NCBI GenBank assembly: GCA_964373915.1
Contig: CAYJWP010000001.1
Span: 51,860-115,859 of the forward strand
Length of the DNA stretch: 64,000 nucleotides
Source of the DNA: an uncultured Candidatus Saccharibacteria bacterium
GTDB taxonomy: Bacteria > Patescibacteriota > Minisyncoccia > UBA6257 > UBA11618
Reading direction: 5' to 3'
Shown: positions 1 through 64,000 of the stretch, one piece after another
Numbering within the stretch: the first letter of the stretch is position 1
Layout of the letters: the number at the start of each line of letters is the position of its first letter
The notes under the pieces: generated by a model
Told to the model about the DNA's origin: nothing
Seen by the model: the letters and a program-made list of their open reading frames with translations, nothing else
The model's database searches: none
Position numbers and translations under genes: made by a program

Positions 1-840
1 GGCCAATCTCATTCCACTATTGATATGCGTAAGGTAATGGATGAGGGGAAGATTCTGATAGTCAATCTATCCAAAGGAAAAATAGGCGAGGATAATTCAG
101 CTTTGCTGGGAGCGATGATTATTACCAAGTTGCAATTGGCCGCCATGTCCCGGGTTAATATACCCGAAAGCGAACGGCGCGATTATTTTCTTTTTGTTGA
201 TGAGTTTCAGAATTTTGCCACCGAATCTTTTGCTAATATTTTATCCGAGGCGCGCAAATACCGCCTTTCCTTGGTTTTGGCCAATCAGTATCTTGACCAG
301 CTGGACTATGGGGATAAGACTGCGGTTCGGTCGGCTATCTTCGGCAACGTGGGCACCATTGTTATTTTTAGGGTGGGCGCCAAAGACGCCGAGTTTTTAG
401 AGACCGAATTTGAGCCGGAATACGAAGCCAACGATCTGGTAAATTTAGCCAAGTACAACATCTACATTAAATTGATGATCGACGGAATTGCTTCGCGCCC
501 TTTCGCCGCTACTACGCTTTCTCCCTCTGAAAAGCCCGCGGAAAGCTTTAAAGACGTTATCGTTCTCAACACTCGCAGCCACTATGCCATACCGCGGCAA
601 AAAGTTGAGGAAACTATTGCCAGCCAGTGGATGCCGGAGGGAAAATCAACCGCCGAAAGAGCCGCTCGTCGCGAGGAAAAACCGCTTAGCCAAGCGTTAA
701 AACCTGAACTGGGCTTGAGGCACAGTTCGCCAAGAGAAGAACGCCAGCGGCAGGAGCATCAGCGTAAAACGGAAGTTAATATCGGCGAACTGAAAAAGGC
801 CCTTGAGGGCGCTCTAAATAAAGAGGAAAAAAAGAGTTAG
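1..840 (+). CDS. C-terminal part of a HerA/FtsK-like ATPase of the TraG/TraD/VirD4 coupling-protein family (5' end lies outside the window)
   Basis: In-frame from window start. Walker-B-like 'YFLFVDEFQNF' and 'LVLANQ' sensor motifs typical of type IV secretion / conjugal coupling ATPases. Charged low-complexity C-terminal tail. Confidence 0.55.
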   Translation, partial: GQSHSTIDMRKVMDEGKILIVNLSKGKIGEDNSALLGAMIITKLQLAAMSRVNIPESERRDYFLFVDEFQNFATESFANILSEARKYRLSLVLANQYLDQLDYGDKTAVRSAIFGNVGTIVIFRVGAKDAEFLETEFEPEYEANDLVNLAKYNIYIKLMIDGIASRPFAATTLSPSEKPAESFKDVIVLNTRSHYAIPRQKVEETIASQWMPEGKSTAERAARREEKPLSQALKPELGLRHSSPREERQRQEHQRKTEVNIGELKKALEGALNKEEKKS

Positions 841-1406
841 TTCTTTTCCACTCTCTCGGCGTACTCTCCCGTTTCAGTGTTAATTCTGACTATGTCGCCC
901 TCTTTAACAAAAAGAGGCACGGTGATTTTTGCTCCGGTTTCCAAGGTAGCTATTTTCTTGCCTCCGGCGGCGGTGTCGCCACGATCTCCCGGAGGAGTCT
1001 CGGTTACTTTCAAATCAATTTTAATCGGAGGTTTAACACTGACTATCTTGCCGTTGAAAATAATAGCTGTGACCTCTGAATTAGGTTTTAAAAAAACATT
1101 GGAGGAACCGATAGCTTCTTCTTTGATAGAAAAACGGTTGGAAGGATTGTCTATGTCGGAAAACCAATATTCTTCTCTGTGGTTATACAGATATTTAACG
1201 GATTTTTTCTCAACATCGGCTTCTTCAAAACTTTCACTTTGATGGATATTGCGGCTGATTATTTTGCCGTTTAAAATATGCCTGAATTTTACCTGCACCA
1301 CTGCCTTGCGCTGTTGCATGCGTAGAAAAGACGCCTCTATTATCTCATAGGGCTGGCCGTCTATAACCACCATTCTTCCGGGCCTTAGTTCGGTGTAAGA
1401 AAGCAT
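837..1406 (-). CDS. efp: translation elongation factor P
   Basis: 189 aa. N-terminus 'MLSYTELRPGRMVVIDGQPYEI' and overall length are classic EF-P. Convergent 4-bp stop-codon overlap ('TTAG') with the upstream gene. Confidence 0.95.
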   Translation of the reverse strand: MLSYTELRPGRMVVIDGQPYEIIEASFLRMQQRKAVVQVKFRHILNGKIISRNIHQSESFEEADVEKKSVKYLYNHREEYWFSDIDNPSNRFSIKEEAIGSSNVFLKPNSEVTAIIFNGKIVSVKPPIKIDLKVTETPPGDRGDTAAGGKKIATLETGAKITVPLFVKEGDIVRINTETGEYAERVEKN

Positions 1407-1451
1407 AATCTTGTGAAAAAGTAGTTTTCATATTAAAATACAAGCCTGATT

Positions 1452-2495
1452 ATGTCAAATAAAAACCAGAAAGTTTTTGTTGCTTTAAGCGGCGGAGTGG
1501 ATAGCTCCGTAGCCGCCGCTTTGCTAAAAAAAGATGGCTTTAGAGTTGTTGGTTGCCACATTAAATGTTTCAACTTGGATGGTTGCGGCGAAAAAGATAT
1601 TGAAGATGCCCGCAGAGTTGCCGAAAAATTGGCAATTCCTTTCTATGTTTTTGATTTAGAAAAGGAGTATAAAGACAAAGTTGTCCGGTATATGGTTGAT
1701 GGTTATAAAAACGGGCTTACCCCCAATCCCGACGTAATGTGCAACAGCCAGATTAAGTTTGGTTTGTTTTTGAAACGCGCCTTGGAGTTAGGGGCGGATT
1801 ACATCGCTACTGGGCATTATGTTAGATTGTGCCAGTTGGCATCGGCAGGCCCCGTTTTTTCTCTTAAAGTCGCTAAAGATAAAAATAAAGACCAAAGCTA
1901 TTTTCTCTGGACGCTGACTCAAGATCAGCTTAAACGTTGCCTGTTTCCTATAGGCGACTACACCAAAAAAGAAGTTCGGCAAATGGCTAAAAAATTCGGC
2001 TTGCCGACCGCTGAAAAAAAAGATTCCCAAGGCATTTGTTTTCTCGGCAAAATAACTTTGGCCAATTTTCTTGGCAAATATATTCCTCAAAAAAAAGGGT
2101 TAATTTTAAATGTCGCTGGCGAAAAGATGGGCAACCACCAGGGCGCTCATCTTTATACCATTGGCCAAAGGCACGGATTAAAGTTGCGCGGTGGCACCAA
2201 GCCTTATTATGTGGCGGACAAAGACGTGAAAAATAACATTATCACTATCGCTGAAAATAATGACAATTCCAATCTCTACAAATCCGAAGTTAAATTAAAA
2301 GATATTAATCTTATTTCACCAAAAATGGTCACTTCTGTTTGCGCTCGTCTTCGCTATCGCCAGCCGTTGTTTAAAGCGACGCTTTCCGGCTCTCGGCTCG
2401 TCTTCAATGAGCCCCAAAAATTCATCGCTCCCGGCCAGTCGGCGGTTTTTTACAATACCAAAGGTGAGTTGCTGGGTGGGGGAGTTATGGAGTAA
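1452..2495 (+). CDS. mnmA: tRNA 2-thiouridine(34) synthase MnmA
   Basis: PP-loop 'VALSGGVDSSVAA' and conserved Cys residues. 347 aa. Confidence 0.93.
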   Translation: MSNKNQKVFVALSGGVDSSVAAALLKKDGFRVVGCHIKCFNLDGCGEKDIEDARRVAEKLAIPFYVFDLEKEYKDKVVRYMVDGYKNGLTPNPDVMCNSQIKFGLFLKRALELGADYIATGHYVRLCQLASAGPVFSLKVAKDKNKDQSYFLWTLTQDQLKRCLFPIGDYTKKEVRQMAKKFGLPTAEKKDSQGICFLGKITLANFLGKYIPQKKGLILNVAGEKMGNHQGAHLYTIGQRHGLKLRGGTKPYYVADKDVKNNIITIAENNDNSNLYKSEVKLKDINLISPKMVTSVCARLRYRQPLFKATLSGSRLVFNEPQKFIAPGQSAVFYNTKGELLGGGVME

Positions 2496-3489
2496 AAATA
2501 AATTTTTCCAATTCTTCTAGGATTACTTCTTCAAACTTTATTTCTGGCTTAACTTTTCTTTTCGGCATTTTTCCAAATCTTCCTTCGAAATACATATCAA
2601 TAGCAATCGTAAAAGAATCATCTTCTTTTGTTAGGTTTTTAAATTGCTGTTGACAAAGATCTGATATCCAGTTCTTAACCTGATTAATATCAAGGCTTCT
2701 TCCTGGGTTAAGTCTTGCTATAGCAAGTTTTATAGGGGGGAGACCCCCACACTTTCTATAAGCGGCATTAATCTTATCCAAAATAATATTCCTAGGATCC
2801 AATAATTCATTCACTTTTTCGCTTATAGTTACAGCAGTACCGGCGCCACTGATAATTTTAACTAGAGGTCCTGCACACCTGCAAATACTTTTAAGCCGAT
2901 TGACCCGTCTGGTGGCTTTTGCAATTATGGAGTTACTAATTTTTAGTCCCCTAATATGTGCCTTTCCGGTTAAAATATCAGGGAGGGATTCACCGCTTAT
3001 AGTAAGAACATTGTTTCTATTGGCTATATGAGCTGCGTGAAATTGGTACGTTAAATTTCTTTCTTTAAACAAAGAAAAAAGCCCCTTTTCTCTATATTTA
3101 TTAAAAATACGCACCAAAGATTCTACTTTGATTTCCCTGACTCGCTTTGAATCTTCTAATGCTTTCTTACCCCATCTTTTTATATATGCTGCTTCTAGTT
3201 TATCCTCATCCGTTACCCCTAAAAAATTCATCAATTCTTCATTAAAATCTCCTATAAGAGGAGTGCCGGTATTAGGGTTAATTGGTAAAGATGTGGTTCC
3301 CGGATAAGCACAACTACCACCATAAGTATTAAAAATATTATCAAGCTCATCTTGAAGAGCAAACAACATATTAATTAATTCTTTATCCGTACCGGCATCT
3401 ATTAATGTGAGGGGTTTAAAATAAAAACCCACTAGTAATAAAATTATCAAAACTAATAACCAACTGCCAAAACTTCCTCTCCACATCAA
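2485..3489 (-). CDS. hypothetical membrane-anchored protein
   Basis: 334-aa ORF with an N-terminal TM helix ('SWLLVLIILLLVGFYF') and a soluble domain carrying several Cys. No motif recognised. Confidence 0.5.
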   Translation of the reverse strand: MMWRGSFGSWLLVLIILLLVGFYFKPLTLIDAGTDKELINMLFALQDELDNIFNTYGGSCAYPGTTSLPINPNTGTPLIGDFNEELMNFLGVTDEDKLEAAYIKRWGKKALEDSKRVREIKVESLVRIFNKYREKGLFSLFKERNLTYQFHAAHIANRNNVLTISGESLPDILTGKAHIRGLKISNSIIAKATRRVNRLKSICRCAGPLVKIISGAGTAVTISEKVNELLDPRNIILDKINAAYRKCGGLPPIKLAIARLNPGRSLDINQVKNWISDLCQQQFKNLTKEDDSFTIAIDMYFEGRFGKMPKRKVKPEIKFEEVILEELEKFIFTP

Positions 3490-3550
3490 ATTTATTATAA
3501 CACAATAGAATGGATTGTTATACCCCTGTTTTTATACTACAATTTTTTCT

Positions 3551-4945
3551 ATGAGAACTTATGCTAACAAAATTGGCGACGAGGAGGGTAAAAAAGTAAC
3601 TTTAATGGGCTGGGTAGGCGCTCGCCGTGATCACGGCAAGCTCATTTTTATTGATTTAAGGGACGGCTCCGGCTTATGCCAGTGTGTTTTTTTAGGTAAG
3701 GACAAAAAACTTTTCAGCCAAGCCGAGCAATTGCGTCCGGAGTGGGTGGTCAAAATCACCGGCTTGGTGGGCGTGCGTCCGGAAAAATTAATCAATCCAG
3801 ACCTGCCTAGCGGCCGGTGGGAAGTGCTGGTAGATGGTTTGGAAGTTTTAAACGAAGCCGAAACTCCGGCTATTGCTGTTGATACTGATGGCTATGAGAT
3901 TGGCGAAGAGAGCCGCCTTAAATATCGCTATCTTGATTTACGCCGCCCCCGGCTTCATAAAAATATCAAAATTCGCCACCGGATTGCCAAATTTATTAGG
4001 GACTATCTTAACAGCGAAGATTTTGTTGAGGTGGAAACTCCCATTCTTACCAAGTCCACTCCCGAGGGCGCGCGCGATTTTCTTGTGCCATCAAGAATGT
4101 ATCCGGGAAAATTTTATGCCTTGCCCCAGTCTCCCCAGCAATATAAACAGCTTCTGGCGGTCGGTGGTGTGGAAAAATATTTTCAGATAGCTCGTTGTTT
4201 TCGGGACGAAGACACTCGCGGCGATCGCCAGCCGGAATTCACTCAACTTGACCTTGAGATGGCGTTTACCGACAAAGAGATGATTATGGGTCTGGTAGAA
4301 AATCTTTATATCAAGCTAGTAGGAAAAATTTTTCCAGACAAAAAAATCAGCAAAAAGCCTTTTCCTCGGCTTACTTATGGGGAGGCGACAAAAAAGTATA
4401 AAAGCGATCGGCCGGACTTAAGAAAAAATAAAAAAGATGATAATGAGCTGGCATTTGTTTGGATAACAGATTTTCCTTTTTTTGAAAAAAACAAAGAGGG
4501 TCGGTGGACTTTTACCCATAATCCATTTTCTTCTCCGTTAGACGAACATTTGGGCTGGCTTACGCAGGAGAAGAATGTCGGCAAAATCATCGCCAATCAA
4601 TATGATTTGGTTCTTAACGGCAACGAGATAGGCGGCGGCAGTATCCGCGCCCACAAACCGGAGATTTTAAAAAAAGTGCTTCAAATTATAGGTTTAAACG
4701 ATAAAAATATTGAGGAGAATTTCGGTCACATGTTAAAAGCGCTGGCTTCCGGCGCTCCGCCCCATGGAGGCATTGCTATCGGCTTAGATCGGTTTGTTTC
4801 TGTTTTGGCCGGTGAACCCAATATTCGAGAAGTCATTGCTTTTCCAAAGACGGGAGATATGCAAGACATGATGATGTCTGCTCCTAGCGCTGTTGCTAAA
4901 GAGCAGTTAGATGAGTTAGGATTGTCCTTTAAAAAAGGAAAATAA
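3551..4945 (+). CDS. aspS: aspartate--tRNA ligase, short (archaeal/non-discriminating-type) form
   Basis: Class IIb motifs 'QSPQQYKQLL...ARCFRDEDTRGDRQPEFTQLDLEMAF' and 'GGIAIGLDRFV'. N-terminal OB fold 'VTLMGWVGARRDHGKLIFIDLRD'. About 464 aa, lacks the bacterial GAD insertion. Start taken at ATG 3551 (MRTYANK...) rather than 3515. Confidence 0.9.
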   Translation: MRTYANKIGDEEGKKVTLMGWVGARRDHGKLIFIDLRDGSGLCQCVFLGKDKKLFSQAEQLRPEWVVKITGLVGVRPEKLINPDLPSGRWEVLVDGLEVLNEAETPAIAVDTDGYEIGEESRLKYRYLDLRRPRLHKNIKIRHRIAKFIRDYLNSEDFVEVETPILTKSTPEGARDFLVPSRMYPGKFYALPQSPQQYKQLLAVGGVEKYFQIARCFRDEDTRGDRQPEFTQLDLEMAFTDKEMIMGLVENLYIKLVGKIFPDKKISKKPFPRLTYGEATKKYKSDRPDLRKNKKDDNELAFVWITDFPFFEKNKEGRWTFTHNPFSSPLDEHLGWLTQEKNVGKIIANQYDLVLNGNEIGGGSIRAHKPEILKKVLQIIGLNDKNIEENFGHMLKALASGAPPHGGIAIGLDRFVSVLAGEPNIREVIAFPKTGDMQDMMMSAPSAVAKEQLDELGLSFKKGK

Positions 4946-4946
4946 A

Positions 4947-5549
4947 ATGGACAACAAAAAAGAAAAGACTCTGGTCATTATTAAGCCAGACGGTGTTCAG
5001 CGCAGCCTTATAGGAGATATCATGAGTCGTTTTGAAAGAACCGGCTTGAAATTAGTGGGTTTAAAAATGCTAGTGCCGTCGCCGGATTTTATTGAAAGTC
5101 ATTATACTCTTGATCTTGGATGGCGCCGTAAAACTGGCGAAAAAACCATTGAGTCTTATAAAAGTAAAGGCAAGCAGCTGCCAACGGAAGATCCATTGAA
5201 AATTGCCGAGATAGTTTTAAATAATTTGAAAAAATTTATGTCTTCTGGACCGGTAGTGGTAATGGTCTGGCAGGGGATGAATGCCGTGGGTGTGGTTAGA
5301 AAAATTACAGGCGCCACCGAGCCGCTGACATCGGATGTCGGCACCATCCGCGGCGATTTGACCATAGACTCTTATGAGGTTTCCGATTTGGACGGCCGCT
5401 CCGTGCGCAACCTTATCCACGCCTCGGGCAATATTGAAGACGCGAAAAAAGAGATTCAGCTTTGGTTTAGCGAAAAGGAGTTGATTAGTTATCGACTTGT
5501 TCAGGAGGAGATTCTTTACAACGTTAATTTGGACGGAATTTTGGAATAA
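4947..5549 (+). CDS. ndk: nucleoside diphosphate kinase (long form with an internal insertion)
   Basis: 'TLVIIKPDGVQRSLIGDIMSRFE' and active-site His in 'NLIHASG'. A roughly 35-aa insertion relative to canonical 140-aa NDKs. Confidence 0.88.
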   Translation: MDNKKEKTLVIIKPDGVQRSLIGDIMSRFERTGLKLVGLKMLVPSPDFIESHYTLDLGWRRKTGEKTIESYKSKGKQLPTEDPLKIAEIVLNNLKKFMSSGPVVVMVWQGMNAVGVVRKITGATEPLTSDVGTIRGDLTIDSYEVSDLDGRSVRNLIHASGNIEDAKKEIQLWFSEKELISYRLVQEEILYNVNLDGILE

Positions 5550-5575
5550 GATTCTAAATACGCTACAATAAAAAC

Positions 5576-5697
5576 GAAGCCTTGTTTTTTAGATTCCGGG
5601 TCAAGTAGTATTTCAAGTGGAGTCAATATCGCTTAGTTCTGTGGAATCAAGTTGAGACTTCAAAATTAATTCAAGCCGGAATTCTCAAAAACAAGGC
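5576..5697. repeat. long inverted repeat / predicted extended stem-loop between ndk and lepA
   Basis: 'AAGCCTTGTTTTT' (5576-5588) is the perfect reverse complement of 'AAAAACAAGGCTT' (5685-5697). It is extended by 'AGATTCCGG' / 'CCGGAAT' and encloses about 75 nt. Confidence 0.6.
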
Positions 5698-5705
5698 TTT
5701 TTAAT

Positions 5706-7493
5706 ATGGAAAACATTCGTAATTTTGTTATTATCGCTCATATTGACCACGGCAAGTCCACTCTAGCCGACCGCCTGCTGGAAATAACCGGCACGGTGGA
5801 CAAAAGGCATCTCCAACCTCAACATTTAGACCGATTAGAATCGGAAAGAGAAAGGGGAATTACCATTAAAATGGCGCCAGTGCGGATGATTTTTGGGGAT
5901 TATATACTGAATCTCATAGATACTCCCGGCCACAGTGATTTCGCTTATGAAGTTTCCCGAGCTCTGGCAGCCGTGGAGGGGGCGATATTGTTAGTTGATA
6001 TTTCCCAAGGCATTCAGGCGCAGACTTTGGCTAATTTTGAAACGGCTAAAAAAACTGGCCTTAAAATCATCGGCGCTGTTTCTAAAATAGACCTTAATTT
6101 GCCTCAAATAGAAGAAGTTGTTCAGTCCTTGGCCGAATTATTAGAAGTTAGAGAGGATGAAATTCTTAGAGTTTCCGGCAAAACGGGACAGGGCGTGGAA
6201 GAATTATTAGCAGCTGTTATTAAACGGTTTCCGCCGTCGCGCATTATTCCATCAAAAGAAGAAATTTCCCGCGCTCTCATTTTTGATTCTCTTTATGACG
6301 AACATAAGGGAGTAATTGCCTTTATAAGAATTTTTAACGGCAGTTTTAAAGGTAACGAGCAAATATCATTTCTAGCCACAAAATCAACCATTAAAGCTAA
6401 AGAGGTTGGATATTTTAATCCTCAATTGAAACCAGCTAAAGAATTATTCACGGGCGAGATTGGCTATATTGCCACTGGCCTTAAACAGCCGGAAAAAATA
6501 AAAATAGGTGATACAATTATTAATGTCAAAAATCAAAATCCAAATGTCAAAACTTTAGCCCTTCAGGGCTATAGAGAGCCTCAACCCGTAGTCTTTGTTT
6601 CTTTTTATCCCGAGGAAAATGATGACTATGATGATTTGAAAATTTCTTTGGCTAAATTAAAGCTTAACGACGCCTCCTTGTTTTTTGAGCCGGAAAGCAG
6701 CGAGCTTTTAGGCAGGGGATTTAAGGGAGGATTTTTAGGGAGATTGCACTTTGAGATTACCGCCGAACGGCTGGAAAAAGAATTTAATTTAAAAACAATC
6801 CAGAGCTTCCCCTCAGTTTCCTATCAGGTTAAGACCAGAAAGGGAGTGGAGGAAATCAGCAGTCCCAAGGATTTTCCCTATGATTATCTTGAAGTTTTAG
6901 AGCCAGTAATTCGGGTGGAAATCATTACCCCGCCTCAGTATTTAGGAGGCGTTTTGTCGCTCAAGCAGTTTTACAGAATAGGGGATTTTGAGACCAGAAA
7001 CATCGGCAATCGGGTAATTATTAAGGCCAAAATGCCCCTTGCCGACCTGATTAGCGATTTTGATGATAAGTTAAAATCCTTGTCAGAGGGCTACAGCTCT
7101 TTGAGTTATGAAATTATCGGTTATGAAAAAAGTAATCTGGCTAAGATGGAAATATTAATAGCCGGTCATCTTGTTCCCGGCCTGACCAGGATTATTCCAG
7201 CCGAGAGAATTGATCGCGAAGCCCGAACTACCGTGGGAAAACTTAAAGAATTTCTGCCTCGCCAGCAGTTCACTCAGGCGATACAGGCCGCCAGCGGCGG
7301 GCGGATTATTGCCCGTGAAACCATTGCTGCCCTTAAAAAAGATGTCACCGGCTACCTTTACGGCGGCGACCGCACCCGCAAGATGAAGCTTTGGAAGAAA
7401 CAGCAAAAAGGCAAGGCCAAACTTAAAGAACGGGCAGAATCTTCAGCTGTTCATATTCCGCCCTCTGTGTTTAAGGAGCTGCTGAAGAAATAA
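5706..7493 (+). CDS. lepA: translation elongation factor 4 (LepA)
   Basis: 595 aa. G-domain 'IIAHIDHGKSTLADRLLE' and a LepA-type C-terminal domain. Confidence 0.95.
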   Translation: MENIRNFVIIAHIDHGKSTLADRLLEITGTVDKRHLQPQHLDRLESERERGITIKMAPVRMIFGDYILNLIDTPGHSDFAYEVSRALAAVEGAILLVDISQGIQAQTLANFETAKKTGLKIIGAVSKIDLNLPQIEEVVQSLAELLEVREDEILRVSGKTGQGVEELLAAVIKRFPPSRIIPSKEEISRALIFDSLYDEHKGVIAFIRIFNGSFKGNEQISFLATKSTIKAKEVGYFNPQLKPAKELFTGEIGYIATGLKQPEKIKIGDTIINVKNQNPNVKTLALQGYREPQPVVFVSFYPEENDDYDDLKISLAKLKLNDASLFFEPESSELLGRGFKGGFLGRLHFEITAERLEKEFNLKTIQSFPSVSYQVKTRKGVEEISSPKDFPYDYLEVLEPVIRVEIITPPQYLGGVLSLKQFYRIGDFETRNIGNRVIIKAKMPLADLISDFDDKLKSLSEGYSSLSYEIIGYEKSNLAKMEILIAGHLVPGLTRIIPAERIDREARTTVGKLKEFLPRQQFTQAIQAASGGRIIARETIAALKKDVTGYLYGGDRTRKMKLWKKQQKGKAKLKERAESSAVHIPPSVFKELLKK

Positions 7494-7509
7494 TAGTGTA
7501 TAATTAATA

Positions 7510-7540
7510 GGGGAAAGAAAAACCCCCTTAATTAAGGGGG
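7510..7540. terminator. bidirectional rho-independent terminator (two adjacent GC hairpins)
   Basis: 'GGGGaaagaaaaaCCCCC' followed by the palindrome 'CCCCCTTAATTAAGGGGG'. T-tract on the minus strand. Overlaps the stop of the minus-strand small ORF. Confidence 0.7.
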
Positions 7541-7719
7541 CGGTCGGCTGGCCTCATCATGTCCAGCAGGTGATCCATCTCGCTAACGAGAGAGTCACTT
7601 TTTTGGATTAAATCGCTGTTCATTCGCTCGATTTGGCTGTGCTGGTCGGTATAAACCAATAACAGCCATCCGGCAGATGCAGCGAAAACGCAAGCCAACA
7701 GCACTAAAAGGTGTTTCAT
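7528..7719 (-). CDS. small signal-peptide/membrane protein (63 aa)
   Basis: Canonical minus-strand promoter (TTGACT-17-TATAAT at 7760-7787) and SD 'AAGGAG' 9 nt upstream of the ATG. Hydrophobic N-terminus 'LLVLLACVFAASAGWLLLV'. Confidence 0.5.
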   Translation of the reverse strand: MKHLLVLLACVFAASAGWLLLVYTDQHSQIERMNSDLIQKSDSLVSEMDHLLDMMRPADRPLN

Positions 7720-7734
7720 CGCTTTTTTCTCCTT

Positions 7735-7763
7735 TTCAAAAACACCACTCTGTCTGGTATTAT
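7735..7763 (+). promoter_or_regulatory. sigma70-like promoter (TTCAAA-17-TATTAT) for the 7800 gene
   Basis: Hexamers seen directly. Face-to-face with the minus-strand promoter, with overlapping -10 elements. Confidence 0.5.
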
Positions 7764-7787
7764 AGCATTATTATTATGATAAGTCAA
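7760..7787 (-). promoter_or_regulatory. sigma70 consensus promoter (TTGACT-17-TATAAT) for the 63-aa ORF
   Basis: Read on the minus strand as 'TTGACTtatcataataataatgcTATAAT'. Confidence 0.6.
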
Positions 7788-7799
7788 TATAAGCAAATA

Positions 7800-9239
7800 A
7801 TGGCGCTTTTAACGGCGGCGGGCATTTTTCTGCTTGTTGGAGCTTGGCTTTTAAATTCTTATACCGTTCAATCTCAAACCGAAGAGGAGCGGCTGATTAA
7901 TTCAATCAATTCCGCTATCAACGATCTCATTAATAATAGTGAAATAAGCCAAAAAATTAGGGATCTGGTCGGCAAGCCCACTGAAAACAAATCTTATTTT
8001 GATGATTACCTTCCTCCCCAGATATTTAATGACCTGATTAGCCATGGCCAAAAAGCTCAGGGTAGTTTTAGTATAATATTTGGCTTATTAAATGAAATTA
8101 GACAATTGTCTGGTAATTGCCAAACAGACGATGATAAAAAAAAGCTTATTAATAAAATTGAAGAACTCAACAACAACCTTTCTTTATTTATTGGTCATTT
8201 AACTAACTATCGCAAAGTTCTTGTGGAGGCGAGCTCCCTACTGGGCGATCCCGGTTTTTTTTCACCTTTTAAAAAGGGCTTTAAGGATAGGTTGAATCAA
8301 TCGGCTAGTGAATTAGGCCAAAGAATTACCGCTCTGCAAAAACGTCAAGCCGATCTTAATAGTCAAGTGCAATTGGGTAATCATATTAAATTAGCCGATA
8401 AATTATGTATAAAAAATGGCAATGGGCCTCCGCCTATTCCTCCGCCGGACAACGATATAAAAAATGAAGATGTCGCTGAGTGCGTTAAAGATTTTAACAA
8501 GCTTGCCGAATTAGCGAGAAAAATTTTATTCCACAGAACAACTCTTGACCAAAACACCTCAACTAATCTTAATTTTTTAATTACTAATCTGGAAGCCGCC
8601 GGCAGAAACTTCCCCTCACATTTTTCTTCATTACAGTCGGCTATTAATCGGCTAAATAAATTACTCTTATCGCCTTCTTTACGCCAAGTGGAAAAAAATG
8701 CTTTGGGGAGTTATTTAGCGTCTCTTAAACAATGCTTAAAAGTGACCAATGGAGAACAGCCTCCACCTCCTGCCGACAATGAAGATAGCGCCAGAATCAA
8801 AGAGTGCCACAAAAAGTACGACCGGCAATTGGTAGATTTTTTAGGGAAACTTCCCGCCTACTTTAGAATCCAGGCTCAAGAGCTAAAGAATAAGGCTGAT
8901 TCATTCCGGCAGGCCGCTTTTAAAGACCATAAAGATAGAATTAATCTGCTGGCGGACGGTCTTTTAAGTCTCGCTGACGAGATTGGGGGTTGGATTAAAG
9001 CTTGGGGAAGTAAGGTTCCTTTTAAAAATACCTACGAATTGATTGACGGCCTTATTGCCAAGTTTGAATACATTAAAGCCTACTATGAAGGCATAATAAA
9101 ATCTTTTCCTCTTCCTCCTAATCATCCTCAATCAATCGCTATGAAAAAGTATTATCAAAAAAAGATAGATTACGCCGATACAGTCATAAATGATCTTAAA
9201 AAATTAAAGGAAGACAAGCGAAAATGCGCCAACTGTTAG
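7800..9239 (+). CDS. hypothetical signal-anchored secreted protein, helical, with an internal duplicated Cys/Pro motif
   Basis: Start taken at ATG 7800 (MALLTAAGIFLLVGAWLL = TM/signal); the 7677 start is an ORF-caller extension. Duplicated module 'C..NG..PPP.PP.DN(D/E)...EC...'. Ends in 'KRKCANC'. Confidence 0.6.
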   Translation: MALLTAAGIFLLVGAWLLNSYTVQSQTEEERLINSINSAINDLINNSEISQKIRDLVGKPTENKSYFDDYLPPQIFNDLISHGQKAQGSFSIIFGLLNEIRQLSGNCQTDDDKKKLINKIEELNNNLSLFIGHLTNYRKVLVEASSLLGDPGFFSPFKKGFKDRLNQSASELGQRITALQKRQADLNSQVQLGNHIKLADKLCIKNGNGPPPIPPPDNDIKNEDVAECVKDFNKLAELARKILFHRTTLDQNTSTNLNFLITNLEAAGRNFPSHFSSLQSAINRLNKLLLSPSLRQVEKNALGSYLASLKQCLKVTNGEQPPPPADNEDSARIKECHKKYDRQLVDFLGKLPAYFRIQAQELKNKADSFRQAAFKDHKDRINLLADGLLSLADEIGGWIKAWGSKVPFKNTYELIDGLIAKFEYIKAYYEGIIKSFPLPPNHPQSIAMKKYYQKKIDYADTVINDLKKLKEDKRKCANC

Positions 9240-9262
9240 TTAACGTGTTATAATTAAAACAA

Positions 9263-10150
9263 GTGGATATTAAATTTTTAAAATGGTTTGCGGTAATCGT
9301 TGTTTTTGTTCTGGCTCTGACGGTGGCTTTTACAAATCTATCCGTTTTGGGACAAGGCGTACCCCGGCAAAATAAGTGCGTTTTGACAATACTTGAGGCG
9401 GTAAGCGTTCCTCCCGATCTCCAAAAATCCGAAGCAAAATTTCATATAAAATACGAGATAAAAAATCACAAAGACGAAGGCCTGTGGTCTATGCCTGCCA
9501 CAGAAATAAAATGGCCGAATATCATATCTCATTTCAAAAATAAATATCCGGATTGTGTTATAGACAATCAGGCGGCGACTGTCACCTATATTAAACCCAG
9601 AACAGGGCAAGATCCCCCCGACCCCCGTCACAGGGGCAATGTTATAATGAATTTTGATATTAAAGATCACAGGCCGGGGAAGAGAACTAGAAGAATTAGC
9701 ACTCCCGGAGGGCGGTCTTTAATTGATTTTTTAAATAAAGAATACCCGGGTTATACTATCAAACTTACCACTCCTGGCTTTAGAGGTCCGGCTTTAGCGC
9801 CTCCGGAAGATCAGGCGCCGGTTTGCCGCTCCATCGGCACCCTTTATACCAGCCCTAACTGGGAAAATGACCCCGACGTTTTTACCTGTCCCCCGTGCAG
9901 GCAATTAGAGAATGATTTAAATAGTTTTACTAAAAAGCTGATTGGAGATAATGCGGATCTTAGAGATTTGCTTGTAAAAACAGGCTTTGACTGGAAAAAA
10001 TTCGTTAACATCAAAATCGGGTTTCCTCCCGATGAACAAGGTATTCCCCATTTAAATGGTGTCAGCGATTCAGGAGTGATAGCATCTCAAATTAAAAAAG
10101 CTATGCAGGATTATATTGCAGAATTACGGCGGTGGAACACAAACAGATAA
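9263..10150 (+). CDS. hypothetical signal-anchored secreted protein (Cys-containing)
   Basis: N-terminal TM 'WFAVIVVFVLALTVAF'. Several Cys including 'FTCPPCRQLEN'. No recognisable domain. Confidence 0.55.
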   Translation: MDIKFLKWFAVIVVFVLALTVAFTNLSVLGQGVPRQNKCVLTILEAVSVPPDLQKSEAKFHIKYEIKNHKDEGLWSMPATEIKWPNIISHFKNKYPDCVIDNQAATVTYIKPRTGQDPPDPRHRGNVIMNFDIKDHRPGKRTRRISTPGGRSLIDFLNKEYPGYTIKLTTPGFRGPALAPPEDQAPVCRSIGTLYTSPNWENDPDVFTCPPCRQLENDLNSFTKKLIGDNADLRDLLVKTGFDWKKFVNIKIGFPPDEQGIPHLNGVSDSGVIASQIKKAMQDYIAELRRWNTNR

Positions 10151-10159
10151 AGAAAATAG

Positions 10160-11233
10160 ATGAGCAAAAATAATTTAAAATGGCTTGTAATTTTCGTGTC
10201 ATTGATTTTGGGGATGGCGATTGTTTTGCCTAAAACTAATTTTATTCTAGCCCAGTTTATTCCCAGTGGAACTATTGTCAGCCAAGAAAAAATACCCGGC
10301 ACTGACAATTATAAAGTAAAGATAGATTACGGCGGCATCACTATAGAAATAACGGCTTCGGCAAGAGAGTCGTCTAGGGAGTTTTTAGAAAACTTTTTAG
10401 GCGTCAAGTTAGTTGTTCCGCCAGCCTCTTCTCCGGAGCCAGTGCCCGCAAAGGATTGCCCGGAAACTTTTAAGATTGATTTAACCAATCGAATTAGGTT
10501 TGGGGTAAACGGAAAAAGAATTGACGAGGAAGTGGCTACATCAAATTTTCAATTATCACACGATAAAAATGACCATGAGGCCAGCCATGGCATCAATAGC
10601 ACGGCTCGCGCTATATACGCAGGCGTTCGTGAGGGTACCGGCGTGCATATTGGTTTTGACGAAAATGGCAAAGCCATTGTTACTTGGGTTGATGAGCCTA
10701 GGGGCAATATTTTGGGACTTATTGCTAGTAATGTTGTTCCCGATTTTTTTAAGAATCCGCCGGGTTTGATGAATCGTTACCGAACTTATTTAACAGGCGC
10801 CCGCCAGCGCAACATTGATGAAATCTCTAATTTGTTTGATGAATGGGGCGCTTACAATGCCGGAGGAGAAGCTCGTTTGAGAATGAGAATCAATGGGCAA
10901 AAAAAAGCTCTCGATGGAACGGATTTGAATCTGGCAAACATAATTGAGGGTCCGGCGGATTATATAATCATTGGTGGATCGGTTGCCCTTTATTTAAGAA
11001 ACAACGACCCAAGGTATTTTCAAAGCGCTCAATTTAAAAACTTTTTTAAATTCCAAATAGAAAAAAGCGCAACGCTTATCAATAAAGGCTTGGCAACCGG
11101 TGATATTTCTGATGCCGGCCATACTAATTTTATGTTAGATAATCTAAGAAAGAATCCCCAAGCGGCTAGGATTCGTCAAGTTTTAGTAGAACTTTACGGC
11201 CGCGACTGGACGCAAAGAGTCTTAGGTTTTTAA
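10160..11233 (+). CDS. hypothetical signal-anchored secreted protein
   Basis: N-terminal TM 'WLVIFVSLILGMAIVL'. 357 aa. No recognisable domain. Confidence 0.55.
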   Translation: MSKNNLKWLVIFVSLILGMAIVLPKTNFILAQFIPSGTIVSQEKIPGTDNYKVKIDYGGITIEITASARESSREFLENFLGVKLVVPPASSPEPVPAKDCPETFKIDLTNRIRFGVNGKRIDEEVATSNFQLSHDKNDHEASHGINSTARAIYAGVREGTGVHIGFDENGKAIVTWVDEPRGNILGLIASNVVPDFFKNPPGLMNRYRTYLTGARQRNIDEISNLFDEWGAYNAGGEARLRMRINGQKKALDGTDLNLANIIEGPADYIIIGGSVALYLRNNDPRYFQSAQFKNFFKFQIEKSATLINKGLATGDISDAGHTNFMLDNLRKNPQAARIRQVLVELYGRDWTQRVLGF

Positions 11234-11254
11234 AATTTATGTTAGCATAAACAT

Positions 11255-12397
11255 ATGCGGGAAAATAAAAAACATTTTTTATTTTTATTATTGCTTTTAG
11301 TAGCGTTCGTCTTAGTTTTATTTTTTATTTTATTTAGTTCCAAGTTACAGTTTTCTTATCAAGCCTTAAATGCAGCGCAAGAAGATCAAAATATATTAAG
11401 AGGAAGTCAATTTGTTAGCGTTGGCGACGGTTTAGGACAGGTTGTCAACGTTGTCAGGGGGGGCGGTGATCAATTTCCTAATGAATCTTACTATTGGCTA
11501 TACATTATTGCTCTATCACAATCATGCCAAAGGGAGGGGGGGTGGTTACCTTGGGTCTTTGGAGGAGGTAGCGGTTCTTCTTTAGAATCCAAACAACTCT
11601 TTGCAAGTATTTTTGATGTTCTATATAGTTTTTTTAATAAAACCAGTAAAGTTTTTGCTCTCCAGGGCGGCGGTTTTGGCCCCCCAGTTGTTGATCCACC
11701 CCCAGATCCGATTCCTATCCCGGCTCCTGCTCCATCTTCAAGAAGAGACATAATAACTATAGGAGTTGGTTTACAATATTGTTGGGGAGGAAGTGCTCCT
11801 ATTCGTCCATTTGTGGATTTTCTTTCGCGGACGGGAAGAAGGCTGTTGCCAATGATTATAGAAGTAGGGGGCAATCTTCGGTATTGGCCCATGGAGGGAA
11901 CTCGGGATGTAGCGTGGCTGGTCAAGCCAGTTGATTCATCAGCTGGCGCTGGGTTGAATATGATAATAGTTAGAGTTGACAAAAGCACACCAGTTAAATC
12001 ATCCAAACGTCCTGGATTTTTCCCAACACTGAAATCGGTAATACCTACCCCAGTTGATCCCCAAACGTTTGCTGATCCAGTAGGTGGTTCTATAACAATT
12101 AGGTTTCCTTTTGGAAAAAGAGATGGAGGTAGATATTTAGCAGAATTTAAGGAGCGTTGCGCTTTGGCTAATGAGCCACTTATAGAAAATGGCGTTGAAT
12201 ACTATAAACTGTCTAGTTTGCCAAATTTAAAAAAATACCGAATGAAAGACCTGCCAATAGGTAGTAAAGTTTACCAGAATGGAAAGGAGGTTGGCGTTTA
12301 TGTAGGCAACGGAAAAGTTTTACCATCCCGATACATTTTGCAGTTTTATAATGCTGTGGCAAAGCAAGTACCCAAGCCTCCTATTATTAGTAGATGA
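11255..12397 (+). CDS. hypothetical signal-anchored secreted protein with a Pro-rich linker
   Basis: N-terminal TM 'FLFLLLLLVAFVLVLFFILF', linker 'PPVVDPPPDPIPIPAPAPS', and a C-terminal 'VYQNGKEVGVYVGNGKVL' segment faintly reminiscent of NlpC/P60-type motifs (weak). Confidence 0.55.
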   Translation: MRENKKHFLFLLLLLVAFVLVLFFILFSSKLQFSYQALNAAQEDQNILRGSQFVSVGDGLGQVVNVVRGGGDQFPNESYYWLYIIALSQSCQREGGWLPWVFGGGSGSSLESKQLFASIFDVLYSFFNKTSKVFALQGGGFGPPVVDPPPDPIPIPAPAPSSRRDIITIGVGLQYCWGGSAPIRPFVDFLSRTGRRLLPMIIEVGGNLRYWPMEGTRDVAWLVKPVDSSAGAGLNMIIVRVDKSTPVKSSKRPGFFPTLKSVIPTPVDPQTFADPVGGSITIRFPFGKRDGGRYLAEFKERCALANEPLIENGVEYYKLSSLPNLKKYRMKDLPIGSKVYQNGKEVGVYVGNGKVLPSRYILQFYNAVAKQVPKPPIISR

Positions 12398-12660
12398 GGC
12401 TTGCTATCTCTTTAGTTACAATAATCAGTATAACCGTGATGGGCTTTCAGCTTTTCCGCCTTTATGGCCAGAAATCAAACTTAGAAAAAAAATTAGAAGC
12501 TATTAACTCCCAAATCAAGCCTTTAGTTGATGAAAATAAAAATGTTTTAGCCGACATCAATTATTTTCAGAATCCTAACAATCTTGAAAAAGAAGCGCGC
12601 GCGCAGTTAAACTATGTTCGGCCGGGAGAAAAGATGATTATCGTGATTCCTCAACCATGA
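12394..12660 (+). CDS. septum formation initiator family protein (FtsB/DivIC-like)
   Basis: 88 aa: TM helix, coiled coil, then 'EKEARAQLNYVRPGEKMIIV', the characteristic FtsB/DivIC C-terminal motif. Confidence 0.65.
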   Translation: MRLAISLVTIISITVMGFQLFRLYGQKSNLEKKLEAINSQIKPLVDENKNVLADINYFQNPNNLEKEARAQLNYVRPGEKMIIVIPQP

Positions 12661-13205
12661 AAAAGTTTTACGCGGCTTTTATTCTGATAATTCTTGCGGC
12701 GGCTGGTTTGGTTTTCCTTTTTCGCGCCGGTTGGCATCCTCTGGCTCTAGTTAACTCTCGCCTTGTCTGGGCGTGGCAATTTGAGAAAGAATATCAGTCG
12801 GCTCTCAAGTATTATGACAAACTTTCTTCTGTCTATAAGCTTCCCAAGCCGGAGGGGGATATAAAATTGGCAGTGCTTGATAAATTAATAGAAAAAATCA
12901 TAATATCAGAAAGTTTGAAAGATATATTTGGCGAAGAGGGCCAGGTATTAGTAAGCCAAAAAGTGTCAACTTCCTTAAAAAATACCAATCTAGAAGCCGC
13001 GGTTTCTTCGTTGCTTAGCATTGATTTTAAAGATTTTCAGGAAATGGTGCTTATCCCTCAAGCCGAAAAAGAGATAATTGAAGAAAAATTAAAAAGTGAA
13101 AGCCGCGACTTCTCTAATTGGCTGAAAAACAAAAAAAATCAGGCAAAAGTTTATCTTTTTACTAACGAATTTAATTGGATTAAAGGGGGGATAAATAGAA
13201 AGTAA
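12657..13205 (+). CDS. hypothetical membrane-anchored protein
   Basis: 182-aa ORF with an N-terminal TM helix. Translationally coupled to the upstream gene (ATGA overlap). Confidence 0.5.
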   Translation: MKKFYAAFILIILAAAGLVFLFRAGWHPLALVNSRLVWAWQFEKEYQSALKYYDKLSSVYKLPKPEGDIKLAVLDKLIEKIIISESLKDIFGEEGQVLVSQKVSTSLKNTNLEAAVSSLLSIDFKDFQEMVLIPQAEKEIIEEKLKSESRDFSNWLKNKKNQAKVYLFTNEFNWIKGGINRK

Positions 13206-13208
13206 CCG

Positions 13209-13282
13209 GCGAGATTAGTACAGTGGCAGTACGCTTGCTTCCCAAGCAAGAGACGCGAGTTCGATTCTCGTATCTCGCTCCA
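13209..13282 (+). tRNA. tRNA-Gly (anticodon CCC)
   Basis: Cloverleaf folded by hand. Acceptor GCGAGAT/ATCTCGC, D-arm GTAC-AGTGGCA-GTAC, anticodon loop TTCCCAA, T-arm GCGAG-TTCGATT-CTCGT, discriminator U, encoded CCA. Confidence 0.9.
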
Positions 13283-13285
13283 AGC

Positions 13286-13313
13286 AAAAGGGGGCTGACA
13301 GCCCCCTTTTTTT
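13286..13313 (+). terminator. rho-independent terminator after tRNA-Gly
   Basis: 'AAAGGGGGCTGACAGCCCCCTTTTTTT'. Confidence 0.75.
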
Positions 13314-13336
13314 GTGCTATAATTCAATCTATTCTA

Positions 13337-13408
13337 GCCGGAGTAGCTCAGTGGCAGAGCGGTGCTTTCGTAAAGCAAAGATCGCGAGTTCGATTCTCGC
13401 CTCCGGCT
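13337..13408 (+). tRNA. tRNA-Thr (anticodon CGT)
   Basis: Acceptor GCCGGAG/CTCCGGC, D-arm GCTC-AGTGGCA-GAGC, anticodon loop TTCGTAA, T-arm GCGAG-TTCGATT-CTCGC. CCA not encoded. Confidence 0.85.
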
Positions 13409-13435
13409 CAAAATTCCTACGGAATTTTGCAATAT

Positions 13436-14158
13436 ATGCGTCCACTATCAGATAAATACGACCAAAACAACGCCCATCTTTCTGTTCATGCCGGTGCTGG
13501 CGGAGACGATGCTAAGGATTGGGCCGGCATGCTTTTTAAAATGTATTTCAAATATGCCGGACGCAGGGGTTGGCAAACTATGGCGATTGATGATTTAACT
13601 ATGGATATCAAAGGAGATTATGCTTATGGAACTTTAAAAAAGGAAGCTGGCGTCCATCGGCTAGTGCGCATCTCTCCTTTTTCTACAAAAAAACTGCGCC
13701 ACACCTCATTTGCTTTAGTGGAAGTCCTGCCGGAGCTTCCGGAAATAGAAAGAAAAAAATTGGTTATCCCGGAAGATGATTTAAGGGTGGAAATGTTTCG
13801 CTCCAGCGGACCGGGCGGGCAAAATGTAAATAAGCGGGAAACCGCCGTCAGGGTCATCCACATGCCTAGCGGTTTGAGCGCCGCTTCGCAGGTAGAGCGC
13901 TCGCAAGCGCAAAATAAGGAAAAGGCGGTTAATCTGCTCAAAGCTCGCCTCATTAAGGTTATGGAGGAAAGGCGCATGCAGGAATTAAGTAATTTACAAA
14001 CTAAAATTGTGCCGGAGTGGGGTAGCCAGATTCGCTCTTATGTCCTGCACCCCTACAAGCAGGTTAAAGACCATCGCACCAAGGCTGTTAGCCACAATCC
14101 GGACAATGTTTTAGACGGTGACTTGGATAAGTTTATTGAATCGGAACTGGAAATTTGA
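13436..14158 (+). CDS. prfB: peptide chain release factor 2, N-terminally truncated (domains 2-4 only; domain 1 absent)
   Basis: 'HAGAGGDDAKDW', codon-recognition tripeptide 'SPF', 'SGPGGQNVNKRETAVRVIHMPSG' (GGQ), 'WGSQIRSYVLHPY'. The first ATG after tRNA-Thr sits about 15 aa before the 'HAGAGG' block. TTG 13427 is an alternative start. The 13223 ORF extension runs through the tRNAs and is spurious. Confidence 0.8.
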   Translation: MRPLSDKYDQNNAHLSVHAGAGGDDAKDWAGMLFKMYFKYAGRRGWQTMAIDDLTMDIKGDYAYGTLKKEAGVHRLVRISPFSTKKLRHTSFALVEVLPELPEIERKKLVIPEDDLRVEMFRSSGPGGQNVNKRETAVRVIHMPSGLSAASQVERSQAQNKEKAVNLLKARLIKVMEERRMQELSNLQTKIVPEWGSQIRSYVLHPYKQVKDHRTKAVSHNPDNVLDGDLDKFIESELEI

Positions 14159-14183
14159 TTATAATAAAACCTATTACCCCCCC

Positions 14184-14864
14184 ATGATAAATTTCATCAA
14201 TGTTTCTAAAGTCTACTCCAATAAATCCACTGCTCTAAATAATGTCAGTTTTAAGATAGACCCCAAGGAATTTGTAACCATTGTCGGTAAATCAGGGGCG
14301 GGTAAATCAACTATTATTAAACTTATTATTGGAGAAGAAAAACCTACCAGAGGCAAGGTTTTGTTTGCCAACCAGGAGGTGAATAAATTAACTTACAAAG
14401 AATTGCCTCTGTTAAGGAAAAGAATAGGTATTATTTTCCAAGACTTTCGCCTTTTACCGGCAAAAAATGCTCATGAGAATGTTGCTTTTGCGATGGAGGT
14501 CAGCGGTAAGTCGCAATTAGAAATTAATGAAGTAGTGCCTCAAATTTTAGATATGGTCGGATTGGGGGATAAAGCCGATCGCTTTCCCCATGAACTATCT
14601 GGAGGGGAGAGGCAGAGAGTGGCTATTGCTAGGGCGATGGTCAATCGGCCGGCGTTGATTATTGCCGATGAACCGACTGGCAATCTTGACCCAAGCAATA
14701 CGTGGGAGATAGTGGATATTCTCCTGAAAATTAATGAATTAGGCACCACGGTTATTCTAGCCACCCACAACAAGGATATTATTAACAACTTAGGCAGGCG
14801 CGTTATCAGCCTGGATGATGGTAAAATGATAAGAGACGAGAAAAAAGGCAGATATATTTTGTAA
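14184..14864 (+). CDS. ftsE: cell division ATP-binding protein FtsE
   Basis: ABC ATPase with Walker A 'GKSGAGKST', signature 'LSGGERQRVAIARA', and the FtsE-like 'MINFINVSKVY' N-terminus. Conserved prfB-ftsE-ftsX synteny. Confidence 0.9.
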   Translation: MINFINVSKVYSNKSTALNNVSFKIDPKEFVTIVGKSGAGKSTIIKLIIGEEKPTRGKVLFANQEVNKLTYKELPLLRKRIGIIFQDFRLLPAKNAHENVAFAMEVSGKSQLEINEVVPQILDMVGLGDKADRFPHELSGGERQRVAIARAMVNRPALIIADEPTGNLDPSNTWEIVDILLKINELGTTVILATHNKDIINNLGRRVISLDDGKMIRDEKKGRYIL

Positions 14865-15775
14865 TGGCCACTACTCTTTTTAGAATAATTAAATATGGCT
14901 GGCATAATTTTCGCCGCAATAGTTGGCTTTCTGTTGCCACTATTAGCATTTTACTTCTAACACTAATAGTTTTTCAGGGCTTGATTATTTTTCGGGTTAT
15001 CACTGGCGCGGCTATTGAAAGCTTAAAAGACAAAATAGATGTCAGTATATATTTTGCCACTGATGTTAGCGAGGAAAATATTTTAGAAATTCAAAAAAAG
15101 ATAGAGGTGCAAGACAAAGTTAAAAAAGTTGAATATATTTCCAGGGAAAAGGCTCTTGGAATATTTAAAGAAAAACATAAAGACGATCCCACTATTACTC
15201 AAGCTCTCCAAGAACTTGAGGACAATCCTCTTTCTGCCTCTTTAAATATTAAAGCCAACGAACCCAGCGATTACCCCGAGATCGCCTCGTTTTTAGACCA
15301 GCAAAAAAGCTGGCAGCCATTAATGGAAAAAGTTACTTATCGCCAAAACCAGCTGGTTATTGAGCGATTAGGCAAGATAGTGGATACCACCGAGAAATTA
15401 GGCTTAGCTTTGACTTTTTTCCTATCTTTAGCGGCTATTTTAGTAACTTTCAACACTATAAGCTTAGCTATCTACTCTAATCGTGAAGAAGTTAAAATTA
15501 TGCGATTAGTCGGCTCTTCTAACAGGTTAATAGTTGGCCCTTTTATAGTAACTGGCATTATCTACAGCGCCATCGCGGCCGTTTTAAGCCAGCTGATTAT
15601 CTGGCCCGTGGTTGTCACCACTTCTCCCTATCTCAAATTTTTTCTTTCAGAAACCGATTTAGCCTCCTATTACATGGATAATTTTTGGAAGCTTTTAGCC
15701 TACCAACTTTTATTTGGAGCTATTCTTGGCGCCGTCTCTGGCAAAATAGCTATTAGAAGGTATTTAAAAACTTAG
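14864..15775 (+). CDS. ftsX: cell division permease FtsX
   Basis: FtsX topology: TM1, large periplasmic loop, three C-terminal TMs. Immediately downstream of ftsE. Confidence 0.85.
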   Translation: MATTLFRIIKYGWHNFRRNSWLSVATISILLLTLIVFQGLIIFRVITGAAIESLKDKIDVSIYFATDVSEENILEIQKKIEVQDKVKKVEYISREKALGIFKEKHKDDPTITQALQELEDNPLSASLNIKANEPSDYPEIASFLDQQKSWQPLMEKVTYRQNQLVIERLGKIVDTTEKLGLALTFFLSLAAILVTFNTISLAIYSNREEVKIMRLVGSSNRLIVGPFIVTGIIYSAIAAVLSQLIIWPVVVTTSPYLKFFLSETDLASYYMDNFWKLLAYQLLFGAILGAVSGKIAIRRYLKT

Positions 15776-15795
15776 TTGGAGCAAGTTGGTATTAA

Positions 15796-17238
15796 CTAAA
15801 ACCAACCCAGCAGGAATTGAGCTACCAACCCTAAAAATTCTTTTGATTCTATTCTCTTTGATTGAGGTTGTTGCAACTGCATCTGTAATTCTATAGAACG
15901 GAAATCTATATTTTCAGGAATTAATGACCTGAATTGTTCCGGTATTTGTGTAGGCGCTCCTTCAAGCAGGAAATTATTTAATCCTTCAAGGCTGGGCGGA
16001 GGAGGCCCCTGATAGTCCTTATCCGGAAATGAGTCTTGTCTTCCCGGAAACTCTTCCTGTCTGCTCGGGAAAGACCTGTCTTCTAAGCCCGGCGGCGTAA
16101 AATCAGCAAAACAACCTCGCATAATTTCCGGCATTTTAGTCCTCATTTCGAAAGGATTAAAATCAGGGCTATTCAGCAACTCTTCCAGTTTGGGCCCGAC
16201 GCACTCTGTAATCCCCGGCGGAGCATTTCCAGTTTCTTCATTAATCCGGCGGCGCACCTCCTCTTTTATTCGTCCACTTTCTCCTTTGGGGATGATTTTA
16301 TTAAAATTAAAATCTGGATTTTCTTTTTTAATCTCCTCAAAGAATTGTTCCGCTAATTCCGGCTTTGCATCAAAAACTTTTTCGCACTCCTGCCGGTTGC
16401 GACAACCTGTTTTTTCTTTGATTTTACGGGCAAACCGCGCTTCTTCTTGGCCGATAATCCCGTGCTCTATAGCAAAGGCGAAACAGACTTCCTCGTTGGC
16501 CGGATTGTCACAGTGTTTTTCACAAGCCCTTCCCCGACAACCTCCGGGACCCACTCCGCCGGTCTTTTTGACGATGCTGGCCTCTTGTTCTGTCATAAAA
16601 CCGGCGGCCACGCCGAACTTTATGCACTCATCCATTCTCTCCGGTTTAAAATCTCCGCCATCCGGCCCGCCGGCGCCAAAACAATAAGTCTCGCACTCCT
16701 CTTTATTGCGGCAACTGCCGGGAGTTTTAACGCCTCTTGCTAGAGCATCCCTGATTTTTTTCGCCTCTTCTAACTCTTGCCTGTCCATCACGTCATACTT
16801 TTCAGCGTAAGCCACACACTCATTAATATTGGCGACATCATCACAATAAGCGCGGCATTCATCAAAGCCTTGGCATCCGCCCGGCCCAGCGCCGCCTCTT
16901 AGCGATTGCGATAATTTCTCTACCTCGCTAGCCTCCTTGTTAGCGATAGGCCCCTCTAATAAGTTGTGTTTTTTAGCGAAAGCAAAACAAGCGGCAAAAT
17001 TATCGGGCTGGTCGCAATATAATCGGCACTCCTTTTCATTTTTACAGCCGCCTAATTCCTCTACGGGATAAACAATATCGTCCTTGGTGGCGGCTCCTGC
17101 CAGCGGCAACATCAGGAACAGAAAAAACAAAACTGCTAAAGTCGTAATAATTTTATTGTCCAGCTTATTACTCAAAGGGATTTTGATAAGTGTTTGAAAA
17201 TGGATTGGCTTTTTCCACCGGATTGACATCTTGGACAT
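15796..17238 (-). CDS. secreted cysteine-rich tandem-repeat protein (five C-x5/6-C-x3-C-x7/9-C modules) with a Pro-rich C-terminus
   Basis: Signal/TM 'IITTLAVLFFLFLMLPLAGAA'. Repeats 'GGCKNEKECRLYCDQPDNFAACFAFAKKH', 'GGCQGFDECRAYCDDVANINECVAYAEKY', 'GSCRNKEECETYCFGAGG...', 'GGCRGRACEKHCDNPANEEVCFAFAIEHG', 'TGCRNRQECEKVF'. Confidence 0.6.
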   Translation of the reverse strand: MSKMSIRWKKPIHFQTLIKIPLSNKLDNKIITTLAVLFFLFLMLPLAGAATKDDIVYPVEELGGCKNEKECRLYCDQPDNFAACFAFAKKHNLLEGPIANKEASEVEKLSQSLRGGAGPGGCQGFDECRAYCDDVANINECVAYAEKYDVMDRQELEEAKKIRDALARGVKTPGSCRNKEECETYCFGAGGPDGGDFKPERMDECIKFGVAAGFMTEQEASIVKKTGGVGPGGCRGRACEKHCDNPANEEVCFAFAIEHGIIGQEEARFARKIKEKTGCRNRQECEKVFDAKPELAEQFFEEIKKENPDFNFNKIIPKGESGRIKEEVRRRINEETGNAPPGITECVGPKLEELLNSPDFNPFEMRTKMPEIMRGCFADFTPPGLEDRSFPSRQEEFPGRQDSFPDKDYQGPPPPSLEGLNNFLLEGAPTQIPEQFRSLIPENIDFRSIELQMQLQQPQSKRIESKEFLGLVAQFLLGWF

Positions 17239-17416
17239 CTCCCAGGGGATTAATCGCCTTAATATCTACCCTAACGCCAAAATCTTCCGCTTTGGGAATT
17301 AACTCCGGCGCTAGTTGCGGAGTTGTTCCCGAATATGGCTGTTTAAAGACATAAAAAAACAAGAATCCCAATAACAACAAAACAGCAATAGCAATCCAAA
17401 GATAATATTGCTTCAT
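17168..17416 (-). CDS. possible small membrane protein (82 aa); overlaps the downstream gene start by 71 nt
   Basis: N-terminal TM 'LWIAIAVLLLLGFLFFYVF'. The overlap and lack of a recognisable RBS lower confidence. Confidence 0.3.
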   Translation of the reverse strand: MKQYYLWIAIAVLLLLGFLFFYVFKQPYSGTTPQLAPELIPKAEDFGVRVDIKAINPLGDVQDVNPVEKANPFSNTYQNPFE

Positions 17417-17452
17417 TAGCTTTTATTATATAGTATCCCTTTAAATTTTACT

Positions 17453-18592
17453 GTGGATAAGTTTGCTCGGTACGACATCTTTTTTTACGGAGTGGCAATG
17501 TTTCTAGCCGGAGTTTTGCTTTCTAGTTTAGGCATAAGTTTTTGGATTATTGCCGGCCTGGTAATTTTTTTAGCTTTAGCTTCCCGAATGTCATCTTTAA
17601 GCCCGTTGCTGATATTAGTTTTAGCCGGCTCTCTTTATTACTCATGGCGCATCTCTATGCCTCTGGAAATCTCTTTTGGCAAAGAAATTTTTGGATGGCT
17701 TTTAAACATTAAAGAGGGGATTATTGAGGCGCATCGGCGGCTCTTAGGCTCGGAGCAAGCGGCTTTTTTATCCGGCATTACCATCGGCCATCGTTATGGA
17801 TTTTCTCAAAATTTTCTGGAACGGCTTTCTTTAAGCGGCACCCGCCACGTAGTAGTGCTTTCGGGCTCTAATCTTACAATTCTCATTCTTATAATTATGC
17901 GGCTCCGCAGCTCTTTTCTTTCAAAAAAGTTTGCTTTTGCCCTTTCTTTTTTAACCGTTCTGGCCCTTGTGGCTATGACCGGCTTTGAAGTTTCCGCCGT
18001 GCGCGCCTCCTTAATGGCTTTTGTTTTCGGTATAGCCACTCAAAGCGAGCGCCTTTACAGCCCCCGTAATTCTATAGCTCTGGCAGGTTTAATTTTAATT
18101 CTCGTCAATCCTCAAAACCTTGTTTTTGATATCGGCTTCCAGCTTTCCTTTATGGCTATTCTTGGAGTAGCCTATATTTTACCTGCTTTAAAAAACGCTC
18201 TGCGGATAAAAACTTTTGGCGGGCTTGATTGGCGTGAAGCGGCCCTTGGAACAATCGCCGCCCAAACAGCAGTCGCGCCTATTTTAATCGCTAACTTCTC
18301 TAACTTCACTTTGACATCCTTTATCGCTAACGCTCTTATTTTGGCGGTGGTGCCGCCAACAATGATTGTTGGTTTTATTCTGGCGCTAGCCTACTGGCTG
18401 TTTTATCCGGCGGCGATTGTTTTAAGCTGGCTGGCGTCTTTCTTGCTCGGTTATCAGATTTTTGTTATAAATATTTTTTCTCGGATTTATCTGCCCTTTA
18501 ATCCTGATTTAGGATTTTTAGGAATCGCTATTTATTACGCCGTTGTTTTTATTTTTATCGCCAAGTTTTATGGAAAAAGAGCCGAATTATAA
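17453..18592 (+). CDS. comEC: ComEC/Rec2 DNA-internalization competence protein, membrane competence domain
   Basis: Multi-TM protein. 'LSGITIGHRYGFSQNFLERLSLSGTRHVVVLSGSNLTIL' matches the ComEC competence-domain signature. Confidence 0.8.
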   Translation: MDKFARYDIFFYGVAMFLAGVLLSSLGISFWIIAGLVIFLALASRMSSLSPLLILVLAGSLYYSWRISMPLEISFGKEIFGWLLNIKEGIIEAHRRLLGSEQAAFLSGITIGHRYGFSQNFLERLSLSGTRHVVVLSGSNLTILILIIMRLRSSFLSKKFAFALSFLTVLALVAMTGFEVSAVRASLMAFVFGIATQSERLYSPRNSIALAGLILILVNPQNLVFDIGFQLSFMAILGVAYILPALKNALRIKTFGGLDWREAALGTIAAQTAVAPILIANFSNFTLTSFIANALILAVVPPTMIVGFILALAYWLFYPAAIVLSWLASFLLGYQIFVINIFSRIYLPFNPDLGFLGIAIYYAVVFIFIAKFYGKRAEL

Positions 18593-19403
18593 AATTTATT
18601 TTTATTTTACTCTTATTATCCTTGCCGGCTTTAACCTATGGTTGTGGCGAGCCGTATTTTTTTCTAGTGGAGACATCAAACCGGCGGTTTATTTTTTTAA
18701 TGTAGGGCAAGGCGACAGCCAACTGATTGCCTTGCCGCCGGTTAACATTCTCATTGATGGAGGGAGAGGAAAAAGAGTTTTAGGAGAATTGGACAAAGTC
18801 TTCAGCGAGTTCAATGGCAAATATATTGATTTAGTAATTGCTACCCATGCCGATATTGACCATTTTGGCGGTCTCAGGGAGGTTGTGAAAAATTATCAAG
18901 TAGGCGCTTTTTTATTTAACGGCAAAGCCAGCAATAATTCCGCTTATTTAGAATTAGTATCGTTAGTAAATAGGGCGGGTATTCCCATTATCAATCTAGC
19001 CGCCAAAGATAAAATAAAATACAACAATGATTATCTAGCCGTTCTTTCTCCGGAAGCTAAAGAAATTTTTTATAACGATGATAATAATTCCAGCTTGGTT
19101 TTAATGTTGAACGCGGGCGGAGAAAAAGCCCTTTTTACTGGAGATATCAGTCTTAAAACTGAGGATAAATTAGCGAGCCGTTACGATTTAACCGCTGATA
19201 TTCTCAAGGTTTCCCATCACGGTTCCAAAAACTCATCCGGCGCTAATTTCTTAAATGATGTTTTGCCTAGAATTAGCGTTATCGGAGTTGGCAGAAACAG
19301 CTACGGCCATCCCCATCCTCTAACTATTGAACGTCTGCAAAAAGCCGGCTCTAAAATCTTTAGAACCGACACGGACGGCGCCATTAAAATTGTTTTAGAT
19401 TAA
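18570..19403 (+). CDS. ComEC C-terminal metallo-beta-lactamase domain protein (separate gene)
   Basis: MBL motifs 'VGQGDS', 'ATHADIDHFGG' (HxHxDH), 'KVSHHGS'. Start taken at ATG 18570 (MEKEPNY...). Overlaps the upstream comEC by about 23 nt. Confidence 0.8.
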   Translation: MEKEPNYKIYFYFTLIILAGFNLWLWRAVFFSSGDIKPAVYFFNVGQGDSQLIALPPVNILIDGGRGKRVLGELDKVFSEFNGKYIDLVIATHADIDHFGGLREVVKNYQVGAFLFNGKASNNSAYLELVSLVNRAGIPIINLAAKDKIKYNNDYLAVLSPEAKEIFYNDDNNSSLVLMLNAGGEKALFTGDISLKTEDKLASRYDLTADILKVSHHGSKNSSGANFLNDVLPRISVIGVGRNSYGHPHPLTIERLQKAGSKIFRTDTDGAIKIVLD

Positions 19404-19409
19404 TTACTT

Positions 19410-20381
19410 ATGAATCGCTGGTTAAAAATATTAATTATTTTGGCGGCTGCCGCCCTGTTTATCCAGGCCTCTGTTTATCTGGCTGTCAATCGGCGAGAGG
19501 CGGGGGAATTGGCGGCGCCCAGCCAGTTTAAAGAGTTGCATCTGGCGGATATTTCTAAAGAAACTAAACCGCCGTCAAAACTGGCAAACTTTCGCCTCTG
19601 TTCTTTTCAGACAAACTCTTTGCCATCCCATCAAGGAGCGGTTTTTAGCAGGATTGCCTGGGCGGGCTCCAGCGAGAACGCCAATGATGAGTGGTTTGAG
19701 ATAAAAAAAATATCAGCGGGGGAGATTAATATTTCCGGCTGGCAGGCTGTTAACAAGAACGAAAGATTAAAAGCGGTGGTCGCTCAAGAAACATTTTTAA
19801 CTGAAAGCAATCCCCTCTATCTCTTGAAAAGAAGCGTCCATTACACAGGGGCGCTGAAAAACAACAACGAAGGACTCCGGCTCTTTGATAAGAATTGCCA
19901 GCTTATTGATGAAGTTTTTGCTGATTCTGATTGGCCGGCAGGGGATAACGAATTAAAACTGGTGATGAAAAGAGCCGGGGACTTATCTTGGTATGATGAC
20001 AGAATAATTCCAGCTTCCCAGCAGGCCCAGAATATAAATAACGGCGCCGCTTCTGTCGTTATTTATGAAATTCAAGCCGGTTCCGAAGTATCCACGAATA
20101 ATGAATATATAAAACTGCGCAATCTCACCGAACAAACTATTAGTTTGGATGGCTGGTCATTAAAGAAAAAGACAGCTTCCGGTAAAGAATATACCCTGGT
20201 TTCTAGCTCAAAATTTACCGGATTGATAACGGCTCAAGGTTTTTTTGTTATTGCCCACAAAGATTATGAAGGCGAGGCAAATTTAAGATACTCCAACACT
20301 TCTAATTCTTTGGCTAATTCCAACAATACAGCAATTATTTACAATAAGAGCGGAAATTTAATCAGCGAGTTTAAGTATTAA
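19410..20381 (+). CDS. lamin-tail-domain (LTD) protein, two LTD copies, signal-anchored
   Basis: 'ANDEWFEIKKISAGEINISGWQ' and 'NNEYIKLRNLTEQTISLDGWSL' match the LTD signature (NE[WY][IV]E[IL]xN ... GW). Immediately downstream of comEC, as is common. Confidence 0.7.
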   Translation: MNRWLKILIILAAAALFIQASVYLAVNRREAGELAAPSQFKELHLADISKETKPPSKLANFRLCSFQTNSLPSHQGAVFSRIAWAGSSENANDEWFEIKKISAGEINISGWQAVNKNERLKAVVAQETFLTESNPLYLLKRSVHYTGALKNNNEGLRLFDKNCQLIDEVFADSDWPAGDNELKLVMKRAGDLSWYDDRIIPASQQAQNINNGAASVVIYEIQAGSEVSTNNEYIKLRNLTEQTISLDGWSLKKKTASGKEYTLVSSSKFTGLITAQGFFVIAHKDYEGEANLRYSNTSNSLANSNNTAIIYNKSGNLISEFKY

Positions 20382-20800
20382 TTATTATAAGTAAGCTCCA
20401 CTCGATCTTTATCTTTCATTAAATAATCGCCAAACTCCGGAGCTTCTTTGCCGTTTACCAGCATTTTTAAATCATTTTTATCTAACTCTTCCCCCCAAAT
20501 CTCAAAAAACTTGGCAAGTTTTGTGTCTTCTTTTCTTACCAATCCGGAAAATTCCATATGGATGGTGCCGTCCGTTTCATGAGTGTGCATTTGTTGGTGC
20601 ACCACTCCCAATCCGATGCCGGCTGGTATCACTCTCGGCACCCCTTTATCGGTGATAGAGAGTTTAGGATGCCAATGTATGCCGTTTTTTGAGACGATAT
20701 CTTCCTCTGGAATAGGCGGGATATTAACCAGATACCAAATAAACCAGCCAACACCCCCCAAAACAATCACCGCCAATAAAACCTTGATAAAAAATCTCAT
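20378..20800 (-). CDS. hypothetical membrane-anchored His-rich protein (paralog of 26079-26642)
   Basis: N-terminal TM, then 'GIHWHP...IPAGIGLG...HTHETDGTIHMEF...FFEIWGEEL'. Last gene of the DsbA/VKOR-like operon. Confidence 0.5.
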   Translation of the reverse strand: MRFFIKVLLAVIVLGGVGWFIWYLVNIPPIPEEDIVSKNGIHWHPKLSITDKGVPRVIPAGIGLGVVHQQMHTHETDGTIHMEFSGLVRKEDTKLAKFFEIWGEELDKNDLKMLVNGKEAPEFGDYLMKDKDRVELTYNN

Positions 20801-20804
20801 ATTT

Positions 20805-21362
20805 TTAATTTAGATTATTATTAATGTTACAAACTTGCAGATTATTAATTTTTTTTGCTGTAAAAATAATTGATGTGCCTAGAATGCCCACGCTCAGCAA
20901 GCCGAACTCACCGCCATTGAGCGGCAGAACATAGATTAGTCCGCCGGCGCCGATTAAAGCTAGTAACGGCCCCAGAACTAATGTGCCGCAAGCGGCGCAA
21001 CCGACGCCAAAGACGCCGCTGACAAAACCCGCTAGACTGCCGGTCACGCCGCTCCTTATAGGCGCGCTTTTTTTCTGCCTCATATAATAAACAACCATAG
21101 CCGTATTAATGCCCAGTAAAACTGCAATCGCTACAGTGTAAGAGGCAGAAAGGGCGGTAAAATTCGTTCCGATGGACGTCATCAAGTTGGCCAAAAAAAT
21201 AACTTTTTCGGAAAAAACCACCATTGGGGAGCTTGTTATCTGCCAGATAAGTCCTAAATTGGGTAACCAAGTGGATAGCGCGAGCATTAACAAAGCAACC
21301 AACGCGGCTAGCGCCAGATAGGTGGCTTTTCTGAAAACCTTATTCAACGCCGAAAAAAGCAT
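20805..21362 (-). CDS. integral membrane protein with an intramembrane CxxC (VKOR/DsbB-like thiol-oxidoreductase partner, inferred)
   Basis: Four to five TM helices. 'GVFGVGCAACGTLVLG' (C-A-A-C) inside a TM helix. Directly downstream of a DsbA-like thioredoxin gene. Confidence 0.45.
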   Translation of the reverse strand: MLFSALNKVFRKATYLALAALVALLMLALSTWLPNLGLIWQITSSPMVVFSEKVIFLANLMTSIGTNFTALSASYTVAIAVLLGINTAMVVYYMRQKKSAPIRSGVTGSLAGFVSGVFGVGCAACGTLVLGPLLALIGAGGLIYVLPLNGGEFGLLSVGILGTSIIFTAKKINNLQVCNINNNLN

Positions 21363-21367
21363 CAGGT

Positions 21368-22090
21368 CTATTTCTCTTTTAGCGCCAACTCAACAACTTG
21401 CCTGATCGCTTCATAGGGCTGAGCGCCGTTGACAGGAAATTTTTTACCGTTAGAGGCAACAACAATACTCCACGGTGTGCCATTGCCGCCGGTAGCTATC
21501 GCGTCTTGCGCATCAGCCTCAATGTGGCCGGCAAACTTACCGCCCTTACTATCATTATCTTTAACCAATTTTTCAAAAGGAACGGGATTAAGCCCGACAT
21601 CTTTGGCTATTTGTACCAATTGAGAAAGTTCTAACTGGTCATTAGATGGCGTAATCTCAAATAACCTGTCTAAATAAGCCCAGAACTTGTCATTACCGCC
21701 CAATTCGCCTGCCAACTCCGCAGCCGCCGCCTCCATGCGGGCTTTGGAATGCAGCTGGTCAAGAGGGAAATGGCGGTAGACCCAAGCCACTTTGCCGTTG
21801 TATTCCTTAACTATTTGCTGGAGAGTCGGGTGAATTCTCTTGCAGAACGGGCACTCGGTATCGGAAAACTCCACTATTTTCACCGGAGCTTTTGAATCGC
21901 CTTTGATATGGTCTTTGCCGGTTATCGGTTTCAAATCATCAAGATTGCCCGTTGGCGGAGGTTCTTGGGGTAAAGCCCCAAGATTAGCTGAGGAACGGCC
22001 GACAGAATACACCACCGCCCCCGAAATAAGCACTCCCGCTATCAAAATTGATATGGGGAGAAAATAATTTCTCTTTTGTTGATTTTCCAT
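21368..22090 (-). CDS. DsbA-family thiol:disulfide oxidoreductase (thioredoxin fold)
   Basis: Active site 'ECPFCKRIHP' (CPFC), signal-anchor N-terminus, thioredoxin-like length. Start taken at internal ATG 22090 (MENQQ...). Confidence 0.8.
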   Translation of the reverse strand: MENQQKRNYFLPISILIAGVLISGAVVYSVGRSSANLGALPQEPPPTGNLDDLKPITGKDHIKGDSKAPVKIVEFSDTECPFCKRIHPTLQQIVKEYNGKVAWVYRHFPLDQLHSKARMEAAAAELAGELGGNDKFWAYLDRLFEITPSNDQLELSQLVQIAKDVGLNPVPFEKLVKDNDSKGGKFAGHIEADAQDAIATGGNGTPWSIVVASNGKKFPVNGAQPYEAIRQVVELALKEK

Positions 22091-22146
22091 TTTGATTTTG
22101 ATGTTAATTTTTATATTATGACTTTTAAAATACCAGCTTATCAAAA

Positions 22147-22509
22147 TTAAGCTAAATTGTACAACCGGCTATGCATAATGCCTTGGCTCAATAAATTACG
22201 AAGCGGGTTAAACAACTTTGAAATTAATTCTTTTTCCCTTGATTGTTTTGCTGGTAATAACTTAAAAATTTTATTTTTTAATTTTTCTTGGTAAAAATAA
22301 AGATTAGTAACCAATAAAAATAATAGGCCAATTATACCAAACAACAAAAACTGATTTTTTGAAGAAATTAAATTAATCGGCGCCAGTTTAAAGAGGCAAG
22401 CCGAATGTTCGGTGCTGATATTTTGTCCAACTGGCTGCAAAAAAGCGCAAAAAGCAACTATTACCAATACAGAAATAAATATGCTTAGAAGTAAGTGATT
22501 ATTAGCCAT
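22147..22509 (-). CDS. hypothetical small membrane protein
   Basis: Two hydrophobic segments. First gene of the minus-strand operon ahead of the dsbA-like gene. Confidence 0.4.
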   Translation of the reverse strand: MANNHLLLSIFISVLVIVAFCAFLQPVGQNISTEHSACLFKLAPINLISSKNQFLLFGIIGLLFLLVTNLYFYQEKLKNKIFKLLPAKQSREKELISKLFNPLRNLLSQGIMHSRLYNLA

Positions 22510-22567
22510 TTAATTTTATATTAAATAATATAACTGATTATGCTGTTCAGCAAATAATGTTGCAAGC

Positions 22568-22595
22568 TTGAACAAAGAGACATTAAGCGTAAAAT
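22568..22595 (+). promoter_or_regulatory. sigma70-like promoter (TTGAAC-16-TAAAAT)
   Basis: Hexamers about 40 nt upstream of a strong SD 'AAAGGAGGGTGA' and the ATG at 22634. Confidence 0.5.
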
Positions 22596-22633
22596 TAAAT
22601 CGGCATCTTATTTTTAATAAAGGAGGGTGATTT

Positions 22634-22888
22634 ATGAATGGTAACGATTTCAACTGGATGTTGAGGCAGATTTTAGATGAATTAAGAAAATATATCAGCT
22701 CTCCGGCAGTCATTGCTTTTACCTTGCAGAAAAAGCGCTGGCTCTATCCCACCGCTGGCTTTCAGGTGAGCATTATTGACTGCTTATTGCTTTACGGCCG
22801 AGGTGGCTTTGACAGTGTTAAAGTGAAATTGCCGGAAATTATTAAAGAAAGCCAAAAATACCAAGAGCACATTTTAAATAATCATTAA
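22634..22888 (+). CDS. hypothetical small protein (84 aa)
   Basis: Strong SD 'AAAGGAGGGTGATTT' immediately before the ATG. Followed by the hairpin terminator at 22889-22918. Confidence 0.5.
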   Translation: MNGNDFNWMLRQILDELRKYISSPAVIAFTLQKKRWLYPTAGFQVSIIDCLLLYGRGGFDSVKVKLPEIIKESQKYQEHILNNH

Positions 22889-22918
22889 AAACCCCCGAGT
22901 CTGACTAGGGGGCTTTAA
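22889..22918 (+). terminator. rho-independent terminator
   Basis: 'CCCCCGAGTCTGACTAGGGGGCTTTAATT'. Confidence 0.6.
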
Positions 22919-22992
22919 TTACTGGATAAATATAGTTATTAGTGTTATAAGTATCTATTGAAAAGCACCTTAACATATAAAAAGGAGGGTGA

Positions 22993-23826
22993 ATGTCCAA
23001 GATTAATCTGATTAACGCTAAAGAGTATGATTACACAGTCACTCAATTGAGAAAATTTTTCAGGGACAGGAGATTTATTGAGGTGGGCGTCCAGCACCGG
23101 CTAAGCATTTTGGCGGCCTGCGAAGACCCGCGGACTATCGGCACTTACAATTATGCCGGCCAGCTTTGGCCCTTGCCTCAGACCGGCCAGATGTGGCTGG
23201 AATACGAATTACTTAACTGGCCTGACGCCGCTGGCTATTATTGCGTCAGCACCAGCTATCGGCAGGAGCCTAATCCCGTTCCGGGCAGGCATGATCTAGT
23301 GTTCCCGATGTTTGAATTTGAAACCCACGGCAATATGGATGATTTAATCCGGCTGGAAATGGATTTGTTGGAACATCTGGCATTTGGTTCGGCAAGCAAT
23401 TACGCTGTCAGAGAATACAGCGAACTGGCCCAGCGGTATGGAGTTAAAGAATTAGGCATCAAAGAAGAAGAAGCGCTGGGCAAGGATTATGGGCCGGTCT
23501 GTTTTGCCACGAAGTTTCCCCTCTATACCTCGCCTTTTTGGAATATGAAAAAATCCGGCGGCTACGCCAATAAAGTTGACGTCATGCTCTACGGCGTGGA
23601 AACAATCGGTTCGGCAGAACGAAGCACGAATCCGACAGAAATGAGAGATTTATTTCATACCATCAGCGACGGCATGTACGCCGACATTCTTTATTCGCAA
23701 TTCAGCAAGAAAAGGGTGGAGGAGGAGCTGGAATCATTTTTGGCTCTCAATATGATTCCCCGTTGCGGCGGCGGAATCGGAATTACCAGAATGATTCGGG
23801 CTCTGAAACTAGCCAAGAAACTCTAA
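22993..23826 (+). CDS. stand-alone class II aminoacyl-tRNA-synthetase-like catalytic core (archaeal-type asparagine synthetase A / AsnRS-paralog-like)
   Basis: Motif 1-like 'LRKFFRDRRFIEVGVQ', motif 2-like 'YRQEPNPVPGRHDLVFPMFEFE', 'SPFWNMKK', motif 3 'RCGGGIGITRMIRAL'. No anticodon-binding domain. 277 aa. Near-identical SD context to the upstream small ORF ('AAAGGAGGGTGA'). Confidence 0.7.
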   Translation: MSKINLINAKEYDYTVTQLRKFFRDRRFIEVGVQHRLSILAACEDPRTIGTYNYAGQLWPLPQTGQMWLEYELLNWPDAAGYYCVSTSYRQEPNPVPGRHDLVFPMFEFETHGNMDDLIRLEMDLLEHLAFGSASNYAVREYSELAQRYGVKELGIKEEEALGKDYGPVCFATKFPLYTSPFWNMKKSGGYANKVDVMLYGVETIGSAERSTNPTEMRDLFHTISDGMYADILYSQFSKKRVEEELESFLALNMIPRCGGGIGITRMIRALKLAKKL

Positions 23827-23839
23827 TAAATATCAACGG

Positions 23840-23866
23840 AAAACCCCGACGCTGTCGGGGTTTTTT
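23840..23866. terminator. bidirectional rho-independent terminator
   Basis: 'AAAACCCCGACGCTGTCGGGGTTTTTT'. The T-tract overlaps the stop codon of the convergent minus-strand gene. Confidence 0.75.
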
Positions 23867-24152
23867 AAAGGCCAACCTTATCTTTAATACGCTTGATGTC
23901 TTTCTGCATCTCAGCAACCTCCGCTTTTAAGTCAGGATAACAAGCTACCCTGTCTTCTATGCCATCAAGTCGATAGTTAATAGAAATAATCTCTTTTCTT
24001 ATTTCTTTTACTTCTGCTCTTATTTCTTTTACTTCTGCTCTTATTTCTTTAACCCCCCCCTCTATTTTATCAAGTCTTTTATTGGTAACAGAAAACTCAC
24101 TCTGAATCATTATTGCTAAACCATTAATTGTCATGCCTTTATTTTTTATCAT
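23865..24152 (-). CDS. small coiled-coil protein with in-frame 21-bp tandem repeats (heptad 'AEVKEIR' x ~3) and a G8 homopolymer
   Basis: 'EIRAEVKEIRAEVKEIRKEI' encoded by 2.5 copies of 'CTTATTTCTTTTACTTCTGCT' (23998-24050). A C8 run on the plus strand at 24053-24060 encodes 'GGV'. Confidence 0.5.
   Translation of the reverse strand: MIKNKGMTINGLAIMIQSEFSVTNKRLDKIEGGVKEIRAEVKEIRAEVKEIRKEIISINYRLDGIEDRVACYPDLKAEVAEMQKDIKRIKDKVGL
23998..24050. repeat. 21-bp tandem repeat, about 2.5 copies, inside a CDS
   Basis: Direct repeat visible in the sequence. Confidence 0.8.
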
Positions 24153-24197
24153 GTTTTAATCCTAAACTCATGAAGCAAAAAAATCAATTTTATATAG

Positions 24198-25166
24198 TCA
24201 TACCTCTAGCTTTGCTTTAATACCGTTCAAAATCCTTTTCACATTCTTGATGCTTTCTGCGTTGTTTAGGGAAATTGCGATTGCGTTAGAGTCTATTTTT
24301 TTGAGCGCCGATAATTTTTCCTTGATTTCTCCAGCGGTTGCAAGATCGCTCTTTGTAAGAAAAAGACGCTCCGGTTTTTTAAGAAGGGCGCTATTCCATG
24401 CGCCTAATTCTTTACGAATGATTTTGTAATCTTTGGAAGGATCGGGGGACTCTGCCGAAATAAAATGGAAGAGAATGTGAGTCCGCTCAATATGGCGGAG
24501 GAATTTAAAGCCTAAGCCTTTGCCGCTTGAAGAGCCTTCTATCAGTCCGGGGATATCCGCAAGGATAAGTTCGTAATAAGCTCCCAGATTCGGCTCAAGG
24601 GTGGTGAATGGATAATTTGCCACTTTGCCTTGGGCGCTCGTGAGCTTATTTAATAAGCTGGATTTTCCGACATTAGGAAGGCCCACAAAGCCGATATCAG
24701 CAATAAACTTTAGCTCTAGCCGAAATGCGAAAGACTCTCCCGGCCTACCTGGTTGGGACTGCTTAGGAGAAGTGTTCTTCGGAGAACGAAACTGGAAATT
24801 GCCCTTTCCGCCGATGCCGCCCTTCGCCAGAAGAATTCGTTCGCCGGTATGGTCAATACTAGTTTCGCTGCCAGTTGTGAGATTGTGGACTACCGTCCCG
24901 ACTGGAAGCTTAAGGATAAGGTCGTCGCCATTCTTGCCGTCGCGAAACTGGCCTCGGCCATACTGGCCATCCTCGGCAGAAAATTCTTTTTTGAAACGAA
25001 ATTGCGAAAGCCGAGTAAGGTCAGGGACGCCTTCGGCATAAACACTGCCACCTTTGCCTCCAGACCCTCCGACAGGCCCGAGACTTTTCATGTTTTTATT
25101 AAATGCCACCGCACCTCTGCCTCCATGGCCTGCGTTTATTTTTATTTTAATATCGTCTACAAGCAT
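24198..25166 (-). CDS. obg: GTPase Obg (short form lacking the C-terminal OCT domain)
   Basis: Gly-rich Obg fold 'HGGRGAVAFNKNMKSLGPVGGSGGKGGSVY'. G-domain 'GLPNVGKSSLL' and 'DIPGLIEGSS'. 322 aa. Confidence 0.9.
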   Translation of the reverse strand: MLVDDIKIKINAGHGGRGAVAFNKNMKSLGPVGGSGGKGGSVYAEGVPDLTRLSQFRFKKEFSAEDGQYGRGQFRDGKNGDDLILKLPVGTVVHNLTTGSETSIDHTGERILLAKGGIGGKGNFQFRSPKNTSPKQSQPGRPGESFAFRLELKFIADIGFVGLPNVGKSSLLNKLTSAQGKVANYPFTTLEPNLGAYYELILADIPGLIEGSSSGKGLGFKFLRHIERTHILFHFISAESPDPSKDYKIIRKELGAWNSALLKKPERLFLTKSDLATAGEIKEKLSALKKIDSNAIAISLNNAESIKNVKRILNGIKAKLEV

Positions 25167-25284
25167 AATATTTGCAGTGTAGCATATTGCTAACCAAAGC
25201 TGTCCCTCCTGAATGAAATCCGATTAGAAGCAAAAATTAGGCGCACGCAAAACCAGAAAAGATCTTTAAGGGTTGTATCTCTTT

Positions 25285-25824
25285 TTATTTCATTTCTTTC
25301 TCAATGTCCTTTATTTCTTTTTTCACGAATTTTTCCGCATCGCCCAAATCTTTCTTAAGTCGTTTAATAACTTTTTCTTCTTCTTTGGTGAGTTCGCGCC
25401 TCGTCTTAGTTTTCTCAAGCATTTTTACTTGTTCTCGTATATCTTCTCTCAGTAAATCAAATGCTTTATGCAATGCTTGCTCGGCTTCGTTGACTTCTTT
25501 TCGGAGTCGATTTCTCATATGTTTGAATTTATTCCAGAAATACCAAACAAGAATAAGTAAAAGTATAATCAAGGCAATAAGCGGAATAATAACAGCAAGG
25601 AATGTTACTGCTCTGGCCGCTACTTCCAAAATTGCCGGCCGCTGAACAACAATAGTTAATTTGTCTGATGGACCGCTTCTTGCGCCCCTCTTGTCAATTA
25701 CTTCAGACCATAATTGATAAATGCCATCCTTTGGTTTTTCACCTGCGATAAAGATAAAGTTTCCCTCTTTGTCGCTTTCTACATCATAACTTTGGGCATT
25801 TTCTTTTTCTTTTTGAAGCCACAA
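25285..25824 (-). CDS. hypothetical protein: possible C-terminal remnant of a surface protein (Ig-like segment, TM anchor, charged coiled-coil tail)
   Basis: No signal peptide at the N-terminus but an internal TM 'VTFLAVIIPLIALIILLLILVWYFW' followed by a K/E-rich tail. Lies next to tRNA-Gln. Confidence 0.4.
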   Translation of the reverse strand: MWLQKEKENAQSYDVESDKEGNFIFIAGEKPKDGIYQLWSEVIDKRGARSGPSDKLTIVVQRPAILEVAARAVTFLAVIIPLIALIILLLILVWYFWNKFKHMRNRLRKEVNEAEQALHKAFDLLREDIREQVKMLEKTKTRRELTKEEEKVIKRLKKDLGDAEKFVKKEIKDIEKEMK

Positions 25825-25977
25825 GACAACTTTAGAATAAGGAAATAGCTTCTGATTAATTCTTTGACTACTTTCTCATCTTCACCATTGCCCTGTATTT
25901 GATGTTTGACGTGAGAGAGCAAGTGACTTTCGAGAAGGAATACCCCATATTCTATTTGTCAAACAACTGCTCTGTAG

Positions 25978-26048
25978 CTGCGGGACTAGGGCTCGAACCT
26001 AGATTACTTGATTCAGAGTCAAGCGTCCTACCATTAGACGATCCCGCA
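25978..26048 (-). tRNA. tRNA-Gln (anticodon CTG)
   Basis: Minus strand. Acceptor TGCGGGA/TCCCGCA, D-arm GTCT-AATGGTA-GGAC, anticodon stem CTTGA/TCAAG with loop CTCTGAA, T-arm CTAGG-TTCGAGC-CCTAG. Confidence 0.85.
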
Positions 26049-26078
26049 ATTAGATGCTACATTATAGCATAACATCTT

Positions 26079-26642
26079 ATGAAAACCAAGATTATTTTAA
26101 TATTAATAATCGTCGTCTTATTGGCCGGCGGTCTATTCTGGGCCTTTAATAATATACAAAAAAATAAAGAAGAAATTTCCGCCGAGGACCAAGAATTAAG
26201 CGAGGAAGAATTAGTTAATCTTGAAAAATTACTAGGATCGTTGGACGCCGGCCGTGAGCCAGGCACCTCACCTTTTCCCGGTGTTGAATGTTTGGAGGAC
26301 CACTTATTTGCGGAAAGACACATCCACACTTGGCTGGCTATTTTAGTGGATGGTGTTCGCGAGACTATTCCTGCCGATATTGGCATTACCGACAATTGTA
26401 TGGCCGAACTTCATACCCATGCCGACTCGGGACGGATTCATATAGAATCGGTTAAACCCGACATTGAATTCAATCTGGGAGACTTTTTCAGAGTTTGGGG
26501 CGAGCCTTTGGAGAGAAAGGGATACAACCTGCAAATGTCTGTTAAACCGCCCTCTAGTGAAGAGTTTCAATCAAGCTCAGAGTTAGCGGACTTTAAACTC
26601 AAAAACGAGTACCAAATAATCTTAAACTATGCTAAAAAATAG
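26079..26642 (+). CDS. hypothetical membrane-anchored His-rich protein (paralog of 20378-20800)
   Basis: 'RHIHTW...IPADIGIT...ELHTHADSGRIHIE...FFRVWGEPL' aligns with the 20378-20800 product. Confidence 0.5.
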   Translation: MKTKIILILIIVVLLAGGLFWAFNNIQKNKEEISAEDQELSEEELVNLEKLLGSLDAGREPGTSPFPGVECLEDHLFAERHIHTWLAILVDGVRETIPADIGITDNCMAELHTHADSGRIHIESVKPDIEFNLGDFFRVWGEPLERKGYNLQMSVKPPSSEEFQSSSELADFKLKNEYQIILNYAKK

Positions 26643-27444
26643 TATTTTTTGGCCGTTCTCCCTCAAATTGAATTTTTATAATTTTTAATTCTCCAGCAAT
26701 TAATCCTGCCTCTAAAATTTTCATCCGGCGCCCATTGTCCATAGTCCAAACGCCCGGTTCAGGATTGAGCGCTTTTGTTTTTTTCCAGATAGTTTCCGGA
26801 TTATCTTTTCCTAAATCCACAAAAGCGTCCTCAGCGGTTATTTTCTTGGTATAGGATGCTTGGGAATCGTCTTGGGGACGGGGAACAACGCTTCCCGACA
26901 AATATTTAGGCAAAGTCTCTAAAATTAAATCAGCGCTCAAATCAGCCAGTTTTTTAATCAGGGAAGTGTAATTATCTTCGTTGCTTATTGTTAGTTTTGT
27001 CTTTGCTAAAATCAGTCCGTTGTCCATTTTTTCGTCAAGCAGAAATAAAGTGGTACCGGTTTTGGCCTCTCCAGACAAAAGAACGCTTTGGACAGGGGAA
27101 GCCCCTCGATATTTAGGGAGTAAAGAAGGATGAACGCCTATTGTTTTTTTAGGCGGCATTTCAATCAGCCATTTGGGCAGAATTTTTCCATAAGCCGCCA
27201 CCACAAAAAAATCGGCGCCATAACCCTCTATTTTTTGAGCAAAAGAAGCATTGAACGCCTCAGGCTGCAAAACATCGCAGATGCCCTGCGCTAGCTTTTT
27301 AACCGGAGGAGAAGTGATAATCCTCTGGCGGCCGGCCGGTCTGTCGGGATTGGTGACAACCGCCAGCGGTGGCTCGCCCGCCTTGATTAATTTTTCTAAA
27401 ATAATAGCCGCAAATTCTGGGGTGCCAAAAAAAATATACTTCAT
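26632..27444 (-). CDS. fmt: methionyl-tRNA formyltransferase
   Basis: 'MKYIFFGTPEFAA', 'GVHPSLLPKYRGASPVQ'. Immediately downstream of def. Confidence 0.9.
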   Translation of the reverse strand: MKYIFFGTPEFAAIILEKLIKAGEPPLAVVTNPDRPAGRQRIITSPPVKKLAQGICDVLQPEAFNASFAQKIEGYGADFFVVAAYGKILPKWLIEMPPKKTIGVHPSLLPKYRGASPVQSVLLSGEAKTGTTLFLLDEKMDNGLILAKTKLTISNEDNYTSLIKKLADLSADLILETLPKYLSGSVVPRPQDDSQASYTKKITAEDAFVDLGKDNPETIWKKTKALNPEPGVWTMDNGRRMKILEAGLIAGELKIIKIQFEGERPKNTIF

Positions 27445-27932
27445 ACCTTCTTTTCTACTAATTTATAAATCTCTTTAGTCTTATCAATAAATAATTTGCC
27501 TTCAAGATGGTCTAGTTCATGCTGGATAATTCTGGCTAAAAATCCCCAAGCTTTAATTTTTATTTTTTTGCCGCCGGCATCGTACCCTTTTATCCATATC
27601 TTTTCCGCTCTTTTAACTTTTCCGAAATATTCGGGAACGCTTAAGCATCCCTCTTCCATTTCGTCTTCTTCTTTGGATTTTTTTGTCACTTCGGGATTAA
27701 AAATGGCATAAAATTTATTTTCCACCTGCGCCACAAAAACTTTAGCGTTAATACCCACTTGATTAGCGCTTAAACCAATACCGTCCGCCATTTTCATGGC
27801 GATTCTCATATTTTTCAAGATTTCCCTAATTTCTTTTTTAGAATGTTTGCTAAAATCAAAATCATCTGTCTGTTGCCGCAGAAAACTCTCTTCCTTCTTG
27901 TTATTTATTGTAAAAATTGAAAATTTGCTCAT
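27441..27932 (-). CDS. def: peptide deformylase
   Basis: Motifs 'GIGLSANQVG', 'EGCLSVP', 'HELDHLEG'. Confidence 0.92.
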   Translation of the reverse strand: MSKFSIFTINNKKEESFLRQQTDDFDFSKHSKKEIREILKNMRIAMKMADGIGLSANQVGINAKVFVAQVENKFYAIFNPEVTKKSKEEDEMEEGCLSVPEYFGKVKRAEKIWIKGYDAGGKKIKIKAWGFLARIIQHELDHLEGKLFIDKTKEIYKLVEKKV

Positions 27933-27938
27933 TAAAAA

Positions 27939-28229
27939 CTACTTTTTAAACCAGATTTTCATAAAATAAGCGCCTCTGTTTTTTATTTTTTTATTCTCCG
28001 CCACTTTTTGGGCGGTTTCAATCAGCTTTTGATTATCATATTTTTTTGCCAAACGCATGTATAATGATTTGTGCTCATTGTCCTCAAGCAGAGACGCCAA
28101 ACGCAAGCCGGTCAACTGATAAGGGGTATAAACCTTAGAAACTCTTGTCCTTTCAGTTAATGTTTTTATATAATCGGGGACTATTTTTTTAAATTCTTCC
28201 ACTGTCCCTATTATAATGCACCTATCCAT
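27939..28229 (-). CDS. hypothetical protein (96 aa)
   Basis: ORF immediately upstream of def in the same orientation. No recognisable motif. Confidence 0.4.
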   Translation of the reverse strand: MDRCIIIGTVEEFKKIVPDYIKTLTERTRVSKVYTPYQLTGLRLASLLEDNEHKSLYMRLAKKYDNQKLIETAQKVAENKKIKNRGAYFMKIWFKK

Positions 28230-28270
28230 CCCTTTTCAAGATAATAAAAAAAGGGCATAATAATAAAATT

Positions 28271-29491
28271 ATGTCGCCTCAACTAAAAAACTATCTTTTA
28301 GCGGCCGCCGTTATTTTTTTGGTGTTAGCTTCTGGTGTTAATGGCTATTATCTAGGCACTCAACATCCTAAAACAATTATTGTTAAAGGGGTTGATAATA
28401 TAGAAAATGGCGCCATTAATAATAATGACTTTGGAATTTTTTGGCAGACTTGGGATATTATCAAAAAAAATTATCTCAGAACCGACCAGATAAAAAATCA
28501 GGATTTGGTTTATGGTTCGGCCGCTGGTCTAGTTGCCGCTCTTAATGACCCTTATTCTATTTTCCTTCCTCCCTCCGACTCTAAAAAATTTGCCGATGAT
28601 ATTCGGGGAGCTTTTGGCGGTATTGGCGCGGAAATCGGCACCAAGGGAGATTTTGTGGTTATTATCGCTCCGCTTAAAGATTCTCCGGCTGAAAAATCCG
28701 GTCTGAAAGCGGGGGATAAGATTCTAGAGGTTAATGCTAGTTCTACTATTAACATGGGCATAGAGGATGTTATTAAAAAAATCCGCGGTCCCAGAGGCAC
28801 TAAAGTTATTTTAACAATATTAAGCAATGGTTCCGACAAACCTAAAAAAGTGGAAGTTGTCCGCGACACCATTAAAGTGCCGACTATTAAATGGGAGATG
28901 AAAGATGATAAGATAGCCCACCTTCAGCTTTTTAGTTTTAATGAGGCGGCGCCCCAGCTTTTTGTTAATGCTCTTAACGAGATTCTAGCCGCCGACGCTC
29001 GGGGTCTGGTGTTTGATTTACGCAACAACCCCGGTGGTTTCCTAGAGGTGGCTGTCAGCATGGCTGGAGTTTTTATTGAAAATGGCAAAGAGGTGGTGGC
29101 GGAGGAGTTTGCTTCCGGCAAACGCAATCCTTTTTTTTCTAAAGGCAGCGCCGTCCTTAAAGATTTTCCCATGATTATCCTTATTAATAAGGGCTCGGCT
29201 TCGGCTAGCGAAATATTAGCCGGCGCTATTCGCGACCATAATGGAATTAAATTATTAGGGGAGAAAAGCTTTGGCAAAGGCACGGTTCAGGAATTAAAGG
29301 AGCTACCCGATGGCTCCAGCGTTAAAATAACCGTTGCTCACTGGGTTTTGCCCAAAGGAGGAGTAATTGAGAGCAATGGCCTTGAGCCGGAAGTTGAGAT
29401 TAAAATAACCGATGAAGACATAGAGGCCAAGCGCGACCCGCAACTGGAAAAGGCAATAGAAATTTTAAAAAGCCAGCTTGTAAAAGAATAA
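28271..29491 (+). CDS. C-terminal processing peptidase (S41 family, PDZ-containing)
   Basis: PDZ 'GIGAEIGTKGDFVVIIAPLKDSPAEKSGLKAGDKILEVN'. Catalytic region 'NKGSASASEILAGA' and 'GEKSFGKGTVQ'. Confidence 0.88.
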   Translation: MSPQLKNYLLAAAVIFLVLASGVNGYYLGTQHPKTIIVKGVDNIENGAINNNDFGIFWQTWDIIKKNYLRTDQIKNQDLVYGSAAGLVAALNDPYSIFLPPSDSKKFADDIRGAFGGIGAEIGTKGDFVVIIAPLKDSPAEKSGLKAGDKILEVNASSTINMGIEDVIKKIRGPRGTKVILTILSNGSDKPKKVEVVRDTIKVPTIKWEMKDDKIAHLQLFSFNEAAPQLFVNALNEILAADARGLVFDLRNNPGGFLEVAVSMAGVFIENGKEVVAEEFASGKRNPFFSKGSAVLKDFPMIILINKGSASASEILAGAIRDHNGIKLLGEKSFGKGTVQELKELPDGSSVKITVAHWVLPKGGVIESNGLEPEVEIKITDEDIEAKRDPQLEKAIEILKSQLVKE

Positions 29492-29496
29492 TAACC

Positions 29497-29928
29497 ATGA
29501 GAGTAATCTTGCTGCAAGATGTGAAAAAGTTAGGCAAAAAACTTGACGTCATTAGTGTTAAAGACGGCTTCGCCCGCAATTTTCTTTTTCCCCAAAAATT
29601 AGCAGTGATTGCTGATAGTCAATCTTTGGCGCAGAAAAAATCAGTTGAGAATAAGATTAGCGGCAATCAAAAAAAATATGAGGGCTTTGCCTTAAAATTA
29701 GCGGAAGAAGTTTTGAATTTTCCTGTTAAGGTCGGAGAAAAAGGGGAGGTTTTCGAGCCCGTCAACAAGGAGAAAATCAAGCGGTCGTTGTTATCTTTGG
29801 GATATAGTGACTTTGAAATTAATCTTAACCAATCGTTAAAAAAAGACGGCGATCACTTAGTAGATATCAGCTTTCCTTTTGCTATTAAAAGCAAGGTCAA
29901 GGTTAGACTGACACCGAAACAACCTTGA
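29497..29928 (+). CDS. rplI: 50S ribosomal protein L9
   Basis: '[32 protein letters not shown]'. Confidence 0.9.
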
Positions 29929-30178
29929 AATAACGGCGCGAACGGTCAAAGCGGTTCTTCTTTTTAGAGGTAAACCTGACTATGCCTGTTTTTAATGCGT
30001 AGAGAGTATCATCAGCCCCTCTAGCAACATTATCGCCATTGACATAACGAGTGCCTCTTTGACGCACTATAATCTGGCCGGGTAGAACCCGCTCCCCATC
30101 ATTTTTTTTAATACCCAGGCGCTTTGATTCGGAGTCGCGCCCTAGTTTTGTTGAACCTAGTTGTTTTGTATGCGCCAT
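29903..30178 (-). CDS. rpmA: 50S ribosomal protein L27
   Basis: '[24 protein letters not shown]...[15 protein letters not shown]'. Convergent 26-nt overlap with rplI. Confidence 0.9.
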
Positions 30179-30227
30179 GCCTTTAAAATATCAATTCGCC
30201 TATTATACTATATCATTATGCAAAAAT

Positions 30228-30364
30228 TGTCAAAAATACAGATTATCGCAGCGGCAGTTTTCCTACTGCTTTTTGCCTCCGCCGCCTTCGCCTCTGGTTA
30301 TCTGTATCGCGGCCAAGTTAATCGCGCCCCCATTATCATTGAAAAATGCTCGGATAGCCTATAA
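30228..30364 (+). CDS. possible small signal-peptide protein (45 aa)
   Basis: ATG at 30228, then 'IIAAAVFLLLFASAAFASG'. Immediately upstream of pgk. The 30161 start is an ORF-caller extension. Confidence 0.25.
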
Positions 30365-30375
30365 AATTATTGTTA

Positions 30376-31350
30376 ATGCGTTTTTTGAGCCAGCTAAATA
30401 AAGATTATCTTCAGGGTAAAACCTGCCTTTTGCGTATTAATCTGGATATTAAAGATCCTAAACAGGATTCCATCCGATTAGAAGCCTCCTTGCCCTCTAT
30501 AAAATTATTATCCGGAGCCGGCTCTAAAGTTATTATTCTCAGCCATCGTGGCCGGCCCCAAAAGGTTGAGTTAGAGCTTTCGTTAAAACCGCTCGTTGAA
30601 ATTCTTTCGCAAAAAATCGGCACTAAACTGGATTGGTTGGAGAATCTGCGCTTTGATCCCCGCGAACAGAAAAATAGCGATGAGTTTGGGAAAGAGCTTG
30701 CTTCTAAAGGGGATTTTTTTGTTAATGATGATTTTGCCGTTTCCCACAGAAATAATGCTTCGGTGGTGGCTATCGCCAAACATCTTCCTTCTTTTGCCGG
30801 ACTGCGGCTGGAAGAAGAAATAAAAACACTGACAGCTGTCCGGGATAATTCCCAAAAGCCGCTGGTGGTGATTCTGGGAGGGATTAAAATAGAGGACAAG
30901 ATTGGAGTGATAGAAAATCTGCAAAATCAAGCGGATTATTTTCTTATGGGTAGCGCTTATGTTGATTTAGAACATCCAGCCTTGCAATCGCCCAAGATTA
31001 TTATTCCGGAAGATTGGCTGTCTGGGGAAGGAAAAAAATTAGACATCGGCCCCAAAACAATAAAAAGATTTTCTCAGATAATATCCTCGTCTAAAACTAT
31101 CATCTGGAATGGGCCTTTAGGCCAGTTTGAAAATTACCAATACCTTACCGGTTCCAAAAAAATTGCCGAGGCTATTATCAAATCCGGAGCTTTTTCAGTA
31201 ATTGGCGGAGGAGATACCGACCAGATGCTAAATCAGTTAGGCATTAATAATAAATTTAATTTTGTTTCAACCGGAGGAGGAGCGATGCTGGAATTTTTAG
31301 CGGGCAAAAAACTTCCCGCTTTGGAGGCGCTGGAAAATAATAAATTATGA
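30376..31350 (+). CDS. pgk: phosphoglycerate kinase (compact, 324 aa)
   Basis: 'LLRINLDIKD...IRLEASLPSIKLL', 'ILSHRGRP', 'GGGDT', 'STGGGAMLEFLAGKKLPALEAL'. Confidence 0.85.
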   Translation: MRFLSQLNKDYLQGKTCLLRINLDIKDPKQDSIRLEASLPSIKLLSGAGSKVIILSHRGRPQKVELELSLKPLVEILSQKIGTKLDWLENLRFDPREQKNSDEFGKELASKGDFFVNDDFAVSHRNNASVVAIAKHLPSFAGLRLEEEIKTLTAVRDNSQKPLVVILGGIKIEDKIGVIENLQNQADYFLMGSAYVDLEHPALQSPKIIIPEDWLSGEGKKLDIGPKTIKRFSQIISSSKTIIWNGPLGQFENYQYLTGSKKIAEAIIKSGAFSVIGGGDTDQMLNQLGINNKFNFVSTGGGAMLEFLAGKKLPALEALENNKL

Positions 31351-32189
31351 ATATAAAAAAGATAGTCATTCTTTATCATGGCAACTGTTCGGATGGCTTC
31401 GGAGGCGCTTGGGCTGCTTATAAAAAATTCGGCAATAAGGCGGACTATATTGCTTTTAGCCATTTGAATGAGCCAAAAATTTTTGAAAATAAAGAGATTT
31501 ATTTTATTGATTTTATTTATAAGTCCGAGTCGCTGATAAAAAAACTTCTTAAAACAAATGAAAGGGTTACCGCTATAGACCATCATATCACCGCAAAGAA
31601 TTTAGTGGCATTAACTCAAAATTATTCTTACGACATAAACAGCTCCGGAGCAGTTCTGGCCTGGAAATATTTTCATCCCCAAAAACCAGTGCCAAAATTG
31701 CTGAAATACATAGAAGACTTTGATTTATGGAGATTTTATCTTCCTTACACTAAGGAGGTGATGACTTATTTAGGTTCGGCAGATTTTAGTTTTATTAAAT
31801 GGAATAAGTTGGCGGATGACTTTGAAAAAGCTGGCGCTCGCAAAAAATATATTGAAAAAGGCGGCATTGCTTGGCAACATGAAAAAAAAATAATGGCCGA
31901 GATGGCCGAGGAAAACAAATATCTGGTGAAATTTAATGGCCACAAGGTTTTTGCTATCAACGCTCCTCACCACTTCGCCTCTTATTTGGGGCATAGTTTA
32001 GTAAAGGAAAAACCGCCTCTGGCAATTATTTGGAGTCAAAAAGGAGATGAAATTAAAGTCTCTCTTAGGTCTAGTGGCGAAGTTGATGTCGGTTTGCTGG
32101 CTAAAAAATATGGCGGCGGCGGGCACAAATCAGCCGCCGGTTTTGCTGTTAACGGCTGGAAAAAAATACCATGGACTCCAATAAAATAA
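31347..32189 (+). CDS. DHH/DHHA1 phosphoesterase (NrnA-like oligoribonuclease / pAp phosphatase)
   Basis: 'AIDHH' (DHH motif) and DHHA1 'YGGGGHKSAAGF'. Confidence 0.8.
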   Translation: MNIKKIVILYHGNCSDGFGGAWAAYKKFGNKADYIAFSHLNEPKIFENKEIYFIDFIYKSESLIKKLLKTNERVTAIDHHITAKNLVALTQNYSYDINSSGAVLAWKYFHPQKPVPKLLKYIEDFDLWRFYLPYTKEVMTYLGSADFSFIKWNKLADDFEKAGARKKYIEKGGIAWQHEKKIMAEMAEENKYLVKFNGHKVFAINAPHHFASYLGHSLVKEKPPLAIIWSQKGDEIKVSLRSSGEVDVGLLAKKYGGGGHKSAAGFAVNGWKKIPWTPIK

Positions 32190-32599
32190 TCGTATACACC
32201 GACGGCGGAGCCAGAGGCAATCCCGGCCCAGCGGCAGTTGGCGTTGTTGTTTATATAAAATCTAAAACAAAAAAAGAGCTTTATGAATACAGCCGGTATA
32301 TCGGCGAAAGCACCAACAATATAGCCGAATACCAAGCCGTTATTTTAGCTTTGGAGAATATTAAAAAAATGCTTAAAAGTAAATCCAAAAATAGCGAACT
32401 AGAAATTAATGTTGATAGCGAGCTTTTGTACAGGCAGGTTAGGGGAGAGTATCGGGTCAAAATGCCTCATCTAAAGCCACTTGTTGCAAAGGTAAAAAAA
32501 CTAAGTGAAACTTTTAAAAAAGTTGATTTTAATTTGGTGCGCAGAGAACAGAATAGGGAGGCGGATCAGTTAGTTAATGAAGCATTGGATAAAAACTAA
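32171..32599 (+). CDS. rnhA: ribonuclease HI
   Basis: 'IIVYTDGGARGNPGPAAVGVVVY', 'TNNIAEYQAVILAL', C-terminal 'REQNREADQL'. Confidence 0.85.
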   Translation: MDSNKIIVYTDGGARGNPGPAAVGVVVYIKSKTKKELYEYSRYIGESTNNIAEYQAVILALENIKKMLKSKSKNSELEINVDSELLYRQVRGEYRVKMPHLKPLVAKVKKLSETFKKVDFNLVRREQNREADQLVNEALDKN

Positions 32600-32641
32600 C
32601 AACTAAACCATTTGGACGATCGTCCAAATGGTTTAGTTGTT
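32598..32641. repeat. 44-bp perfect palindrome (22-bp arms centred on GATC) starting at the rnhA stop codon
   Basis: 'AACAACTAAACCATTTGGACGA|TCGTCCAAATGGTTTAGTTGTT'. The right arm abuts or overlaps the rnpB -35 'TTGACA'. Confidence 0.9.
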
Positions 32642-32668
32642 GACAAAACACAAATTTTAGAGTACAAT
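32640..32668 (+). promoter_or_regulatory. consensus sigma70 promoter (TTGACA-17-TACAAT) for RNase P RNA
   Basis: Hexamers read directly. RNA 5' end predicted about 7 nt downstream. Confidence 0.7.
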
Positions 32669-32674
32669 AAAAAA

Positions 32675-33056
32675 GGAAACTTAAATAGCAGCTGTTGTCC
32701 GCCATCGTTAAAGCTATAGCGGATGATAGAGGAAAGTCCGGACACTTGCCCAGCGCATATGCTGTGCGGTGGGAATGGTAGTAGTCGAAAGGCTACCGGT
32801 ATAAGCTGATGCCAGAGACAATAGGCATCGGTGAAGCCAGAGGTGCGAGCAGTGACGCTTTGGAGCGAAAGCTCTGAAGGGGCCCGATCCCAAGCTAGTT
32901 GGCCTAATCCAGTATAGGGATAAAAAACTGGGGTGAAACGGCTAAATCCTTACCTGAGTGCAAGGCCGTATCCTGAGTTTATCGAAGGAGGTGCCGCATA
33001 GATAAATTGCTATTATCCGCCAGCTGGCGGAACAGAATCCGGCTTATTGGTTTCCC
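32675..33056 (+). ncRNA. rnpB: RNase P RNA (bacterial type A-like)
   Basis: Universal elements 'GAGGAAAGTCCGGAC' and 'GGGGTGAAACGGC', plus 'ACAGAATCCGGCTTAT' just before the 3' strand of P1 (ggaaac / gtttcc). About 380 nt. Confidence 0.85.
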
Positions 33057-33102
33057 AAAAACTCCCCTCCGCCGGTTGGCGGAATAGGGGAGTTTTTGTT
33101 TT
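33057..33102 (+). terminator. rho-independent terminator after rnpB
   Basis: 'ACTCCCCT...AGGGGAGTTTTTGTTTT'. Confidence 0.75.
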
Positions 33103-33130
33103 GACTTTTAAATGAAAAAGTGCTTATAAT
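33101..33130 (+). promoter_or_regulatory. sigma70-like promoter (TTGACT-17/18-TTATAAT) for the IDO-like gene
   Basis: Followed by a strong SD 'AAAGGAGAGGG' 6 nt before the ATG at 33175. Confidence 0.55.
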
Positions 33131-33174
33131 TCGTCAGTTTTTAGCACCTTGAATTTTCACAAAGGAGAGGGCAA

Positions 33175-34293
33175 ATGAATGTTTTACAAGGAGAAAGATT
33201 TCAAGGCCTCAATCGCCTAATGGAAAACCTTCCTTATTATTTCTCCACCGGCTTAATCAGGGGAGCTCACTACACCCATCGGCTGGAATCTCATGCCGAA
33301 CTTCACAAGCTTAATATTGATGAATTAAAAAACTTAGAAGCGTTAGCTTTATTTCGTGACTTGGCTTTTGCCTCCGCCGCCTTTTACCATGCTCGTAACG
33401 CTGATCCAATAGAAAATCTGCCGCGGTGCTATGCCGTTCCCTTGCATGAGTTATCCAAAAGATTCGGCGTCAGGCCGACTCTTTCTTACTTCCTTTACGC
33501 TCAAGCCAACTGTTACGCTCCCAATCCTGGCAGGCCGTTCTCTCTAGACAACGCTAGAACTATCCGCCACTTTGTCAGCGTAATGGATGAAGAGTGGTTC
33601 ATTATCATTCACGCTGTCATTGAAGATATTTTTGCCAACTTCGGTAAAACGGGAATTAAAAAAGTTTGTCTTTGCTTGGAACGCAACGATAAAGATTATG
33701 TCCTTTTAGGCTTCCGTAATATTAATTTTGCCCTAAATGAAATCTACAAAGTGTTCCTGCAAATGCCCTTGGGCTGTAATCCGCATGTTTACTTTAAAGA
33801 AGTGCGGCCGCAGATTATGCCTTTCAAAAATTTAATTTACAATGGCGTTGCCGAACTGGAAGAAAAACCGCAGTCATTTGTCGCTGGTGAAACCGGCGCC
33901 CAAAGCACTATTATGCCGATTCTGGATGCCTTTACCGGCACCAAGCACGCCCCGACCGACGGCTTTAATTTCGTCAGAGAGATGAGGAATTATATGCCGC
34001 GCAGAGAACTTCAACTTATTGAATCACTGGAGAGAGGACCTTCGGTAAAAGAGTTTGTTGTTGGAAGCGGGATTCAGCTGCTGGCCGAAGAATTTGATAA
34101 TATTGTTCTGGGGAAACACCGGTTTCGCCAGCTTCATTATAGATACGCCCAAGATTATATATTCCAATTTAAAGAATTAACTCCCCAAGATGGCACAGGG
34201 GGCACTCCGGCTTCTAAGTGGCTGAAGCAAATGGAGGAGGAAACGTTAGATAATCTTATTGACAAAAGCCGTATGCCCACCAACCCCGCCTAG
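33175..34293 (+). CDS. indoleamine 2,3-dioxygenase (IDO)-family heme dioxygenase-like protein
   Basis: Blocks alignable from memory to human IDO1: 'LPRCYAVPLHELSKRF...PTLSY...ANCY', 'FVAGETGAQS', 'FVREMRNYMPRRELQLIESLERGPSVKEFVVGSG', 'GTGGTPASKWLKQMEEET'. Candidate proximal His in 'RQLHYRY'. Confidence 0.8.
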   Translation: MNVLQGERFQGLNRLMENLPYYFSTGLIRGAHYTHRLESHAELHKLNIDELKNLEALALFRDLAFASAAFYHARNADPIENLPRCYAVPLHELSKRFGVRPTLSYFLYAQANCYAPNPGRPFSLDNARTIRHFVSVMDEEWFIIIHAVIEDIFANFGKTGIKKVCLCLERNDKDYVLLGFRNINFALNEIYKVFLQMPLGCNPHVYFKEVRPQIMPFKNLIYNGVAELEEKPQSFVAGETGAQSTIMPILDAFTGTKHAPTDGFNFVREMRNYMPRRELQLIESLERGPSVKEFVVGSGIQLLAEEFDNIVLGKHRFRQLHYRYAQDYIFQFKELTPQDGTGGTPASKWLKQMEEETLDNLIDKSRMPTNPA

Positions 34294-34303
34294 CGGGGTT
34301 TTT
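34284..34303. terminator. bidirectional hairpin terminator overlapping both convergent stop codons
   Basis: 'CCCCGCCTAGCGGGGTTTTT'. Confidence 0.65.
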
Positions 34304-35267
34304 AATATAAAAGCCCGCCCTTTGGCCTTGTTGGATAAAGGTCGGGATCAATAGTTCTCTCAAAGCAAACTTGGCCTTTATTGTGTTCCCAGTTCTGTTG
34401 ATTAGGGTCGCCACGATAGAATTCTTTTGCCGGCACTGGGACAGCTCTATTATTATCGCTCATGCCTAAACTAGCCGTCCTAAAACCAGCGCACAGTTCA
34501 AAAGAAAGAAACTTGCCGACAATAATATTATACTCATAATCAGCTCCCGTTTCTGGGTCCTTAGGCGCAATAAAGCCGCTAATACTGTCTGTTAAATCAA
34601 CCAAATTAGCGGGCAATTTATTCTTGTTCATCCAATAGTTGATAATTTGCCCCTGAATATTCTGCAGATCATTAATTCTCTGCTCATCAATTCGTACCTG
34701 TCTTTGATAAAAAGGGGAGCCAACAACAACAAATCCGGCAACTATCACCGCTAAAATAACAACGGAAACCGTCCAAGCTAGAATTTTAGGCAAACTGGAT
34801 GCTGGAAAACGCCTTATTTTTAAATCCCAAATATAATAACCAAAAACCGAACCAGCGGTAACAAACACCGCCAAAACCTTTAGAAGAAAACGAGCGGTTA
34901 ATTCGCCGCTTAAAAAATTGTAAACCAAACCGACTAAATCGCCAATAATGATTAATGAAGCAACGAAAAGAGTAAAATAGATGAGCCACTTTCTTAGTTT
35001 TAATTCTCTTTTTTCGGGATGTAACTTAAATTCTTTGGCTAAAAGCCACGAAGTCAAAATATAAACGGGAAAAATAACTATCAGCGCCGCCGTTGATTGG
35101 CGGATTGTGTTTAAAATTCCCTGATAATAAAAACCAAGCTGGTCGGGAAAAAGAACGTTTATATACTGAAAAAGCAGGGCCACAAAACTGCCGGCGCTGG
35201 CATAAAGCGCCGCTATCATTAACAAATGGACAAAAATCTCCTTGGGAGACGTCTTTAAATTCATCAC
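34302..35267 (-). CDS. hypothetical polytopic membrane protein (about six N-terminal TM helices plus a C-terminal soluble domain)
   Basis: Hydrophobic helices throughout the N-terminal 200 aa. C-terminal Cys pair 'FELCAG...GQVCFER'. Confidence 0.5.
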   Translation of the reverse strand: MMNLKTSPKEIFVHLLMIAALYASAGSFVALLFQYINVLFPDQLGFYYQGILNTIRQSTAALIVIFPVYILTSWLLAKEFKLHPEKRELKLRKWLIYFTLFVASLIIIGDLVGLVYNFLSGELTARFLLKVLAVFVTAGSVFGYYIWDLKIRRFPASSLPKILAWTVSVVILAVIVAGFVVVGSPFYQRQVRIDEQRINDLQNIQGQIINYWMNKNKLPANLVDLTDSISGFIAPKDPETGADYEYNIIVGKFLSFELCAGFRTASLGMSDNNRAVPVPAKEFYRGDPNQQNWEHNKGQVCFERTIDPDLYPTRPKGGLLY

Positions 35268-35293
35268 AGCATTATATCATACATTGATTTAGT

Positions 35294-35506
35294 TTATCTC
35301 CCTTTCTTAAAACAATGCTCCATCCCATTGGGATGAATAAAGATAAACCCGGAATGTGGGTCATCGGGACTGCTTTCATGGGCGCACTCCTCGCCGCCAT
35401 TTTTTAATTGCCATACAGACTTAGCTCCGGGAGAAGCCAGAGCGGCGGAATAAATTAGGACCATTCCCAACAAAACCATCGCCCACAAACTTGATATTTT
35501 AATCAT
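35294..35506 (-). CDS. possible small secreted His/Cys-containing protein (70 aa)
   Basis: Signal peptide 'LWAMVLLGMVLIYSAALASP' then 'CAHESSPDDPHSGFIFIHPNGMEHC'. Confidence 0.35.
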   Translation of the reverse strand: MIKISSLWAMVLLGMVLIYSAALASPGAKSVWQLKNGGEECAHESSPDDPHSGFIFIHPNGMEHCFKKGR

Positions 35507-35566
35507 TTATTTAAGATAACAAAGCCAATAAAATAATTCCAGACCTCTTCAAAGGCGATCGGGAAT

Positions 35567-35998
35567 TTATTTTTCTTTAATTAACCATAAAGAAATTAGG
35601 CCAGTGATTGGCAACTGCAGTAGAGGGCTTAACCCCAAGCCGAAAACCACCGGCATTAAATCGCTATAAGACCACTGCCTCATAATATAGACCCCCTTTA
35701 TTTCAATAAAAATAGCAAAAGCTAACGCCAACAAAATAAAACCGGCCGCTTTTAACAAATTCAAGCCCGCAAACCATTTTAAATCTCTCCAGATAGCCGC
35801 GCTAATTAAAAACACCGCTGCCAACATCAAGGCATCTATAACAGAGACATAAGTAATCAAAGCGAGATAATCTTTAATTGTAAAATCAAAAAAACTCTGT
35901 CCCGCATGGCCCTGATACAAATAAACGGCATGCCAACTCTCCCAGAAGAAGTTCAATAAAAAAACCGAAGTGGCAAAAACCACAAATTTATATCCCAT
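35567..35998 (-). CDS. hypothetical membrane protein (four TM)
   Basis: Hydrophobicity pattern only. Confidence 0.45.
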   Translation of the reverse strand: MGYKFVVFATSVFLLNFFWESWHAVYLYQGHAGQSFFDFTIKDYLALITYVSVIDALMLAAVFLISAAIWRDLKWFAGLNLLKAAGFILLALAFAIFIEIKGVYIMRQWSYSDLMPVVFGLGLSPLLQLPITGLISLWLIKEK

Positions 35999-36002
35999 GT
36001 TT

Positions 36003-36209
36003 TTATTTTTCCATCTTCAAGTGAATCAGCGTCCCTATGCCAAAAGCAACCGAAACCAGCAGCAAGGCAATAGTATCGTTGTAGAGATGTTCTAAAGAGA
36101 ATGGATTAACGCCTGCTTTCCAAGCAGCAAACCAAAAGAACAAAAGAGCCAATAACCCGATAATTCCTGCGACTGCAGAAATACCATGTAAAATTGGTGA
36201 CCATTTCAT
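36003..36209 (-). CDS. hypothetical small membrane protein (two TM, 68 aa)
   Basis: Hydrophobicity pattern. Tandem with the upstream membrane protein. Confidence 0.4.
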   Translation of the reverse strand: MKWSPILHGISAVAGIIGLLALLFFWFAAWKAGVNPFSLEHLYNDTIALLLVSVAFGIGTLIHLKMEK

Positions 36210-36291
36210 GTTTTTTTATTAATCAATTATTTAACGACCTTTGAAAATAACTTTCTTTATTATATCCTATCATGCTTGGTGATTAAACGTG

Positions 36292-36362
36292 TTGCCAGAG
36301 AAGGAATCGAACCTTCATACTGGGCTTCAAAGGCCCATGTCCTACCATTAGACGACCTGGCA
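36292..36362 (-). tRNA. tRNA-Gln (anticodon TTG)
   Basis: Minus strand. Acceptor TGCCAGG/TCTGGCA (with a G-U pair), D-arm GTCT-AATGGTA-GGAC, anticodon stem TGGGC/GCCCA with loop CTTTGAA, T-arm GAAGG-TTCGATT-CCTTC. Confidence 0.85.
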
Positions 36363-36383
36363 ATAACGGCACATTATAACATA

Positions 36384-37478
36384 TTATTTCAAATTTTCTA
36401 TAATTGCCACCTCTAACGGCACGTGGGGAAAGGGAGAGTAGCGCATCTCGCCATAAGCTCTTATCAGAGATTTTATCAAAGCAATGTTTTTGTCGGCAGG
36501 GATAAGCTGGGAGTATCTTTTGAGAGACTCCAGCTCCTCTTTAGTCAGCTCTCTAGCAAAAACAGCCTCCAAATCCGAATCCATTTTTAAAGACAGCGCC
36601 CGCCGCAAATAGTGGATTAATTCTTTATTAAGATCGGTAACGTTAGCGCCGCTCTCGGTCAAAGCCGATAAAAATTTCAAAGCGCTCTTAAGGTCGGAAG
36701 CGGCTATATAACCAACTAGCTCGGCCACTCTTCTCGATCCCACCCGGCCAATAATGCTCTCCACGCTCTTTAAGTCTGGGTTGTCTGTCAGAGAAGTTAC
36801 CTGGTCCAGAATAGATTCGGCGTCCCGCAAACTGCCCTCGCCCGCGGCGGCTACCAATTCCAAAGCGTCATCCGTAATTTTAATCTTTTCCTCTTTAACA
36901 ACTTTTTTTAGTTTATCCAAAATATCACTGAGAGCTATTTTTTTTAAATGAAAGCGCTGGGCGCGGGAGACAATCGTCGGAGGCACTTTTTCATATTCAG
37001 TGGTCGCTAAAATCATAATAACGTGCTCCGGAGGCTCCTCCATCACTTTAAGCAAAGCATTGAAAGCTTCTTTGGTTAACATATGAGTTTCGTCAATAAT
37101 AAAAACTTTGCGACGGCAGGAAGAGGGAGAGACGCGAATGCTGTCTTTCAGGCTGCGAATCTCGTCTATGCCACGATTGGAAGCGGCGTCTATTTCCACC
37201 ACATCCAGAGCCTTGCCGCTGTCTATTGCTTGGCAGACAGAACACTTATTGCACGGCTCGCCCCGCCAGCGCAGATAATCTTCCGACAAACAATTGGCCG
37301 CTTTAGCAATGAGACGGGCAGTAGTGGTCTTGCCGGTGCCTCTAGGGCCATAAAAAAGATAGGCGTGGGAGAACCTATTCTTCTTGGTGGTGTTTTTAAA
37401 AACCTCAACTAAATAGCTTTGGCCAACTACCTCGCCAAAAGAGCGCGGCCTATATTTGCGATAAAGTGCTAATCCCAT
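36384..37478 (-). CDS. dnaX: DNA polymerase III subunit gamma/tau (short form)
   Basis: 'YRPRSFGEVVGQ', 'LFYGPRGTGKTTTARLIAKAANC', Zn module 'CNKCSVC', 'VFIIDETHMLT'. Confidence 0.9.
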   Translation of the reverse strand: MGLALYRKYRPRSFGEVVGQSYLVEVFKNTTKKNRFSHAYLFYGPRGTGKTTTARLIAKAANCLSEDYLRWRGEPCNKCSVCQAIDSGKALDVVEIDAASNRGIDEIRSLKDSIRVSPSSCRRKVFIIDETHMLTKEAFNALLKVMEEPPEHVIMILATTEYEKVPPTIVSRAQRFHLKKIALSDILDKLKKVVKEEKIKITDDALELVAAAGEGSLRDAESILDQVTSLTDNPDLKSVESIIGRVGSRRVAELVGYIAASDLKSALKFLSALTESGANVTDLNKELIHYLRRALSLKMDSDLEAVFARELTKEELESLKRYSQLIPADKNIALIKSLIRAYGEMRYSPFPHVPLEVAIIENLK

Positions 37479-37524
37479 ATTAGTTGTTATAATACTAAAG
37501 TATTTAGAAAACAGAAAATTAATT

Positions 37525-38220
37525 ATGCCTTACGATAAAATATTAGATTTAGTAGAATCTAAACAGCTGGACATTACCGCTGTCAGCTTATCAGAGATTA
37601 CCAGCGATTTTTTGGACTATGTGCGTAATTTGAGGGAGCCGGCCAGCCGGCGCAGCGATCCTCATGTTTTAGCTGATTTTGTGGCTGTGGCCGCCAAACT
37701 ACTACTCATCAAATCCAAGGCTCTCTTGCCCTCTATCCAACTTTCCCAGGAAGAAGAGTCTGATATTAAAGAATTAGAGGAGCGTTTGAAAATTTACCAG
37801 CGGTTTCGATTAGCCAGCCATCACCTTAAAAATATTCTTGAGACAGAAAACCGCTCTTTTGCCCGACCGTATCTTATTGGTAGCGGCGTTCTTTTTCGCC
37901 CGCCAAAAAAGATTGCCGCCATCCAACTATGGCAGAGCGTAACTTTAGCGGCAGAAAAAATAGGCAGAGACATCGGTAACTGGCAAAAAAATCAGGAGTT
38001 GGTGAAAATTAAAATAATTTCCATAGAAACCAAGATTAAAGAGTTGATGGTCAAATTCACCCAATCGTTAAAAAGCCGAAAGTTCAGCCAACTGATTAAA
38101 GACCGCACCAAAAGTGAGATGGTTGTTGTTTTTTTGGCCGTCCTCCACCTATTAAAAGAAAATAAAGTGACCATCAGCCAACAGAGGCCTTTCCAAGAAA
38201 TTTATGTTGAAAGAGTTTAA
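37525..38220 (+). CDS. scpA: segregation and condensation protein A
   Basis: Typical ScpA length and N-terminus 'ILDLVESKQLDITAVSLSEITSDFLDYV'. Followed by scpB. Confidence 0.85.
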   Translation: MPYDKILDLVESKQLDITAVSLSEITSDFLDYVRNLREPASRRSDPHVLADFVAVAAKLLLIKSKALLPSIQLSQEEESDIKELEERLKIYQRFRLASHHLKNILETENRSFARPYLIGSGVLFRPPKKIAAIQLWQSVTLAAEKIGRDIGNWQKNQELVKIKIISIETKIKELMVKFTQSLKSRKFSQLIKDRTKSEMVVVFLAVLHLLKENKVTISQQRPFQEIYVERV

Positions 38221-38725
38221 TAAGGAAAATCTATCAGCCCAAATAGAAAGCCTGCTTTTTATTCATGGCGAGCCTTTGAAAATCAGCCAGCTGGCTGAAA
38301 TTCTTGAAACCGACGAGGCGGCTATTATAAAAGCCGCTTATGCAATAGTTGAAGAATTAAAAAAGGCAGAAAGGGGGTTAATTCTAATTAATGCCGGTGG
38401 CTCTCTGCAGTTAGCAACCAAACCGGAGCTTGCCCCACTAGTCAAAAAATTCGCTCAAAAAGAATTGGGATCGGAGCTGACACCGGCCGCTTTAGAAACA
38501 ATATCCATTGTGGCTTATACTGGTCCCATTTCCAAAGAAAAAATAGAATTCGTCAGAGGGGTTAACTCTTCTTACACTATAAGAAATCTTCTGGTACGCG
38601 GCCTAATAACTCAAAATAAAAATCTTTTTGAGGTAAGCGCGGATCTCTTACGCAACTTGGGTCTAACCGATATCAGTCAACTGCCAGATTATGAAAAGTA
38701 TAAAAATTTGGCCCAACGGGAATGA
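38204..38725 (+). CDS. scpB: segregation and condensation protein B
   Basis: Winged-helix ScpB 'IESLLFIHGEPLKISQLAEIL'. Overlaps scpA. Confidence 0.85.
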   Translation: MLKEFNKENLSAQIESLLFIHGEPLKISQLAEILETDEAAIIKAAYAIVEELKKAERGLILINAGGSLQLATKPELAPLVKKFAQKELGSELTPAALETISIVAYTGPISKEKIEFVRGVNSSYTIRNLLVRGLITQNKNLFEVSADLLRNLGLTDISQLPDYEKYKNLAQRE

Positions 38726-39543
38726 ACTCCAGATTTTTTTTATTTTCTTTAGCCTTGGTGGCTATAATTCTTATCAGCAACAATCCCCGAGATGGCAGCA
38801 GGGAGATTCTTACTAACAAGCAGATACAAGCCACTAGTGTCAGAGCCGAGTACCAGACGCCAGAACCCCGACAATTGATTGCCAGCATTCCGGATCCACC
38901 CATAGATCTTCACCTTCAATCTGCCTCAGTTAAAAATCTCGGTACTAATTTTTATTTCCTGGAAATTAATACCGACCAGCAATGGCCCATAGCTTCTCTG
39001 ACTAAATTATTAACAGCGGTGGTAGCTCTAGAAAATAAAGAGGCTGACATCCAGGTAATCGATGGGCTGGTGAAGATGATGATGATTATTTCTAGCAACA
39101 AAGCGGCGGAGCGGCTAGCGAGTCTAAAAAATCGGGAGGAGTTCATCCAAAAAATGCAGGCAAAAGCAGTTGATTTGGCTATGAACCACACTGGTATTTT
39201 TGACCCAACCGGTCTATCATTTCTTAATCAATCCACCGTCCGAGACCTGGAAAAATTGATTGGCTATATCATTAAAAACCATCCCAAAATTCTGCAATTC
39301 AGCCGAGAAAAAGAAATAGACGTCAATGGACAAAAAATAGCAAATATCAATCGTTTTGCGGGCCAAAGTAATTTTATGGGGGGCAAAACCGGCTACACCG
39401 ATGAAGCCAGCGGCAACCTTATTTCTATTTTCCAATACCAGGGACAACCGATGCTGATAATCGTTTTGGGAACAACTGACAAATTGGAGCGCTTTGCGCA
39501 GACGGAAAAACTCTTCCAATGGATTTCCAAATTTTACAATTAG
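38722..39543 (+). CDS. D-alanyl-D-alanine carboxypeptidase (peptidase S11, PBP5-like)
   Basis: 'SLTKLLT' (SxxK), 'SSN', 'KTG' motifs. Signal peptide. Confidence 0.8.
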   Translation: MNSRFFLFSLALVAIILISNNPRDGSREILTNKQIQATSVRAEYQTPEPRQLIASIPDPPIDLHLQSASVKNLGTNFYFLEINTDQQWPIASLTKLLTAVVALENKEADIQVIDGLVKMMMIISSNKAAERLASLKNREEFIQKMQAKAVDLAMNHTGIFDPTGLSFLNQSTVRDLEKLIGYIIKNHPKILQFSREKEIDVNGQKIANINRFAGQSNFMGGKTGYTDEASGNLISIFQYQGQPMLIIVLGTTDKLERFAQTEKLFQWISKFYN

Positions 39544-40571
39544 TAAAAACTTTAGGCATCACGGTGGTCTCTTTCGCTATCGCTCTAGGCCTAACACCAA
39601 CGCTAACCCTTCTCCTGCGCCGCTATCAGATGCACAAACAGATCAGAACCAGCGATAGCGCGCCGATCTTTTCCCAACTGCACAAAAAAAAGGCGGGGAC
39701 GCCAACCGCCGGCGGTATTATCATCTGGGTAACAGTATTGGGACTGGCTTTTATTTTTTGGCTGATGAATATTATGTTTGACCAAGTTTGGAGCTATCTC
39801 AATTTTGTTGACCGCGCCCAAACTTATTTACCGTTAGCGGCTATGTTTATCGCCGCTGGCCTCGGCTTATCGGATGATATTTTAGGAATAATGCGTATTG
39901 GCCCTAGGGGCGGGGGACTGCAAGTCAGCCAAAAAATCATCTTGTATTTCTTTGTCGCTCTCATGGGCGCTCTCTGGTTTTATTATCGTCTAGACTGGGA
40001 TGTTATTCATGTGCCTTTTTTTGGTAATTTTGTTATTGGCTGGTGGTACATACCATTTTTTATTTTTGTTCTTACTGCCAGCGCTTTTTCGGTCAACGAA
40101 ACTGATGGCTTGGATGGCTTAGCCGGCGGCGTACTCTTATTTGCTTTTACCGCCCTGACGGTCGTCGCTTTTATTCTTGGCCGTTTTCATTTAGCCGCTT
40201 TTGGAGGCGCTGTTGTCGGAGGCCTGCTGGCTTTTTTATGGTTCAATATCTATCCGGCAAGATTTTTTATGGGGGACACTGGCTCTATGGCTCTCGGCAT
40301 TACCTTAGGCACGATAGCCATGCTCACTAACACCGCCCTGCTGTTGCCGTTTTTTGCTATTATTCCGGTGATAGAATCGCTCTCGGTTATAGTCCAAATG
40401 TCCAGTAAAAAACTTCGGGGAAAGAAAATCTTTCTCTCCACCCCCATTCATCATCACTTTGAAGCCATCGGCTGGGAGGAGAGCCAAATCACTATGCGCT
40501 TTTGGATTATCTCTTCTATTTTCACCACGCTGGGGCTGGTAATATTTTTCTTAGATCGCTTTTTGAGCTAG
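39519..40571 (+). CDS. mraY: phospho-N-acetylmuramoyl-pentapeptide transferase
   Basis: 'GTPTAGG', 'NETDGLDGLAGG', 'MGDTGSMALG'. Confidence 0.92.
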   Translation: MDFQILQLVKTLGITVVSFAIALGLTPTLTLLLRRYQMHKQIRTSDSAPIFSQLHKKKAGTPTAGGIIIWVTVLGLAFIFWLMNIMFDQVWSYLNFVDRAQTYLPLAAMFIAAGLGLSDDILGIMRIGPRGGGLQVSQKIILYFFVALMGALWFYYRLDWDVIHVPFFGNFVIGWWYIPFFIFVLTASAFSVNETDGLDGLAGGVLLFAFTALTVVAFILGRFHLAAFGGAVVGGLLAFLWFNIYPARFFMGDTGSMALGITLGTIAMLTNTALLLPFFAIIPVIESLSVIVQMSSKKLRGKKIFLSTPIHHHFEAIGWEESQITMRFWIISSIFTTLGLVIFFLDRFLS

Positions 40572-40580
40572 AATTCACTT

Positions 40581-42014
40581 GTGCTTCTTATTAAAAACGT
40601 CAAGATAATTGACGGCACCGGCAAACCCGCTTATCCGGCAGATGTTTTGGTCAGCGGTGATAAAATATCCGCCATTGGCAATTTTCCCAGCAAGAAATCC
40701 GACGAAACTATTGAAGGCCTCGGCGGCTATTTAACCCCGGGCTTTATTGATATCAACACGGACTCCGACCACCAACTGACGCTTTTCACCAATCCCGGTC
40801 AGGAAAATTTTCTCTTGCAAGGAGTGACCACCATCATCGGCGGCCACTGCGGCTCTTCGCTGGCGCCGCTTCTTTATGGCTCACTGGAATCAATCCGCAA
40901 GTGGACCGACACTGACCAAGTCAATGTTGATTGGTTAAGCTTTGAAGAGTTCTTAAACGCCCTTAGAAAAAAACGGCTGGGCGTTAATTTTGGCAGTTTG
41001 GTGGGCCACTCCACCATTCGGCGAGCCTTGATAGGCGAAGATAAGCGCGATCTCACAGAAAAAGAAATGAAAATTTTTATGGTTTTAGTGCGCGACTCAC
41101 TAGAACAGGGGGCGTTGGGTTTTTCTACCGGCCTTGGTTATGCCCATTCCCGCCAAACGCCATATAGAGAAATCAAAAGCCTTGTCGGCCTTTTAGCTAA
41201 TTATAACGGTGTTTATACCACCCATCTGCGAGATGAAAAAACAGATGTTTTCAACTCTGTTAATGAAACATTAAAAATATATAAAGAAACCGGCGTGAAG
41301 ACGGTTATCTCCCACTTCCGGCCTCTGATTGGCTTTGAGAAAAATTTTGAATCTGCTATGGAATTGATAGAAAAAAGCGCTGATCGCATGGACTTTCATT
41401 TTGACGTTTACCCTTTTAACACCAGCATTGTTCCCATTTATACCCTTCTGCCTCTTTGGGCCCAGAAAGGCGGCTTAGCGGAAATGTTGGCCGTTATTAT
41501 TGACCCTAATCTTCAAAAAAATATCATTAAAGAATTACCCAGATTTAAAAACGGCGACCTGACAATTGCCTATTCTCCGGCCAATAAAATACTTGCCAAC
41601 AAAATCATTGCCGATAAAAAAGAATTGCTGGAAATTATGATAGCGACCGGCTTGCGGGCCTTGGTCTTTTATAAAAATATAGATTACAAGCGATTAGAGG
41701 AGGCTATTTTTTCTGAAAAATCTCTTATTGCCTCCAACAGCGGCGGACTGGGGGAAAGGGCAACCAGCACTTTTACTAAATTTCTGGAACTGGCGTCTAT
41801 CCGCAAAGATTATCCTTTAGAGGAAGCTATTAAAAAAATCACCTCATCGCCGGCGGCTAAGTTTAATATTAAAAACAGAGGATTTGTTAAAGAGGGCGGC
41901 CAAGCCGATTTAGCGGTTATTCTTAATAATAAAATTCAGCACGTGATAGTTAACGGCATCATAGCCGTCCGCAATGGTAAGTACCAACAATCTCTAGCCG
42001 GAAAAGTTATATGA
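40581..42014 (+). CDS. amidohydrolase-family protein (D-aminoacylase / N-acyl-D-amino-acid deacylase-like) in the position usually held by murD
   Basis: 'LLIKNVKIIDGTG...ADVLVSGDKISAIG...GGYLTPGFIDINTDSDH' (the usual HxH replaced by 'NTDSDH'), 'GGHCG', C-terminal 'GQADLAVI...VIVNGIIAVRNGK'. GTG start. Confidence 0.7.
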   Translation: MLLIKNVKIIDGTGKPAYPADVLVSGDKISAIGNFPSKKSDETIEGLGGYLTPGFIDINTDSDHQLTLFTNPGQENFLLQGVTTIIGGHCGSSLAPLLYGSLESIRKWTDTDQVNVDWLSFEEFLNALRKKRLGVNFGSLVGHSTIRRALIGEDKRDLTEKEMKIFMVLVRDSLEQGALGFSTGLGYAHSRQTPYREIKSLVGLLANYNGVYTTHLRDEKTDVFNSVNETLKIYKETGVKTVISHFRPLIGFEKNFESAMELIEKSADRMDFHFDVYPFNTSIVPIYTLLPLWAQKGGLAEMLAVIIDPNLQKNIIKELPRFKNGDLTIAYSPANKILANKIIADKKELLEIMIATGLRALVFYKNIDYKRLEEAIFSEKSLIASNSGGLGERATSTFTKFLELASIRKDYPLEEAIKKITSSPAAKFNIKNRGFVKEGGQADLAVILNNKIQHVIVNGIIAVRNGKYQQSLAGKVI

Positions 42015-43129
42015 TTTTTAGCAAGAAATTAAGGCGGATTAGAAGGCGGGGGAAAAATGATTATCTGATTATTTTCTGTTTAATTTTTCTAGTGGTGGTT
42101 GGCATAGTTATTTTATCCAGCGCCTCATCCAATATTGGCAAAACAAAATTTGACGATAGTTATTATTATCTTAAGCACCAGTTAATGTTTGGCTTTAGTA
42201 TAGGCCTGTTAGGATTTTTTATAGGCTCTTTTTTCTATTATCGTTATTTAGAAAAAATAGCCGTCCCCATGCTGCTCTTCAGTATTTTTTTATTAGCTCT
42301 AGTTTTTACCCCTTTAGGGATACAAGCTGGCGGAGCCGAACGCTGGTTGGAGTTGGGGCCTATTTCTTTTCAGCCGTCAGAGATTCTTAAAATTTCCCTT
42401 GTCGTTTATCTAGCCGCCTGGTTAAGCAAAAGAAGGGATAGGGTTTCTAGTTTTACCAGAGGCCTTTTACCGCTGTTGGTGGTTGTCGGAACAATAAGTT
42501 TTCTTCTCCTTAAACAGCCCAGCACTACTTCAGCGGCCATTTTTATAGCCATTTCCATGATTGTTTATTTTGTCAGCGGCGCCAGACCTCTTTATATTGT
42601 CACTATAGTTTTAATGGGCCTGTTAGTCTTAGGCGCGACTATTTATCTCACACCCTACCGTTGGGAAAGAATTCAAGCATTCTTAAATCCGGAGGCTAAT
42701 CTGCAGACCAGTGGTTATCACATCAACCAAGCGTTAATCGCTATCGGCAGCGGCGGGTGGTGGGGTGTTGGTTACGGCCAGTCCAATGCCAAAATTCTTT
42801 ATCTGCCGGAGCCGATAGGGGATTCTATATTTGTCATTATTGCTGAAGAACTAGGTTTTGTTGGAGTTTTGGCTGTAATAGGAATATTTGCCTTATTAGT
42901 AATGAGAATTTTTTTGATTGCCGGCAAGGCCAGAGATAAATTTGGCCAACTGCTCTTAATTGGTTTTGGCTCATTGATAGCCATTCAGGTTTTTATTAAT
43001 ATCGCCTCCATTTCCGGCGTTATTCCTCTTACCGGCGCCCCCTTGCCCTTCATCAGCTATGGCGGCACCGCGCTAGCGGTTTTTATGACTATCGCTGGCA
43101 TTATTAACAATGTCTCTAAGTACAGTTAA
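42011..43129 (+). CDS. ftsW: SEDS-family peptidoglycan glycosyltransferase FtsW/RodA
   Basis: Ten-TM SEDS protein with 'GGAERWLELGPISFQPSEILKI'. Confidence 0.9.
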   Translation: MIFSKKLRRIRRRGKNDYLIIFCLIFLVVVGIVILSSASSNIGKTKFDDSYYYLKHQLMFGFSIGLLGFFIGSFFYYRYLEKIAVPMLLFSIFLLALVFTPLGIQAGGAERWLELGPISFQPSEILKISLVVYLAAWLSKRRDRVSSFTRGLLPLLVVVGTISFLLLKQPSTTSAAIFIAISMIVYFVSGARPLYIVTIVLMGLLVLGATIYLTPYRWERIQAFLNPEANLQTSGYHINQALIAIGSGGWWGVGYGQSNAKILYLPEPIGDSIFVIIAEELGFVGVLAVIGIFALLVMRIFLIAGKARDKFGQLLLIGFGSLIAIQVFINIASISGVIPLTGAPLPFISYGGTALAVFMTIAGIINNVSKYS

Positions 43130-43139
43130 TATAAAACCC

Positions 43140-44231
43140 ATGAAGCGCATCTTGCTTACCGGAGGAGGTAGTGGAGGACATGTATTTCCTCTGATAGCCG
43201 TGGCTAAAGAAATTAAAAAAATAGCTGTGGATAAAAATATGGAGGTAGAATTAAGATATTACGGCCCTGCCGATATTTATTCCGGCTACATAACCCAAGA
43301 GGAGATAAAGGCCTATTCTGTGGCGGCATCTAAACTGCGCCGTTATTTTTCTTGGAGAAATTTTATTGATGGGTCCTTGTTTTTAATCAGTCTTTTGCAA
43401 GCGTTATTTAAAGTTTACTGGTTTATGCCCGATATTGCTTTTTCTAAAGGGGGACCGGGAGCTTTGGCCGTTCTTTTTGCCTGTCGTTTTTATCGTATTC
43501 CCTACATTATCCATGAATCGGATTCTATTCCCGGCTTGACCAACACGCTTTCCGCTAAAAAGGCTTTGGTGGTGGAATTGGCTTTCCAATCGGCAAAAAA
43601 ATACTTCCCCAATAAAGAAATAAAAATGGTTGGTAATCCCATTCGCCACGAACTTTTAAATTATGTCAGTTTGGATTCTGCCGGCGCCAAAGGCAGATTA
43701 GGATTAGAAATCGATCGGCCCCTGATTCTTGTAATGGGGGGATCGCTAGGGTCGGTTAGAATCAACCGGTTCATTTTTGAAAATCTTGAGCAGTTTTTAA
43801 AAAAATATCAAATCATCCACCAAACAGGCACCGCCAATTATGAAAACTATGCTCAGCAAGAGCAAAGATATTACAAACCATTCGCTTTTTTGGAGAAAAA
43901 TTATGGAGAGATTCTAGCGGCCAGCGATTTAGTTGTCAGCCGCGCCGGCGCTGGAACTATTTTTGAGTTGGCGGTTTTCGGCAAACCAGCAATTCTGATT
44001 CCCTTACCCGAATCAGCTAATAATCATCAAAAAACCAACGCTTACGAGTATGCCCAAACTGGCGCCGCCGAGGTCATTGAAGAACCCAACCTGCTTGCTA
44101 ATGTAGTTCTAGGAACCATTGATAAAATCCTTAGTAATCCCAACGAACAACAAAAAATGCGCCTCGCCGCCCTCAATTTTGCCAAACCAGAGGCGGCCAA
44201 GATGATAGCGGGGGATATACTTGACATGTAA
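43140..44231 (+). CDS. murG: UDP-N-acetylglucosamine--N-acetylmuramyl-(pentapeptide) pyrophosphoryl-undecaprenol N-acetylglucosamine transferase
   Basis: 'ILLTGGGSGGHVFPLIAVAKE'. C-terminal GT-B domain. Start at ATG 43140. Confidence 0.9.
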   Translation: MKRILLTGGGSGGHVFPLIAVAKEIKKIAVDKNMEVELRYYGPADIYSGYITQEEIKAYSVAASKLRRYFSWRNFIDGSLFLISLLQALFKVYWFMPDIAFSKGGPGALAVLFACRFYRIPYIIHESDSIPGLTNTLSAKKALVVELAFQSAKKYFPNKEIKMVGNPIRHELLNYVSLDSAGAKGRLGLEIDRPLILVMGGSLGSVRINRFIFENLEQFLKKYQIIHQTGTANYENYAQQEQRYYKPFAFLEKNYGEILAASDLVVSRAGAGTIFELAVFGKPAILIPLPESANNHQKTNAYEYAQTGAAEVIEEPNLLANVVLGTIDKILSNPNEQQKMRLAALNFAKPEAAKMIAGDILDM

Positions 44232-44268
44232 GTGACAAAACCCCTTATTTTATGTATAATAAATAGGT

Positions 44269-45642
44269 ATGATGACCCCCACTAAAGAAGTGCGGGTGAG
44301 GATTGCTCCTTCGCCAACGGGTTTTTTCCACATTGGTACTGCCCGGACGGCTCTTTTTAACTGGCTGTTTGCTAGAAAAAACGGCGGCAAGTTTATTTTG
44401 CGCATAGAAGACACCGACCTTGAACGCTCAGATCCTAAATACGAGAAGGATATTATCAGCAGTCTCAAGTGGCTGGGATTGGATTGGGATGAAGGGCCGA
44501 TCCGCCAAAGCGACCGCGCTGGCATTTATGAAAAACATATTAATAAACTCCTTCAAAGGAGCTTGGTTTATTACTGTTTTTGCAGTAAGGAGGATTTAGA
44601 GATAGAACGAGAAGCCCAACTTTCGCAAGGGATACCCCCCCAGTACAGCGGCCGCTGCCGCAATCTGTCCGCAGAAGAAGTTAAAGAAAGATTAGATAAA
44701 AATACGCCTTCGGTTCTTCGCCTAAAAGTGCCGCAGGTAGAGATTACTTTTAAAGACATCATCAGAGATGATGTTACTTTCAACAGCAAACTAATAGGAG
44801 ATGTTGTGGTTGCTAAAGATAAACGGACGCCCCTTTACAATCTGGCAGTGGTTATTGATGACGAAGAAATGGGCATAACCCACGTTATCCGGGGAGAAGA
44901 TCATCTGGCCAACACCCCAAAACAAATAATTATTCAAGAAGCGTTGGAGTTTAACCGGCCCAAATATGCTCATTTGCCTCTAATTCTTGATCCCAACCGT
45001 AGTAAGATGTCAAAAAGATTTCAGGCCACAGCTATTGGCGATTATAAGCAAGATTATCTGCCCGAAGCTTTTTTAAATTTCTTACTCTTGTTAGGATGGC
45101 ACCCGGAAGACGAGAAAGAGATTTTTACTAAAGAGGAAATGATAGAGACTTTTAATTTGGAACGGGTGCAAAAAGGAGGCGCTATTTTTGATATGGAAAA
45201 ACTTAGGTGGCTGAATAGCCAATATATAAAAAAAGCCGACTCCGGCTATCTTGCTGATTTATTAAACTTAGAGCCTACACCGCAAAATATTAAAATAATA
45301 AAATTAGCCCAGCAAAGGATGGCTATCCTAAACGAGTTTAAAGATATCTCTGATTTTTTCTTTGATTTGCCGGAATATTCCCCAGAATTATTAGTGTGGA
45401 AAGAAAGCTCTAAAGAGAAGGCCCTTGAGCATCTAAAAACCATTTACAACCTCGGCGAGGATTTTAATGAGGAAAAAATCAAGGCTCTAGGAGAACAGGA
45501 GGGCAGGGGAGCGGTGTTGTGGCCCCTGCGCGCCGCCCTTTCTGGCAAAGAAGCCTCTCCAGGGCCATTTGAAATTATGGAGATTTTGGGCAAGGAAGAG
45601 TCTTTAAATAGAATTGCCTTGGCGATAAAGAGATTAAGTTAA
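44269..45642 (+). CDS. gltX: glutamate--tRNA ligase
   Basis: 'RIAPSPTGFFHIGTARTALFNW' (HIGH) and 'KMSKR'. Confidence 0.92.
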   Translation: MMTPTKEVRVRIAPSPTGFFHIGTARTALFNWLFARKNGGKFILRIEDTDLERSDPKYEKDIISSLKWLGLDWDEGPIRQSDRAGIYEKHINKLLQRSLVYYCFCSKEDLEIEREAQLSQGIPPQYSGRCRNLSAEEVKERLDKNTPSVLRLKVPQVEITFKDIIRDDVTFNSKLIGDVVVAKDKRTPLYNLAVVIDDEEMGITHVIRGEDHLANTPKQIIIQEALEFNRPKYAHLPLILDPNRSKMSKRFQATAIGDYKQDYLPEAFLNFLLLLGWHPEDEKEIFTKEEMIETFNLERVQKGGAIFDMEKLRWLNSQYIKKADSGYLADLLNLEPTPQNIKIIKLAQQRMAILNEFKDISDFFFDLPEYSPELLVWKESSKEKALEHLKTIYNLGEDFNEEKIKALGEQEGRGAVLWPLRAALSGKEASPGPFEIMEILGKEESLNRIALAIKRLS

Positions 45643-45687
45643 GTTATGAGAGTTGGTTTGGTTTTATAAAAAGCTTATTATAAAAAC

Positions 45688-46953
45688 ATGGTCAAGTTTT
45701 CATTTGCCTTTGTTTTTATCTCTATTTTTATCTTATTTTCCCCGCCCATTACTGTTGCTCAGGAAGTATTTGGCGGCACTTCCCAAGAAATAGACTTGAA
45801 AAGAGCTATTGAGGAGAAAAGTAAAGAATTATTAGAAGTCCATCAAAAAATCCAAGAAACGCAAGACAATCTAATCGCTGCTGAAAATAAATCCAAAAGC
45901 TTATCTCAAGAATTAAAAAAATTTAATTACACTATCGGCCAGCTTAACTTAAGTATTAAATCCAATCTCATTAATATAGACAAACTAGAGTTTGAGATAG
46001 ATTCACTTAATCTGGACATCAATAGAGTAGAGGAGGAGATAAAATTAAAAGAAAAAGCGGTAAATAAAATTTTGCGGGAAATGCAGATTAAAGACGGCGA
46101 GGGCCTAGTGGTTTTGTTTTTAAAAAGCCAAAGTTTATCTGAAGGATTGGCAGAGATTGATAATCTAAATCAGATAAAAAACTCCCTGTCTAAGGAGGTT
46201 GCTGATTTAAGCCAACTAAAAGAAAACCTTGACGGCAATAAAAACCAATCTTTACAGAAAAAGAAAAAAGTTGAGGCGGAACATCAGAATGCCCAAGCTA
46301 GAAAGAGGATAACCGAAGAGCAAAAAATAGAGAGAAATGAATTATTAGCTTTGACTAAAAATCAGCAAAAAATTTACGAGGAATTAATTGACGAACTGTC
46401 AAGGAAGCAAACCGAGATAGCGATAGAGATAGAAAAAATCGAGGCCGAATTACGGCGCAAGATTGACCCCAGCCTCCTGCCTCCGGAAAGGCCGGGAGTT
46501 TTAGAATGGCCGGTAGAAAGCGGTTTTAAAAAAATAACCCAAAATTACGGCGCCACCACTTTTGCCCGTTATGGTTATAAAGGTAAATGGCATAACGGCA
46601 TTGATATCGGTAGTCCATTTGGCACGCCTGTTCTAGCGGCAGGGGAGGGCACCGTAGTCAACATCGGCGACCAGGACCGTTTTTGCCCCAAAGGGGCCTA
46701 TGGCAAATATATAGTCATTCTGCATGGCAATAATTTAGTTACTCTATATGGGCATATTTTTGAGCAATCTGTCAACCCTGGCGATAGAGTCAGCAGGGGA
46801 CAGGTCATTGGCTATATGGGCAGCACCGGCTATTCCACCGGACCGCATCTTCATTTTACCGTTTATGATAGCAACACCTTCGCTATGAGAAAAAGCGCGA
46901 CCTGCGGCCCCATGCCATCAGGCGGTGATATTAATCCCATGATATACTTATAA
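45688..46953 (+). CDS. M23-family peptidase with an N-terminal coiled coil (EnvC-like)
   Basis: Signal peptide, about 250 aa of coiled coil, and a LytM domain 'HNGIDIGSPFGTPVLAAGEGTVV...GSTGYSTGPHLHFTVY'. Confidence 0.85.
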   Translation: MVKFSFAFVFISIFILFSPPITVAQEVFGGTSQEIDLKRAIEEKSKELLEVHQKIQETQDNLIAAENKSKSLSQELKKFNYTIGQLNLSIKSNLINIDKLEFEIDSLNLDINRVEEEIKLKEKAVNKILREMQIKDGEGLVVLFLKSQSLSEGLAEIDNLNQIKNSLSKEVADLSQLKENLDGNKNQSLQKKKKVEAEHQNAQARKRITEEQKIERNELLALTKNQQKIYEELIDELSRKQTEIAIEIEKIEAELRRKIDPSLLPPERPGVLEWPVESGFKKITQNYGATTFARYGYKGKWHNGIDIGSPFGTPVLAAGEGTVVNIGDQDRFCPKGAYGKYIVILHGNNLVTLYGHIFEQSVNPGDRVSRGQVIGYMGSTGYSTGPHLHFTVYDSNTFAMRKSATCGPMPSGGDINPMIYL

Positions 46954-47222
46954 CTATCAAATGAATGATTTCATCACAGAGTCATTGACAGCCCTCACTA
47001 GGATGGCTGAACTGGGAAAGGTGGCTTTTAAGCCGATTATAGAGCTTTTTATTATAATCTTGAGGTTTATCATCAGGTTTCTGGAGTACTTGGTTTCATT
47101 AATCTAACTGCAAGCCAACAGCACGTCTAAGCCGACAGCACGCCTGAGTAAGTGTCGTAAAAGGTATATTGGACGACACTCTTTGATTTTACATTTTTCT
47201 CTTTACACTTTAAGTTTATTTA

Positions 47223-47996
47223 ATGTACTTCTCCTCTGCCGAACAGTTCAAGGAATTATGCGGCTACGACATTGATGGCGTTTGGTATCCCCGTGTCACC
47301 AAGATCGTTGAAATTAAAGCCAAGCCCGCTCTTTATAAATATTATGCTGAATTAGGCAGTTTTCAGGCCGGAGAAGATATTAAGACTAAATCAGCCAACG
47401 AAGGCACAATGATTCATGAAGCTATGGAAAAGATAATGCTTGGAGAAAATCCCGAAATAGACCCCTCAATCAAGCCATCAATTGATGCGGCGGTAAAGTT
47501 CTTGGAACACAACTCTATCCAAATTCTTCCCGAGTTCGTGGAAAAAAGGGTTGTTAACCACAACCATCGTTATGCTGGCACTGTGGATTCACTAGCTTTG
47601 ATTGACGGTAAATTTGGCGTTCTTGACATAAAAACTTCCCAATCAATCTATCGCGACTACTCTCTCCAAACTTCGGCCTATATGGACGCTTTAAAAGACC
47701 AATTTCAAAATCTGCAAACCCGCTGGATATTCCGCATTGACCAATTTAAAAAATGCCCGCGATGCGGCTCCACTCTGCGCTCCAAGGGAGGCCGAGATAA
47801 AATCCGCAAACCCTATCCCCTGCCGACAAAATGGAAAAGCTGCGACGATGACCAACATCAATGGGCAGAACTAACCGGCGATATAGAGATTAAAGAGTTT
47901 CCTTATTGGCAGGAAGACTTCCGGGCCTTTATTGGAGCAAAAAGTTTGTGGGAGTGGGAAAATAGCTACTGGTTGAAAAAAATTGGCTACTTTTAA
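47223..47996 (+). CDS. PD-(D/E)xK (RecB/Cas4-like) nuclease-family protein with a Cys-rich insert
   Basis: Motifs 'GTMIHEAMEK', 'AGTVDSLALID', 'LDIKTS' (D-x-K), 'QTSAY' (Q..Y). Cys cluster 'KKCPRCGS...WKSCDD'. Confidence 0.65.
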   Translation: MYFSSAEQFKELCGYDIDGVWYPRVTKIVEIKAKPALYKYYAELGSFQAGEDIKTKSANEGTMIHEAMEKIMLGENPEIDPSIKPSIDAAVKFLEHNSIQILPEFVEKRVVNHNHRYAGTVDSLALIDGKFGVLDIKTSQSIYRDYSLQTSAYMDALKDQFQNLQTRWIFRIDQFKKCPRCGSTLRSKGGRDKIRKPYPLPTKWKSCDDDQHQWAELTGDIEIKEFPYWQEDFRAFIGAKSLWEWENSYWLKKIGYF

Positions 47997-48045
47997 TTAT
48001 CCACAGCCATATAGCTTTACTTTATTTTTGTTATATAATTAAAGC

Positions 48046-48636
48046 ATGGACGCAACAAAGAATTTTATAAATACGCTTCTAGTGGTCGTTGTTCTTTTGT
48101 TAGTGGTGGTTCTGGTCCAGCAAGGACTTTTAGTGACGCCGGAAAGAAGAATAGAGGCCGCGGTTTCTTTTGTCGGAGATTTTGATATGTCCTGCTACAA
48201 TAAACTTGGAAAAACCAACTTCGGCTATACGGCCTTTATTACGCCCGAAGATTATGATGGCGACGGCCAGACAGACAGGTTTAATTTTGACGCCACCGGC
48301 AGCGGTGATCCTAATTTTTACTTACATACAGGCAATTTCAATCCTAGAAAAGTTTTCTTTGAAACTAATAACCCATCAATGTATGAGACCCTCACCTCCG
48401 TCCTTTTTCATCAATTAGATAATTTGGACAGCAAGATAAACTCCCAGATAGAATTGCTTTTAGCCACCGACGAAGGCGGTCCGTCCGTCCAGGTAATTGA
48501 GGATCAGCTCTCCTTACTTCTTGATGAAGAAGCAACGCTCTCAAAACAATTAAATCTTCTCCCTTATTTAGCGGGGCTTGAGGATGTCTCTCTAAATTGC
48601 CTTGACCTTGGTTTAGAAGAAGAATTTATTTTGTAA
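48046..48636 (+). CDS. hypothetical signal-anchored secreted protein
   Basis: N-terminal TM 'LLVVVVLLLVVVLV'. Acidic C-terminus. Confidence 0.5.
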   Translation: MDATKNFINTLLVVVVLLLVVVLVQQGLLVTPERRIEAAVSFVGDFDMSCYNKLGKTNFGYTAFITPEDYDGDGQTDRFNFDATGSGDPNFYLHTGNFNPRKVFFETNNPSMYETLTSVLFHQLDNLDSKINSQIELLLATDEGGPSVQVIEDQLSLLLDEEATLSKQLNLLPYLAGLEDVSLNCLDLGLEEEFIL

Positions 48637-48679
48637 AAATAGAGTTGAGTTTTTCCTTTGTTTGTTTTAATATCTCTTA

Positions 48680-48922
48680 ATGGATAAAAAAACAAACATA
48701 CTAATCACCTTTATAATAATTCTTTTAATAACAACCATCGCTCTTTGGAGGCAGAATTATGTTTTGAAAAAAACGGCGGAAAACGAAAAATCTAATTCTT
48801 TCGTTGAATCCTTAGAGTCATTAAAATCTTTAACCTCTACTCCTTCCAAAACAAAAGAATTGGAAGTGCTTCAAGAGCAACTTAAAAACCTTTTAGAGTT
48901 ACAGAAATCTTTTGGTCAGTAA
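48680..48922 (+). CDS. hypothetical small signal-anchored protein (80 aa)
   Basis: N-terminal TM 'ILITFIIILLITTIALW', then a coiled-coil-like tail. Confidence 0.45.
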   Translation: MDKKTNILITFIIILLITTIALWRQNYVLKKTAENEKSNSFVESLESLKSLTSTPSKTKELEVLQEQLKNLLELQKSFGQ

Positions 48923-48938
48923 ATCCCGCTACGCGGGA
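48923..48938. terminator. short GC hairpin between convergent genes
   Basis: 'TCCCGCTAGCGGGA'. Weak T-tract. Confidence 0.4.
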
Positions 48939-48942
48939 CAGG

Positions 48943-49932
48943 TTAACCGTGTCGAAAGACCATCACGTCTCCGTCTTTAACAAGATAGTCTTTTCCTTCC
49001 AAACGTATCAATCCCCTACTTTTAGCGTTTAGCCATGATCCGGAAGCAATTAGATTTTCATCACTAACTACCTCCGCTTTAATAAATTTTTTCTCAAAAT
49101 CAGTATGAATAACCCCCGCCGCTTGAGGAGCCTTACTGCCACGCATAATCGTCCAAGCTCTAGTTTCTTCCGGACCAGTGGTAAAAAAACTTATCAAATC
49201 CAAAATCTGATAGGCCTTTTGAATTAAAACCTCTAAAGCTTGCCGGCTTTTTTCTCCGCTGCTTAAATCAGCAATAACAAAACTTCCCTCCGGCAATTGC
49301 TTAGTAATATTAATATCTGTGCCATTCAAAATAAATAATTGTTTTTTAGCGGTTAAAAGGCCAAGATTTTTAATCGCCGACTCATTACAAAAATCCGCCA
49401 ACAACCCCCCTTGATCAAGTTTTTTCTTTACCCGTTCCATCAAAGCTCTCTCTTGTAGAGCAGTTTTATCGCCAGATTTCACCTCTTTTTCCAAGCTGGC
49501 TAATCTTTTTTCCACTGTTACTAAATCCTTTAAAATAAGTTCGGTGTTTATGATTTCCAAATCCCTTAGGGGGTCAACTAATCCCTCAACGTGAACAATA
49601 TTACTATCATTAAAACACCTCAAAACTATTAAAATGGCGTCTACTTCTCTAATATAAGACAAAAATTGATTACCTAATCCCTCTCCCTTGTTGGCGCCTC
49701 TTACTAAACCGGCAATATCATAAAATTCAACAACTGCTGGGATTATTTTCTCCGATTTACTTAAATTAGCTAATTGGGCTAATCTTTCATCAGGCACTTC
49801 CACCACTCCCACGTTGGGGTCAATAGTGCAAAAAGGATAATTGGCTATATTAACTTCTTTTTTGGTTAAAAATTTGAATAATGTGGACTTACCGACATTG
49901 GGAAGACCGACGATGCCGATTGATAGTTTCAT
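48943..49932 (-). CDS. ychF: ribosome-binding ATPase YchF (short form)
   Basis: 'IGIVGLPNVGKSTLF', 'NYPFCTIDPNVG', 'DIAGLVRGA'. Confidence 0.9.
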   Translation of the reverse strand: MKLSIGIVGLPNVGKSTLFKFLTKKEVNIANYPFCTIDPNVGVVEVPDERLAQLANLSKSEKIIPAVVEFYDIAGLVRGANKGEGLGNQFLSYIREVDAILIVLRCFNDSNIVHVEGLVDPLRDLEIINTELILKDLVTVEKRLASLEKEVKSGDKTALQERALMERVKKKLDQGGLLADFCNESAIKNLGLLTAKKQLFILNGTDINITKQLPEGSFVIADLSSGEKSRQALEVLIQKAYQILDLISFFTTGPEETRAWTIMRGSKAPQAAGVIHTDFEKKFIKAEVVSDENLIASGSWLNAKSRGLIRLEGKDYLVKDGDVMVFRHG

Positions 49933-49935
49933 AAA

Positions 49936-50544
49936 TCACTTATAATAAACTCTATTTTCTACCCTTAAGTCAATGTAATCAATATTTTTTAGAGATAGCT
50001 CGCCTTTATCTTGCAGCTGTTTTAAAGCAATTAAATTTATCTCTGGATTAAACCTTAAACTGGTAAAAATTTGAAAACCTGCCACGGCTGTCAATATCAA
50101 TTCCTGCCTATCTCTATCAACCACCATCTGATAAATCATTAAATCTTTTATTAATGGGGTGTTAATTATTTTTTTAAAATTAAACCACAATTTTTCAGGC
50201 AATACCTCACCCCCCAAACCGATTGCCCCATCCCCGCCCGTTAAACTCTCTTCTACTTTAATTACCAAACTTCCCTCGGGCTTTGGAGCGATGTCTATAA
50301 TACTACCCTCTTCGTCAAACCAATAGCACTTTTCATTGCCTGCCAACGAAACACACCAAACGCCCATGGATTTGGATTTTGAAATATTATTTTTTACTAT
50401 TTTTGCCGGTTGATTTTGCCAATTAAAAAAAATATAGCCCGATGCTGCTAACGTCAAAAAAAATAATATCAAAAAAAGCAGAATTTTTACTCTCTTTTTT
50501 ATTTTTTCCTGTCTTGTCTTCTTTTCTGGCCGGTAAATTTTCAT
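49936..50544 (-). CDS. FtsQ/DivIB-like (POTRA) cell-division protein, tentative
   Basis: TM near the N-terminus. C-terminal 'IDYIDLRVENRVYYK' resembles the FtsQ tail. Downstream of alr. Confidence 0.5.
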   Translation of the reverse strand: MKIYRPEKKTRQEKIKKRVKILLFLILFFLTLAASGYIFFNWQNQPAKIVKNNISKSKSMGVWCVSLAGNEKCYWFDEEGSIIDIAPKPEGSLVIKVEESLTGGDGAIGLGGEVLPEKLWFNFKKIINTPLIKDLMIYQMVVDRDRQELILTAVAGFQIFTSLRFNPEINLIALKQLQDKGELSLKNIDYIDLRVENRVYYK

Positions 50545-50550
50545 CCGGAT

Positions 50551-51693
50551 TTATTTAATTAATCTTTTAATAAGAGGATTGATTCTGGTGATAATTTCAT
50601 AATGGACCGTGCCTGTTTTTGCCGCTAGCTCATTAGCAGAAATATAATCGTTCCCCTCCCCGCCAATAATAGTCACGGGATCGCCATAATCACAGTTTAT
50701 GCCTGTAGCATCAACGGCAATGATATCCATGGAAACCCTGCCTAAAACTCTCGCCCTTTTACCTTTTATCAAAACCTCTCCGCCACCGCCCGGCGGACCA
50801 GACAGCCCCCTAGCAAAGCCATGCCAATAACCTATTGGAATAATAGCCAACTTCCCATTTTTGCGAGCTCTTTCGGTTAAATCATAACCAATAAAATCTC
50901 CCTTTTTAAAATTTTTAATCTCGCTAATCGCCGCTCGCCATGATAGAACGGGTTTTATTTTAAAATCACAACATTGCATTTCCAATTCTCTGGAGGGCCA
51001 AAGCCCATAAAGGCCGATGCCTAATCTTACTGCATCTAAGTGATATTTTTTCCCCATTAAAGTTCCTCCAGTAGCCGCCGCATGGACTTTTATTTTTTTT
51101 AGCCCTGTTTTTTTTAAAATAGCCACGCCCTTTTTAAAATTATCAAATTGCAAATCTGTAAAAGTCGGATAATTTAAATCTTTAGCTGAAGCAAAATGAG
51201 TATATGCCCCTTTTAAATAATTTAGAAATTCGAAATTCGAAATTCGAAATTCCCCAATGGCCTTTTTAAGATCATTAGGGAGAAATCCCTGCCTGCGCAT
51301 ACCGGTATCTATCTTCAGATGAAACCCCACAGGCTTGCCAAAATTTACCAGTTGTTTCAAGGCATCGAAATTAGAAATGGTGATAGTGATATTGTTTTCT
51401 AAAGCCAACGGCAACAAGTCTGGCAATGTCGGCCCTAAAACTAAAATATCTTTTTTAATGCCCGCCTTTCTTAATGTTAATCCTTCTAGAACGCTATCCA
51501 CGCAAAAACCATCAACCCCACATTTATCAGCTAAAACAGAAAAGTCTAACAAACCATGGCCATAAGCATTAGATTTAACTACGGACCATAATTCCGTTTT
51601 TTTACCTAATATAGAACGAAAGACCCCAATATTACACCTTAAATTAAACTTATTTATCTCCACCCAAGTTTTATATTTTTTAATCTCAGCCAT
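50551..51693 (-). CDS. alr: alanine racemase
   Basis: PLP-Lys motif 'VVKSNAYGHG', C-terminal 'GRVSMD'. Contains an in-frame (GAATTTC)x4 repeat. Confidence 0.9.
   Translation of the reverse strand: MAEIKKYKTWVEINKFNLRCNIGVFRSILGKKTELWSVVKSNAYGHGLLDFSVLADKCGVDGFCVDSVLEGLTLRKAGIKKDILVLGPTLPDLLPLALENNITITISNFDALKQLVNFGKPVGFHLKIDTGMRRQGFLPNDLKKAIGEFRISNFEFLNYLKGAYTHFASAKDLNYPTFTDLQFDNFKKGVAILKKTGLKKIKVHAAATGGTLMGKKYHLDAVRLGIGLYGLWPSRELEMQCCDFKIKPVLSWRAAISEIKNFKKGDFIGYDLTERARKNGKLAIIPIGYWHGFARGLSGPPGGGGEVLIKGKRARVLGRVSMDIIAVDATGINCDYGDPVTIIGGEGNDYISANELAAKTGTVHYEIITRINPLIKRLIK
51225..51252. repeat. perfect heptanucleotide tandem repeat, (GAAATTC)x4 on the plus strand, inside alr
   Basis: Encodes 'EFRISNFEF' in alr. 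Confidence 0.9.
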
Positions 51694-51721
51694 AATAAAA
51701 TCTTAAATAAGTATAACAAAG

Positions 51722-51750
51722 AAAGCGGCCTAGACGTCAGGGGCCGCTTT
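51722..51750 (-). terminator. rho-independent terminator for the 115-aa membrane-protein gene (upstream of alr)
   Basis: Minus strand reads 'AAGCGGCC...GGCCGCTTTCTTTGTT'. Adjacent to the TGA stop. Confidence 0.6.
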
Positions 51751-52098
51751 TCAATTAAGCGCAACAATTAATGTTCTTTGTAAAACGGCGACGAAACACA
51801 TTGCCCACGCAACCAGCACAAGCGCCTTTATGCCACATATCACCCAAAAAGCTCGCCTTACCCAACTAAATCTATCAAATGCTATAAAGAAGATGTAACC
51901 TGCAAAGAAAAGAAGAACCGGCACAACAACAAAAACGACAGGCTTAACGCCAAAAGAACTCATAGCCCATCTAAGTATGAGGTTAGCCTCAAAGGCAAAG
52001 CTCAATTCACTGTAATTATAAAAAAAATAATAAGTAACTAAAATATCAATCACGGACGCAATACCGAAAAACCAGAACAGAAGCGCCTTTCTTCTCAT
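51751..52098 (-). CDS. hypothetical membrane protein (three to four TM)
   Basis: Hydrophobicity pattern only. Confidence 0.45.
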   Translation of the reverse strand: MRRKALLFWFFGIASVIDILVTYYFFYNYSELSFAFEANLILRWAMSSFGVKPVVFVVVPVLLFFAGYIFFIAFDRFSWVRRAFWVICGIKALVLVAWAMCFVAVLQRTLIVALN

Positions 52099-52263
52099 CG
52101 CCGCAACCTCCTTCTATTATCAAATGGCTAACAAGACTCCGGTTTCATTGTAGCAAGTTTAAATAGTTCTGGCAATAGGGGCAAGTTTTGGCTTTACTAT
52201 CTCTTACTTATTGGTTATATTGCAAACAGTAGGAATAATTCAGCCCTTTAACAAGGAGTTACT

Positions 52264-52806
52264 GTGAAAAAGTTACTGAAAACTCTGGTATTTTTTCTAA
52301 TAGCCAGTTTGCTTTTTGTAATTTTAAGCCACGATTTTATTGTTGCCGCTTTTACGGCTATTACTGAGTTGAATCCGGAAATATTTAAAAATTTCTGGAT
52401 AGCAATCAGCGACTTTAAGCCGGTGCAAAATAGAATCAATTATTCTGTCATAAATATCGGTCTCTTTCAAACGCTACTACTGTTCTGGACAGCGGCTATC
52501 GTAGAAGAGTGGGGTTACCGCGGTTCTGTATTCTTTCTGTCGTTGTTTGGGACCAGTAATCGATCACGCGGCTATTGGGCCTTCGTTTGGATTACTTTGC
52601 TGGCACCTACCTATGTTTGGGCTACAGATCACAATTACCCCCTGCTTTATCAGGCCATTATTTTTCTAGGAGGATTAATTAACGGTTTAGGAATAGTTTA
52701 CTTTTCCGATAATGCCCGCGGTAAAGCTCTCGGCATGATGTTGGCAATTTTTCTTCACGGTTTCGCTAACACTTTCTACCTCTTTCTTTTTCATTATTTC
52801 ATGTAA
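52264..52806 (+). CDS. CPBP-family (CAAX protease / Abi-like) intramembrane metalloprotease
   Basis: 'VEEWGYRG' (EExxxR) and 'FLHGFAN' (FxxxH). SD 'AAGGAG' plus GTG start. Confidence 0.75.
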   Translation: MKKLLKTLVFFLIASLLFVILSHDFIVAAFTAITELNPEIFKNFWIAISDFKPVQNRINYSVINIGLFQTLLLFWTAAIVEEWGYRGSVFFLSLFGTSNRSRGYWAFVWITLLAPTYVWATDHNYPLLYQAIIFLGGLINGLGIVYFSDNARGKALGMMLAIFLHGFANTFYLFLFHYFM

Positions 52807-52807
52807 A

Positions 52808-52835
52808 CGCCCGATCAAACTGGTCGGGTTTTTTT
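52808..52835. terminator. bidirectional rho-independent terminator
   Basis: 'CCCGATCAAACTGGTCGGGTTTTTTT'. The T-tract overlaps the serS stop codon. Confidence 0.7.
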
Positions 52836-54072
52836 ACTTAATCTCCTTAAATCCGCAATACTTCTGCAAAACAACCGGCACTTTAATAGTCCCTTTTTCT
52901 GTCTGGTAATTTTCTATAATAGCAATAATCGTCCGGCCAATAGCTAACGCGGTGGCATTAAGCATATAGACGAACTCCGGCTGGCCAGAATTGGATGCGC
53001 GGCGAAAGCGGACATTGACTCCCCTCGCCTGAAAATCTGTGGTATTGGAAGCTGAGTGAGTCTCCCGGTAAGTCCCTTGAGCAGGCAGCCAAGTTTCAAT
53101 ATCAAATTGGCGGGCATCGGTCCACCCCATATCTCCTGCGCAAACCTCCACCACCCTATAAGGCAGTTTCAGCGCCTTAACCAATTTTTCCTGCATAGCC
53201 ACTAATTTCATTAGTTCTTTTTCGGAATCTTCCGGCCGGCAAAAAACAAACATTTCCACCTTATCAAATTGGTGAACCCGTAAAATACCCTTGGTGTCTT
53301 TACCATAAGAGCCGGCCTCTCTCCGAAAGCAGGTAGAAAAACCGGCGTATCTTATCGGCAAATCTTTTTCAGAAAAAATCTCATCTTTGTGCATGGAACC
53401 GATAGAATGTTCCGAACTGCCCACCAAATAAAGGTCATCTTTAGGCAGATAATAACGCTCCTCCTCCTGGTCAGCCGTCAGCCGGCCCATGCCGCGAAAA
53501 ACATCCGGCTTAATCATTACTGGGGGAATCACGGGTATAAAACCCGCCTTAACAAGATGGCTAAAAGCAAAATTTATTAAAGCCAGTTCCAAAAGAGCTC
53601 CTTCTTTTTTTAGATAGCTAAAGCGGCTGCCGGAAACTTTGGCCGCTCTCTGGACGTCAATGATATCTAATTTTTCAGCCAACTCTAGATAGTCTTTGGG
53701 AGTAAATTTTGTTTTAGTTTTCCTCCCCACCTCCCTAATCACCGCATTATTCATACCGGACTTGCCGTGAGAAACATTATCTTGGGGCAAATTCGGAAGG
53801 CGCTCTAAAATCGCCCTACGGCTTTCAGTTGATTTAGCTAAATCCTCCTCCAAAGCCTTAATTTTTTTCTTGATAGTTTTCGCCTGATTTATTTTCATTT
53901 TAACGCTCAATTCTTTCTGCTGAGCCCTTAAAGAATCAATCTCGGTGGTTAGACGACGCCATTTTTCATCAATTTTAACCAGGTCATCAATCAGAGCTGC
54001 CGGCACTTTTTTGGCCGCCAATTTTTCTTTAACTAATTCAGGATTCTCCCTTAAAAGTTTTATATCTATCAT
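52834..54072 (-). CDS. serS: serine--tRNA ligase
   Basis: N-terminal coiled coil 'MIDIKLLRENPELV' and class II core 'FRREAGSYGKDTKGILRVHQFDKVE'. Confidence 0.95.
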   Translation of the reverse strand: MIDIKLLRENPELVKEKLAAKKVPAALIDDLVKIDEKWRRLTTEIDSLRAQQKELSVKMKINQAKTIKKKIKALEEDLAKSTESRRAILERLPNLPQDNVSHGKSGMNNAVIREVGRKTKTKFTPKDYLELAEKLDIIDVQRAAKVSGSRFSYLKKEGALLELALINFAFSHLVKAGFIPVIPPVMIKPDVFRGMGRLTADQEEERYYLPKDDLYLVGSSEHSIGSMHKDEIFSEKDLPIRYAGFSTCFRREAGSYGKDTKGILRVHQFDKVEMFVFCRPEDSEKELMKLVAMQEKLVKALKLPYRVVEVCAGDMGWTDARQFDIETWLPAQGTYRETHSASNTTDFQARGVNVRFRRASNSGQPEFVYMLNATALAIGRTIIAIIENYQTEKGTIKVPVVLQKYCGFKEIK

Positions 54073-55520
54073 TTTTTTGCTTTCCGCATTAACGGAAAAA
54101 TAACTGTTTCTCTTACGGGCTTATCCATTAAAATAGCAAATAATCTCTCTGAAAAACCAAAACCGGCGGCTGGCGGCATGCCATATTCTAAAGCAGTCAC
54201 AAAATCTTCGTCTATCCGCTGAGCCTCCTTATCCCCCCCGGCGCGTAATTTCATCTGCTCCTCAAAACGCTGCCGCTGGTCAAGAGGATCGTTTAATTCG
54301 GAAAAACCCTTGCCTAATTCCGTGCCGCAAGCCACCACCTGCATTCTCGCCACCCTCTCTAAATCATCTTTTGTCCTCTTGGCTAATGGCTCAATATCAG
54401 TTGGCGGATTTATCAAAAATGCCGGCTGGACAAGATGGGGACGAACTAATTTCTTATAGAGCAAATCAATCAACCGCCCTCTACCCATAATCTTTTCAAC
54501 CTCCAACTTCTCCTCTTTAATCTTTTTCTTAAGATCAGCCACGCCGGCTGTTTTTAAATCCAAACCGGTATGTTTATAGAAGATTTTATAGTAATCAAGT
54601 CTCGGCCATTTTAATCCCCAATTAATATCTTTGCCTTTACAGCGAGTCTTTAAACCTCCTGTGGTTTCTTTGATGATTTTTTTAAATAAAGACTCCACAA
54701 AATCCATCAATTTATTATAATCGCTGTAGGCCCAATAAAACTCGCACTGGGTGTAATCCTGAAGATGCTCCGCGTCTATACCCTCGTTTCTAAAAACTCT
54801 GCCAATCTCAAAAACTCTTTCTAGGCCACCCGCTAACAGCTTTTTTAGGGGTAGTTCTAGAGAAATTCTCAGGTAAAAATCCTCATCTAAAGCATTGTGA
54901 TGGGTGATAAAAGGTTCGGCTTCGGCGCCACCGGGGACTAATTCTAAAACGGGGGTCTCCACCTCTAAAAATCCCTCGCCCTTAAGAAAGGCGCGGCCTA
55001 CCTCCCAAAATTTAGATTTTTTAATAAAAATATCCCTCACTTCCGGCCGCAACAAAATATCCAAGTAACGCTGGCGCAAACGCGCCTCAACATCCTCTAA
55101 ACCCGCCCACTGGTCAGGCAGAGGCCTCAAACTTTTAGCCAACAATTTTAAAGAAACAACCTCAATGCTTTTCTCCCCCCTTTTAGTCTTGAACAGACGG
55201 CCGCCGCATTCAATAAAATCCCCAATATCAAGATTATTTTTATAAAGGTCAAACTTCTTAAAATTATCTTTTTTTATAACAGCCTGCGCTTTTCCGGACT
55301 GATCTTTAATATCAGCAAACATCAACCCGCCTTGAGCTCTTAATCCCAATATCCGACCGGTAATAAAAACTTTCTTGCGGCTCTTTTCTAACTTATTAAA
55401 ATTTAAAACGGCCTCGCCTATAGAATGAGTCCTTTTTGAATCCTCGGGATAGGGGTCAACGCCTGCTTTCTTAAGGCTTTCTATTTTTTTAATCCTATCC
55501 CTAATTAAATCCTCCAACAT
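54069..55520 (-). CDS. lysS: lysine--tRNA ligase (class II)
   Basis: OB fold plus class IIb core 'FLEVETPVLELVPGGAEAEPF', 'GRVFRNEGIDAEH', 'AAGFGFSERL'. Confidence 0.93.
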   Translation of the reverse strand: MLEDLIRDRIKKIESLKKAGVDPYPEDSKRTHSIGEAVLNFNKLEKSRKKVFITGRILGLRAQGGLMFADIKDQSGKAQAVIKKDNFKKFDLYKNNLDIGDFIECGGRLFKTKRGEKSIEVVSLKLLAKSLRPLPDQWAGLEDVEARLRQRYLDILLRPEVRDIFIKKSKFWEVGRAFLKGEGFLEVETPVLELVPGGAEAEPFITHHNALDEDFYLRISLELPLKKLLAGGLERVFEIGRVFRNEGIDAEHLQDYTQCEFYWAYSDYNKLMDFVESLFKKIIKETTGGLKTRCKGKDINWGLKWPRLDYYKIFYKHTGLDLKTAGVADLKKKIKEEKLEVEKIMGRGRLIDLLYKKLVRPHLVQPAFLINPPTDIEPLAKRTKDDLERVARMQVVACGTELGKGFSELNDPLDQRQRFEEQMKLRAGGDKEAQRIDEDFVTALEYGMPPAAGFGFSERLFAILMDKPVRETVIFPLMRKAKK

Positions 55521-55978
55521 TAATCAATGTCTGTAATTTTATAAACCATACTGCCGGCCGGCGCTTGAACCGTCACCTCGTCGCCCACTTTTCTGTCAAG
55601 AAAAACCCTGCCTAAAGGAGACTCGTTAGAAATAAAACCGCTCTCGGGACGAGCCTCGTTAGAGCCGACTATTGTAAAGGAAAAGCTCTTGCCATCTTTT
55701 TCTGCCTTCACAGTAGAACCAATACGCACCACGTCCCTACTGCCGCTTTTCTTAATAAGAGTAGCATTTTTAACCATTTCCTCCAACTCAAAAATTCGAC
55801 CCTCAACTTGTCCCTGCTCCTCTCTTGCCTCAATATATTCAGAGTTCTCGGAAAGATCTCCCAGCTCCTTAGCTCTTTTCAATCTTTCCGCAACCTCTAT
55901 TCTTCTGACTGCTTTTAAAATTTCTAACTCGGCTTTTAATTCCTTCAATCGTTCGGGAGTTAAATAGTATTGCTCCAT
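55520..55978 (-). CDS. greA: transcription elongation factor GreA
   Basis: Coiled coil with 'DLSENSEYIEAREEQ' and an FKBP-like C-terminal domain. Confidence 0.9.
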   Translation of the reverse strand: MEQYYLTPERLKELKAELEILKAVRRIEVAERLKRAKELGDLSENSEYIEAREEQGQVEGRIFELEEMVKNATLIKKSGSRDVVRIGSTVKAEKDGKSFSFTIVGSNEARPESGFISNESPLGRVFLDRKVGDEVTVQAPAGSMVYKITDID

Positions 55979-56676
55979 AATTTTTTACGAATTTTAAAAG
56001 TCTGGCACACAAAACCCCAGTAGTCAATAAAGCGCATTTTTGAACGGCTATCATGATTCCAAAAAATCGGCACCTCTTTTATTTTATAACCAAATTTTTT
56101 CGCCAAAGATAAAATTTCCGTATCCGCCGCCCAGCCGTCTATCGCCGCCACAGAAAAAATCTTGCCAGCCGCCTTTTCGGAAAAGCATTTAAAACCGCAA
56201 AAAACATCCTGAACGCCGCCCGCTAAAAATAAAATTCTGCTTAGCCGGATTAAAAAAAATTCGGCCATTCTTCTTGCCAACGGCAGATTTTTATCTATCC
56301 GGCTGCCCTTAACAAATCTGGAACCGACTACCACGCCATATCCTTTTTTTAATAAAGAAATAGTTTTGTCTATTTCTTCCGCTTTAGTAGAATTGTCGGC
56401 ATCCATACAGACCAAAAAATCTCCCCGGGCCGCCGCCATCCCCAAGCGAATCGCCGCGCCTCTGCCTTTATTGAGGCCATTGCTGGCCAGTTTTATATTT
56501 TTTATAAACTGGCTAAATTTTTTTACTATCTCTCTGGTGTTGTCGGTAGAGCCATCATCGGCTACCACAATCTCCCAGCGATACTTTTTTTTCGAAAGAA
56601 ATCTCTCTATGTCAATTAAGGTCAGCGGCAGCCTTTCCGCCTCATTATAAGCAGGAATAATAACGGACAAGAACAT
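55960..56676 (-). CDS. family 2 glycosyltransferase (polyprenyl-phosphate sugar transferase-like)
   Basis: 'VIIPAYNEAERL', 'VVADDGSTDNT', 'DADNS'. Confidence 0.85.
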   Translation of the reverse strand: MFLSVIIPAYNEAERLPLTLIDIERFLSKKKYRWEIVVADDGSTDNTREIVKKFSQFIKNIKLASNGLNKGRGAAIRLGMAAARGDFLVCMDADNSTKAEEIDKTISLLKKGYGVVVGSRFVKGSRIDKNLPLARRMAEFFLIRLSRILFLAGGVQDVFCGFKCFSEKAAGKIFSVAAIDGWAADTEILSLAKKFGYKIKEVPIFWNHDSRSKMRFIDYWGFVCQTFKIRKKLWSNTI

Positions 56677-56691
56677 TCCATGATTATAGCA

Positions 56692-57450
56692 TTATTCTGT
56701 TAAAACCTCCGGACCCGCTTTTGTTATGGCTATGGTATGTTCAAAATGAGCTGAGAGCGAGCCGTCTTTAGTGGCAAAACTGTCGTCAGGCAATCGAATT
56801 GTTTCTCCTCTGCCGGCGCTAAACATTGGCTCAACAGCTATTACAAGGCCCTCCTCCAACTTCAATCCCTTGCCTTTGACACCCTCATTAAAAACACTAG
56901 GGTCTTCGTGAAGATTTTTACCAATGCCATGGCCGGTCAATCCCTTAGCGGGAGAAAAACCGTTCTTTTTGGCATAATTGCCAATCACCCAGCTAATATC
57001 CCCGATAGCTTTGCCGATATGACACTCCTCTATGGCTAAAGCCAGAGCTTCACGAGTTGCCCTTATTAATTTTTCTGCCAAGGGAGAAATTTTACCAACC
57101 CCGACAGTTAAAGCAGTATCGGTATAAAATCCTTTATACAAAACCCCGAAATCAATCTTGAGCAAATCGCCGTCGCGCAATTTTCTTTTGGTAGGCAAGC
57201 CGTGCACCACCACCTCGTTAACAGAAGCGCAAATTGATGCCGGATAACGCTTGTCACTGCCCGGAGCCAAATAACCCAGAAAAGCGGGCTCGGCGCCCGC
57301 TTCTCTTATCATCTTTTCGGCTAACGCGTCCAGGTCTTCTAATACCACTCCTTCCTTAGAAACCGCCGCTACTTCTCCAGCCACTCTTGCCAAAATCAAA
57401 CCGCCCTCTCTCATCGTCGCAATTTCTTTTCTATTTTTTAAATAAACCAT
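56692..57450 (-). CDS. map: type I methionine aminopeptidase
   Basis: Pita-bread fold. Metal ligands in 'DGDLLKIDFG', 'HGIG', 'EPMF'. Confidence 0.9.
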   Translation of the reverse strand: MVYLKNRKEIATMREGGLILARVAGEVAAVSKEGVVLEDLDALAEKMIREAGAEPAFLGYLAPGSDKRYPASICASVNEVVVHGLPTKRKLRDGDLLKIDFGVLYKGFYTDTALTVGVGKISPLAEKLIRATREALALAIEECHIGKAIGDISWVIGNYAKKNGFSPAKGLTGHGIGKNLHEDPSVFNEGVKGKGLKLEEGLVIAVEPMFSAGRGETIRLPDDSFATKDGSLSAHFEHTIAITKAGPEVLTE

Positions 57451-58027
57451 TTAATTCTTTAAGTACTCTCTGGCTGACTTCATTGACCGAACCCTCGCCG
57501 TTTATCTTAATAATTCTCTTGCCATACCACCTAATAATAGGTAGAACGTGTTTTTTAAAATTACGCATACGCTCTCTGATGGCTTTGGGATGGTCGTCCC
57601 CCCGCCCCCGAGCCAAAAGACGCTTTGTAGCTTCGGCATCGCTAATTTCAAAATAAATAGGTACCGGTCTCGGCCTGCCCATGCTAACCATAACATCATC
57701 CAACTGCTTTGCCTCAGGCATTAATCTAGGAGAGCTAGGGAAAAAAATCACGCCGTCTTTGTCTAATTTATCCTTTAAGACCTCAAACCAAAGGCCGACT
57801 TGCAGCCAATTGGGAAAGAAATCTCCTCTCCTTAAAATACCTCTAACCCATCTCCCCATAAAAGTATTTTTTTCAGCCAGTTTTCTTCCCAATTCTCCGG
57901 TAGATATGCTAATAAAATTTAATTTATTCTTTTTAATATAGCTTTCTAAAAAATGCGCCTGGGTGTCCTTACCCGAACCAGACTTGCCCAAAAAAAGAAA
58001 AGTGCTCCCTTTCAAATTTTTCATCAC
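57431..58027 (-). CDS. adk: adenylate kinase (short form)
   Basis: P-loop 'GKSGSGKDTQA', 'RGRGDDHPKAIRERM'. Conserved secY-adk-map synteny. Confidence 0.75.
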   Translation of the reverse strand: MMKNLKGSTFLFLGKSGSGKDTQAHFLESYIKKNKLNFISISTGELGRKLAEKNTFMGRWVRGILRRGDFFPNWLQVGLWFEVLKDKLDKDGVIFFPSSPRLMPEAKQLDDVMVSMGRPRPVPIYFEISDAEATKRLLARGRGDDHPKAIRERMRNFKKHVLPIIRWYGKRIIKINGEGSVNEVSQRVLKELNGLFKK

Positions 58028-58051
58028 ATTATTATAACCTTAAATGTCCGT

Positions 58052-59332
58052 CTATTGAATACTTTCGTATTCCCGCATTACCAACTGGGAATCTATCTGC
58101 TTCATAGACTCCAGCGCCACCGCTACCACAATCAGCAAGGCCGTACCGCCGATGGTCAAGGTGGCGATGCCGGTGACAATTTGGGTGACAATGGGCAAGA
58201 CTGCCACAATACCCAAAAAGACGGCGCCAAATAAGGTGATTCTATTAACAATTTTAGACAAAAACTCTTTCGTCGGGTCGCCAGGACGAATCCCCGGAAT
58301 AAATCCTCCGGAACGCTGTAAGTTATTGGAGATTTCTTTAGGGTCAAAAGTGACGGCTGTATAAAAATAAGTAAACAAAACCACTAAAGCAAAATATATC
58401 AGGCCATAGAAAACTTGATTATTAAATACTAAAGACACCCAGGAGTTTAACTTTGCTCCAAAACCAGGAGAAACAGCCGCCGCTATCTGCGCTAAAAATT
58501 GGGGAAAAAGCAAAATAGAGACCGCAAAGATTATAGGAATTACTCCGGCTTGGTTGACTCTTAAGGGCAGATAGCTGGAAACACCGCCGTACATTTTCGT
58601 GCCTCTGATTCTTTTAGCATAAGAGACGGGAATTTTGCGCTCACCTTCGGTAACGAACACTACGCCCGCAATAACTACTATGCTTAGTAATAGAAAAGCT
58701 ATATAAGTAGGTAAAACAGCCGGATTATAGGATAAAAAATTGGTCCGCACAATTTGCGGCAGTCCAGCCAAAATACCGGCAAAAATTATTAAAGATACGC
58801 CGTTGCCTATCTTTTGTTCGCTAATCAATTCTCCCAGCCAAACAAGAATCATGGTGCCGGCGGTAGCGATAATGACGCTAATTATAATATTGGAAGTCCT
58901 AAAATCAGTAAAAACCCCCTGCTGGTTGAGCAGTGTCATAAAACCGTAGCCCTGCAGACCGGCTAAGGGCACGGTCAGATAGCGGGAGTAGCGATTAAAT
59001 TTTGCTCTTCCTTCAGCTCCCTCTTCATAATACATAGCCTTAAGGGCGGGAAAAATCATAGTTAAAAGCTGCATGACAATAGTAGCGGTGATATAAGGGC
59101 CGACTCCCAACATCATAATGGATAAATTATCTAAGGCGCCGCCGGAAAATATGTTTAAAAATCCCAAAAGCTGATTGGAAGCAAAAAGATCCTTTAACCG
59201 ATCGACATCTATCCCGGGAATAGGAATAGCCGCCATCAGCCGGAAAACAACCAGCAAGGCAGCAACAATCAAAACCTTCTTGCGCAAGTCGGGAATTTTA
59301 AAAACTTGTAAAAATTTATTCAACATTTTCAA
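58052..59332 (-). CDS. secY: preprotein translocase subunit SecY
   Basis: Ten-TM SecY. Downstream of rplO. Confidence 0.95.
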   Translation of the reverse strand: MKMLNKFLQVFKIPDLRKKVLIVAALLVVFRLMAAIPIPGIDVDRLKDLFASNQLLGFLNIFSGGALDNLSIMMLGVGPYITATIVMQLLTMIFPALKAMYYEEGAEGRAKFNRYSRYLTVPLAGLQGYGFMTLLNQQGVFTDFRTSNIIISVIIATAGTMILVWLGELISEQKIGNGVSLIIFAGILAGLPQIVRTNFLSYNPAVLPTYIAFLLLSIVVIAGVVFVTEGERKIPVSYAKRIRGTKMYGGVSSYLPLRVNQAGVIPIIFAVSILLFPQFLAQIAAAVSPGFGAKLNSWVSLVFNNQVFYGLIYFALVVLFTYFYTAVTFDPKEISNNLQRSGGFIPGIRPGDPTKEFLSKIVNRITLFGAVFLGIVAVLPIVTQIVTGIATLTIGGTALLIVVAVALESMKQIDSQLVMREYESIQ

Positions 59333-59762
59333 AAACTTTACCTCCGGCCGCTTCTATCTTTTTTTGCGCCTCCTTTGAAATACGCAACTGCTGGCCGCCT
59401 GACAACTTTAATTCCACTGTAAAAGCTTTTTTTAACTCACCGCTGCCTAATATTTTAACGCTTCTGTCTTTAACAAAACCGGCCTCTCTCAAAGTTTTAA
59501 TATTGATAGTATTTCCTTTGATTTTCGATAAATAATTAACATTAACGGCTAAAGGCTTCACTTGAAAAGGCTTATTTTTATAACCTCTTAATTTTGGCAG
59601 ACGAGAAATCAACTCATAAATAGCCGGTTTAATCCTCCTGCCAGCATGAGCCTTCTGTCCCTTTTGGCCACGGCCTGAATAAGTGCCCCGCTTGCCTCCT
59701 CGGCCGACACGAGCGCCGCTTCTCTTTCTTTTATTTAATATTTTTATCTGATGTAATTGCAT
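59316..59762 (-). CDS. rplO: 50S ribosomal protein L15
   Basis: 'KRKRSGARVGRGGKRGTYSGRGQKGQKA'. Confidence 0.9.
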   Translation of the reverse strand: MQLHQIKILNKRKRSGARVGRGGKRGTYSGRGQKGQKAHAGRRIKPAIYELISRLPKLRGYKNKPFQVKPLAVNVNYLSKIKGNTINIKTLREAGFVKDRSVKILGSGELKKAFTVELKLSGGQQLRISKEAQKKIEAAGGKVFENVE

Positions 59763-59766
59763 ATAG

Positions 59767-60276
59767 TTACTCTTCGTCTTCGTTTCGGCTAGCCGGCTGT
59801 TGTTTAACTTCCTTTACCATCACTCCCTCCGATTTAATGTTTTTCAGCGCCTCAATAACCGCCATAGCATTAGTAAGCTTGTTAGAAGTAGTTCCTAAAT
59901 TTTTAGCGGTGCAATCTTTGACGCCCGCCAAAAACAAAACGGCTCTTGCCGAACCGCCGGCGCGCAGGCCGTGGCCGGGAATAGCCGGTTTTAATTTAAT
60001 TTTAGCGGCGCTGAACTTAGCGTCTACCTCATGGGCAATAGTGCCATTTTTTAGATTAACCCTAATTATATTTTTTTTGGCGGCAGAACGCGCTTTATCA
60101 ATAGCTTGAGCAACATCCAAACCTTTGGCAATGCCAACGCCCACTTGACCTTTCTCATCGCCCACCACCACCGTGGCGCGAAAACGAAAACGCTTGCCCC
60201 CGGCAACCACTCTAGTCACCCGACGAATTTCCAAAACACGCTCCTCAAATCCGTCTCCTTTTTTTACTATTCTCAT
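59767..60276 (-). CDS. rpsE: 30S ribosomal protein S5
   Basis: 'VTRVVAGGKRFRFRATVVVGD', 'GAGIIAG'-type motif 'GHGLRAGG'. Confidence 0.9.
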   Translation of the reverse strand: MRIVKKGDGFEERVLEIRRVTRVVAGGKRFRFRATVVVGDEKGQVGVGIAKGLDVAQAIDKARSAAKKNIIRVNLKNGTIAHEVDAKFSAAKIKLKPAIPGHGLRAGGSARAVLFLAGVKDCTAKNLGTTSNKLTNAMAVIEALKNIKSEGVMVKEVKQQPASRNEDEE

Positions 60277-60291
60277 AGATATGAAAAATGA

Positions 60292-60660
60292 TTAAAATTT
60301 TAAACCGCTCTGGCGAAAACCATCGGCTACCGCCTCCACCCGGCCGTGATATTTGTAGGCGCCCTTGTCAAAAATCAGAGCACTAACTCCAATTTTTTTT
60401 ACCTTTTCCGCCATCAACTCCCCCAATTTTCTGGCCCTGTCAGTTTTGCTTAAATGTTCCTTGGCATCGCCATTAATTAAATCCTTAGTTGAGCCGGCCA
60501 GCAAAGTCTTCTGATTTTTATCATCAATCAGTTGAACGTATATAAACTTATTGCTTCTGAAAATTGAAAGCCTGGGCCTTTCTTTAGTGCCAAAAATCTT
60601 GGCTCTCGCCCTAGCCCCTCTTAATCTCCTTTGAAAATTTAATCTTTTTTGATTTCTCAT
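60292..60660 (-). CDS. rplR: 50S ribosomal protein L18
   Basis: 'ERPRLSIFRSNKFIYVQLIDD'. Confidence 0.9.
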   Translation of the reverse strand: MRNQKRLNFQRRLRGARARAKIFGTKERPRLSIFRSNKFIYVQLIDDKNQKTLLAGSTKDLINGDAKEHLSKTDRARKLGELMAEKVKKIGVSALIFDKGAYKYHGRVEAVADGFRQSGLKF

Positions 60661-60687
60661 GTTGAATTTTAAGTATTTAATATTTTA

Positions 60688-61233
60688 TTAGCCGGTGACG
60701 CCCACCGCTTTCTTGCCGGCTTTTCTTCTTACGATTTCATCTTCGTATCTAATTCCTTTTCCTTTGTAAGGTTCTGGTTTTTTAATCCGGCGAATACGGG
60801 CGGCCGCCTCCCCTACCAAAGCTTTATCTATGCCGCTGATTTTTATTATGTTTTTCTCCACACTAATCGCCACTCCTTCGGGAGATTCAAACTTAACCGG
60901 ATGGCTGAAACCAACGTTTAAAACAAGATTCTTACCTTCCATGCTGACACGAAAACCAATGCCTTCCAATTTTAAAACTTTAGAAAATCCCTCTTTGACC
61001 CCCTCTATAGCGTTTTTAGTCAAAGCCACCGCGGTGCCCTGGTTGGCCGAAGCTTGGGTTGATTTGTCTTGAGCGCTTATAGACAAACTTCTATCTTTTG
61101 AATCAATTTTAATCAAGGGCGGCAACTTTAAAGAGAGCTCCCCTTTGGGCCCCCTCACTTTAACAACGCCCTCCTCAACCGCCACTTCAACTCCCTCGGG
61201 AATAATAATTGGTTTTTTACCTAATCTAGACAT
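60688..61233 (-). CDS. rplF: 50S ribosomal protein L6
   Basis: 'MSRLGKKPIIIPEGVEVAVEEGVVKVRGPKGEL'. Start taken at the internal ATG (61231-61233). The upstream 59 in-frame codons lack a stop but lie in the structured insert. Confidence 0.88.
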   Translation of the reverse strand: MSRLGKKPIIIPEGVEVAVEEGVVKVRGPKGELSLKLPPLIKIDSKDRSLSISAQDKSTQASANQGTAVALTKNAIEGVKEGFSKVLKLEGIGFRVSMEGKNLVLNVGFSHPVKFESPEGVAISVEKNIIKISGIDKALVGEAAARIRRIKKPEPYKGKGIRYEDEIVRRKAGKKAVGVTG

Positions 61234-61558
61234 AAAAACAACAGAGAAAAGGCTATCACATTTAAATAAATTAGGCAATAAAAATCCCTCCAACTTTATC
61301 CGAGTGAATATATGTTTGGCTGATCCGCCCGCTGGCTCCGCCAGCTGGCGGAGAAAACAACGAAGCGAAGCGAAGATTTTCTTTAGTAAATTAAACTGTT
61401 TGAGTTCCAATCCGCCGAAGGCGGAGTGGGCGAGTTTTTAAATTTACTTAGAAAAGCGAGCGTAGCGAGTTGGCTTTCTATCAGACAAACATCATGAAGG
61501 AGGGTAAGGTTGGAGGGATCTGAAGAATGAGGAAATAGTTTTGATTAAATTTTTATTC
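61234..61558 (-). other. about 325-bp non-coding, structured insert between rpsH and rplF in the spc operon
   Basis: Contains (CGAAG)x3 and 'GCGAGCGTAGCGAG' repeats. Contains hairpins 'CCGCCAGCTGGCGG' and 'CCGCC-TTCG-GCGG' (tetraloop). Confidence 0.6.
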
Positions 61559-61939
61559 TCACCAAATCTCAAAAAGAAGCTCTCCGCCAAGTTTTTGTTT
61601 TCTAGCTTCTTTGGTAGTCATTACTCCTTTGGGAGTGGAAATGACTCCGATGCCATAGCCGCTCTTAACCGTCTTCAGAGAATTATACCCGGCATAAATC
61701 CTCCTGGAAGACTTACTAATCAGCTTAATGCCGTTGATGGCGCCCTTGCCATCGCTATATTTCAGCTTTATCTCTATTATTCTCTTGGGCATCCTGCCTT
61801 TTTTGACCGCCTCCTCCACAAAACCATTTCTTTCTAAAATTTCCGCCACTCCCATATCAAAATGAGAGTAACCGGTTTTCAGCCCCTCTTTCTTAACTTT
61901 TTGCGCATTATTTATTTTAGTCAGCAGATCTATATACAT
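61559..61939 (-). CDS. rpsH: 30S ribosomal protein S8
   Basis: 'MYIDLLTKINNAQKVKKEGLKT...GYGIGVISTPKGVMT'. Confidence 0.9.
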   Translation of the reverse strand: MYIDLLTKINNAQKVKKEGLKTGYSHFDMGVAEILERNGFVEEAVKKGRMPKRIIEIKLKYSDGKGAINGIKLISKSSRRIYAGYNSLKTVKSGYGIGVISTPKGVMTTKEARKQKLGGELLFEIW

Positions 61940-61942
61940 AAT

Positions 61943-62128
61943 TTACCACGATGCTTTTTTAATTCCCGGAATCTCCCCCCGGCCTGCCAATTCCCGAAAA
62001 CATATCCGGCAAAGGCCAAACTTCCTCATATAACTCCTGCGCCGGCCGCAACGAAAACAGCGCCGCACAATACGGGTGGAAAATTTGGGTTTTTTTTTCG
62101 CTCTCGCGATTACCGATTCTTTTGCCAT
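61943..62128 (-). CDS. rpsZ: 30S ribosomal protein S14, type Z (zinc-binding)
   Basis: 61 aa with '[20 protein letters not shown]'. Confidence 0.9.
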
Positions 62129-62133
62129 AAAAA

Positions 62134-62637
62134 TTAGGGGTTTTCCTTCTTCAGCGGCACACCCGCTTTCCTGTAAAACTCTATCGCCTCCTTGCGGCTT
62201 TTAACTCTTTTTGGCACTAAAGTCACCTGTAGGCCAAAATTTATTTTGGAAGTTTCGGGATTGATTTCAGGAAAAACTATTTGATCCCTTATTCCAATTG
62301 ATAAGTTACCGCCCCCATCGACGTTTTTCAAGTCAATGCCCCGAAAATCTCTTAGACGGGGGAAAACAACTTTATTCAGCCTTTCTACAAAATCAACCAT
62401 TTTTTTACCTCTTAAGGTGGTTTTAAAGCCGACAATCATCCCCTTTCTTAACTTGAAGCCGGCAATGGACTGTTTGGCGGCTGTGTGAGCCGGCTTTTGG
62501 CCGGTAATCAAGGACAGCTCTTTGATTAATTCAGGCATAACCTTACTCTCAAAATTTGGATTGGTTGTCGCCATTCTGCCCACGCCAACATTAATCACAG
62601 CTTTCTCTAAATTTTCTCTTAAATTGATTCCTGGCAT
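62134..62637 (-). CDS. rplE: 50S ribosomal protein L5
   Basis: 'VINVGVGRM...', '[28 protein letters not shown]'. Confidence 0.9.
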
Positions 62638-62924
62638 TTTTTACAATATCTTTTTTTAATCTTACCTTCGACGCGGTAACCAACTCGCACTCCTTTCCTG
62701 CAGGAAGAACAGAAAAGCATGACGTTGGAAATATTCATTGGCCTGGGCACCTGCACCAGCTGCCCCTTTTCTCCCTGACGTTTCGGCTTAACATGCTTTT
62801 TATACAAGTTCAGGCCGTCAATCAATACCTTGTTCTTATCAATAACGAGGCTTAAAACCTTGCCGGTTTTGCCAGAATCTTTACCAACCATTATTTTTAC
62901 GGTGTCGCCTTTGTGGATATTCAT
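62619..62924 (-). CDS. rplX: 50S ribosomal protein L24 with a C-terminal zinc-ribbon (CxxC...CxxC)
   Basis: KOW 'GDTVKIMVGKDSGKTGKV'. C-terminus '[26 protein letters not shown]'. Confidence 0.9.
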   Translation of the reverse strand: MNIHKGDTVKIMVGKDSGKTGKVLSLVIDKNKVLIDGLNLYKKHVKPKRQGEKGQLVQVPRPMNISNVMLFCSSCRKGVRVGYRVEGKIKKRYCKKCQESI

Positions 62925-62932
62925 AGATACAA

Positions 62933-63301
62933 TTAAACTATTTCCTGAGCCAAAGAAAATACTTTATCATAATTTTTCTCTTTTATTTCTCGAGGCATCG
63001 GCCCAAAAATTCTAGTGGCTCGCGGCTCATTTTTATCATCTACTAAAACAACAGCATTATTATCAAAACGGACATAAGAGCCATCCGGCCTCCTAATGGG
63101 CTTTTGAGTTCTGATAATTAGGCATCTGACTATGTCTTTTTTCTTTACCTGCTTTCTCGGCTCAGCCACTTTAACCGAAGCGATAACTACCTCGCCCACT
63201 CTAGCGTAACGTTTGCGAGTGCCGCCCAAGATACGAAAAACCTTAACCAGCCTCGCTCCCGAGTTGTCAGCCACTTTCACATATGTGCCGTCCTGTAGCA
63301 T
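62933..63301 (-). CDS. rplN: 50S ribosomal protein L14
   Basis: 'MLQDGTYVKVADNSGAR'. Confidence 0.95.
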   Translation of the reverse strand: MLQDGTYVKVADNSGARLVKVFRILGGTRKRYARVGEVVIASVKVAEPRKQVKKKDIVRCLIIRTQKPIRRPDGSYVRFDNNAVVLVDDKNEPRATRIFGPMPREIKEKNYDKVFSLAQEIV

Positions 63302-63335
63302 AAATTCAAATGATTAACTTTAAATCTTTAAATAT

Positions 63336-63596
63336 CTAAATTTTGCGAAGCACCTGCCACCGTTTCTCTTTAGATAGCGGCCTTGACTCCTGAATAACAA
63401 CCTTGTCGTCTTCTTTATATTCATTTTTTTCGTCATGCGCCTTAAAACGCCTGCTTACCTTGTAATATTTAAGATACTTGGGATGCTTTTTAAGATAATC
63501 CACCCGCACCACTACGGTTTTATCCATTTTATCTGAAACCACCACCCCCTCTAATTTTCTTCCGCCAACTGGCGGATTTTTCTTATTTTTCTCCAT
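63336..63596 (-). CDS. rpsQ: 30S ribosomal protein S17
   Basis: '[16 protein letters not shown]'. Confidence 0.9.
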
Positions 63597-63786
63597 TTTT
63601 TTGATTAATCAAGGTAAGCTCTCTGGCAATATTTTTCTTTATGGAACGAATCTCCTTGACATTCTTAACTTTGCCGCTGGCTAAATCAATTTTTAATTGC
63701 CACAACCTGTCTCTGTCTGCGCTTAATTTTTTATTTAACTCCGGCAGAGGCTTGTTTTTTAATTGTTCCCAATCTTTCTTTTTCAT
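63583..63786 (-). CDS. rpmC: 50S ribosomal protein L29
   Basis: Coiled coil '[32 protein letters not shown]'. Start taken at ATG 63786, just after the rplP stop. Confidence 0.85.
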
Positions 63787-63790
63787 AAAT

Positions 63791-64000
63791 TTATCTGGCA
63801 ACCACTCTAGTTTTTATGGGTAATTTATAACCGGCAAGAGCAAGGGCTTTCTTAGCTCTCTCATCATCGACTCCGTCTAATTCAAAAAGAATTCTTCCGG
63901 GACGAACTGGAAAAACGTATCCCTCAACCGCTCCCTTGCCGCCGCCCATGGTCACCTCCGGCGGCCTTTTAGTTACCGGCTTATCTGGAAAAATTCTAAT
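63791..64000 (-). CDS. rplP: 50S ribosomal protein L16, 3' portion (gene continues beyond the window)
   Basis: Reverse translation gives '...[52 protein letters not shown]'. Confidence 0.85.

What the first reader, a model, noticed from the sequence alone, without database searches (positions are those of the whole stretch)
20378..22509. DsbA / intramembrane-CxxC (VKOR- or DsbB-like) operon carrying a His-rich membrane-anchored protein with a paralog at 26079-26642
The minus-strand operon encodes a 120-aa membrane protein, a DsbA-like thioredoxin ('CPFC'), a polytopic membrane protein with C-A-A-C inside a TM helix, and a 140-aa anchored protein with 'HWHP...IPAGIG...HTHETDGTIHMEF...FFEIWGE'. 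A second gene (26079-26642, plus strand, next to tRNA-Gln(CTG)) encodes a clearly paralogous protein ('HIHTW...IPADIG...HTHADSGRIHIE...FFRVWGE'). The conserved His cluster suggests a metal- or heme-binding extracytoplasmic domain coupled to the oxidative-folding machinery. I do not recognise the family.
Basis: seen in the sequence. Interest (0 to 1): 0.5.

Follow-up and report, generated by a model that had tools for sequence, protein, structure and literature searches.

The report
DsbA, novel CxxC partner, His-rich protein
A small operon of a Patescibacteria-like bacterium pairs a disulfide-forming enzyme (DsbA) with a previously undescribed membrane partner and an undescribed histidine-rich surface protein that most likely binds copper. 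This raises the question of how bacteria without a respiratory chain run oxidative protein folding.

Summary
Four tightly packed minus-strand genes (22509-20378) encode a 2-TM protein, a membrane-anchored DsbA (CPFC), a polytopic protein with GCAACG, and an anchored His-rich protein. The gene at 26079-26642 is a true paralog of the last one (BLASTP E=7e-10; profile E=2.4e-17).

All four genes form a conserved Patescibacterial module. DsbA lies directly upstream of the CAAC protein in 62/62 informative metagenome loci. The His protein follows in 21/50.

The CAAC family has no Pfam or NCBIfam model and no detectable homology to DsbB, VKOR, CcdA or DsbD_2. Its predicted topology puts the CxxC inside TM3 and a third invariant Cys in the cytoplasm, which is not the DsbB/VKOR arrangement.

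The His family is large (3,603 50%-identity clusters) and unannotated. It has a beta-grasp fold with near-invariant HxH, HTH and HxE motifs.

About 60% of related loci carry copper genes: CPC and CPH P1B-ATPases, CsoR-type repressors, multicopper oxidases and cupredoxins. Some family members are fused to T1Cu or CuA cupredoxins, thioredoxin repeats or rhodanese.

Best reading: a DsbA oxidase, a non-homologous stand-in for DsbB, and an extracytoplasmic copper-binding accessory. The redox direction, the electron acceptor and the metal remain untested.

The parts
22147..22509 (-). First gene of the operon. A 120-aa two-TM protein, a diverged member of a conserved family with a '...F-N-x-L-K-x-A-F-x-x-G-I-L-N-P-K-I-Y' C-terminus that sits directly upstream of DsbA.
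   Evidence: ORF. A profile built from 33 upstream neighbours of DsbA-CAAC pairs hits only this ORF among 225 window ORFs (E=1.7e-4), aligning the second TM and the C-terminal motif. The family is present in 42/80 CAAC-seeded loci. No Pfam family.
21368..22144 (-). Membrane-anchored DsbA-type thiol:disulfide oxidoreductase. Active site CPFC, Thr-cisPro loop 'GTPW'. The probable true start is the ATG at 22090.
   Evidence: Pfam Thioredoxin_4 3.9e-17 and DSBA 1.6e-13. The closest solved relatives are oxidases: PaDsbA2 (4N30, also CPFC, E=1.7e-13), BdbD and C. diphtheriae DsbA. ScsC-type proteins score only about 1e-4. PaDsbA2 is highly oxidising and is reoxidised by DsbB (PMC3870256).
20805..21362 (-). 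185-aa polytopic membrane protein, the obligate DsbA partner, from an unannotated family. Invariant residues: WLPN, TNF, G-x-G-C-A-A-C, LP-x-x-G-x-EFG and C178.
20378..20800 (-). 140-aa protein: N-terminal TM anchor plus an extracytoplasmic beta-grasp domain with putative metal ligands H42, H44, H72, H74, H81 and E83. It has no cysteines.
26079..26642 (+). 187-aa paralog of the His-rich protein. TM anchor, longer linker, the same six ligand positions, plus a Cys pair (C70, C106) conserved in its subfamily. It lies outside the operon, next to tRNA-Gln(CTG) and fmt/def.
   Evidence: BLASTP E=7e-10. Profile E=2.4e-17. The word-indexed search found only 3 close relatives. The Cys pair and ligands align with P0309, P0310 and the Polaromonas homolog.

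Best explanation
The operon is a conserved envelope module of Patescibacteria with four parts.
1. A small 2-TM protein.
2. A membrane-anchored DsbA-type thiol oxidase (CPFC) that introduces disulfides into exported proteins.
3. Its dedicated membrane redox partner. This is a new 4-TM family with a CxxC buried in TM3 and a third invariant Cys on the cytoplasmic side. It takes the place that DsbB or VKOR holds elsewhere but is not homologous to them. I infer that it recycles DsbA, with an unknown electron acceptor.
4. A membrane-anchored beta-grasp domain whose N-terminal extension (HWH) and insert (HTH...HxE) build a His5-Glu metal site, most likely for copper.

In most relatives the module sits inside copper-homeostasis islands. 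I therefore infer that the His protein captures or buffers copper at the outer face of the membrane, for example copper released by P1B-ATPases. That would protect or service the neighbouring thiol-disulfide machinery and cuproproteins.

Shown here: gene content, conservation, synteny, fold, fusions, and lack of homology to known partners.
Inferred: redox direction, topology, copper as the ligand, and the functional coupling.
For: - Obligate pairing: DsbA is directly upstream of CAAC in 62/62 loci. His is downstream in 21/50. The 2-TM family is upstream in 42/80.
- The DsbA's nearest solved relatives are oxidases. PaDsbA2 has the same CPFC and Thr-cisPro (PMC3870256).
- Some of the same islands (10/80 loci) also carry a separate CcdA, flanked in the loci inspected by a ~220-aa protein I read by eye as thioredoxin/AhpC-like (not Pfam-checked). 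DsbA-CAAC is therefore probably not the reducing pathway.
- The His family is huge and its six ligand candidates are conserved across phyla.
- The beta-grasp model is confident.
- Copper context: 21/35 His-seeded and 26/43 CAAC-seeded loci of at least 6 kb carry a copper marker. These include CPC/YN/MxxSS+HMA CopA and CPH+HMBD CopB-type ATPases, CsoR-family repressors, multicopper oxidases, DUF305 and cupredoxins.
- Fusions of the His domain: complete T1Cu and CuA-motif cupredoxins, HMBD, rhodanese, and three thioredoxin-like CxxC repeats.
- A distant homolog in Mycolicibacterium lies in a cluster with a CPC/HMA P1B-1 ATPase, about 2.5 kb downstream of it, with TauE/SafE, HMA and two hypothetical genes between. 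A Streptomyces homolog follows a MerR regulator and a P-type ATPase.
Against: - This window has no copper gene within 64 kb.
- No biochemical data exist for any member.
- I could not inspect model coordinates, so the 3-D clustering of the His residues is inferred from strand periodicity only.
- The CAAC model is low-confidence exactly at the CxxC.
- A cytoplasmic invariant Cys and an intramembrane CxxC resemble electron-importing relays (CcdA/DsbD) more than DsbB/VKOR.
- Patescibacteria lack complete electron-transport chains (PMC7507113), so no acceptor is evident for an oxidative pathway.
- The regulator that usually follows the module has a C-H-H fingerprint (RcnR-like) rather than the Cu(I)-type C-H-C. 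A His-rich site would also suit Ni, Co or Zn.
- Many related loci come from a few samples, so the counts overstate independence.
Confidence: 0.5

Rival explanations
1. Reductive or isomerase pathway, Scs/CcdA-like. CAAC carries electrons from cytoplasmic thioredoxin, via C178 and the intramembrane CxxC, to the DsbA-fold protein. That protein then reduces or reshuffles copper-damaged disulfides, as ScsB-ScsC or DsbD-DsbC do.
For: - Predicted cytoplasmic invariant Cys and mid-membrane CxxC.
- Positively charged linker plus an extra TM after the module in fused relatives.
- Copper-island context.
- DsbA-fold ScsC proteins act in copper resistance (papers listed).
- Patescibacteria lack complete ETCs.
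Against: - The closest characterised relatives of the DsbA are oxidases, not ScsC.
- CPFC with Thr-cisPro matches the highly oxidising PaDsbA2.
- Some of the same islands carry a separate CcdA with an apparently thioredoxin-like neighbour.
- No homology to CcdA or DsbD_2.
Confidence: 0.25
2. The His domain holds a redox-active copper centre that serves as the terminal electron sink for DsbA/CAAC. This would be a quinone-independent route for de novo disulfide formation, with electrons passing on to O2, a cupredoxin or a multicopper oxidase.
For: - Fusions of the His domain to electron-transfer cupredoxins (T1Cu, CuA) and to thioredoxin-like CxxC repeats.
- HxH motifs on strands, as in multicopper clusters (own knowledge).
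- Absence of complete ETCs in the phylum.
- Conserved DsbA-CAAC-His order.
Against: - Only about 42% of DsbA-CAAC pairs have an adjacent His gene.
- The His family also occurs with CopA alone, and in Actinobacteria and Proteobacteria, which typically have DsbB or VKOR (own knowledge).
- No direct evidence of redox activity.
Confidence: 0.15
3. The His site binds another ligand: Ni, Co or Zn, or a tetrapyrrole or corrinoid as in SLBB/transcobalamin-type beta-grasp domains.
For: - An all-His/Glu ligand set.
- C-H-H (RcnR-like) regulators next to the module.
- A CDF transporter and an ArsR regulator lie nearby in Mycolicibacterium.
Against: - All identifiable ATPases in Patescibacterial loci are copper types, CPC/MxxSS or CPH.
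- Cupredoxin fusions and multicopper oxidase neighbours.
Confidence: 0.15
4. CAAC is a thiophilic-metal conduit of MerT/MerF logic. A DsbA-fold protein acts as metallochaperone, handing Cu(I) to the intramembrane CxxC and then to the cytoplasmic Cys.
For: - The arrangement of an outer thioredoxin-fold CxxC, an intramembrane CxxC and a cytoplasmic Cys.
- Copper islands.
- ScsC binds Cu(I) tightly (PMC8900818, listed).
Against: - The DsbA is a typical oxidase-class DsbA.
- The pair is near-universal, including in loci without copper genes such as this window.
- Copper import would run against co-located exporters.
Confidence: 0.07

Closest known systems
DsbA-DsbB / DsbA-VKOR / BdbD-BdbC oxidative folding pairs
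   Same: A DsbA-class oxidoreductase is encoded next to a small 4-TM membrane protein with a CxxC. The pairing is as strict as in known dsbA-dsbB or bdbDC operons (62/62).
   Different: - No sequence or profile similarity to DsbB or VKOR.
- Only one CxxC, with no extracytoplasmic loop Cys pair.
- A third invariant Cys is predicted to be cytoplasmic.
- The host phylum lacks complete electron-transport chains, so the usual quinone acceptor is doubtful.
CcdA / DsbD / ScsB transmembrane electron relays, and the Scs copper-sensitivity system
   Same: Cysteines inside the membrane, a link to the cytoplasm, and association with copper stress genes and DsbA-fold partners.
   Different: - Not homologous (hhalign below 1%).
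- 4 TM rather than 6-8.
- Both Cys are in one helix as a CxxC, rather than one Cys in each pseudo-repeat.
- The partner DsbA resembles oxidases.
Extracytoplasmic copper-binding accessory proteins (CopC/PcoC, PCuAC, CusF, YcnI, CopL)
   Same: Small, exported or anchored, encoded in copper operons next to P1B-ATPases, CsoR and multicopper oxidases. Some are fused to cupredoxins.
   Different: - Different fold (beta-grasp).
- Different ligand signature (HxH + HTH + HxE, no Met or Cys).
- No Pfam or NCBIfam model.
- Metal binding is untested.
Beta-grasp superfamily (ThiS/MoaD, SLBB/transcobalamin beta-domain, DUF4430 3u7z)
   Different: - Extracytoplasmic and membrane-anchored.
- No C-terminal Gly-Gly.
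- The His/Glu ligands lie in an N-terminal extension and a roughly 30-aa insert absent from those families.

Membership tests
DsbA (Pfam DSBA / Thioredoxin_4), gene 21368-22144 | Thioredoxin fold with CxxC active site | tested here: met
   Thioredoxin_4 E=3.9e-17; CPFC present.
DsbA (Pfam DSBA / Thioredoxin_4), gene 21368-22144 | Inserted helical domain and cis-Pro loop | tested here: met
   The DSBA model matches residues 90-249 end to end. 'GTPW' is a Thr-cisPro loop. The protein aligns full-length to BdbD and C. diphtheriae DsbA.
DsbA (Pfam DSBA / Thioredoxin_4), gene 21368-22144 | Oxidising redox potential / oxidase activity in vivo | not testable with these tools
   Only by analogy to PaDsbA2 (4N30), which shares CPFC.
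DsbB (PF02600), gene 20805-21362 | Sequence homology to DsbB | tested here: not met
   No Pfam or NCBIfam hit at E<=1. hhalign of the family profile versus E. coli DsbB gives probability 0.25%. No PDB sequence hit.
DsbB (PF02600), gene 20805-21362 | Two extracytoplasmic Cys pairs (CxxC in loop 1, second pair in loop 2) | tested here: not met
   Only three conserved Cys: C122 and C125 in TM3, and C178 after TM4 on the K/R-rich (cytoplasmic) side.
DsbB (PF02600), gene 20805-21362 | Four TM helices, N- and C-termini cytoplasmic | tested here: met
   Hydropathy and positive-inside analysis of 30 sequences. This is a prediction only.
VKOR (PF07884), gene 20805-21362 | Sequence homology, loop Cys pair, and CxxC at the start of the last core TM | tested here: not met
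   No Pfam hit and no loop Cys pair. The CxxC lies at the N-terminus of a predicted helix (123-144), but that region of the model has pLDDT below 50.
CcdA / DsbD_TM / DsbD_2, gene 20805-21362 | Homology; six-TM pseudo-symmetric core with one Cys in each half | tested here: not met
   No Pfam hit. hhalign versus CcdA and DsbD_2 alignments from neighbouring genes gives probability below 1%. 4 TM with both Cys in one helix.
Beta-grasp fold (ThiS/MoaD/SLBB), gene 20378-20800 | Beta-grasp topology | tested here: met
ThiS/MoaD sulfur carriers, gene 20378-20800 | Cytoplasmic protein ending in Gly-Gly | tested here: not met
   N-terminal TM anchor; the C-terminus is '...ELTYNN'.
Known periplasmic copper chaperones (CopC, PCuAC, CusF, YcnI/DUF1775), gene 20378-20800 | Sequence membership | tested here: not met
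   No Pfam hit at E<=1 for the window proteins. At E<=1e-3, none of 148 family representatives hits any of these families.
Metal-binding protein (generic), genes 20378-20800 and 26079-26642 | Demonstrated metal binding at the conserved His/Glu positions | not testable with these tools
   Inferred from invariant ligands, copper context and fusions.

The most novel reading that the evidence does not exclude
Patescibacteria lack complete electron-transport chains. They may make disulfide bonds with a quinone-independent system, in which DsbA is recycled by the new intramembrane-CxxC protein and electrons are finally dumped on a protein-bound copper centre (the His5-Glu beta-grasp domain, sometimes wired to a cupredoxin) or passed across the membrane through the cytoplasmic Cys. 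That would be a third, non-homologous solution to de novo disulfide generation, beside DsbB and VKOR.
Probability: 0.15. Interest if true: 0.9.

Novelty: new variant of a known kind. Interest (0 to 1): 0.62.

Why it matters
How DsbA is re-oxidised in organisms without complete electron-transport chains is an open question. A membrane partner that accompanies DsbA in every informative locus (62/62), yet is unrelated to DsbB and VKOR, gives a concrete and testable candidate.

The His-rich beta-grasp family is very large (thousands of 50%-identity clusters), spans several phyla and is unannotated. It sits in copper-export islands, so it may be a missing extracytoplasmic component of bacterial copper handling.

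Both families are small and easy to express. Both have clear mutational targets: C122/C125/C178, and H42/H44/H72/H74/H81/E83.

Tried and rejected
- Sequence searches of PDB with both proteins and both family profiles found nothing relevant.
- The Foldseek AFDB50 library was unavailable.
- hhalign of the CAAC profile against CcdA, DsbD_2, MauE and E. coli DsbB showed no relationship.
- The first genome scan with the full His alignment failed for lack of a conserved stretch. It was repeated with a narrower alignment, which limits the hits to close Patescibacterial relatives.
- Looked for copper genes in the window itself: none.
- The promoter/terminator scan gave nothing above the shuffled background. 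One TTGCAA-17-CATAAT site lies 28 nt upstream of the first gene.
- Rfam found only the four tRNAs.
- Eight literature searches (seven for a description of either family, one for PDB entry 4N30) found no description of either family or of Dsb systems in Patescibacteria.
- Considered that the His protein is merely a DsbA substrate. Rejected for the operon copy, which has no cysteine. This remains possible for the paralog, which has a conserved Cys pair.
- Considered heme binding. There is no CxxCH motif or other supporting evidence, and the context points to copper.
Full report
**1. Observation**

The operon genes are separated by 2, 5 and 4 nt. tRNA-Gln(CTG) lies at 25977-26048, next to the paralog. 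The DsbA ORF as listed starts at a TTG (22144). The ATG at 22090, 'MENQQKRNYF...', precedes the TM anchor and is the more plausible start.

Pfam confirms the DsbA (Thioredoxin_4 3.9e-17, DSBA 1.6e-13). It gives no family for the other three proteins or for the paralog, and neither does NCBIfam. The two His-rich proteins are paralogs. BLASTP gives E=7e-10, and a family profile that excludes the paralog gives E=2.4e-17.

**2. The His-rich family**

A word-indexed search found 39 relatives. An exhaustive profile search found 3,603 50%-identity clusters at E<=1e-3 and 1,946 at E<=1e-10.

H42, H44, G63, H72, H74, H81 and E83 are invariant in the first alignment. Across 148 representatives H42, G63 and H72 are invariant and the others are at least 90% conserved. 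They are also kept in distant plasmid-borne homologs from Streptomyces, Mycolicibacterium and Polaromonas, all annotated 'hypothetical protein'.

Reading the sequence against the secondary structure gives this layout. The hairpin 'LSITDKG-VPRVIP', the helix 'DTKLAKFFEIWG' and the C-terminal 'KMLVNG...RVELTY' form the ThiS-like core. H42 and H44 sit on an N-terminal extra strand. H72, H74, H81 and E83 sit in a roughly 30-residue insert between strand 2 and the helix. The putative metal site is therefore a family-specific elaboration of the fold. I could not access coordinates, so spatial clustering of the ligands is an inference.

**3. The CAAC membrane family**

There are at least 379 relatives, none with a Pfam domain. 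The few that carry a source name are from Patescibacteria or environmental metagenomes. Invariant residues are W32-L-P-N35, T66-N-F68, G119-x-G-C-A-A-C125, L146-P, G150-x-E-F-G154 and C178.

Positive-inside analysis of 30 sequences gives these mean K+R counts: N-terminus 2.5, loop 2 4.0, C-terminus 3.1, loop 3 0.1. That supports four TM segments with both termini inside, CAAC within a 39-residue Gly-rich TM3, and C178 in the cytoplasm.

Two relatives (L004, L010) fuse a CPVC variant of this module, through a strongly basic linker and one further TM, to an extracytoplasmic Cys-rich domain. This agrees with a cytoplasmic C-terminus of the module.

**4. Synteny**

I seeded one search with the CAAC family in metagenomes, which gave 80 loci.
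- DsbA lies immediately upstream on the same strand in 62 of the 62 loci that have at least 700 nt of upstream sequence. The gap is usually 2 nt.
- The His gene lies within 1.5 kb downstream in 21 of the 50 loci with enough downstream sequence.
- A Cys-rich protein of about 190 aa with no Pfam model is inserted between CAAC and His in 15 loci.
- The gene upstream of DsbA is usually a 2-TM protein of about 140 aa ending in '...LKLAFARGILNPKIY'. A profile of that family picks out the window's 120-aa ORF as its only hit among 225 window ORFs (E=1.7e-4), aligned over the second TM and the C-terminal motif.

All four genes of the finding therefore belong to one conserved module.

I seeded a second search with the His family in species-representative genomes. 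This gave 39 loci, most with Patescibacteria-lineage titles, although several MAG records are titled Gammaproteobacteria, Paracoccaceae, archaeon or simply 'bacterium'. The DsbA-CAAC-His order recurs in about nine of them. In other loci the His gene follows CsoR-CopA directly.

**5. Copper context**

Neighbours checked with Pfam include the following:
- a P1B-ATPase with an HMA domain;
- a CsoR-type repressor (PF02583);
- an HMA-DsbD_2 protein;
- cupredoxin-like proteins;
- DUF305;
- a multicopper oxidase fused to MauE;
- CcdA.

The ATPases are of two copper types. One has CPC + YN + MxxSS with an HMA domain. The other has CPH with an N-terminal HMBD or His-rich region.

The CsoR-family regulators also split in two. 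The C-H-C type lies next to CPC CopA. A 90-aa C-H-H type usually lies right after the DsbA-CAAC-His module.

At least one copper marker lies within the fetched flanks in 21/35 His-seeded and 26/43 CAAC-seeded loci of at least 6 kb. The window itself has none in 64 kb.

Domain fusions in the His family:
- complete type-1 copper cupredoxins (H...C...H...M);
- CuA-motif cupredoxins (C-x3-C-x3-H-x2-M);
- an HMBD domain;
- rhodanese (two cases);
- N-terminal C2H2 zinc fingers (six cases);
- in L036, three thioredoxin-like CxxC repeats.

In Mycolicibacterium the homolog lies in the same cluster as a CPC/HMA/MxxSS ATPase, about 2.5 kb downstream. In Streptomyces it follows a MerR regulator and a P-type ATPase.

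**6. Direction of the redox pair**

For an oxidative role:
- The nearest solved relatives of the DsbA are oxidases: PaDsbA2 (4N30, E=1.7e-13), BdbD and C. diphtheriae DsbA. ScsC proteins score about 1e-4.
- PaDsbA2 has the same CPFC and Thr-cisPro, is highly oxidising, and is reoxidised by DsbB with quinone (PMC3870256).
- Some islands (10/80 loci) also hold a separate CcdA, flanked in the loci inspected by a thioredoxin-like protein (by eye).

For a reductive role:
- The predicted cytoplasmic Cys and the buried CxxC.

I favour the oxidative reading. CAAC would then be a non-homologous functional stand-in for DsbB/VKOR, with an unknown acceptor. The reductive Scs/CcdA-like reading remains a serious rival.

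**7. Role of the His domain**

The family's broadest association is with copper exporters. That includes loci and phyla without the CAAC protein. The adjacent His gene is present in fewer than half of the DsbA-CAAC loci.

The best-supported role is therefore an extracytoplasmic copper-binding accessory: a buffer, an acceptor or a chaperone. It is recruited to the Dsb module in Patescibacteria.

The cupredoxin and thioredoxin fusions leave open a redox-active copper centre that accepts electrons from the Dsb pair. This is the most novel reading that my evidence does not exclude.

**8. Novelty**

None of the searched libraries (Pfam 2025, NCBIfam 2026, PDB) models either family. RefSeq labels the distant His homologs 'hypothetical protein'. 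Eight full-text searches found no description of either family.

The system is of a known kind, namely DsbA plus a membrane partner in a copper-homeostasis neighbourhood, but two of its components are non-homologous and undescribed. I classify it as a new variant of a known kind.

**9. Caveats**

- Many metagenome loci come from a few samples and are not independent.
- The genome scan used a narrow peptide pattern, so it is biased towards close Patescibacterial relatives.
- Topology, metal identity and redox direction are all predictions.
- I infer the source organism of the window only from its closest homologs (Wildermuthbacteria and other Patescibacteria).

Noticed in passing
L015:505-2541 (also L063, L064, L089, L092, L094): Patescibacterial copper islands encode a multicopper oxidase fused to an N-terminal MauE/DoxX-like membrane domain (Pfam MauE 3.6e-16 plus Cu-oxidase_2/_3). 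I do not know this architecture to have been described. It is intriguing in a phylum without complete respiratory chains.
   Followed up: partly
L047:9755-10027, L079:6254-6526, L108:6198-6470 versus L006:3326-3631, L108:788-1072: There are two classes of CsoR-family repressors. The C-H-C (Cu(I)-type) class lies next to CPC CopA. A 90-aa C-H-H (RcnR-like fingerprint) class usually lies directly after the DsbA-CAAC-His module or next to CPH ATPases. Its effector is unknown.
   Followed up: partly
L080:5557-6132, L014:1011-1646 (15 of 80 CAAC-seeded loci): A Cys-rich anchored protein of about 190 aa ('...CCSPMD...CCCKCWRW...CGG') with no Pfam model is often inserted between the CAAC and His genes. 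It is absent from the window.
   Followed up: partly
L020:3948-4820, L080:9171-10169; fused in L004:2620-3906 and L010:2017-3480: Another unannotated extracytoplasmic domain ('RPCCxNSTHFPDCNHGMAMLGLLELMASQG', C-terminal GCG) occurs alone or fused C-terminally to a CPVC variant of the CAAC membrane module.
   Followed up: partly
window 20378-20800: The database copy of this protein (P0001, 127 aa, 91% coverage) starts 13 codons later than the ATG ORF. That start truncates the N-terminal TM anchor that homologs have, so the public gene call is probably too short.
   Followed up: no
window 23865-24152 (-): A 95-aa ORF contains a perfect heptad repeat, 'EVKEIRA EVKEIRA EVKEIRK', which suggests a coiled-coil. 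Its function is unknown.
   Followed up: no
window 17453-19403 (+): Two overlapping ORFs (379 aa polytopic, 286 aa) look by eye like the membrane (ComEC/Rec2) and metallo-beta-lactamase parts of ComEC, but neither was checked against Pfam. They are split into separate frames, which could be a frameshift or a genuine split gene.
   Followed up: no
P0020, P0036, P0249, P0286 (His-family members): Six of 148 representatives carry an N-terminal, presumably cytoplasmic, C2H2-type zinc finger before the TM anchor. This hints that some members could signal across the membrane.
   Followed up: no

Follow-up and report, generated by a model that had tools for sequence, protein, structure and literature searches.

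The 277-aa protein encoded at positions 22993 to 23826 (+) of the window, the 64-kb stretch of DNA analyzed here, belongs to a compact, strongly conserved and uncharacterized family, labeled FAM in the following, whose genes are repeatedly located beside pyrimidine genes or fused to them. This linkage is a new finding, which the sequence-only reading of the same DNA had missed, and it is the most informative evidence on the function of FAM. Because of it, the role of FAM in tiny CPR bacteria may be an otherwise missing early step of pyrimidine synthesis and not just the production of asparagine. The best reading, resting on guilt by association and given a probability of roughly 40%, is that FAM acts as an adenylating ligase of the AsnA type, closing the dihydroorotate ring or feeding it.

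ORF, domain and homolog evidence identified the FAM gene as encoding a stand-alone class IIb aminoacyl-tRNA synthetase (aaRS)-like catalytic core. Class II motifs 1 to 3 are all intact in the translation of 22993 to 23826 (+), in which the motif strings FFRDRRFIEVGV (residues 22 to 33), YRQEPNPVPGRHDLVFPMFEFE (residues 89 to 110) and GGGIGITRMIRAL (residues 259 to 271), as well as PFW and LYGVETIGSAERS, were located. The protein matched Pfam PF00152 (class II D/K/N core) over residues 16 to 271 with 49.8 bits (cut-off, 25). The Pfam scan of the 277-aa protein gave no match to the OB-fold/anticodon domain (PF01336), whereas both the core and PF01336 were detected in the true AspRS of the window. 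The earlier description of a protein with class II motifs 1 to 3 but no anticodon-binding domain is thus confirmed. Motifs 1, 2 and 3, including the arginines of motifs 2 and 3, place FAM among the subclass IIb cores of the class II aaRS superfamily, whose catalytic fold is built on an antiparallel sheet.

In the protein of the window, the residues for catalysis (Arg and Glu) and for Mg binding are retained. Among 116 family members, 88 columns are conserved to at least 95%, and the window protein agrees with the consensus at every one of them, indicating that the gene is not a pseudogene. All residues that bind ATP and Mg or activate the carboxylate are invariant in the same 116 members. A truncated asnS or aspS pseudogene, which the sequence-only reading had named as a refuting outcome, was ruled out by these matches and by the fact that full-length members, about 280 aa long, number in the thousands. 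FAM is almost certainly an active ligase, stand-alone and of class IIb, that represents a new family; as far as its sequence tells, its catalytic apparatus for adenylate formation is intact and derives from an AsnRS-like core.

The family comprises at least 8,000 sequences and 402 species representatives from many phyla. A single-sequence search of 1.8 billion proteins yielded just 635 clusters at 50% identity, indicating that FAM is well separated from true AsnRS. No curated family model for FAM was found in NCBIfam, nor in Pfam beyond PF00152, and no paper describing the family was found. FAM proteins are sometimes labeled "transposase" in public records.

The nearest relatives of FAM are AsnRS cores and the archaeal AS-AR, in agreement with the AsnA/AsnRS-core likeness noticed in the sequence-only reading, and for this reason AsnA-type chemistry is a fair lead. 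In comparison with the AsnRS core of the archaeal/eukaryal type (PDB 1X54, 2XTI and 8TC8), FAM lacks the N-terminal OB-fold anticodon domain, is only about 19 to 21% identical and is found in the context of pyrimidine synthesis, not of translation. The asnS models of NCBIfam were absent among the FAM hits at an E value of ≤1. Alignment with E. coli AsnS by hhalign gave a probability of 15%, although single E. coli references are too weak for placement. AS-AR ("AsnRS2" of Pyrococcus abyssi; PDB 3P8T) is, like FAM, a stand-alone AsnRS-like core without an anticodon domain, but the similarity is marginal (17.4 to 17.6 bits, E value of about 0.02; PDB profile E value, 0.017), and FAM scored 12.7 bits with the AS-AR model (NCBIfam NF005055 and its siblings), for which the cut-off is 389. 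FAM also differs from AS-AR in being bacterial (CPR/FCB) and in being linked to genes for an amidohydrolase and an ArgH-like lyase as well as to pyr genes. Bacterial AsnA (PDB 11AS/12AS) likewise has a class II core and no tRNA domain, and motif 3 of the E. coli enzyme, GGGIG..R, is nearly identical to that of FAM; however, FAM did not fall within the bacterial AsnA family and does not have its alpha-carboxylate Lys/Arg pair.

The linkage is to PyrD, PyrE and PyrF, which catalyze the late part of the de novo pyrimidine pathway, and it includes two independent fusions, PyrD-FAM and FAM-PyrF. A total of 7 contigs, representing at least 3 samples, carry the PyrD-FAM fusion; the gene for the FAM-PyrF fusion adjoins pyrE and pyrD. 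In Bacteroidota loci, PyrD is followed by FAM on the same strand, divergent from PyrEF, with a gap between PyrD and FAM of 90 to 269 nt in 5 loci. Unannotated ORFs located between PyrD and FAM in Bacteroidota were considered as analogues of the CPR module described below, but they proved to be MBL-fold and TIR insertions, and the idea was rejected. Clustering or fusion with pyr genes thus occurs across unrelated lineages. In the tree, the linked copies are spread and intermixed with the unlinked ones, the copy in the window being among them; the latter is 63 to 65% identical to pyr-linked copies at three loci (L012, L013 and L015).

The CPR loci have the layout [PyrE-(PyrD)-AmidoH-ArgH-like]-FAM, in which AmidoH is a cytosine-deaminase-like amidohydrolase (NF005365). 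At two loci (L145 and L146), the order is PyrD-PyrE-PyrF-ArgH-like-FAM-AmidoH, and the stop codon of FAM overlaps the start codon of AmidoH. The amidohydrolase and the ArgH-like gene are paired in 69 of 80 amidohydrolase loci; PyrD, PyrE or PyrF accompanies the amidohydrolase in about 28 of the 80, and PyrD in 22. Most PyrDEF-ArgH-like-AmidoH operons have no FAM within 10 kb. Of 76 species loci, 16 have pyrimidine or module genes no more than 10 kb from FAM, and about 80% of the FAM loci have no pyr neighbor. The module amidohydrolase is represented by 1,834 sequences, and FAM, with at least 8,000, appears to be far more common, indicating that the role of FAM cannot depend on that module. No pyrD, pyrE, pyrF, Dus, amidohydrolase or ArgH-like gene was found within the 64-kb window, and CarB was absent both from the FAM loci (1.25 Mb) and from the 80 amidohydrolase loci. 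At one locus (L032), the neighbors of FAM are a canonical PyrB and a PyrC-like gene whose catalytic motifs, DxHxH and DHAP, are preserved, indicating that FAM is not a simple PyrC replacement there; a strict replacement of PyrC by FAM is weakened by this co-occurrence with PyrB and an apparently active PyrC.

In the window, FAM is its own transcription unit with a strong Shine-Dalgarno (SD) sequence and a strong terminator. The SD sequence AAAGGAGGGTGA is located directly 5' of the FAM ATG (22981 to 22992, +), and the identical 12-mer (22619 to 22630, +) precedes the ATG of an 84-aa ORF (22634 to 22888, +) of uncertain coding status. The repetition of the SD sequence noticed earlier is therefore exact, at 12 of 12 nt, and the two copies are the only ones in the 64 kb. 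With up to one mismatch allowed, the expected count is 0.44, and 2 copies were reached in 8 of 100 shuffles. Downstream, a strong bidirectional intrinsic terminator hairpin with an A-tract, stem and T-tract (23838 to 23866, both strands; −18.4 and −16.6 kcal/mol, z scores of −3.6 and −4.6) is common to FAM and a convergent 95-aa ORF. The hairpin terminator proposed between the 84-aa ORF and FAM exists as a hairpin (22892 to 22912, +), but a modest one (−11.5 kcal/mol, z score of −1.7), which may be a weak terminator or attenuator. Similarly, the hexamers of the proposed promoter are present (sigma-70-like TTGAAC-16-TAAAAT, 22568 to 22595, +), but their 9-of-12 match to the consensus is no better than chance, and such sites are no more common in the window than in shuffles (7 versus 4.7 ± 2.1). 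Searches upstream of FAM, in the window and at 10 representative loci, gave no T-box, PyrR site or riboswitch.

The proposed chemistry begins with the beta-carboxylate of an N-substituted aspartate, which FAM would adenylate with ATP, as in AsnA and AS-AR. A nitrogen nucleophile would then form the amide; with an intramolecular acceptor nitrogen, the product would be the dihydroorotate ring (N3-C4 bond), oxidized next by PyrD. In Bacteroidota, the substrate would be N-carbamoyl-L-aspartate. PyrC dihydroorotase would be the functional analogue, forming the same proposed product, L-dihydroorotate for PyrD, and the gene position beside or fused with PyrD is occupied by FAM. The fold of PyrC, an amidohydrolase TIM barrel, is unrelated, and its reaction is ATP independent and reversible, whereas that of FAM would be ATP driven. 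FAM probably works in pyrimidine synthesis or feeds it, to judge from its gene neighbors; the same association points only tentatively to ring closure as the specific step. Speaking against an N-substituted substrate, the residues Q63, T64, Q66 and E92, with which class IIb enzymes hold a free alpha-amino group, are kept in FAM; their retention suits a plain amino acid, for example Asp or Asn, no less well than a substituted one.

In CPR bacteria, an ArgH-like enzyme working in reverse could form argininosuccinate from arginine and fumarate. FAM would then close the ring, and the amidohydrolase would hydrolyze the C2-N bond, releasing ornithine; alternatively, the amidohydrolase could act before FAM, giving carbamoyl-aspartate. 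Together with PyrD, PyrE and PyrF, which would convert the resulting L-dihydroorotate to UMP, this sequence of reactions would replace CarAB, PyrB and PyrC. That FAM, the ArgH-like lyase and the cytosine-deaminase-like amidohydrolase constitute such an unrecognized dihydroorotate route without carbamoyl phosphate is improbable as a complete proposal. If true, it would explain the pyrimidine pathways that have been reported as "incomplete" in surveys of CPR bacteria. Formation of dihydroorotate from Asn and CO2 via the amidohydrolase was set aside on a rough thermodynamic estimate of about +20 kJ/mol. Literature searches on a link between aaRS paralogs and pyrimidines, on CPR pyrimidine routes and on argininosuccinate-to-dihydroorotate chemistry returned nothing relevant.

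The main rival is an asparagine synthetase of the AS-AR/AsnA type, in which the beta-carboxylate of free aspartate is adenylated and then amidated by ammonia or, in a variant, by aspartate as the nitrogen donor, with fumarate subsequently removed by the ArgH-like lyase. Such an enzyme would be the only route of these small-genome bacteria to free Asn, and the pyr linkage would reflect a shared aspartate supply or co-regulation. PyrD and PyrF fusions and tight PyrD-FAM operons in unrelated phyla would be unexpected for an asparagine synthetase, and the low score of FAM with the AS-AR model also speaks against this explanation, which is rather unlikely. Neither the window nor the FAM loci yielded an asnS, and GatC and GatA are located near the amidohydrolase-ArgH-like pair in one related lineage (where FAM was not seen), indicating that tRNA-dependent amidation exists in the group. 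No GatA, GatB or AsnB was found among the 18 larger ORFs of the window that were scanned, and the link to Asn-tRNA formation suggested earlier was not established. In a second rival explanation, FAM would be a noncatalytic or allosteric partner of a pyrimidine enzyme, sensing an amino acid or nucleotide and regulating PyrD, PyrE or PyrF in the way the HisRS paralog HisZ works with HisG. HisZ has lost the ATP-, Mg- and carboxylate-activating residues; their invariance in FAM argues for catalysis, and FAM mostly occurs without a pyr gene beside it, making an allosteric role very unlikely.

A role in translation is scarcely credible, whether FAM is taken as a minimal AsnRS or AspRS that charges tRNA although it lacks the anticodon domain or as an EpmA-like enzyme that aminoacylates EF-P or another protein. 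EpmA/PoxA/GenX, the EF-P beta-lysyl transferase (PDB 3A5Y), is derived from LysRS and has a Lys pocket, whereas the pocket of FAM is Asn-like, and FAM scored far below the cut-offs of the EpmA models (15.5 versus 286.9 bits for TIGR00462 and 17.4 versus 264 bits for NF006828). In the 1.25 Mb of FAM loci, no EpmB was found, and a single locus (L017) has EF-P within 10 kb of FAM, at a distance of about 6 kb; in the window, EF-P is about 22 kb from FAM. FAM is also present in free-living Bacteroidota with normal translation machinery, and there is no T-box or other leader upstream. The EF-P/tRNA-modifying alternative of the sequence-only reading was consequently rejected on its low model scores and lack of genomic linkage. 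Finally, the 84-aa ORF might encode a carrier-protein-like acceptor aminoacylated by FAM, as in amino acid:carrier-protein ligases, given that the two genes are adjacent with identical SD sequences and that GGFDSV in the 84-aa protein loosely resembles a phosphopantetheine attachment site. However, a search of 5.8 billion proteins returned one other homolog (two in total), which does not adjoin a FAM gene, and no Pfam or NCBIfam match was found. A hairpin separates the two genes, and the known amino acid:carrier-protein ligases are SerRS-like, not class IIb. The 84-aa ORF is therefore a lineage-specific orphan and not a conserved partner of FAM; the chance that it is a carrier protein is negligible.

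AsnA, AS-AR, EpmA and HisZ are stand-alone aaRS cores with new jobs, classic cases of enzyme recruitment, to which FAM would add a further, very widespread one. If FAM is an asparagine synthetase, it would represent a third independent AsnA-like lineage, and its linkage to pyr operons would still need explaining. A dihydroorotate ring closed or fed by FAM would mean that a nonhomologous, ATP-driven variant of early pyrimidine synthesis exists. In that case, many Patescibacteria scored as incapable of pyrimidine synthesis may make pyrimidines, and views of their dependence on hosts would change.

The window gene at 22993-23826(+) encodes a 277-aa protein, a stand-alone class IIb aaRS-like core whose family is here called FAM. 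Pfam gave PF00152, the class II D/K/N catalytic core, as the only domain (residues 16-271, 49.8 bits against a cut-off of 25), and the OB-fold was absent, bearing out the sequence-only reading that the protein has no anticodon-binding domain. For contrast, both the catalytic core and the OB-fold anticodon domain were detected in the AspRS of the window (3515-4945(+)). The initial observation is confirmed in other respects as well: the positions of this gene and of the 84-aa ORF upstream (22634-22888(+)) were correct, all the quoted motif strings were found in the translation, and the repeated Shine-Dalgarno context corresponds to a 12-mer, AAAGGAGGGTGA, with exactly two copies in 64 kb, one before the start codon of each ORF. 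The hairpin described as a terminator between the two ORFs is present but modest (-11.5 kcal/mol, z -1.7). The hexamers of the proposed promoter (22568-22595) are also present, but sites of this kind do not exceed the frequency seen in shuffled sequence. No T-box, PyrR site or riboswitch was found upstream of FAM in the window or in 10 other loci.

A strong bidirectional terminator (23838-23866, -18.4 kcal/mol, z -3.6) lies 3' of the FAM gene, which is ordinary in anatomy, a single gene predicted to be well expressed. The terminator is shared with a convergent 95-aa ORF (23865-24152(-)), which is coiled-coil-like, carries an internal tandem repeat, EIRAEVKEIRAEVKEIRKE, and gave weak matches only, to archaeal SMC-related and arcadin models. 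The other neighbors are a thioredoxin-like lipoprotein, Obg, a 120-aa ORF and the 84-aa ORF, neither ORF having a family match. Among 5.8 billion proteins, the 84-aa ORF retrieved itself and one copy at 73% identity, on a contig without a FAM gene. It is an orphan and not a conserved partner of the family.

The 64-kb window encodes DnaX, SerRS, LysRS, GluRS, EF-P and a bacterial-type AspRS, together with tRNAs for Gly, Thr and Gln (two copies). The AspRS matched NF001750 at 637 bits in two separate stretches; since it has 476 aa against a 590-aa profile, it lacks the insertion domain of about 110 aa. The window showed no asnS, and GatA, GatB and AsnB were not among the 18 larger ORFs scanned. 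PyrD, PyrE, PyrF, Dus, the NF005365 amidohydrolase and the ArgH-like lyase discussed below were likewise not found in the window. A 477-aa amidohydrolase-family protein (40581-42014(+)), part of a seven-gene same-strand cluster (37525-44231), matched dihydroorotase, allantoinase and isoaspartyl-dipeptidase models only weakly and in part, and is unrelated to NF005365.

Every curated equivalog was missed by a wide margin: nondiscriminating AspRS (20.2 bits; cut-off, 368), LysRS (14.1; 468), archaeal asparagine synthetase A (12.7; 389) and the EpmA models NF006828 (17.4; 264) and TIGR00462 (genX; 15.5; 286.9), the last two scores arguing against an EF-P-modifying paralog. Across 116 members, 88 columns are conserved at 95% or more, and the window copy agrees with every one of them, which rules out a decayed asnS or aspS. 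In a 38-sequence alignment, 81 columns are invariant, including all catalytic motif residues. At least 8,000 sequences match FAM, the best 120 listed being mostly 271 to 315 aa long at 62 to 71% identity. Searching 1.84 billion cluster representatives without filters returned only 635 clusters (172 below 1e-30), indicating that the family is compact and clearly set apart from true synthetases. Source names vary among "amino acid--tRNA ligase-related protein," "tRNA ligase," "aspartyl/asparaginyl-tRNA synthetase" and "transposase." The last, on public records from Kaiserbacteria and Yanofskybacteria (P0037, P0053 and P0060), is a propagated misannotation.

FAM was detected in 402 species representatives at 55 to 66% identity, including Patescibacteria, Bacteroidota (Aureispira, Chitinophagales, Weeksellaceae), Alpha- and Gammaproteobacteria, Dependentiae, Bdellovibrionales, WOR-3 and one Pacearchaeota MAG. 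Loci from Pacearchaeota, a DPANN archaeon (L049), Alphaproteobacteria (L018, L022, L029, L069) and Acidimicrobiaceae (L077) carry it at 55 to 64% identity. The scattered distribution points to horizontal transfer, with MAG contamination as a possible alternative. Many of the scattered hosts are predatory, parasitic or symbiotic.

All ORFs within 10 kb on either side of 76 FAM loci were clustered without prior bias, and the recurrent ones were annotated. Pyrimidine or module genes occurred in 16 loci, the module being an ArgH-like lyase (329 bits; argH cut-off, 279.5) paired with a cytosine-deaminase-like amidohydrolase that matches NF005365, a "hypothetical protein" model. In the small-genome CPR bacteria, the backbone order is SerRS-x-Dus-FAM-DnaX, and in several genomes a PyrE-(PyrD)-amidohydrolase-ArgH-like block is inserted directly upstream of FAM. 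A 158-aa ORF without a Pfam or NCBIfam match, between PyrD and the amidohydrolase in L013/L002 (2978-3454), could be an additional pathway component. The ClpP/trigger-factor slot of Nomurabacteria holds FAM alone, FAM-ArgH-like-amidohydrolase or PyrDEF-ArgH-like-amidohydrolase. Bacteroidota show PyrEF(-)/PyrD class 1A(+)-FAM(+), with a PyrD-FAM gap of 90 to 269 nt in five loci; in three Weeksellaceae/Flavobacteriia loci (L067, L072, L083), a same-strand gene resembling PEP carboxykinase, another oxaloacetate/aspartate-node enzyme, takes the place of PyrD immediately upstream of FAM. FAM adjoins PyrE in Dependentiae, and in L032 a canonical PyrB and a PyrC-like gene lie about 600 nt away. Two fusions were found: a 661-aa PyrD-FAM protein beside a PyrEF gene (seven contigs, several samples) and a 588-aa FAM-PyrF protein beside PyrE and PyrD. 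CarB, E. coli-type PyrC and AsnA were absent from 1.25 Mb of FAM loci. In a neighbor-joining tree, pyr-linked FAMs are spread over at least five distinct clades, side by side with unlinked ones and with the window protein among them, so that the family looks like one orthologous group and not a specialized subfamily.

The NF005365 amidohydrolase is itself highly conserved in CPR (1,834 matches, 73 to 86% identity). Among 80 metagenome loci fetched around it, the ArgH-like gene was also present in 69, PyrD, PyrE or PyrF occurred in about 28 (PyrD in 22), FAM in 4, and CarA or CarB in none. L145 and L146 read PyrD-PyrE-PyrF-ArgH-like-FAM-amidohydrolase, with the FAM stop overlapping the amidohydrolase start. 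The L182 operon (9989-17586) combines amidohydrolase-ArgH-like with PyrC-PyrD-PyrE-PyrF-PyrB, without FAM or CarAB, so that this unusual pair may stand in for the carbamoyl-phosphate supply and not for PyrB or PyrC. Near relatives of the L013 lineage (L100-L103, about 12380-13732; L108; L110) have amidohydrolase-ArgH-like followed by a 93-aa ORF and, roughly at FAM's position in L013, a 304-aa aspartokinase-like protein without ACT domains, with DapF next door. This protein may activate a beta-carboxyl group in FAM's stead, or it may just belong to the neighboring DAP pathway. L101 also carries a second, diverged NF005365 paralog (8778-9737(-), 118 bits), divergently upstream of the main copy.

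FAM retains an intact ATP/Mg/carboxylate-activating site, has no tRNA-binding domain and has an AsnRS/AS-AR-like pocket. Comparison with FAM gave values of 26.2 to 26.4 for AsnRS cores, 24.1 for archaeal asparagine synthetase A (AS-AR, 3P8T), 23.5 for EpmA, 23.2 for yeast AspRS, 22.3 for LysRS and 20.9 for bacterial AsnA. AsnRS QSSQLYLE aligns with FAM QTGQMWLE in the HMM alignment, and AspRS carries Lys-Gln in place of this Leu-Glu. The GSAER arginine is retained, and its ER pair is common to FAM and AS-AR. These residues suggest a pocket that would accommodate an amide or ureido group and not a free side-chain carboxylate.

Dihydroorotate is formally asparagine with a carbonyl bridging the alpha-N and amide-N. 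By AsnA/AS-AR-type chemistry, FAM would adenylate the beta-carboxylate of an aspartate moiety for attack by nitrogen; with N-carbamoyl-aspartate as the substrate, this would close the N3-C4 bond and pass dihydroorotate to PyrD. We put the probability of FAM closing or feeding the dihydroorotate ring at about 0.4. In CPR, the ArgH-like lyase, in reverse, would form argininosuccinate from arginine and fumarate, FAM would cyclize it, and the deaminase-like (cytosine/isocytosine) hydrolase would cut the exocyclic C2-N bond, yielding ornithine and dihydroorotate. The six-membered argininosuccinate anhydride is classically described as a spontaneous product, and each enzyme can perform the usual reaction of its own family. 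This full three-enzyme arginine route is a hypothesis, not a result, and rather unlikely. Against a pyrimidine role, most FAM loci, including the window, lack a pyr neighbor; FAM is commoner than the amidohydrolase and absent nearby in most PyrDEF-ArgH-like-amidohydrolase operons; the PyrC of L032 is apparently active (DxHxH and DHAP retained); and FAM keeps alpha-amino-binding residues. For these reasons the main rival is an asparagine synthetase, a third AsnA-like lineage, for which AS-AR is an exact architectural precedent; we consider it somewhat less probable than the dihydroorotate reading.

A full-text literature search turned up no account of FAM, no aaRS paralog acting in pyrimidine synthesis and no route from arginine to dihydroorotate. 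A review of aaRS duplications includes AS-A and PoxA and nothing resembling FAM, and CPR surveys call the pyrimidine pathways incomplete. FAM is a further kind of stand-alone aaRS-core paralog, and its family is very large, very conserved, widespread and uncharacterized. Its unexpected tie to pyrimidine synthesis is the main new result. PyrD, the proposed recipient of dihydroorotate, is one of the two enzymes found fused to FAM.

Follow-up and report, generated by a model that had tools for sequence, protein, structure and literature searches.

The gap between rpsH and rplF

In the window (the whole 64,000-nt stretch of DNA that was analysed) the ribosomal-protein genes of the spc cluster lie close together except at one place, between rpsH and rplF, and this raises the question of what the DNA at that junction is and what it does there. 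The operon is on the minus strand. With the rplF start set at the conserved MSRLGKKP, at 61233, the gap is 61234-61558, or 325 nt, whereas the remaining junctions from rpsQ to map are all 34 nt or shorter. On the upstream side S17-L14 is 34 nt, L14-L24 8 nt, L24-L5 an overlap, L5-S14 5 nt and S14-S8 3 nt; on the downstream side L6-L18 is 27 nt, L18-S5 15 nt, S5-L15 4 nt and L15-SecY an overlap. The 325-bp separation described in an earlier note, made from the sequence of the window, was thus confirmed. The gap is flanked as follows:

61559-61939, minus strand: rpsH (ribosomal protein S8), 126-aa ORF with the C-terminus ...GGELLFEIW*; last gene 5' of the gap
61520-61558, minus strand: AT-rich spacer of 39 nt between the rpsH stop codon and the hairpin foot, unpaired in the MFE fold
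60688-61233, minus strand: rplF (ribosomal protein L6), 181 aa, MSRLGKKP..., with PF00347 homologues; first gene 3' of the gap

The earlier note had proposed a comparison of the spacing in related genomes. S8 was matched by tblastn in 75 Patescibacteria loci; the S8-L6 gap had a median of 11 nt, and it reached 90 nt or more in 10 of the 75 genomes. We do not regard S8-L6 as a special hot spot for inserts, since gaps of at least 90 nt were similarly frequent at S14-S8, L6-L18 and S5-L15; in the same count the figures for L24-L5 and L18-S5 are unreliable because the N-terminal lengths vary. Misassembly, which had been raised as a possible objection, found no support. The independent Logan assembly of run ERR4904390 (L081) matched the window at 100% over 60461-61480 and so contains 61234-61480 exactly; the insert thus occurs in more than one assembly.

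It had also been observed that the rplF frame stays open for a further 59 codons. The open frame is indeed present, as a 240-aa ORF starting from TTG at 61410 compared with the 181-aa protein, but a coding role for it was not upheld: the extension is not conserved, and L6 of the relatives begins with MSR/KLGKKP, 13-16 nt past the -10 box described below. In the public gene call (P0001, 196 aa) the start is placed 15 codons ahead of MSRLGKKP, which is probably 15 codons too early.

A long imperfect palindrome fills most of the gap

The gap had been described as structured, and its folding agreed with this. The region 61284-61519 folds with an energy of -85.5 kcal/mol on the operon strand and -101.5 kcal/mol on the plus strand (z-scores of -4.1 and -6.4, respectively), and none of 100 shuffled sequences was equally stable. 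The following parts were distinguished:

61284-61519, no strand: whole imperfect palindrome, 236 nt (long hairpin or cruciform), with nested inverted repeats I2, I4 and I3
61284-61301, no strand: outer stem, left arm ATCCCTCCAACTTTATCC, partner of 61502-61519 (18 nt, 89% complementary)
61502-61519, no strand: outer stem, right arm GGGTAAGGTTGGAGGGAT, partner of 61284-61301
61309-61495, plus strand (the better-folding "element strand", antisense to the operon): repeat-family element proper, with arms 61312-61324 and 61480-61492, 92% complementary
61337-61352, no strand: side hairpin, a perfect 16-nt palindrome TCCGCCAGCTGGCGGA, branching off the main rod
61361-61375, plus strand: purine-rich module CGAAGCGAAGCGAAG of overlapping GCGAAGC units, facing 61456-61469 across the rod
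61378-61395, plus strand: stem S3, 5' arm TTTCTTTAGTAAATTAAA, paired with 61437-61454
61396-61408, plus strand: conserved core, 5' side CTGTTTGAGTTCC, from the alignment of family members
61412-61424, no strand: apical hairpin CCGCC-GAA-GGCGG, variable in sequence among family members
61431-61436, plus strand: conserved core, 3' side CGAGTT, kept in all correctly aligned members and fully invariant in alignment A5
61437-61454, plus strand: stem S3, 3' arm TTTAAATTTACTTAGAAA, paired with 61378-61395
61456-61469, plus strand: purine-rich module GCGAGCGTAGCGAG, opposite 61361-61375

All the direct repeats and GC hairpins quoted in the earlier note are present in the gap. One of the hairpins, CCGCCTTCGGCGG, is 61412-61424 read on the minus strand. 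Another, CCGCCAGCTGGCGG, lies at 61338-61351 and has an exact second copy at 33017-33030, inside the RNase P RNA match at 32673-33061 (43 bits, E 6.7e-12, under the Rfam gathering score), as had been noticed; the full 16-nt palindrome recurs there at 33016-33031. The sharing of this palindrome between the gap and the RNase P RNA is probably coincidental.

A search of the insert against Rfam, which the earlier note had recommended, returned nothing relevant at E values up to 10, and the same was true of a copy of subfamily E1 (see below). When the whole window was searched at gathering thresholds only four tRNAs were found, none of them in the gap region. We also considered a hammerhead-like reading of CUGUUUGAG...CGAGUU and rejected it, as there is a misfit at the catalytic positions and the hammerhead models of Rfam gave no match.

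Predicted promoter and terminator-like signals upstream of rplF

Between the hairpin foot and rplF we found three further features:

61279-61284, minus strand: T-run TTTTTA, a terminator-like tail directly past the hairpin foot
61273-61278, minus strand: -35 box TTGCCT of the predicted rplF promoter, aligned with TTGCCT, TTGTGT, TTGCCA, TTGCTT and TTGAAA in seven relatives
61250-61258, minus strand: extended -10 element TG-a-TAGCCT, separated from the -35 box by a 17-nt spacer, with the rplF ATG 16 nt downstream

Together the two boxes make up a predicted sigma-70-type promoter, TTGCCT-17-TGaTAGCCT (61250-61278). At equal spacing the relatives have the -10 sequences TGnTAATAT, TAAAAT, TACCAT or TAACAT, and an alignment of five sequences gave TTGCCT-17-TGnTAATAT. 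The position of the promoter, the 17-nt spacing and the distance to the ATG are conserved in eight of the ten closest lineages, the window included, irrespective of whether the palindromic element is present; L084 and L210 keep the promoter without the hairpin element, and the two lineages with tight junctions, L083 (19 nt) and L212 (6 nt), lack the promoter. The same type of promoter is found 12 nt upstream of the tRNA gene at 25978-26048 in the window. The -10 hexamer of the window, TAGCCT, is weak, with three of six consensus matches, and a consensus scanner made no call. On the strength of the alignments, the gap contains a putative rplF promoter that is conserved among relatives.

Judged from its sequence, the gap probably also contains a signal that stops transcription from the upstream genes. 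The hairpin foot, GAUCCCUCCAACC/GGUUGGAGGGAU, is followed by UUUUUA, as in the stem of an intrinsic terminator, termination itself being predicted; the operon-strand MFE fold retains this foot stem beside the T-run. A terminator scanner missed the foot stem because its loop limit is 3-8 nt. On the operon strand GGTTGGAGGGAT, the partner of the outer-stem arm ATCCCTCCAACTTTATCC, is the 3' half of the terminator-like stem. This 3' half, GGTTGG(A)GGGA-TTTTT, is common to the window and L084, and L084 has only a short hairpin there. A hairpin with a T-run was seen at the equivalent place in L084, L210, L211, L086 and L214. In L210 a clean terminator abuts TTGCCA-17-TGaTAATAT, and L211 and L214 have the same layout.

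The earlier suggestion that the insert is regulatory holds only in another sense, through the conserved putative promoter and the terminator-like hairpin with its T-run; the gap does not resemble an autoregulatory leader for a ribosomal protein.

The same junction in close relatives

The element was found at the rpsH-rplF junction in the window and in two of nine close relatives. One of them, L082, has a 351-nt gap with a hairpin of about 250 nt and shares GAACTCAAACAG with the window; the other, L085, carries the same element in inverted orientation. These two are closest to each other both in L6 (71% aa identity) and in the element. The alignable blocks of the element are 79-86% identical, compared with a nucleotide identity of 64-67% for rplF. 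Random insertion does not easily explain why three of ten CPR lineages have the element at a single locus.

The gene order at the junction also differs among these genomes. L085 is without an S8 gene upstream of L6, in L086 an Nfu_N gene on the opposite strand lies between S8 and L6, and L214 has a small ORF there. These layouts argue for a transcription boundary at the S8-L6 junction in the clade.

A dispersed family of palindromic repeats

The inner ~190 nt of the window palindrome are homologous to a family of dispersed non-coding elements of 180-300 nt, which are palindromic over their full length. A pattern scan of metagenomes yielded at least 120 stretches, and 98 instances among the matches listed belong to one family. 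The core common to all members is CTGTTTGAGTYC-[variable hairpin]-CGAGTT, placed between an AU-rich stem and purine-rich modules of the GCGAAGC type. In 15 aligned members from five subfamilies TGTTTGAGT is invariant; in alignment A4, L094 and L109 are misaligned across the CGAGTT segment. Stem S3 is retained through compensatory changes across subfamilies, and all correctly aligned members, from two phyla, have kept a 12+6-nt internal loop. The order of modules, GCGAAGCGGAGCG facing AGCGCAGCGAGCC, recurs in E1 and E2, and the GCGAGCGTAGCGAG string also builds the apical part of E1 copies. The family profile matched the window element in nhmmer with E 4e-14, and covariance model R1 scored 53.6 bits at the window core, the window copy being part of the training set in both cases; against L082, which is outside the training set, R1 scored 45.8 bits.

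Subfamily E1 is about 285 nt long, with the ends TATAGTGTTTGTCAAAATAACGTTCCG...GGTATA and the terminal inverted repeats TATAGTGTTTGTCAAAATAACGTTCCG / CGGAACATATTTATGACAACCGGTATA; the ends of the window element, TATATGTTTGGCTGAT ... ATCAGACAAACATCAT, resemble the TATAGTGTTTGTC... inverted repeats of E1. Among the matches listed there are about 100 copies of E1, on marine-sediment contigs of Desulfobacterales type. The host is Desulfobacterales-like, as the POR alpha subunit is 84-86% identical to proteins of named MAGs. Ga0209976, Ga0114923, Ga0114925 and SDBT/SDBU are the metagenomes of this Desulfobacterales-like kind. E1 copies sit between unrelated genes (POR, HemN and adenylate-cyclase genes are among the neighbours in this other phylum), in both orientations and often at contig ends, and several contigs hold two copies, the highest number per contig. 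Their orientation relative to the neighbouring genes is unbiased (++ 10, -- 7). This lack of bias, together with the housekeeping neighbours and TATAG... ends instead of GTTRRRY, led us to reject integron attC sites as an identification.

No second copy was detected in the 64-kb window by blastn, nhmmer or the covariance model with filters off, the only extra match being the 16-nt palindrome. Similarly, no family members were found in 11 kb and 12 kb of the contigs L213 and L214 of the relatives, the 11 kb being from the contig of L082, or in 445 kb of other Patescibacteria ribosomal-protein loci. Given the single window copy and the absence of others from the 11 kb of L082 and from the 445 kb, multi-copy status, which is the hallmark of a MITE, is shown only in the Desulfobacterales-like hosts. 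The insert had no match in plasmid and phage collections, and E1 had none in plasmids. Two pattern matches in viral contigs (L207 and L208) were due to chance and do not fit the covariance model.

The two strands of the element are not equivalent. Of seven members tested, five had an element strand that exceeded the complementary strand in stability, by 15-24 kcal/mol. When the arms were compared with each other without a folding model in all six elements examined, G-U exceeded A-C (47 against 14) and purine-purine mismatches exceeded pyrimidine-pyrimidine ones (84 against 42). In E1 copies, too, departures from Watson-Crick pairs were more often G-U (133) than A-C (80). A single-stranded intermediate or a function as RNA is suggested both by the core, which is better conserved than the ends, and by the one-strand folding bias of five of the seven members.

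Comparison with known elements

The family resembles MITEs in several ways. The elements are small (about 190 nt in the window, 236 nt with the outer stem, and about 285 nt in E1), they have no conserved ORF, and terminal inverted repeats are present in E1 and in the window copy. They occur in many copies in Desulfobacterales-like hosts, contigs break at the copies, and presence or absence varies among related genomes. E1 copies are bounded by TATA...TATA, where, without empty sites, a TA duplication is inseparable from the repeat ends. A parent insertion sequence or transposase with E1 ends was not seen in the at least 120 loci retrieved, in which orphan ends occurred only at contig ends, and neither a target-site duplication nor a parent transposase was identified. 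In ordinary MITEs the terminal repeats are best conserved because the transposase binds them; here, in contrast, the central core is invariant and the outer arms differ between subfamilies.

ERIC/IRU elements are imperfect palindromes of about 127 bp in Enterobacteriaceae and Vibrio. They are intergenic, inside or between operons, in either orientation, and their transcripts form long hairpins that can affect the fate of the mRNA. The present family is like them in this placement and in being non-coding, palindromic over the full length and unusually conserved for non-coding DNA. It differs from them in that there is no sequence similarity, the elements are longer (180-300 nt), they have the CTGTTTGAGTYC/CGAGTT core and GCGAAGC-type modules, and they span Patescibacteria and Desulfobacterales-like hosts. 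We know of no report of such a strand asymmetry for ERIC. Correia elements (CREE/NEMIS) of Neisseria are 100-155 bp long, with 26-bp inverted repeats and a non-palindromic centre. They are present in hundreds of copies, often between genes, their transcript hairpins are cleaved by RNase III, and they can create promoters or terminators. Both are small non-autonomous repeats with TATAG...CTATA ends next to TA, and we saw no similarity past the TATAG ends. PATEs, which derive from IS200/IS605, have separate subterminal hairpins, no long inverted repeats and no whole-length palindrome. What the present family has in common with PATEs and other elements that move as single-stranded DNA is the folding constraint, under which only one of the strands tolerates G-T and purine-purine mismatches, as expected from a single-strand intermediate; no TnpA or TnpB gene was seen near the element.

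Finally, the junction itself is laid out like an ordinary operon boundary, that is, a hairpin foot, a T-run and then TTGCCT-17-TGnTANNNT, of which L084 and L210 have a plain version. It is unlike one in the length of the hairpin, about 236 nt where 20-40 nt would be usual, and in its place inside the spc cluster. No boundary is known at the rpsH-rplF junction of E. coli or B. subtilis.

A literature search on MITEs in Patescibacteria, CPR or Desulfobacter and on the core string returned nothing relevant. The palindromic repeat family is new.

Interpretation

On balance we favour the reading that the gap is the boundary of two transcription units and carries one MITE/ERIC-like palindromic element, the spc cluster being split there in this clade. 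Transcription of rplP...rpsH would meet a very long hairpin with the foot GAUCCCUCCAACC/GGUUGGAGGGAU and then UUUUUA, where the upstream transcript may terminate, fully or partly, or may keep a hairpin-protected 3' end. The genes rplF-rplR-rpsE-rplO-secY-adk-map would then be transcribed from their own promoter, as an mRNA that lacks a Shine-Dalgarno sequence and has a predicted leader of about 10 nt. As for the element, its most likely origin is a palindrome of MITE/ERIC-like type, mobile now or in the past, which probably inserted into the loop of a short terminator hairpin that was there before, and which would now supply most of that hairpin. Of the origins suggested in the earlier note, the scar of an excised element came nearest in its idea of mobile DNA, since the insert belongs to a dispersed palindromic family, but what we found is an intact copy and not a scar. 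Against the boundary model, canonical intrinsic terminators are much shorter than this hairpin. In addition, it is the less stable strand of the window element that would be in the mRNA, so the element is not tuned to this task.

Another possibility, to which we give less weight, is that the structured element has been domesticated and inherited vertically: selection would have kept one ancestral copy at rpsH-rplF, with losses in some lineages, and the Desulfobacterales repeats would be its mobile cousin. It might serve as a terminator or insulator, protect the 3' end of the mRNA, be a processing site for RNase III or form a supercoiling-sensitive cruciform near the promoter. The occurrence in the window and two of nine close relatives at one locus fits this, as does the absence of any further copy from about 75 kb of the carriers' genomes; the block identity not only exceeds that of rplF but tracks the relatedness of the hosts, and the hairpins are intact though synonymous sites must be saturated. 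However, the sample was gathered through the rpsH-rplF locus only and the metagenome counts are lower bounds. Moreover, the junction with the conserved GGTTGGGG-TTTTT box varies among the three genomes with the element (nested, abutting and 55 nt away), orientation differs among carriers, four relatives have a plain short terminator, and a simple hairpin function would not need an invariant asymmetric core. An independent ncRNA gene on the plus strand, antisense to the operon, in which the G-rich, better-folding strand is functional and the multi-copy relatives are paralogous RNA genes, would explain the strand difference in stability, the excess of G-U and purine-purine mismatches and the internal loop kept across two phyla; we nevertheless consider it unlikely, as the window scan gave no promoter-like or terminator-like site for a discrete RNA on that strand, Rfam had no match, E1 shows no orientation preference and has transposon-like inverted-repeat ends, and a single-stranded DNA intermediate would give the same asymmetry.

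The counterpart operon of E. coli is regulated by S8, and a strong structure immediately upstream of rplF might mimic the rRNA site of S8 or L6 and control rplF translation. Such an autoregulatory leader is very improbable here: the structure is upstream of the promoter and would thus be outside the rplF mRNA, the Rfam search up to E 10 gave no ribosomal-protein leader, the closest relatives have the promoter without the structure, one relative has it inverted, and in another phylum the neighbours of the same element include POR, HemN and adenylate-cyclase genes. We regard it as just as improbable that the insert encodes protein, as a longer N-terminus of L6 or as a small gene, or that it is an assembly artefact; the 59 open codons and the early start of the public call speak for coding, but the extension is unconserved, the ORFs of the gap merely overlap the palindrome, and against an artefact there is the exact agreement of the Logan assembly.

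In one clade of Patescibacteria, then, the spc cluster seems to consist of two transcription units that meet between rpsH and rplF, and the longest non-coding stretch of the ribosomal-protein cluster is now accounted for. The CPR copies may be inherited or may be independent insertions. A more speculative proposal, which we put forward tentatively and hold to be rather doubtful, is that the core CUGUUUGAGUYC / CGAGUU, within a rod lined with purine mismatches, is an undescribed functional single-stranded motif (RNA or ssDNA) common to Desulfobacterales-like bacteria and Patescibacteria. The motif, and not the terminal repeats, would be under selection, and one CPR copy would have been kept vertically at rpsH-rplF as a working part of ribosomal-protein operon control. 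The literature searches gave no account of repeat elements from CPR genomes; the present element connects a CPR lineage with a family whose expansion in Desulfobacterales-like bacteria of sediments is, among the matches listed, about a hundred-fold.

The gap between rpsH and rplF

The genes flanking the insert were placed as follows:

61559-61939, minus strand: rpsH, part of the ribosomal-protein string
61233 (start) to 60688 (end), minus strand: rplF, with the start MSRLGKKP common to all relatives

The gap is therefore 61234-61558, the 325 nt reported in the earlier note, and the string is otherwise tight, the remaining junctions from rpsQ to map measuring at most 34 nt or overlapping. When the spacing was compared with that of 75 Patescibacteria genomes, their median S8–L6 gap was 11 nt. 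All of the motifs quoted in the note were found where it had placed them, and the 59-codon open frame is present. The claim that the insert is structured was also upheld: nested inverted repeats cover 61284-61519, with fold z-scores of -4.1 (operon strand) and -6.4 (plus strand), and none of 100 shuffles was as stable on either. An Rfam scan of the insert, which the note had proposed, gave no family match.

The insert is real. Over 60461-61480 the window matches an independent Logan assembly (L081) exactly, the contig of the latter breaking within the palindrome, and misassembly, which the note had raised, is extremely improbable. We attach just as little probability to the ribosomal-protein autoregulatory leader it had suggested and to a coding extension of L6. 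The public L6 call for this genome (P0001, 196 aa) takes as its start a TTG that precedes the conserved Met by 15 codons (61234-61278, minus strand); this start falls within the promoter region and is probably mis-set. Elsewhere in the string, rplO follows rpsE after 4 nt with no rpmD (L30) between them (59762-59767), as expected of CPR bacteria, which are known to lack L30.

As had been stated, an RNase P RNA contains the second copy of CCGCCAGCTGGCGG:

32673-33061, plus strand: bacterial class A RNase P RNA (full-model match, 43 bits, E 6.7e-12)

The gathering score is 100, and the RNA is therefore overlooked by Rfam scans at default settings. The 16-nt palindrome TCCGCCAGCTGGCGGA, at 33016-33031 within it, is also found in the insert.

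The S8–L6 junction in relatives

The closest L6 in GTDB (one genome per species) was 56% identical, the top loci all being Patescibacteria MAGs, and the next relatives in a collection of 5.8 billion proteins were 62-67% identical; the window thus represents a lone CPR lineage. The rplF neighbourhoods of nine close relatives were fetched, and their junctions are filled as follows:

L083: 19 nt, tight
L212: 6 nt, tight
L084: 95-nt gap with a short hairpin, a T-run and a promoter
L210: clean terminator CGCCTCACTG-tga-CAGTGAGGCG-TTTATTT, followed by a promoter
L211: hairpin and promoter in a 170-nt gap
L086: opposite-strand Nfu_N-domain gene (504-878, minus strand), followed by a dissimilar hairpin and the promoter
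L214: roughly 770 nt holding several hairpins, a 69-aa Cys-rich (CxxC-repeat) ORF (5228-5436, plus strand), terminator and promoter
L082: 351-nt gap with a homologue of the window hairpin, then promoter
L085: homologue of the window hairpin, inverted, then promoter; no upstream S8 gene

Genes have thus been inserted at this junction in two close relatives, L086 and L214. Gaps of at least 90 nt occur at several spc-cluster junctions in about 7-15% of Patescibacteria genomes, and unrelated hairpin or repeat inserts of 95-170 nt were seen between rpsH and rplF in L027, L037, L042, L061, L031 and L055 (around 2330-2500 of each locus), with arms made of, for example, GATTTTA- or AATATAG-type short repeats. 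The 691-nt S8–L6 gap of the Saccharibacteria locus L071 (1809-2501) contains what looks like a membrane-protein ORF, and rplF there has a TTGCAT-17-TGcTAAAAT promoter of its own, so the cluster may have been split independently here in another CPR lineage.

A palindromic repeat family

The gap of L082 holds a rod of about 250 nt (z-scores -10.5 and -11.5) that shares GAACTCAAACAG with the window, and in L085 this arrangement is present as its reverse complement, ahead of the rplF promoter; alignable blocks of the three copies are 79-86% identical. From them we derived the search pattern TGTTTGAGTYC-N15-45-CGAGTTYT-N2-3-ATTT, which has no chance expectation in the window. In JGI metagenomes at least 120 stretches matched it, and among the matches listed 98 of 128 instances belonged to a single family of about 285 nt, E1, with the core TGTTTGAGTCCCGAGCGTAGCGAGGTCGAGTTCTTTAATTT and the ends TATAGTGTTTGTCAAAATAACGTTCCG...CGGAACATATTTATGACAACCGGTATA. 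None of the 120 loci has S8 or L6. Copies of E1 lie between unrelated genes, without orientation bias relative to neighbouring ORFs, often at contig ends and sometimes two per contig. In L106 the neighbours are a CHASE2 adenylate cyclase, HemN and a 2-oxoacid:ferredoxin oxidoreductase; the alpha subunit of the oxidoreductase beside E1 shares 84-86% identity with proteins assigned by name to Desulfobacterales, Thermodesulfobacteriota or Deltaproteobacteria. E1 (L087-L206, e.g. L104:1750-2040 and L106:7840-8146) is abundant in the marine-sediment metagenomes Ga0209976, Ga0114923, Ga0114925 and SDBT/SDBU, so that many contigs terminate within it, and may be one of the main reasons why assemblies of the Desulfobacterales-like host are fragmented.

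Further subfamilies, including E2 (L148, L153, L196), L094/L109, L166 and L170, keep the same order of outer arms, purine-rich module (GCGAAGCGGAGCG facing AGCGNAGCGAG), AU-rich stem S3, core and variable apical hairpin. TGTTTGAGT is invariant in all 15 aligned members, and CGAGTT is kept in every correctly aligned one: L094 and L109 were misaligned at this segment in alignment A4, and in re-alignment A5 it is fully invariant. Pairing of S3 is preserved by compensatory changes (e.g. TGAAG/CTTCA, GCAG/CTGC, CGAG/CTC(C) and TTAAA/TTTAA), and a covariance model of the core scored L082, which lay outside the training set, at 45.8 bits. The "(CGAAG)x3" and "GCGAGCGTAGCGAG" of the window are its versions of the purine-rich modules, and its arms TATATGTTTGGC.../...GACAAACATCAT are similar to the ends of E1. 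The window hairpin very probably belongs to this family. The 64-kb window has a single copy, and none was found in 11 kb of the L082 contig, 12 kb of L214 or 445 kb of other Patescibacteria ribosomal-protein loci; the element has no match among the Rfam families, plasmid and phage records or literature searched. A perfect palindrome with 25-bp arms (AGCCACATAAAAAGCCCCCACGAAG and its reverse complement) on a relative's contig (L213:4231-4281) is intergenic and unrelated to the family.

Strand asymmetry

Folding of the strand that reads CTGTTTGAG is more favourable than that of its complement by 15-24 kcal/mol in five of seven members tested; L196 and L094 differ little or not at all. Independently of any folding model, the 5' arm was aligned to the reverse complement of the 3' arm; on the CTGTTTGAG strand G-U exceeded A-C (47 vs 14) and purine-purine exceeded pyrimidine-pyrimidine (84 vs 42), in the same direction in all six elements. 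Departures from Watson-Crick consensus pairs in 47 E1 copies, which are related and so not independent counts, were G-U in 133 and A-C in 80 cases. Symmetry would be expected of an element that is purely double-stranded; the family therefore seems to be under constraint as a single strand, in the form of RNA or of ssDNA during movement. In the window the better strand is plus and thus antisense to the operon, whose mRNA carries a weaker, still very stable hairpin.

The predicted rplF promoter

The 45 nt upstream of rplF hold, both in the window and in seven relatives, TTG(CCT/TGT/CCA/CTT/AAA), a 17-nt spacer ending in TGn, and TA(ATA/AAA/CCA/ACA/GCC)T, with the start codon 13-16 nt past the -10 box. 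Nucleotide identity of rplF between these genomes is only 64-67%, so the kept positions and spacing indicate function, and the predicted promoter is likely to be active. The weakest -10 hexamer of the group is that of the window, TAGCCT, and a simple scanner missed it. TTG-N17-TGnTAnnnT promoter-like sites were also found at:

26061-26089, minus strand
52147-52175, minus strand
7759-7787, minus strand

Of these sites one lies 12 nt upstream of a tRNA gene (25978-26048) and another precedes a 115-aa ORF by 48 nt; as the extended -10 motif stands before the tRNA gene and at least one other ORF, the organism seems to use extended -10 promoters. The window has five extended -10-like matches, with 2.4 expected by chance.

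Origin of the boundary

On the operon strand a T-run adjoins the foot of the long hairpin and the conserved promoter begins 1 nt past it, the same boundary as in relatives whose terminator is short and ordinary. In its 3' half (GGTTGGAGGGA-TTTTT) the foot stem matches the terminator half of L084 (GGTTGGGGA-TTTTT). The palindromic element would have inserted in or near the loop of an older short terminator; the composite hairpin would now end, or at minimum punctuate and protect, the rplP...rpsH transcript, and a separate promoter would drive rplF through map, giving a transcript whose leader is very short and lacks a Shine-Dalgarno sequence. We regard this composite reading as reasonably likely, and true termination at the predicted hairpin and T-run as slightly favoured.

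The presence of the element at one locus in the window and two of nine close relatives is hard to obtain by random insertion, which is feasible only with tens of copies per genome or very few permissive sites, and agrees with vertical inheritance under selection at rpsH–rplF. The junctions to the conserved promoter-proximal box, however, differ across the three genomes and one copy (L085) is wholly inverted; moreover, CPR genomes were sampled through this very locus, and the metagenome matches listed are mostly E1. We consider such inheritance less likely than not. A plus-strand ncRNA would account for the strand asymmetry, but neither promoter nor terminator for it was found in the insert, and we consider it improbable.

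The feature is most likely a hairpin derived from a repeat element together with a predicted terminator–promoter boundary, a mostly ordinary explanation. Small, non-coding and palindromic, intergenic in either orientation and predicted to form transcript hairpins, the element behaves like ERIC/IRU and Correia elements and MITEs in general. It has the size and inverted repeats of a MITE, and was seen in many copies only in Desulfobacterales-like hosts. E1 copies are bounded by TATA...TATA, which may be a TA target-site duplication or part of the repeat ends, and a search of the loci retrieved gave no parent transposon. Two features set it apart from typical MITEs: conservation of the centre instead of the ends, and the strand asymmetry. 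The latter recalls the ssDNA-transposing IS200/IS605 derivatives, although the architecture is different. The novelty is modest, and consists of a repeat family, not described before, that spans phyla and has an invariant core and a single-strand signature, and of an apparent clade-specific split of the spc cluster upstream of rplF. A doubtful but conceivable extension is that the core serves as a functional motif, as RNA or ssDNA, and has been retained by vertical descent at the rpsH–rplF boundary in CPR.
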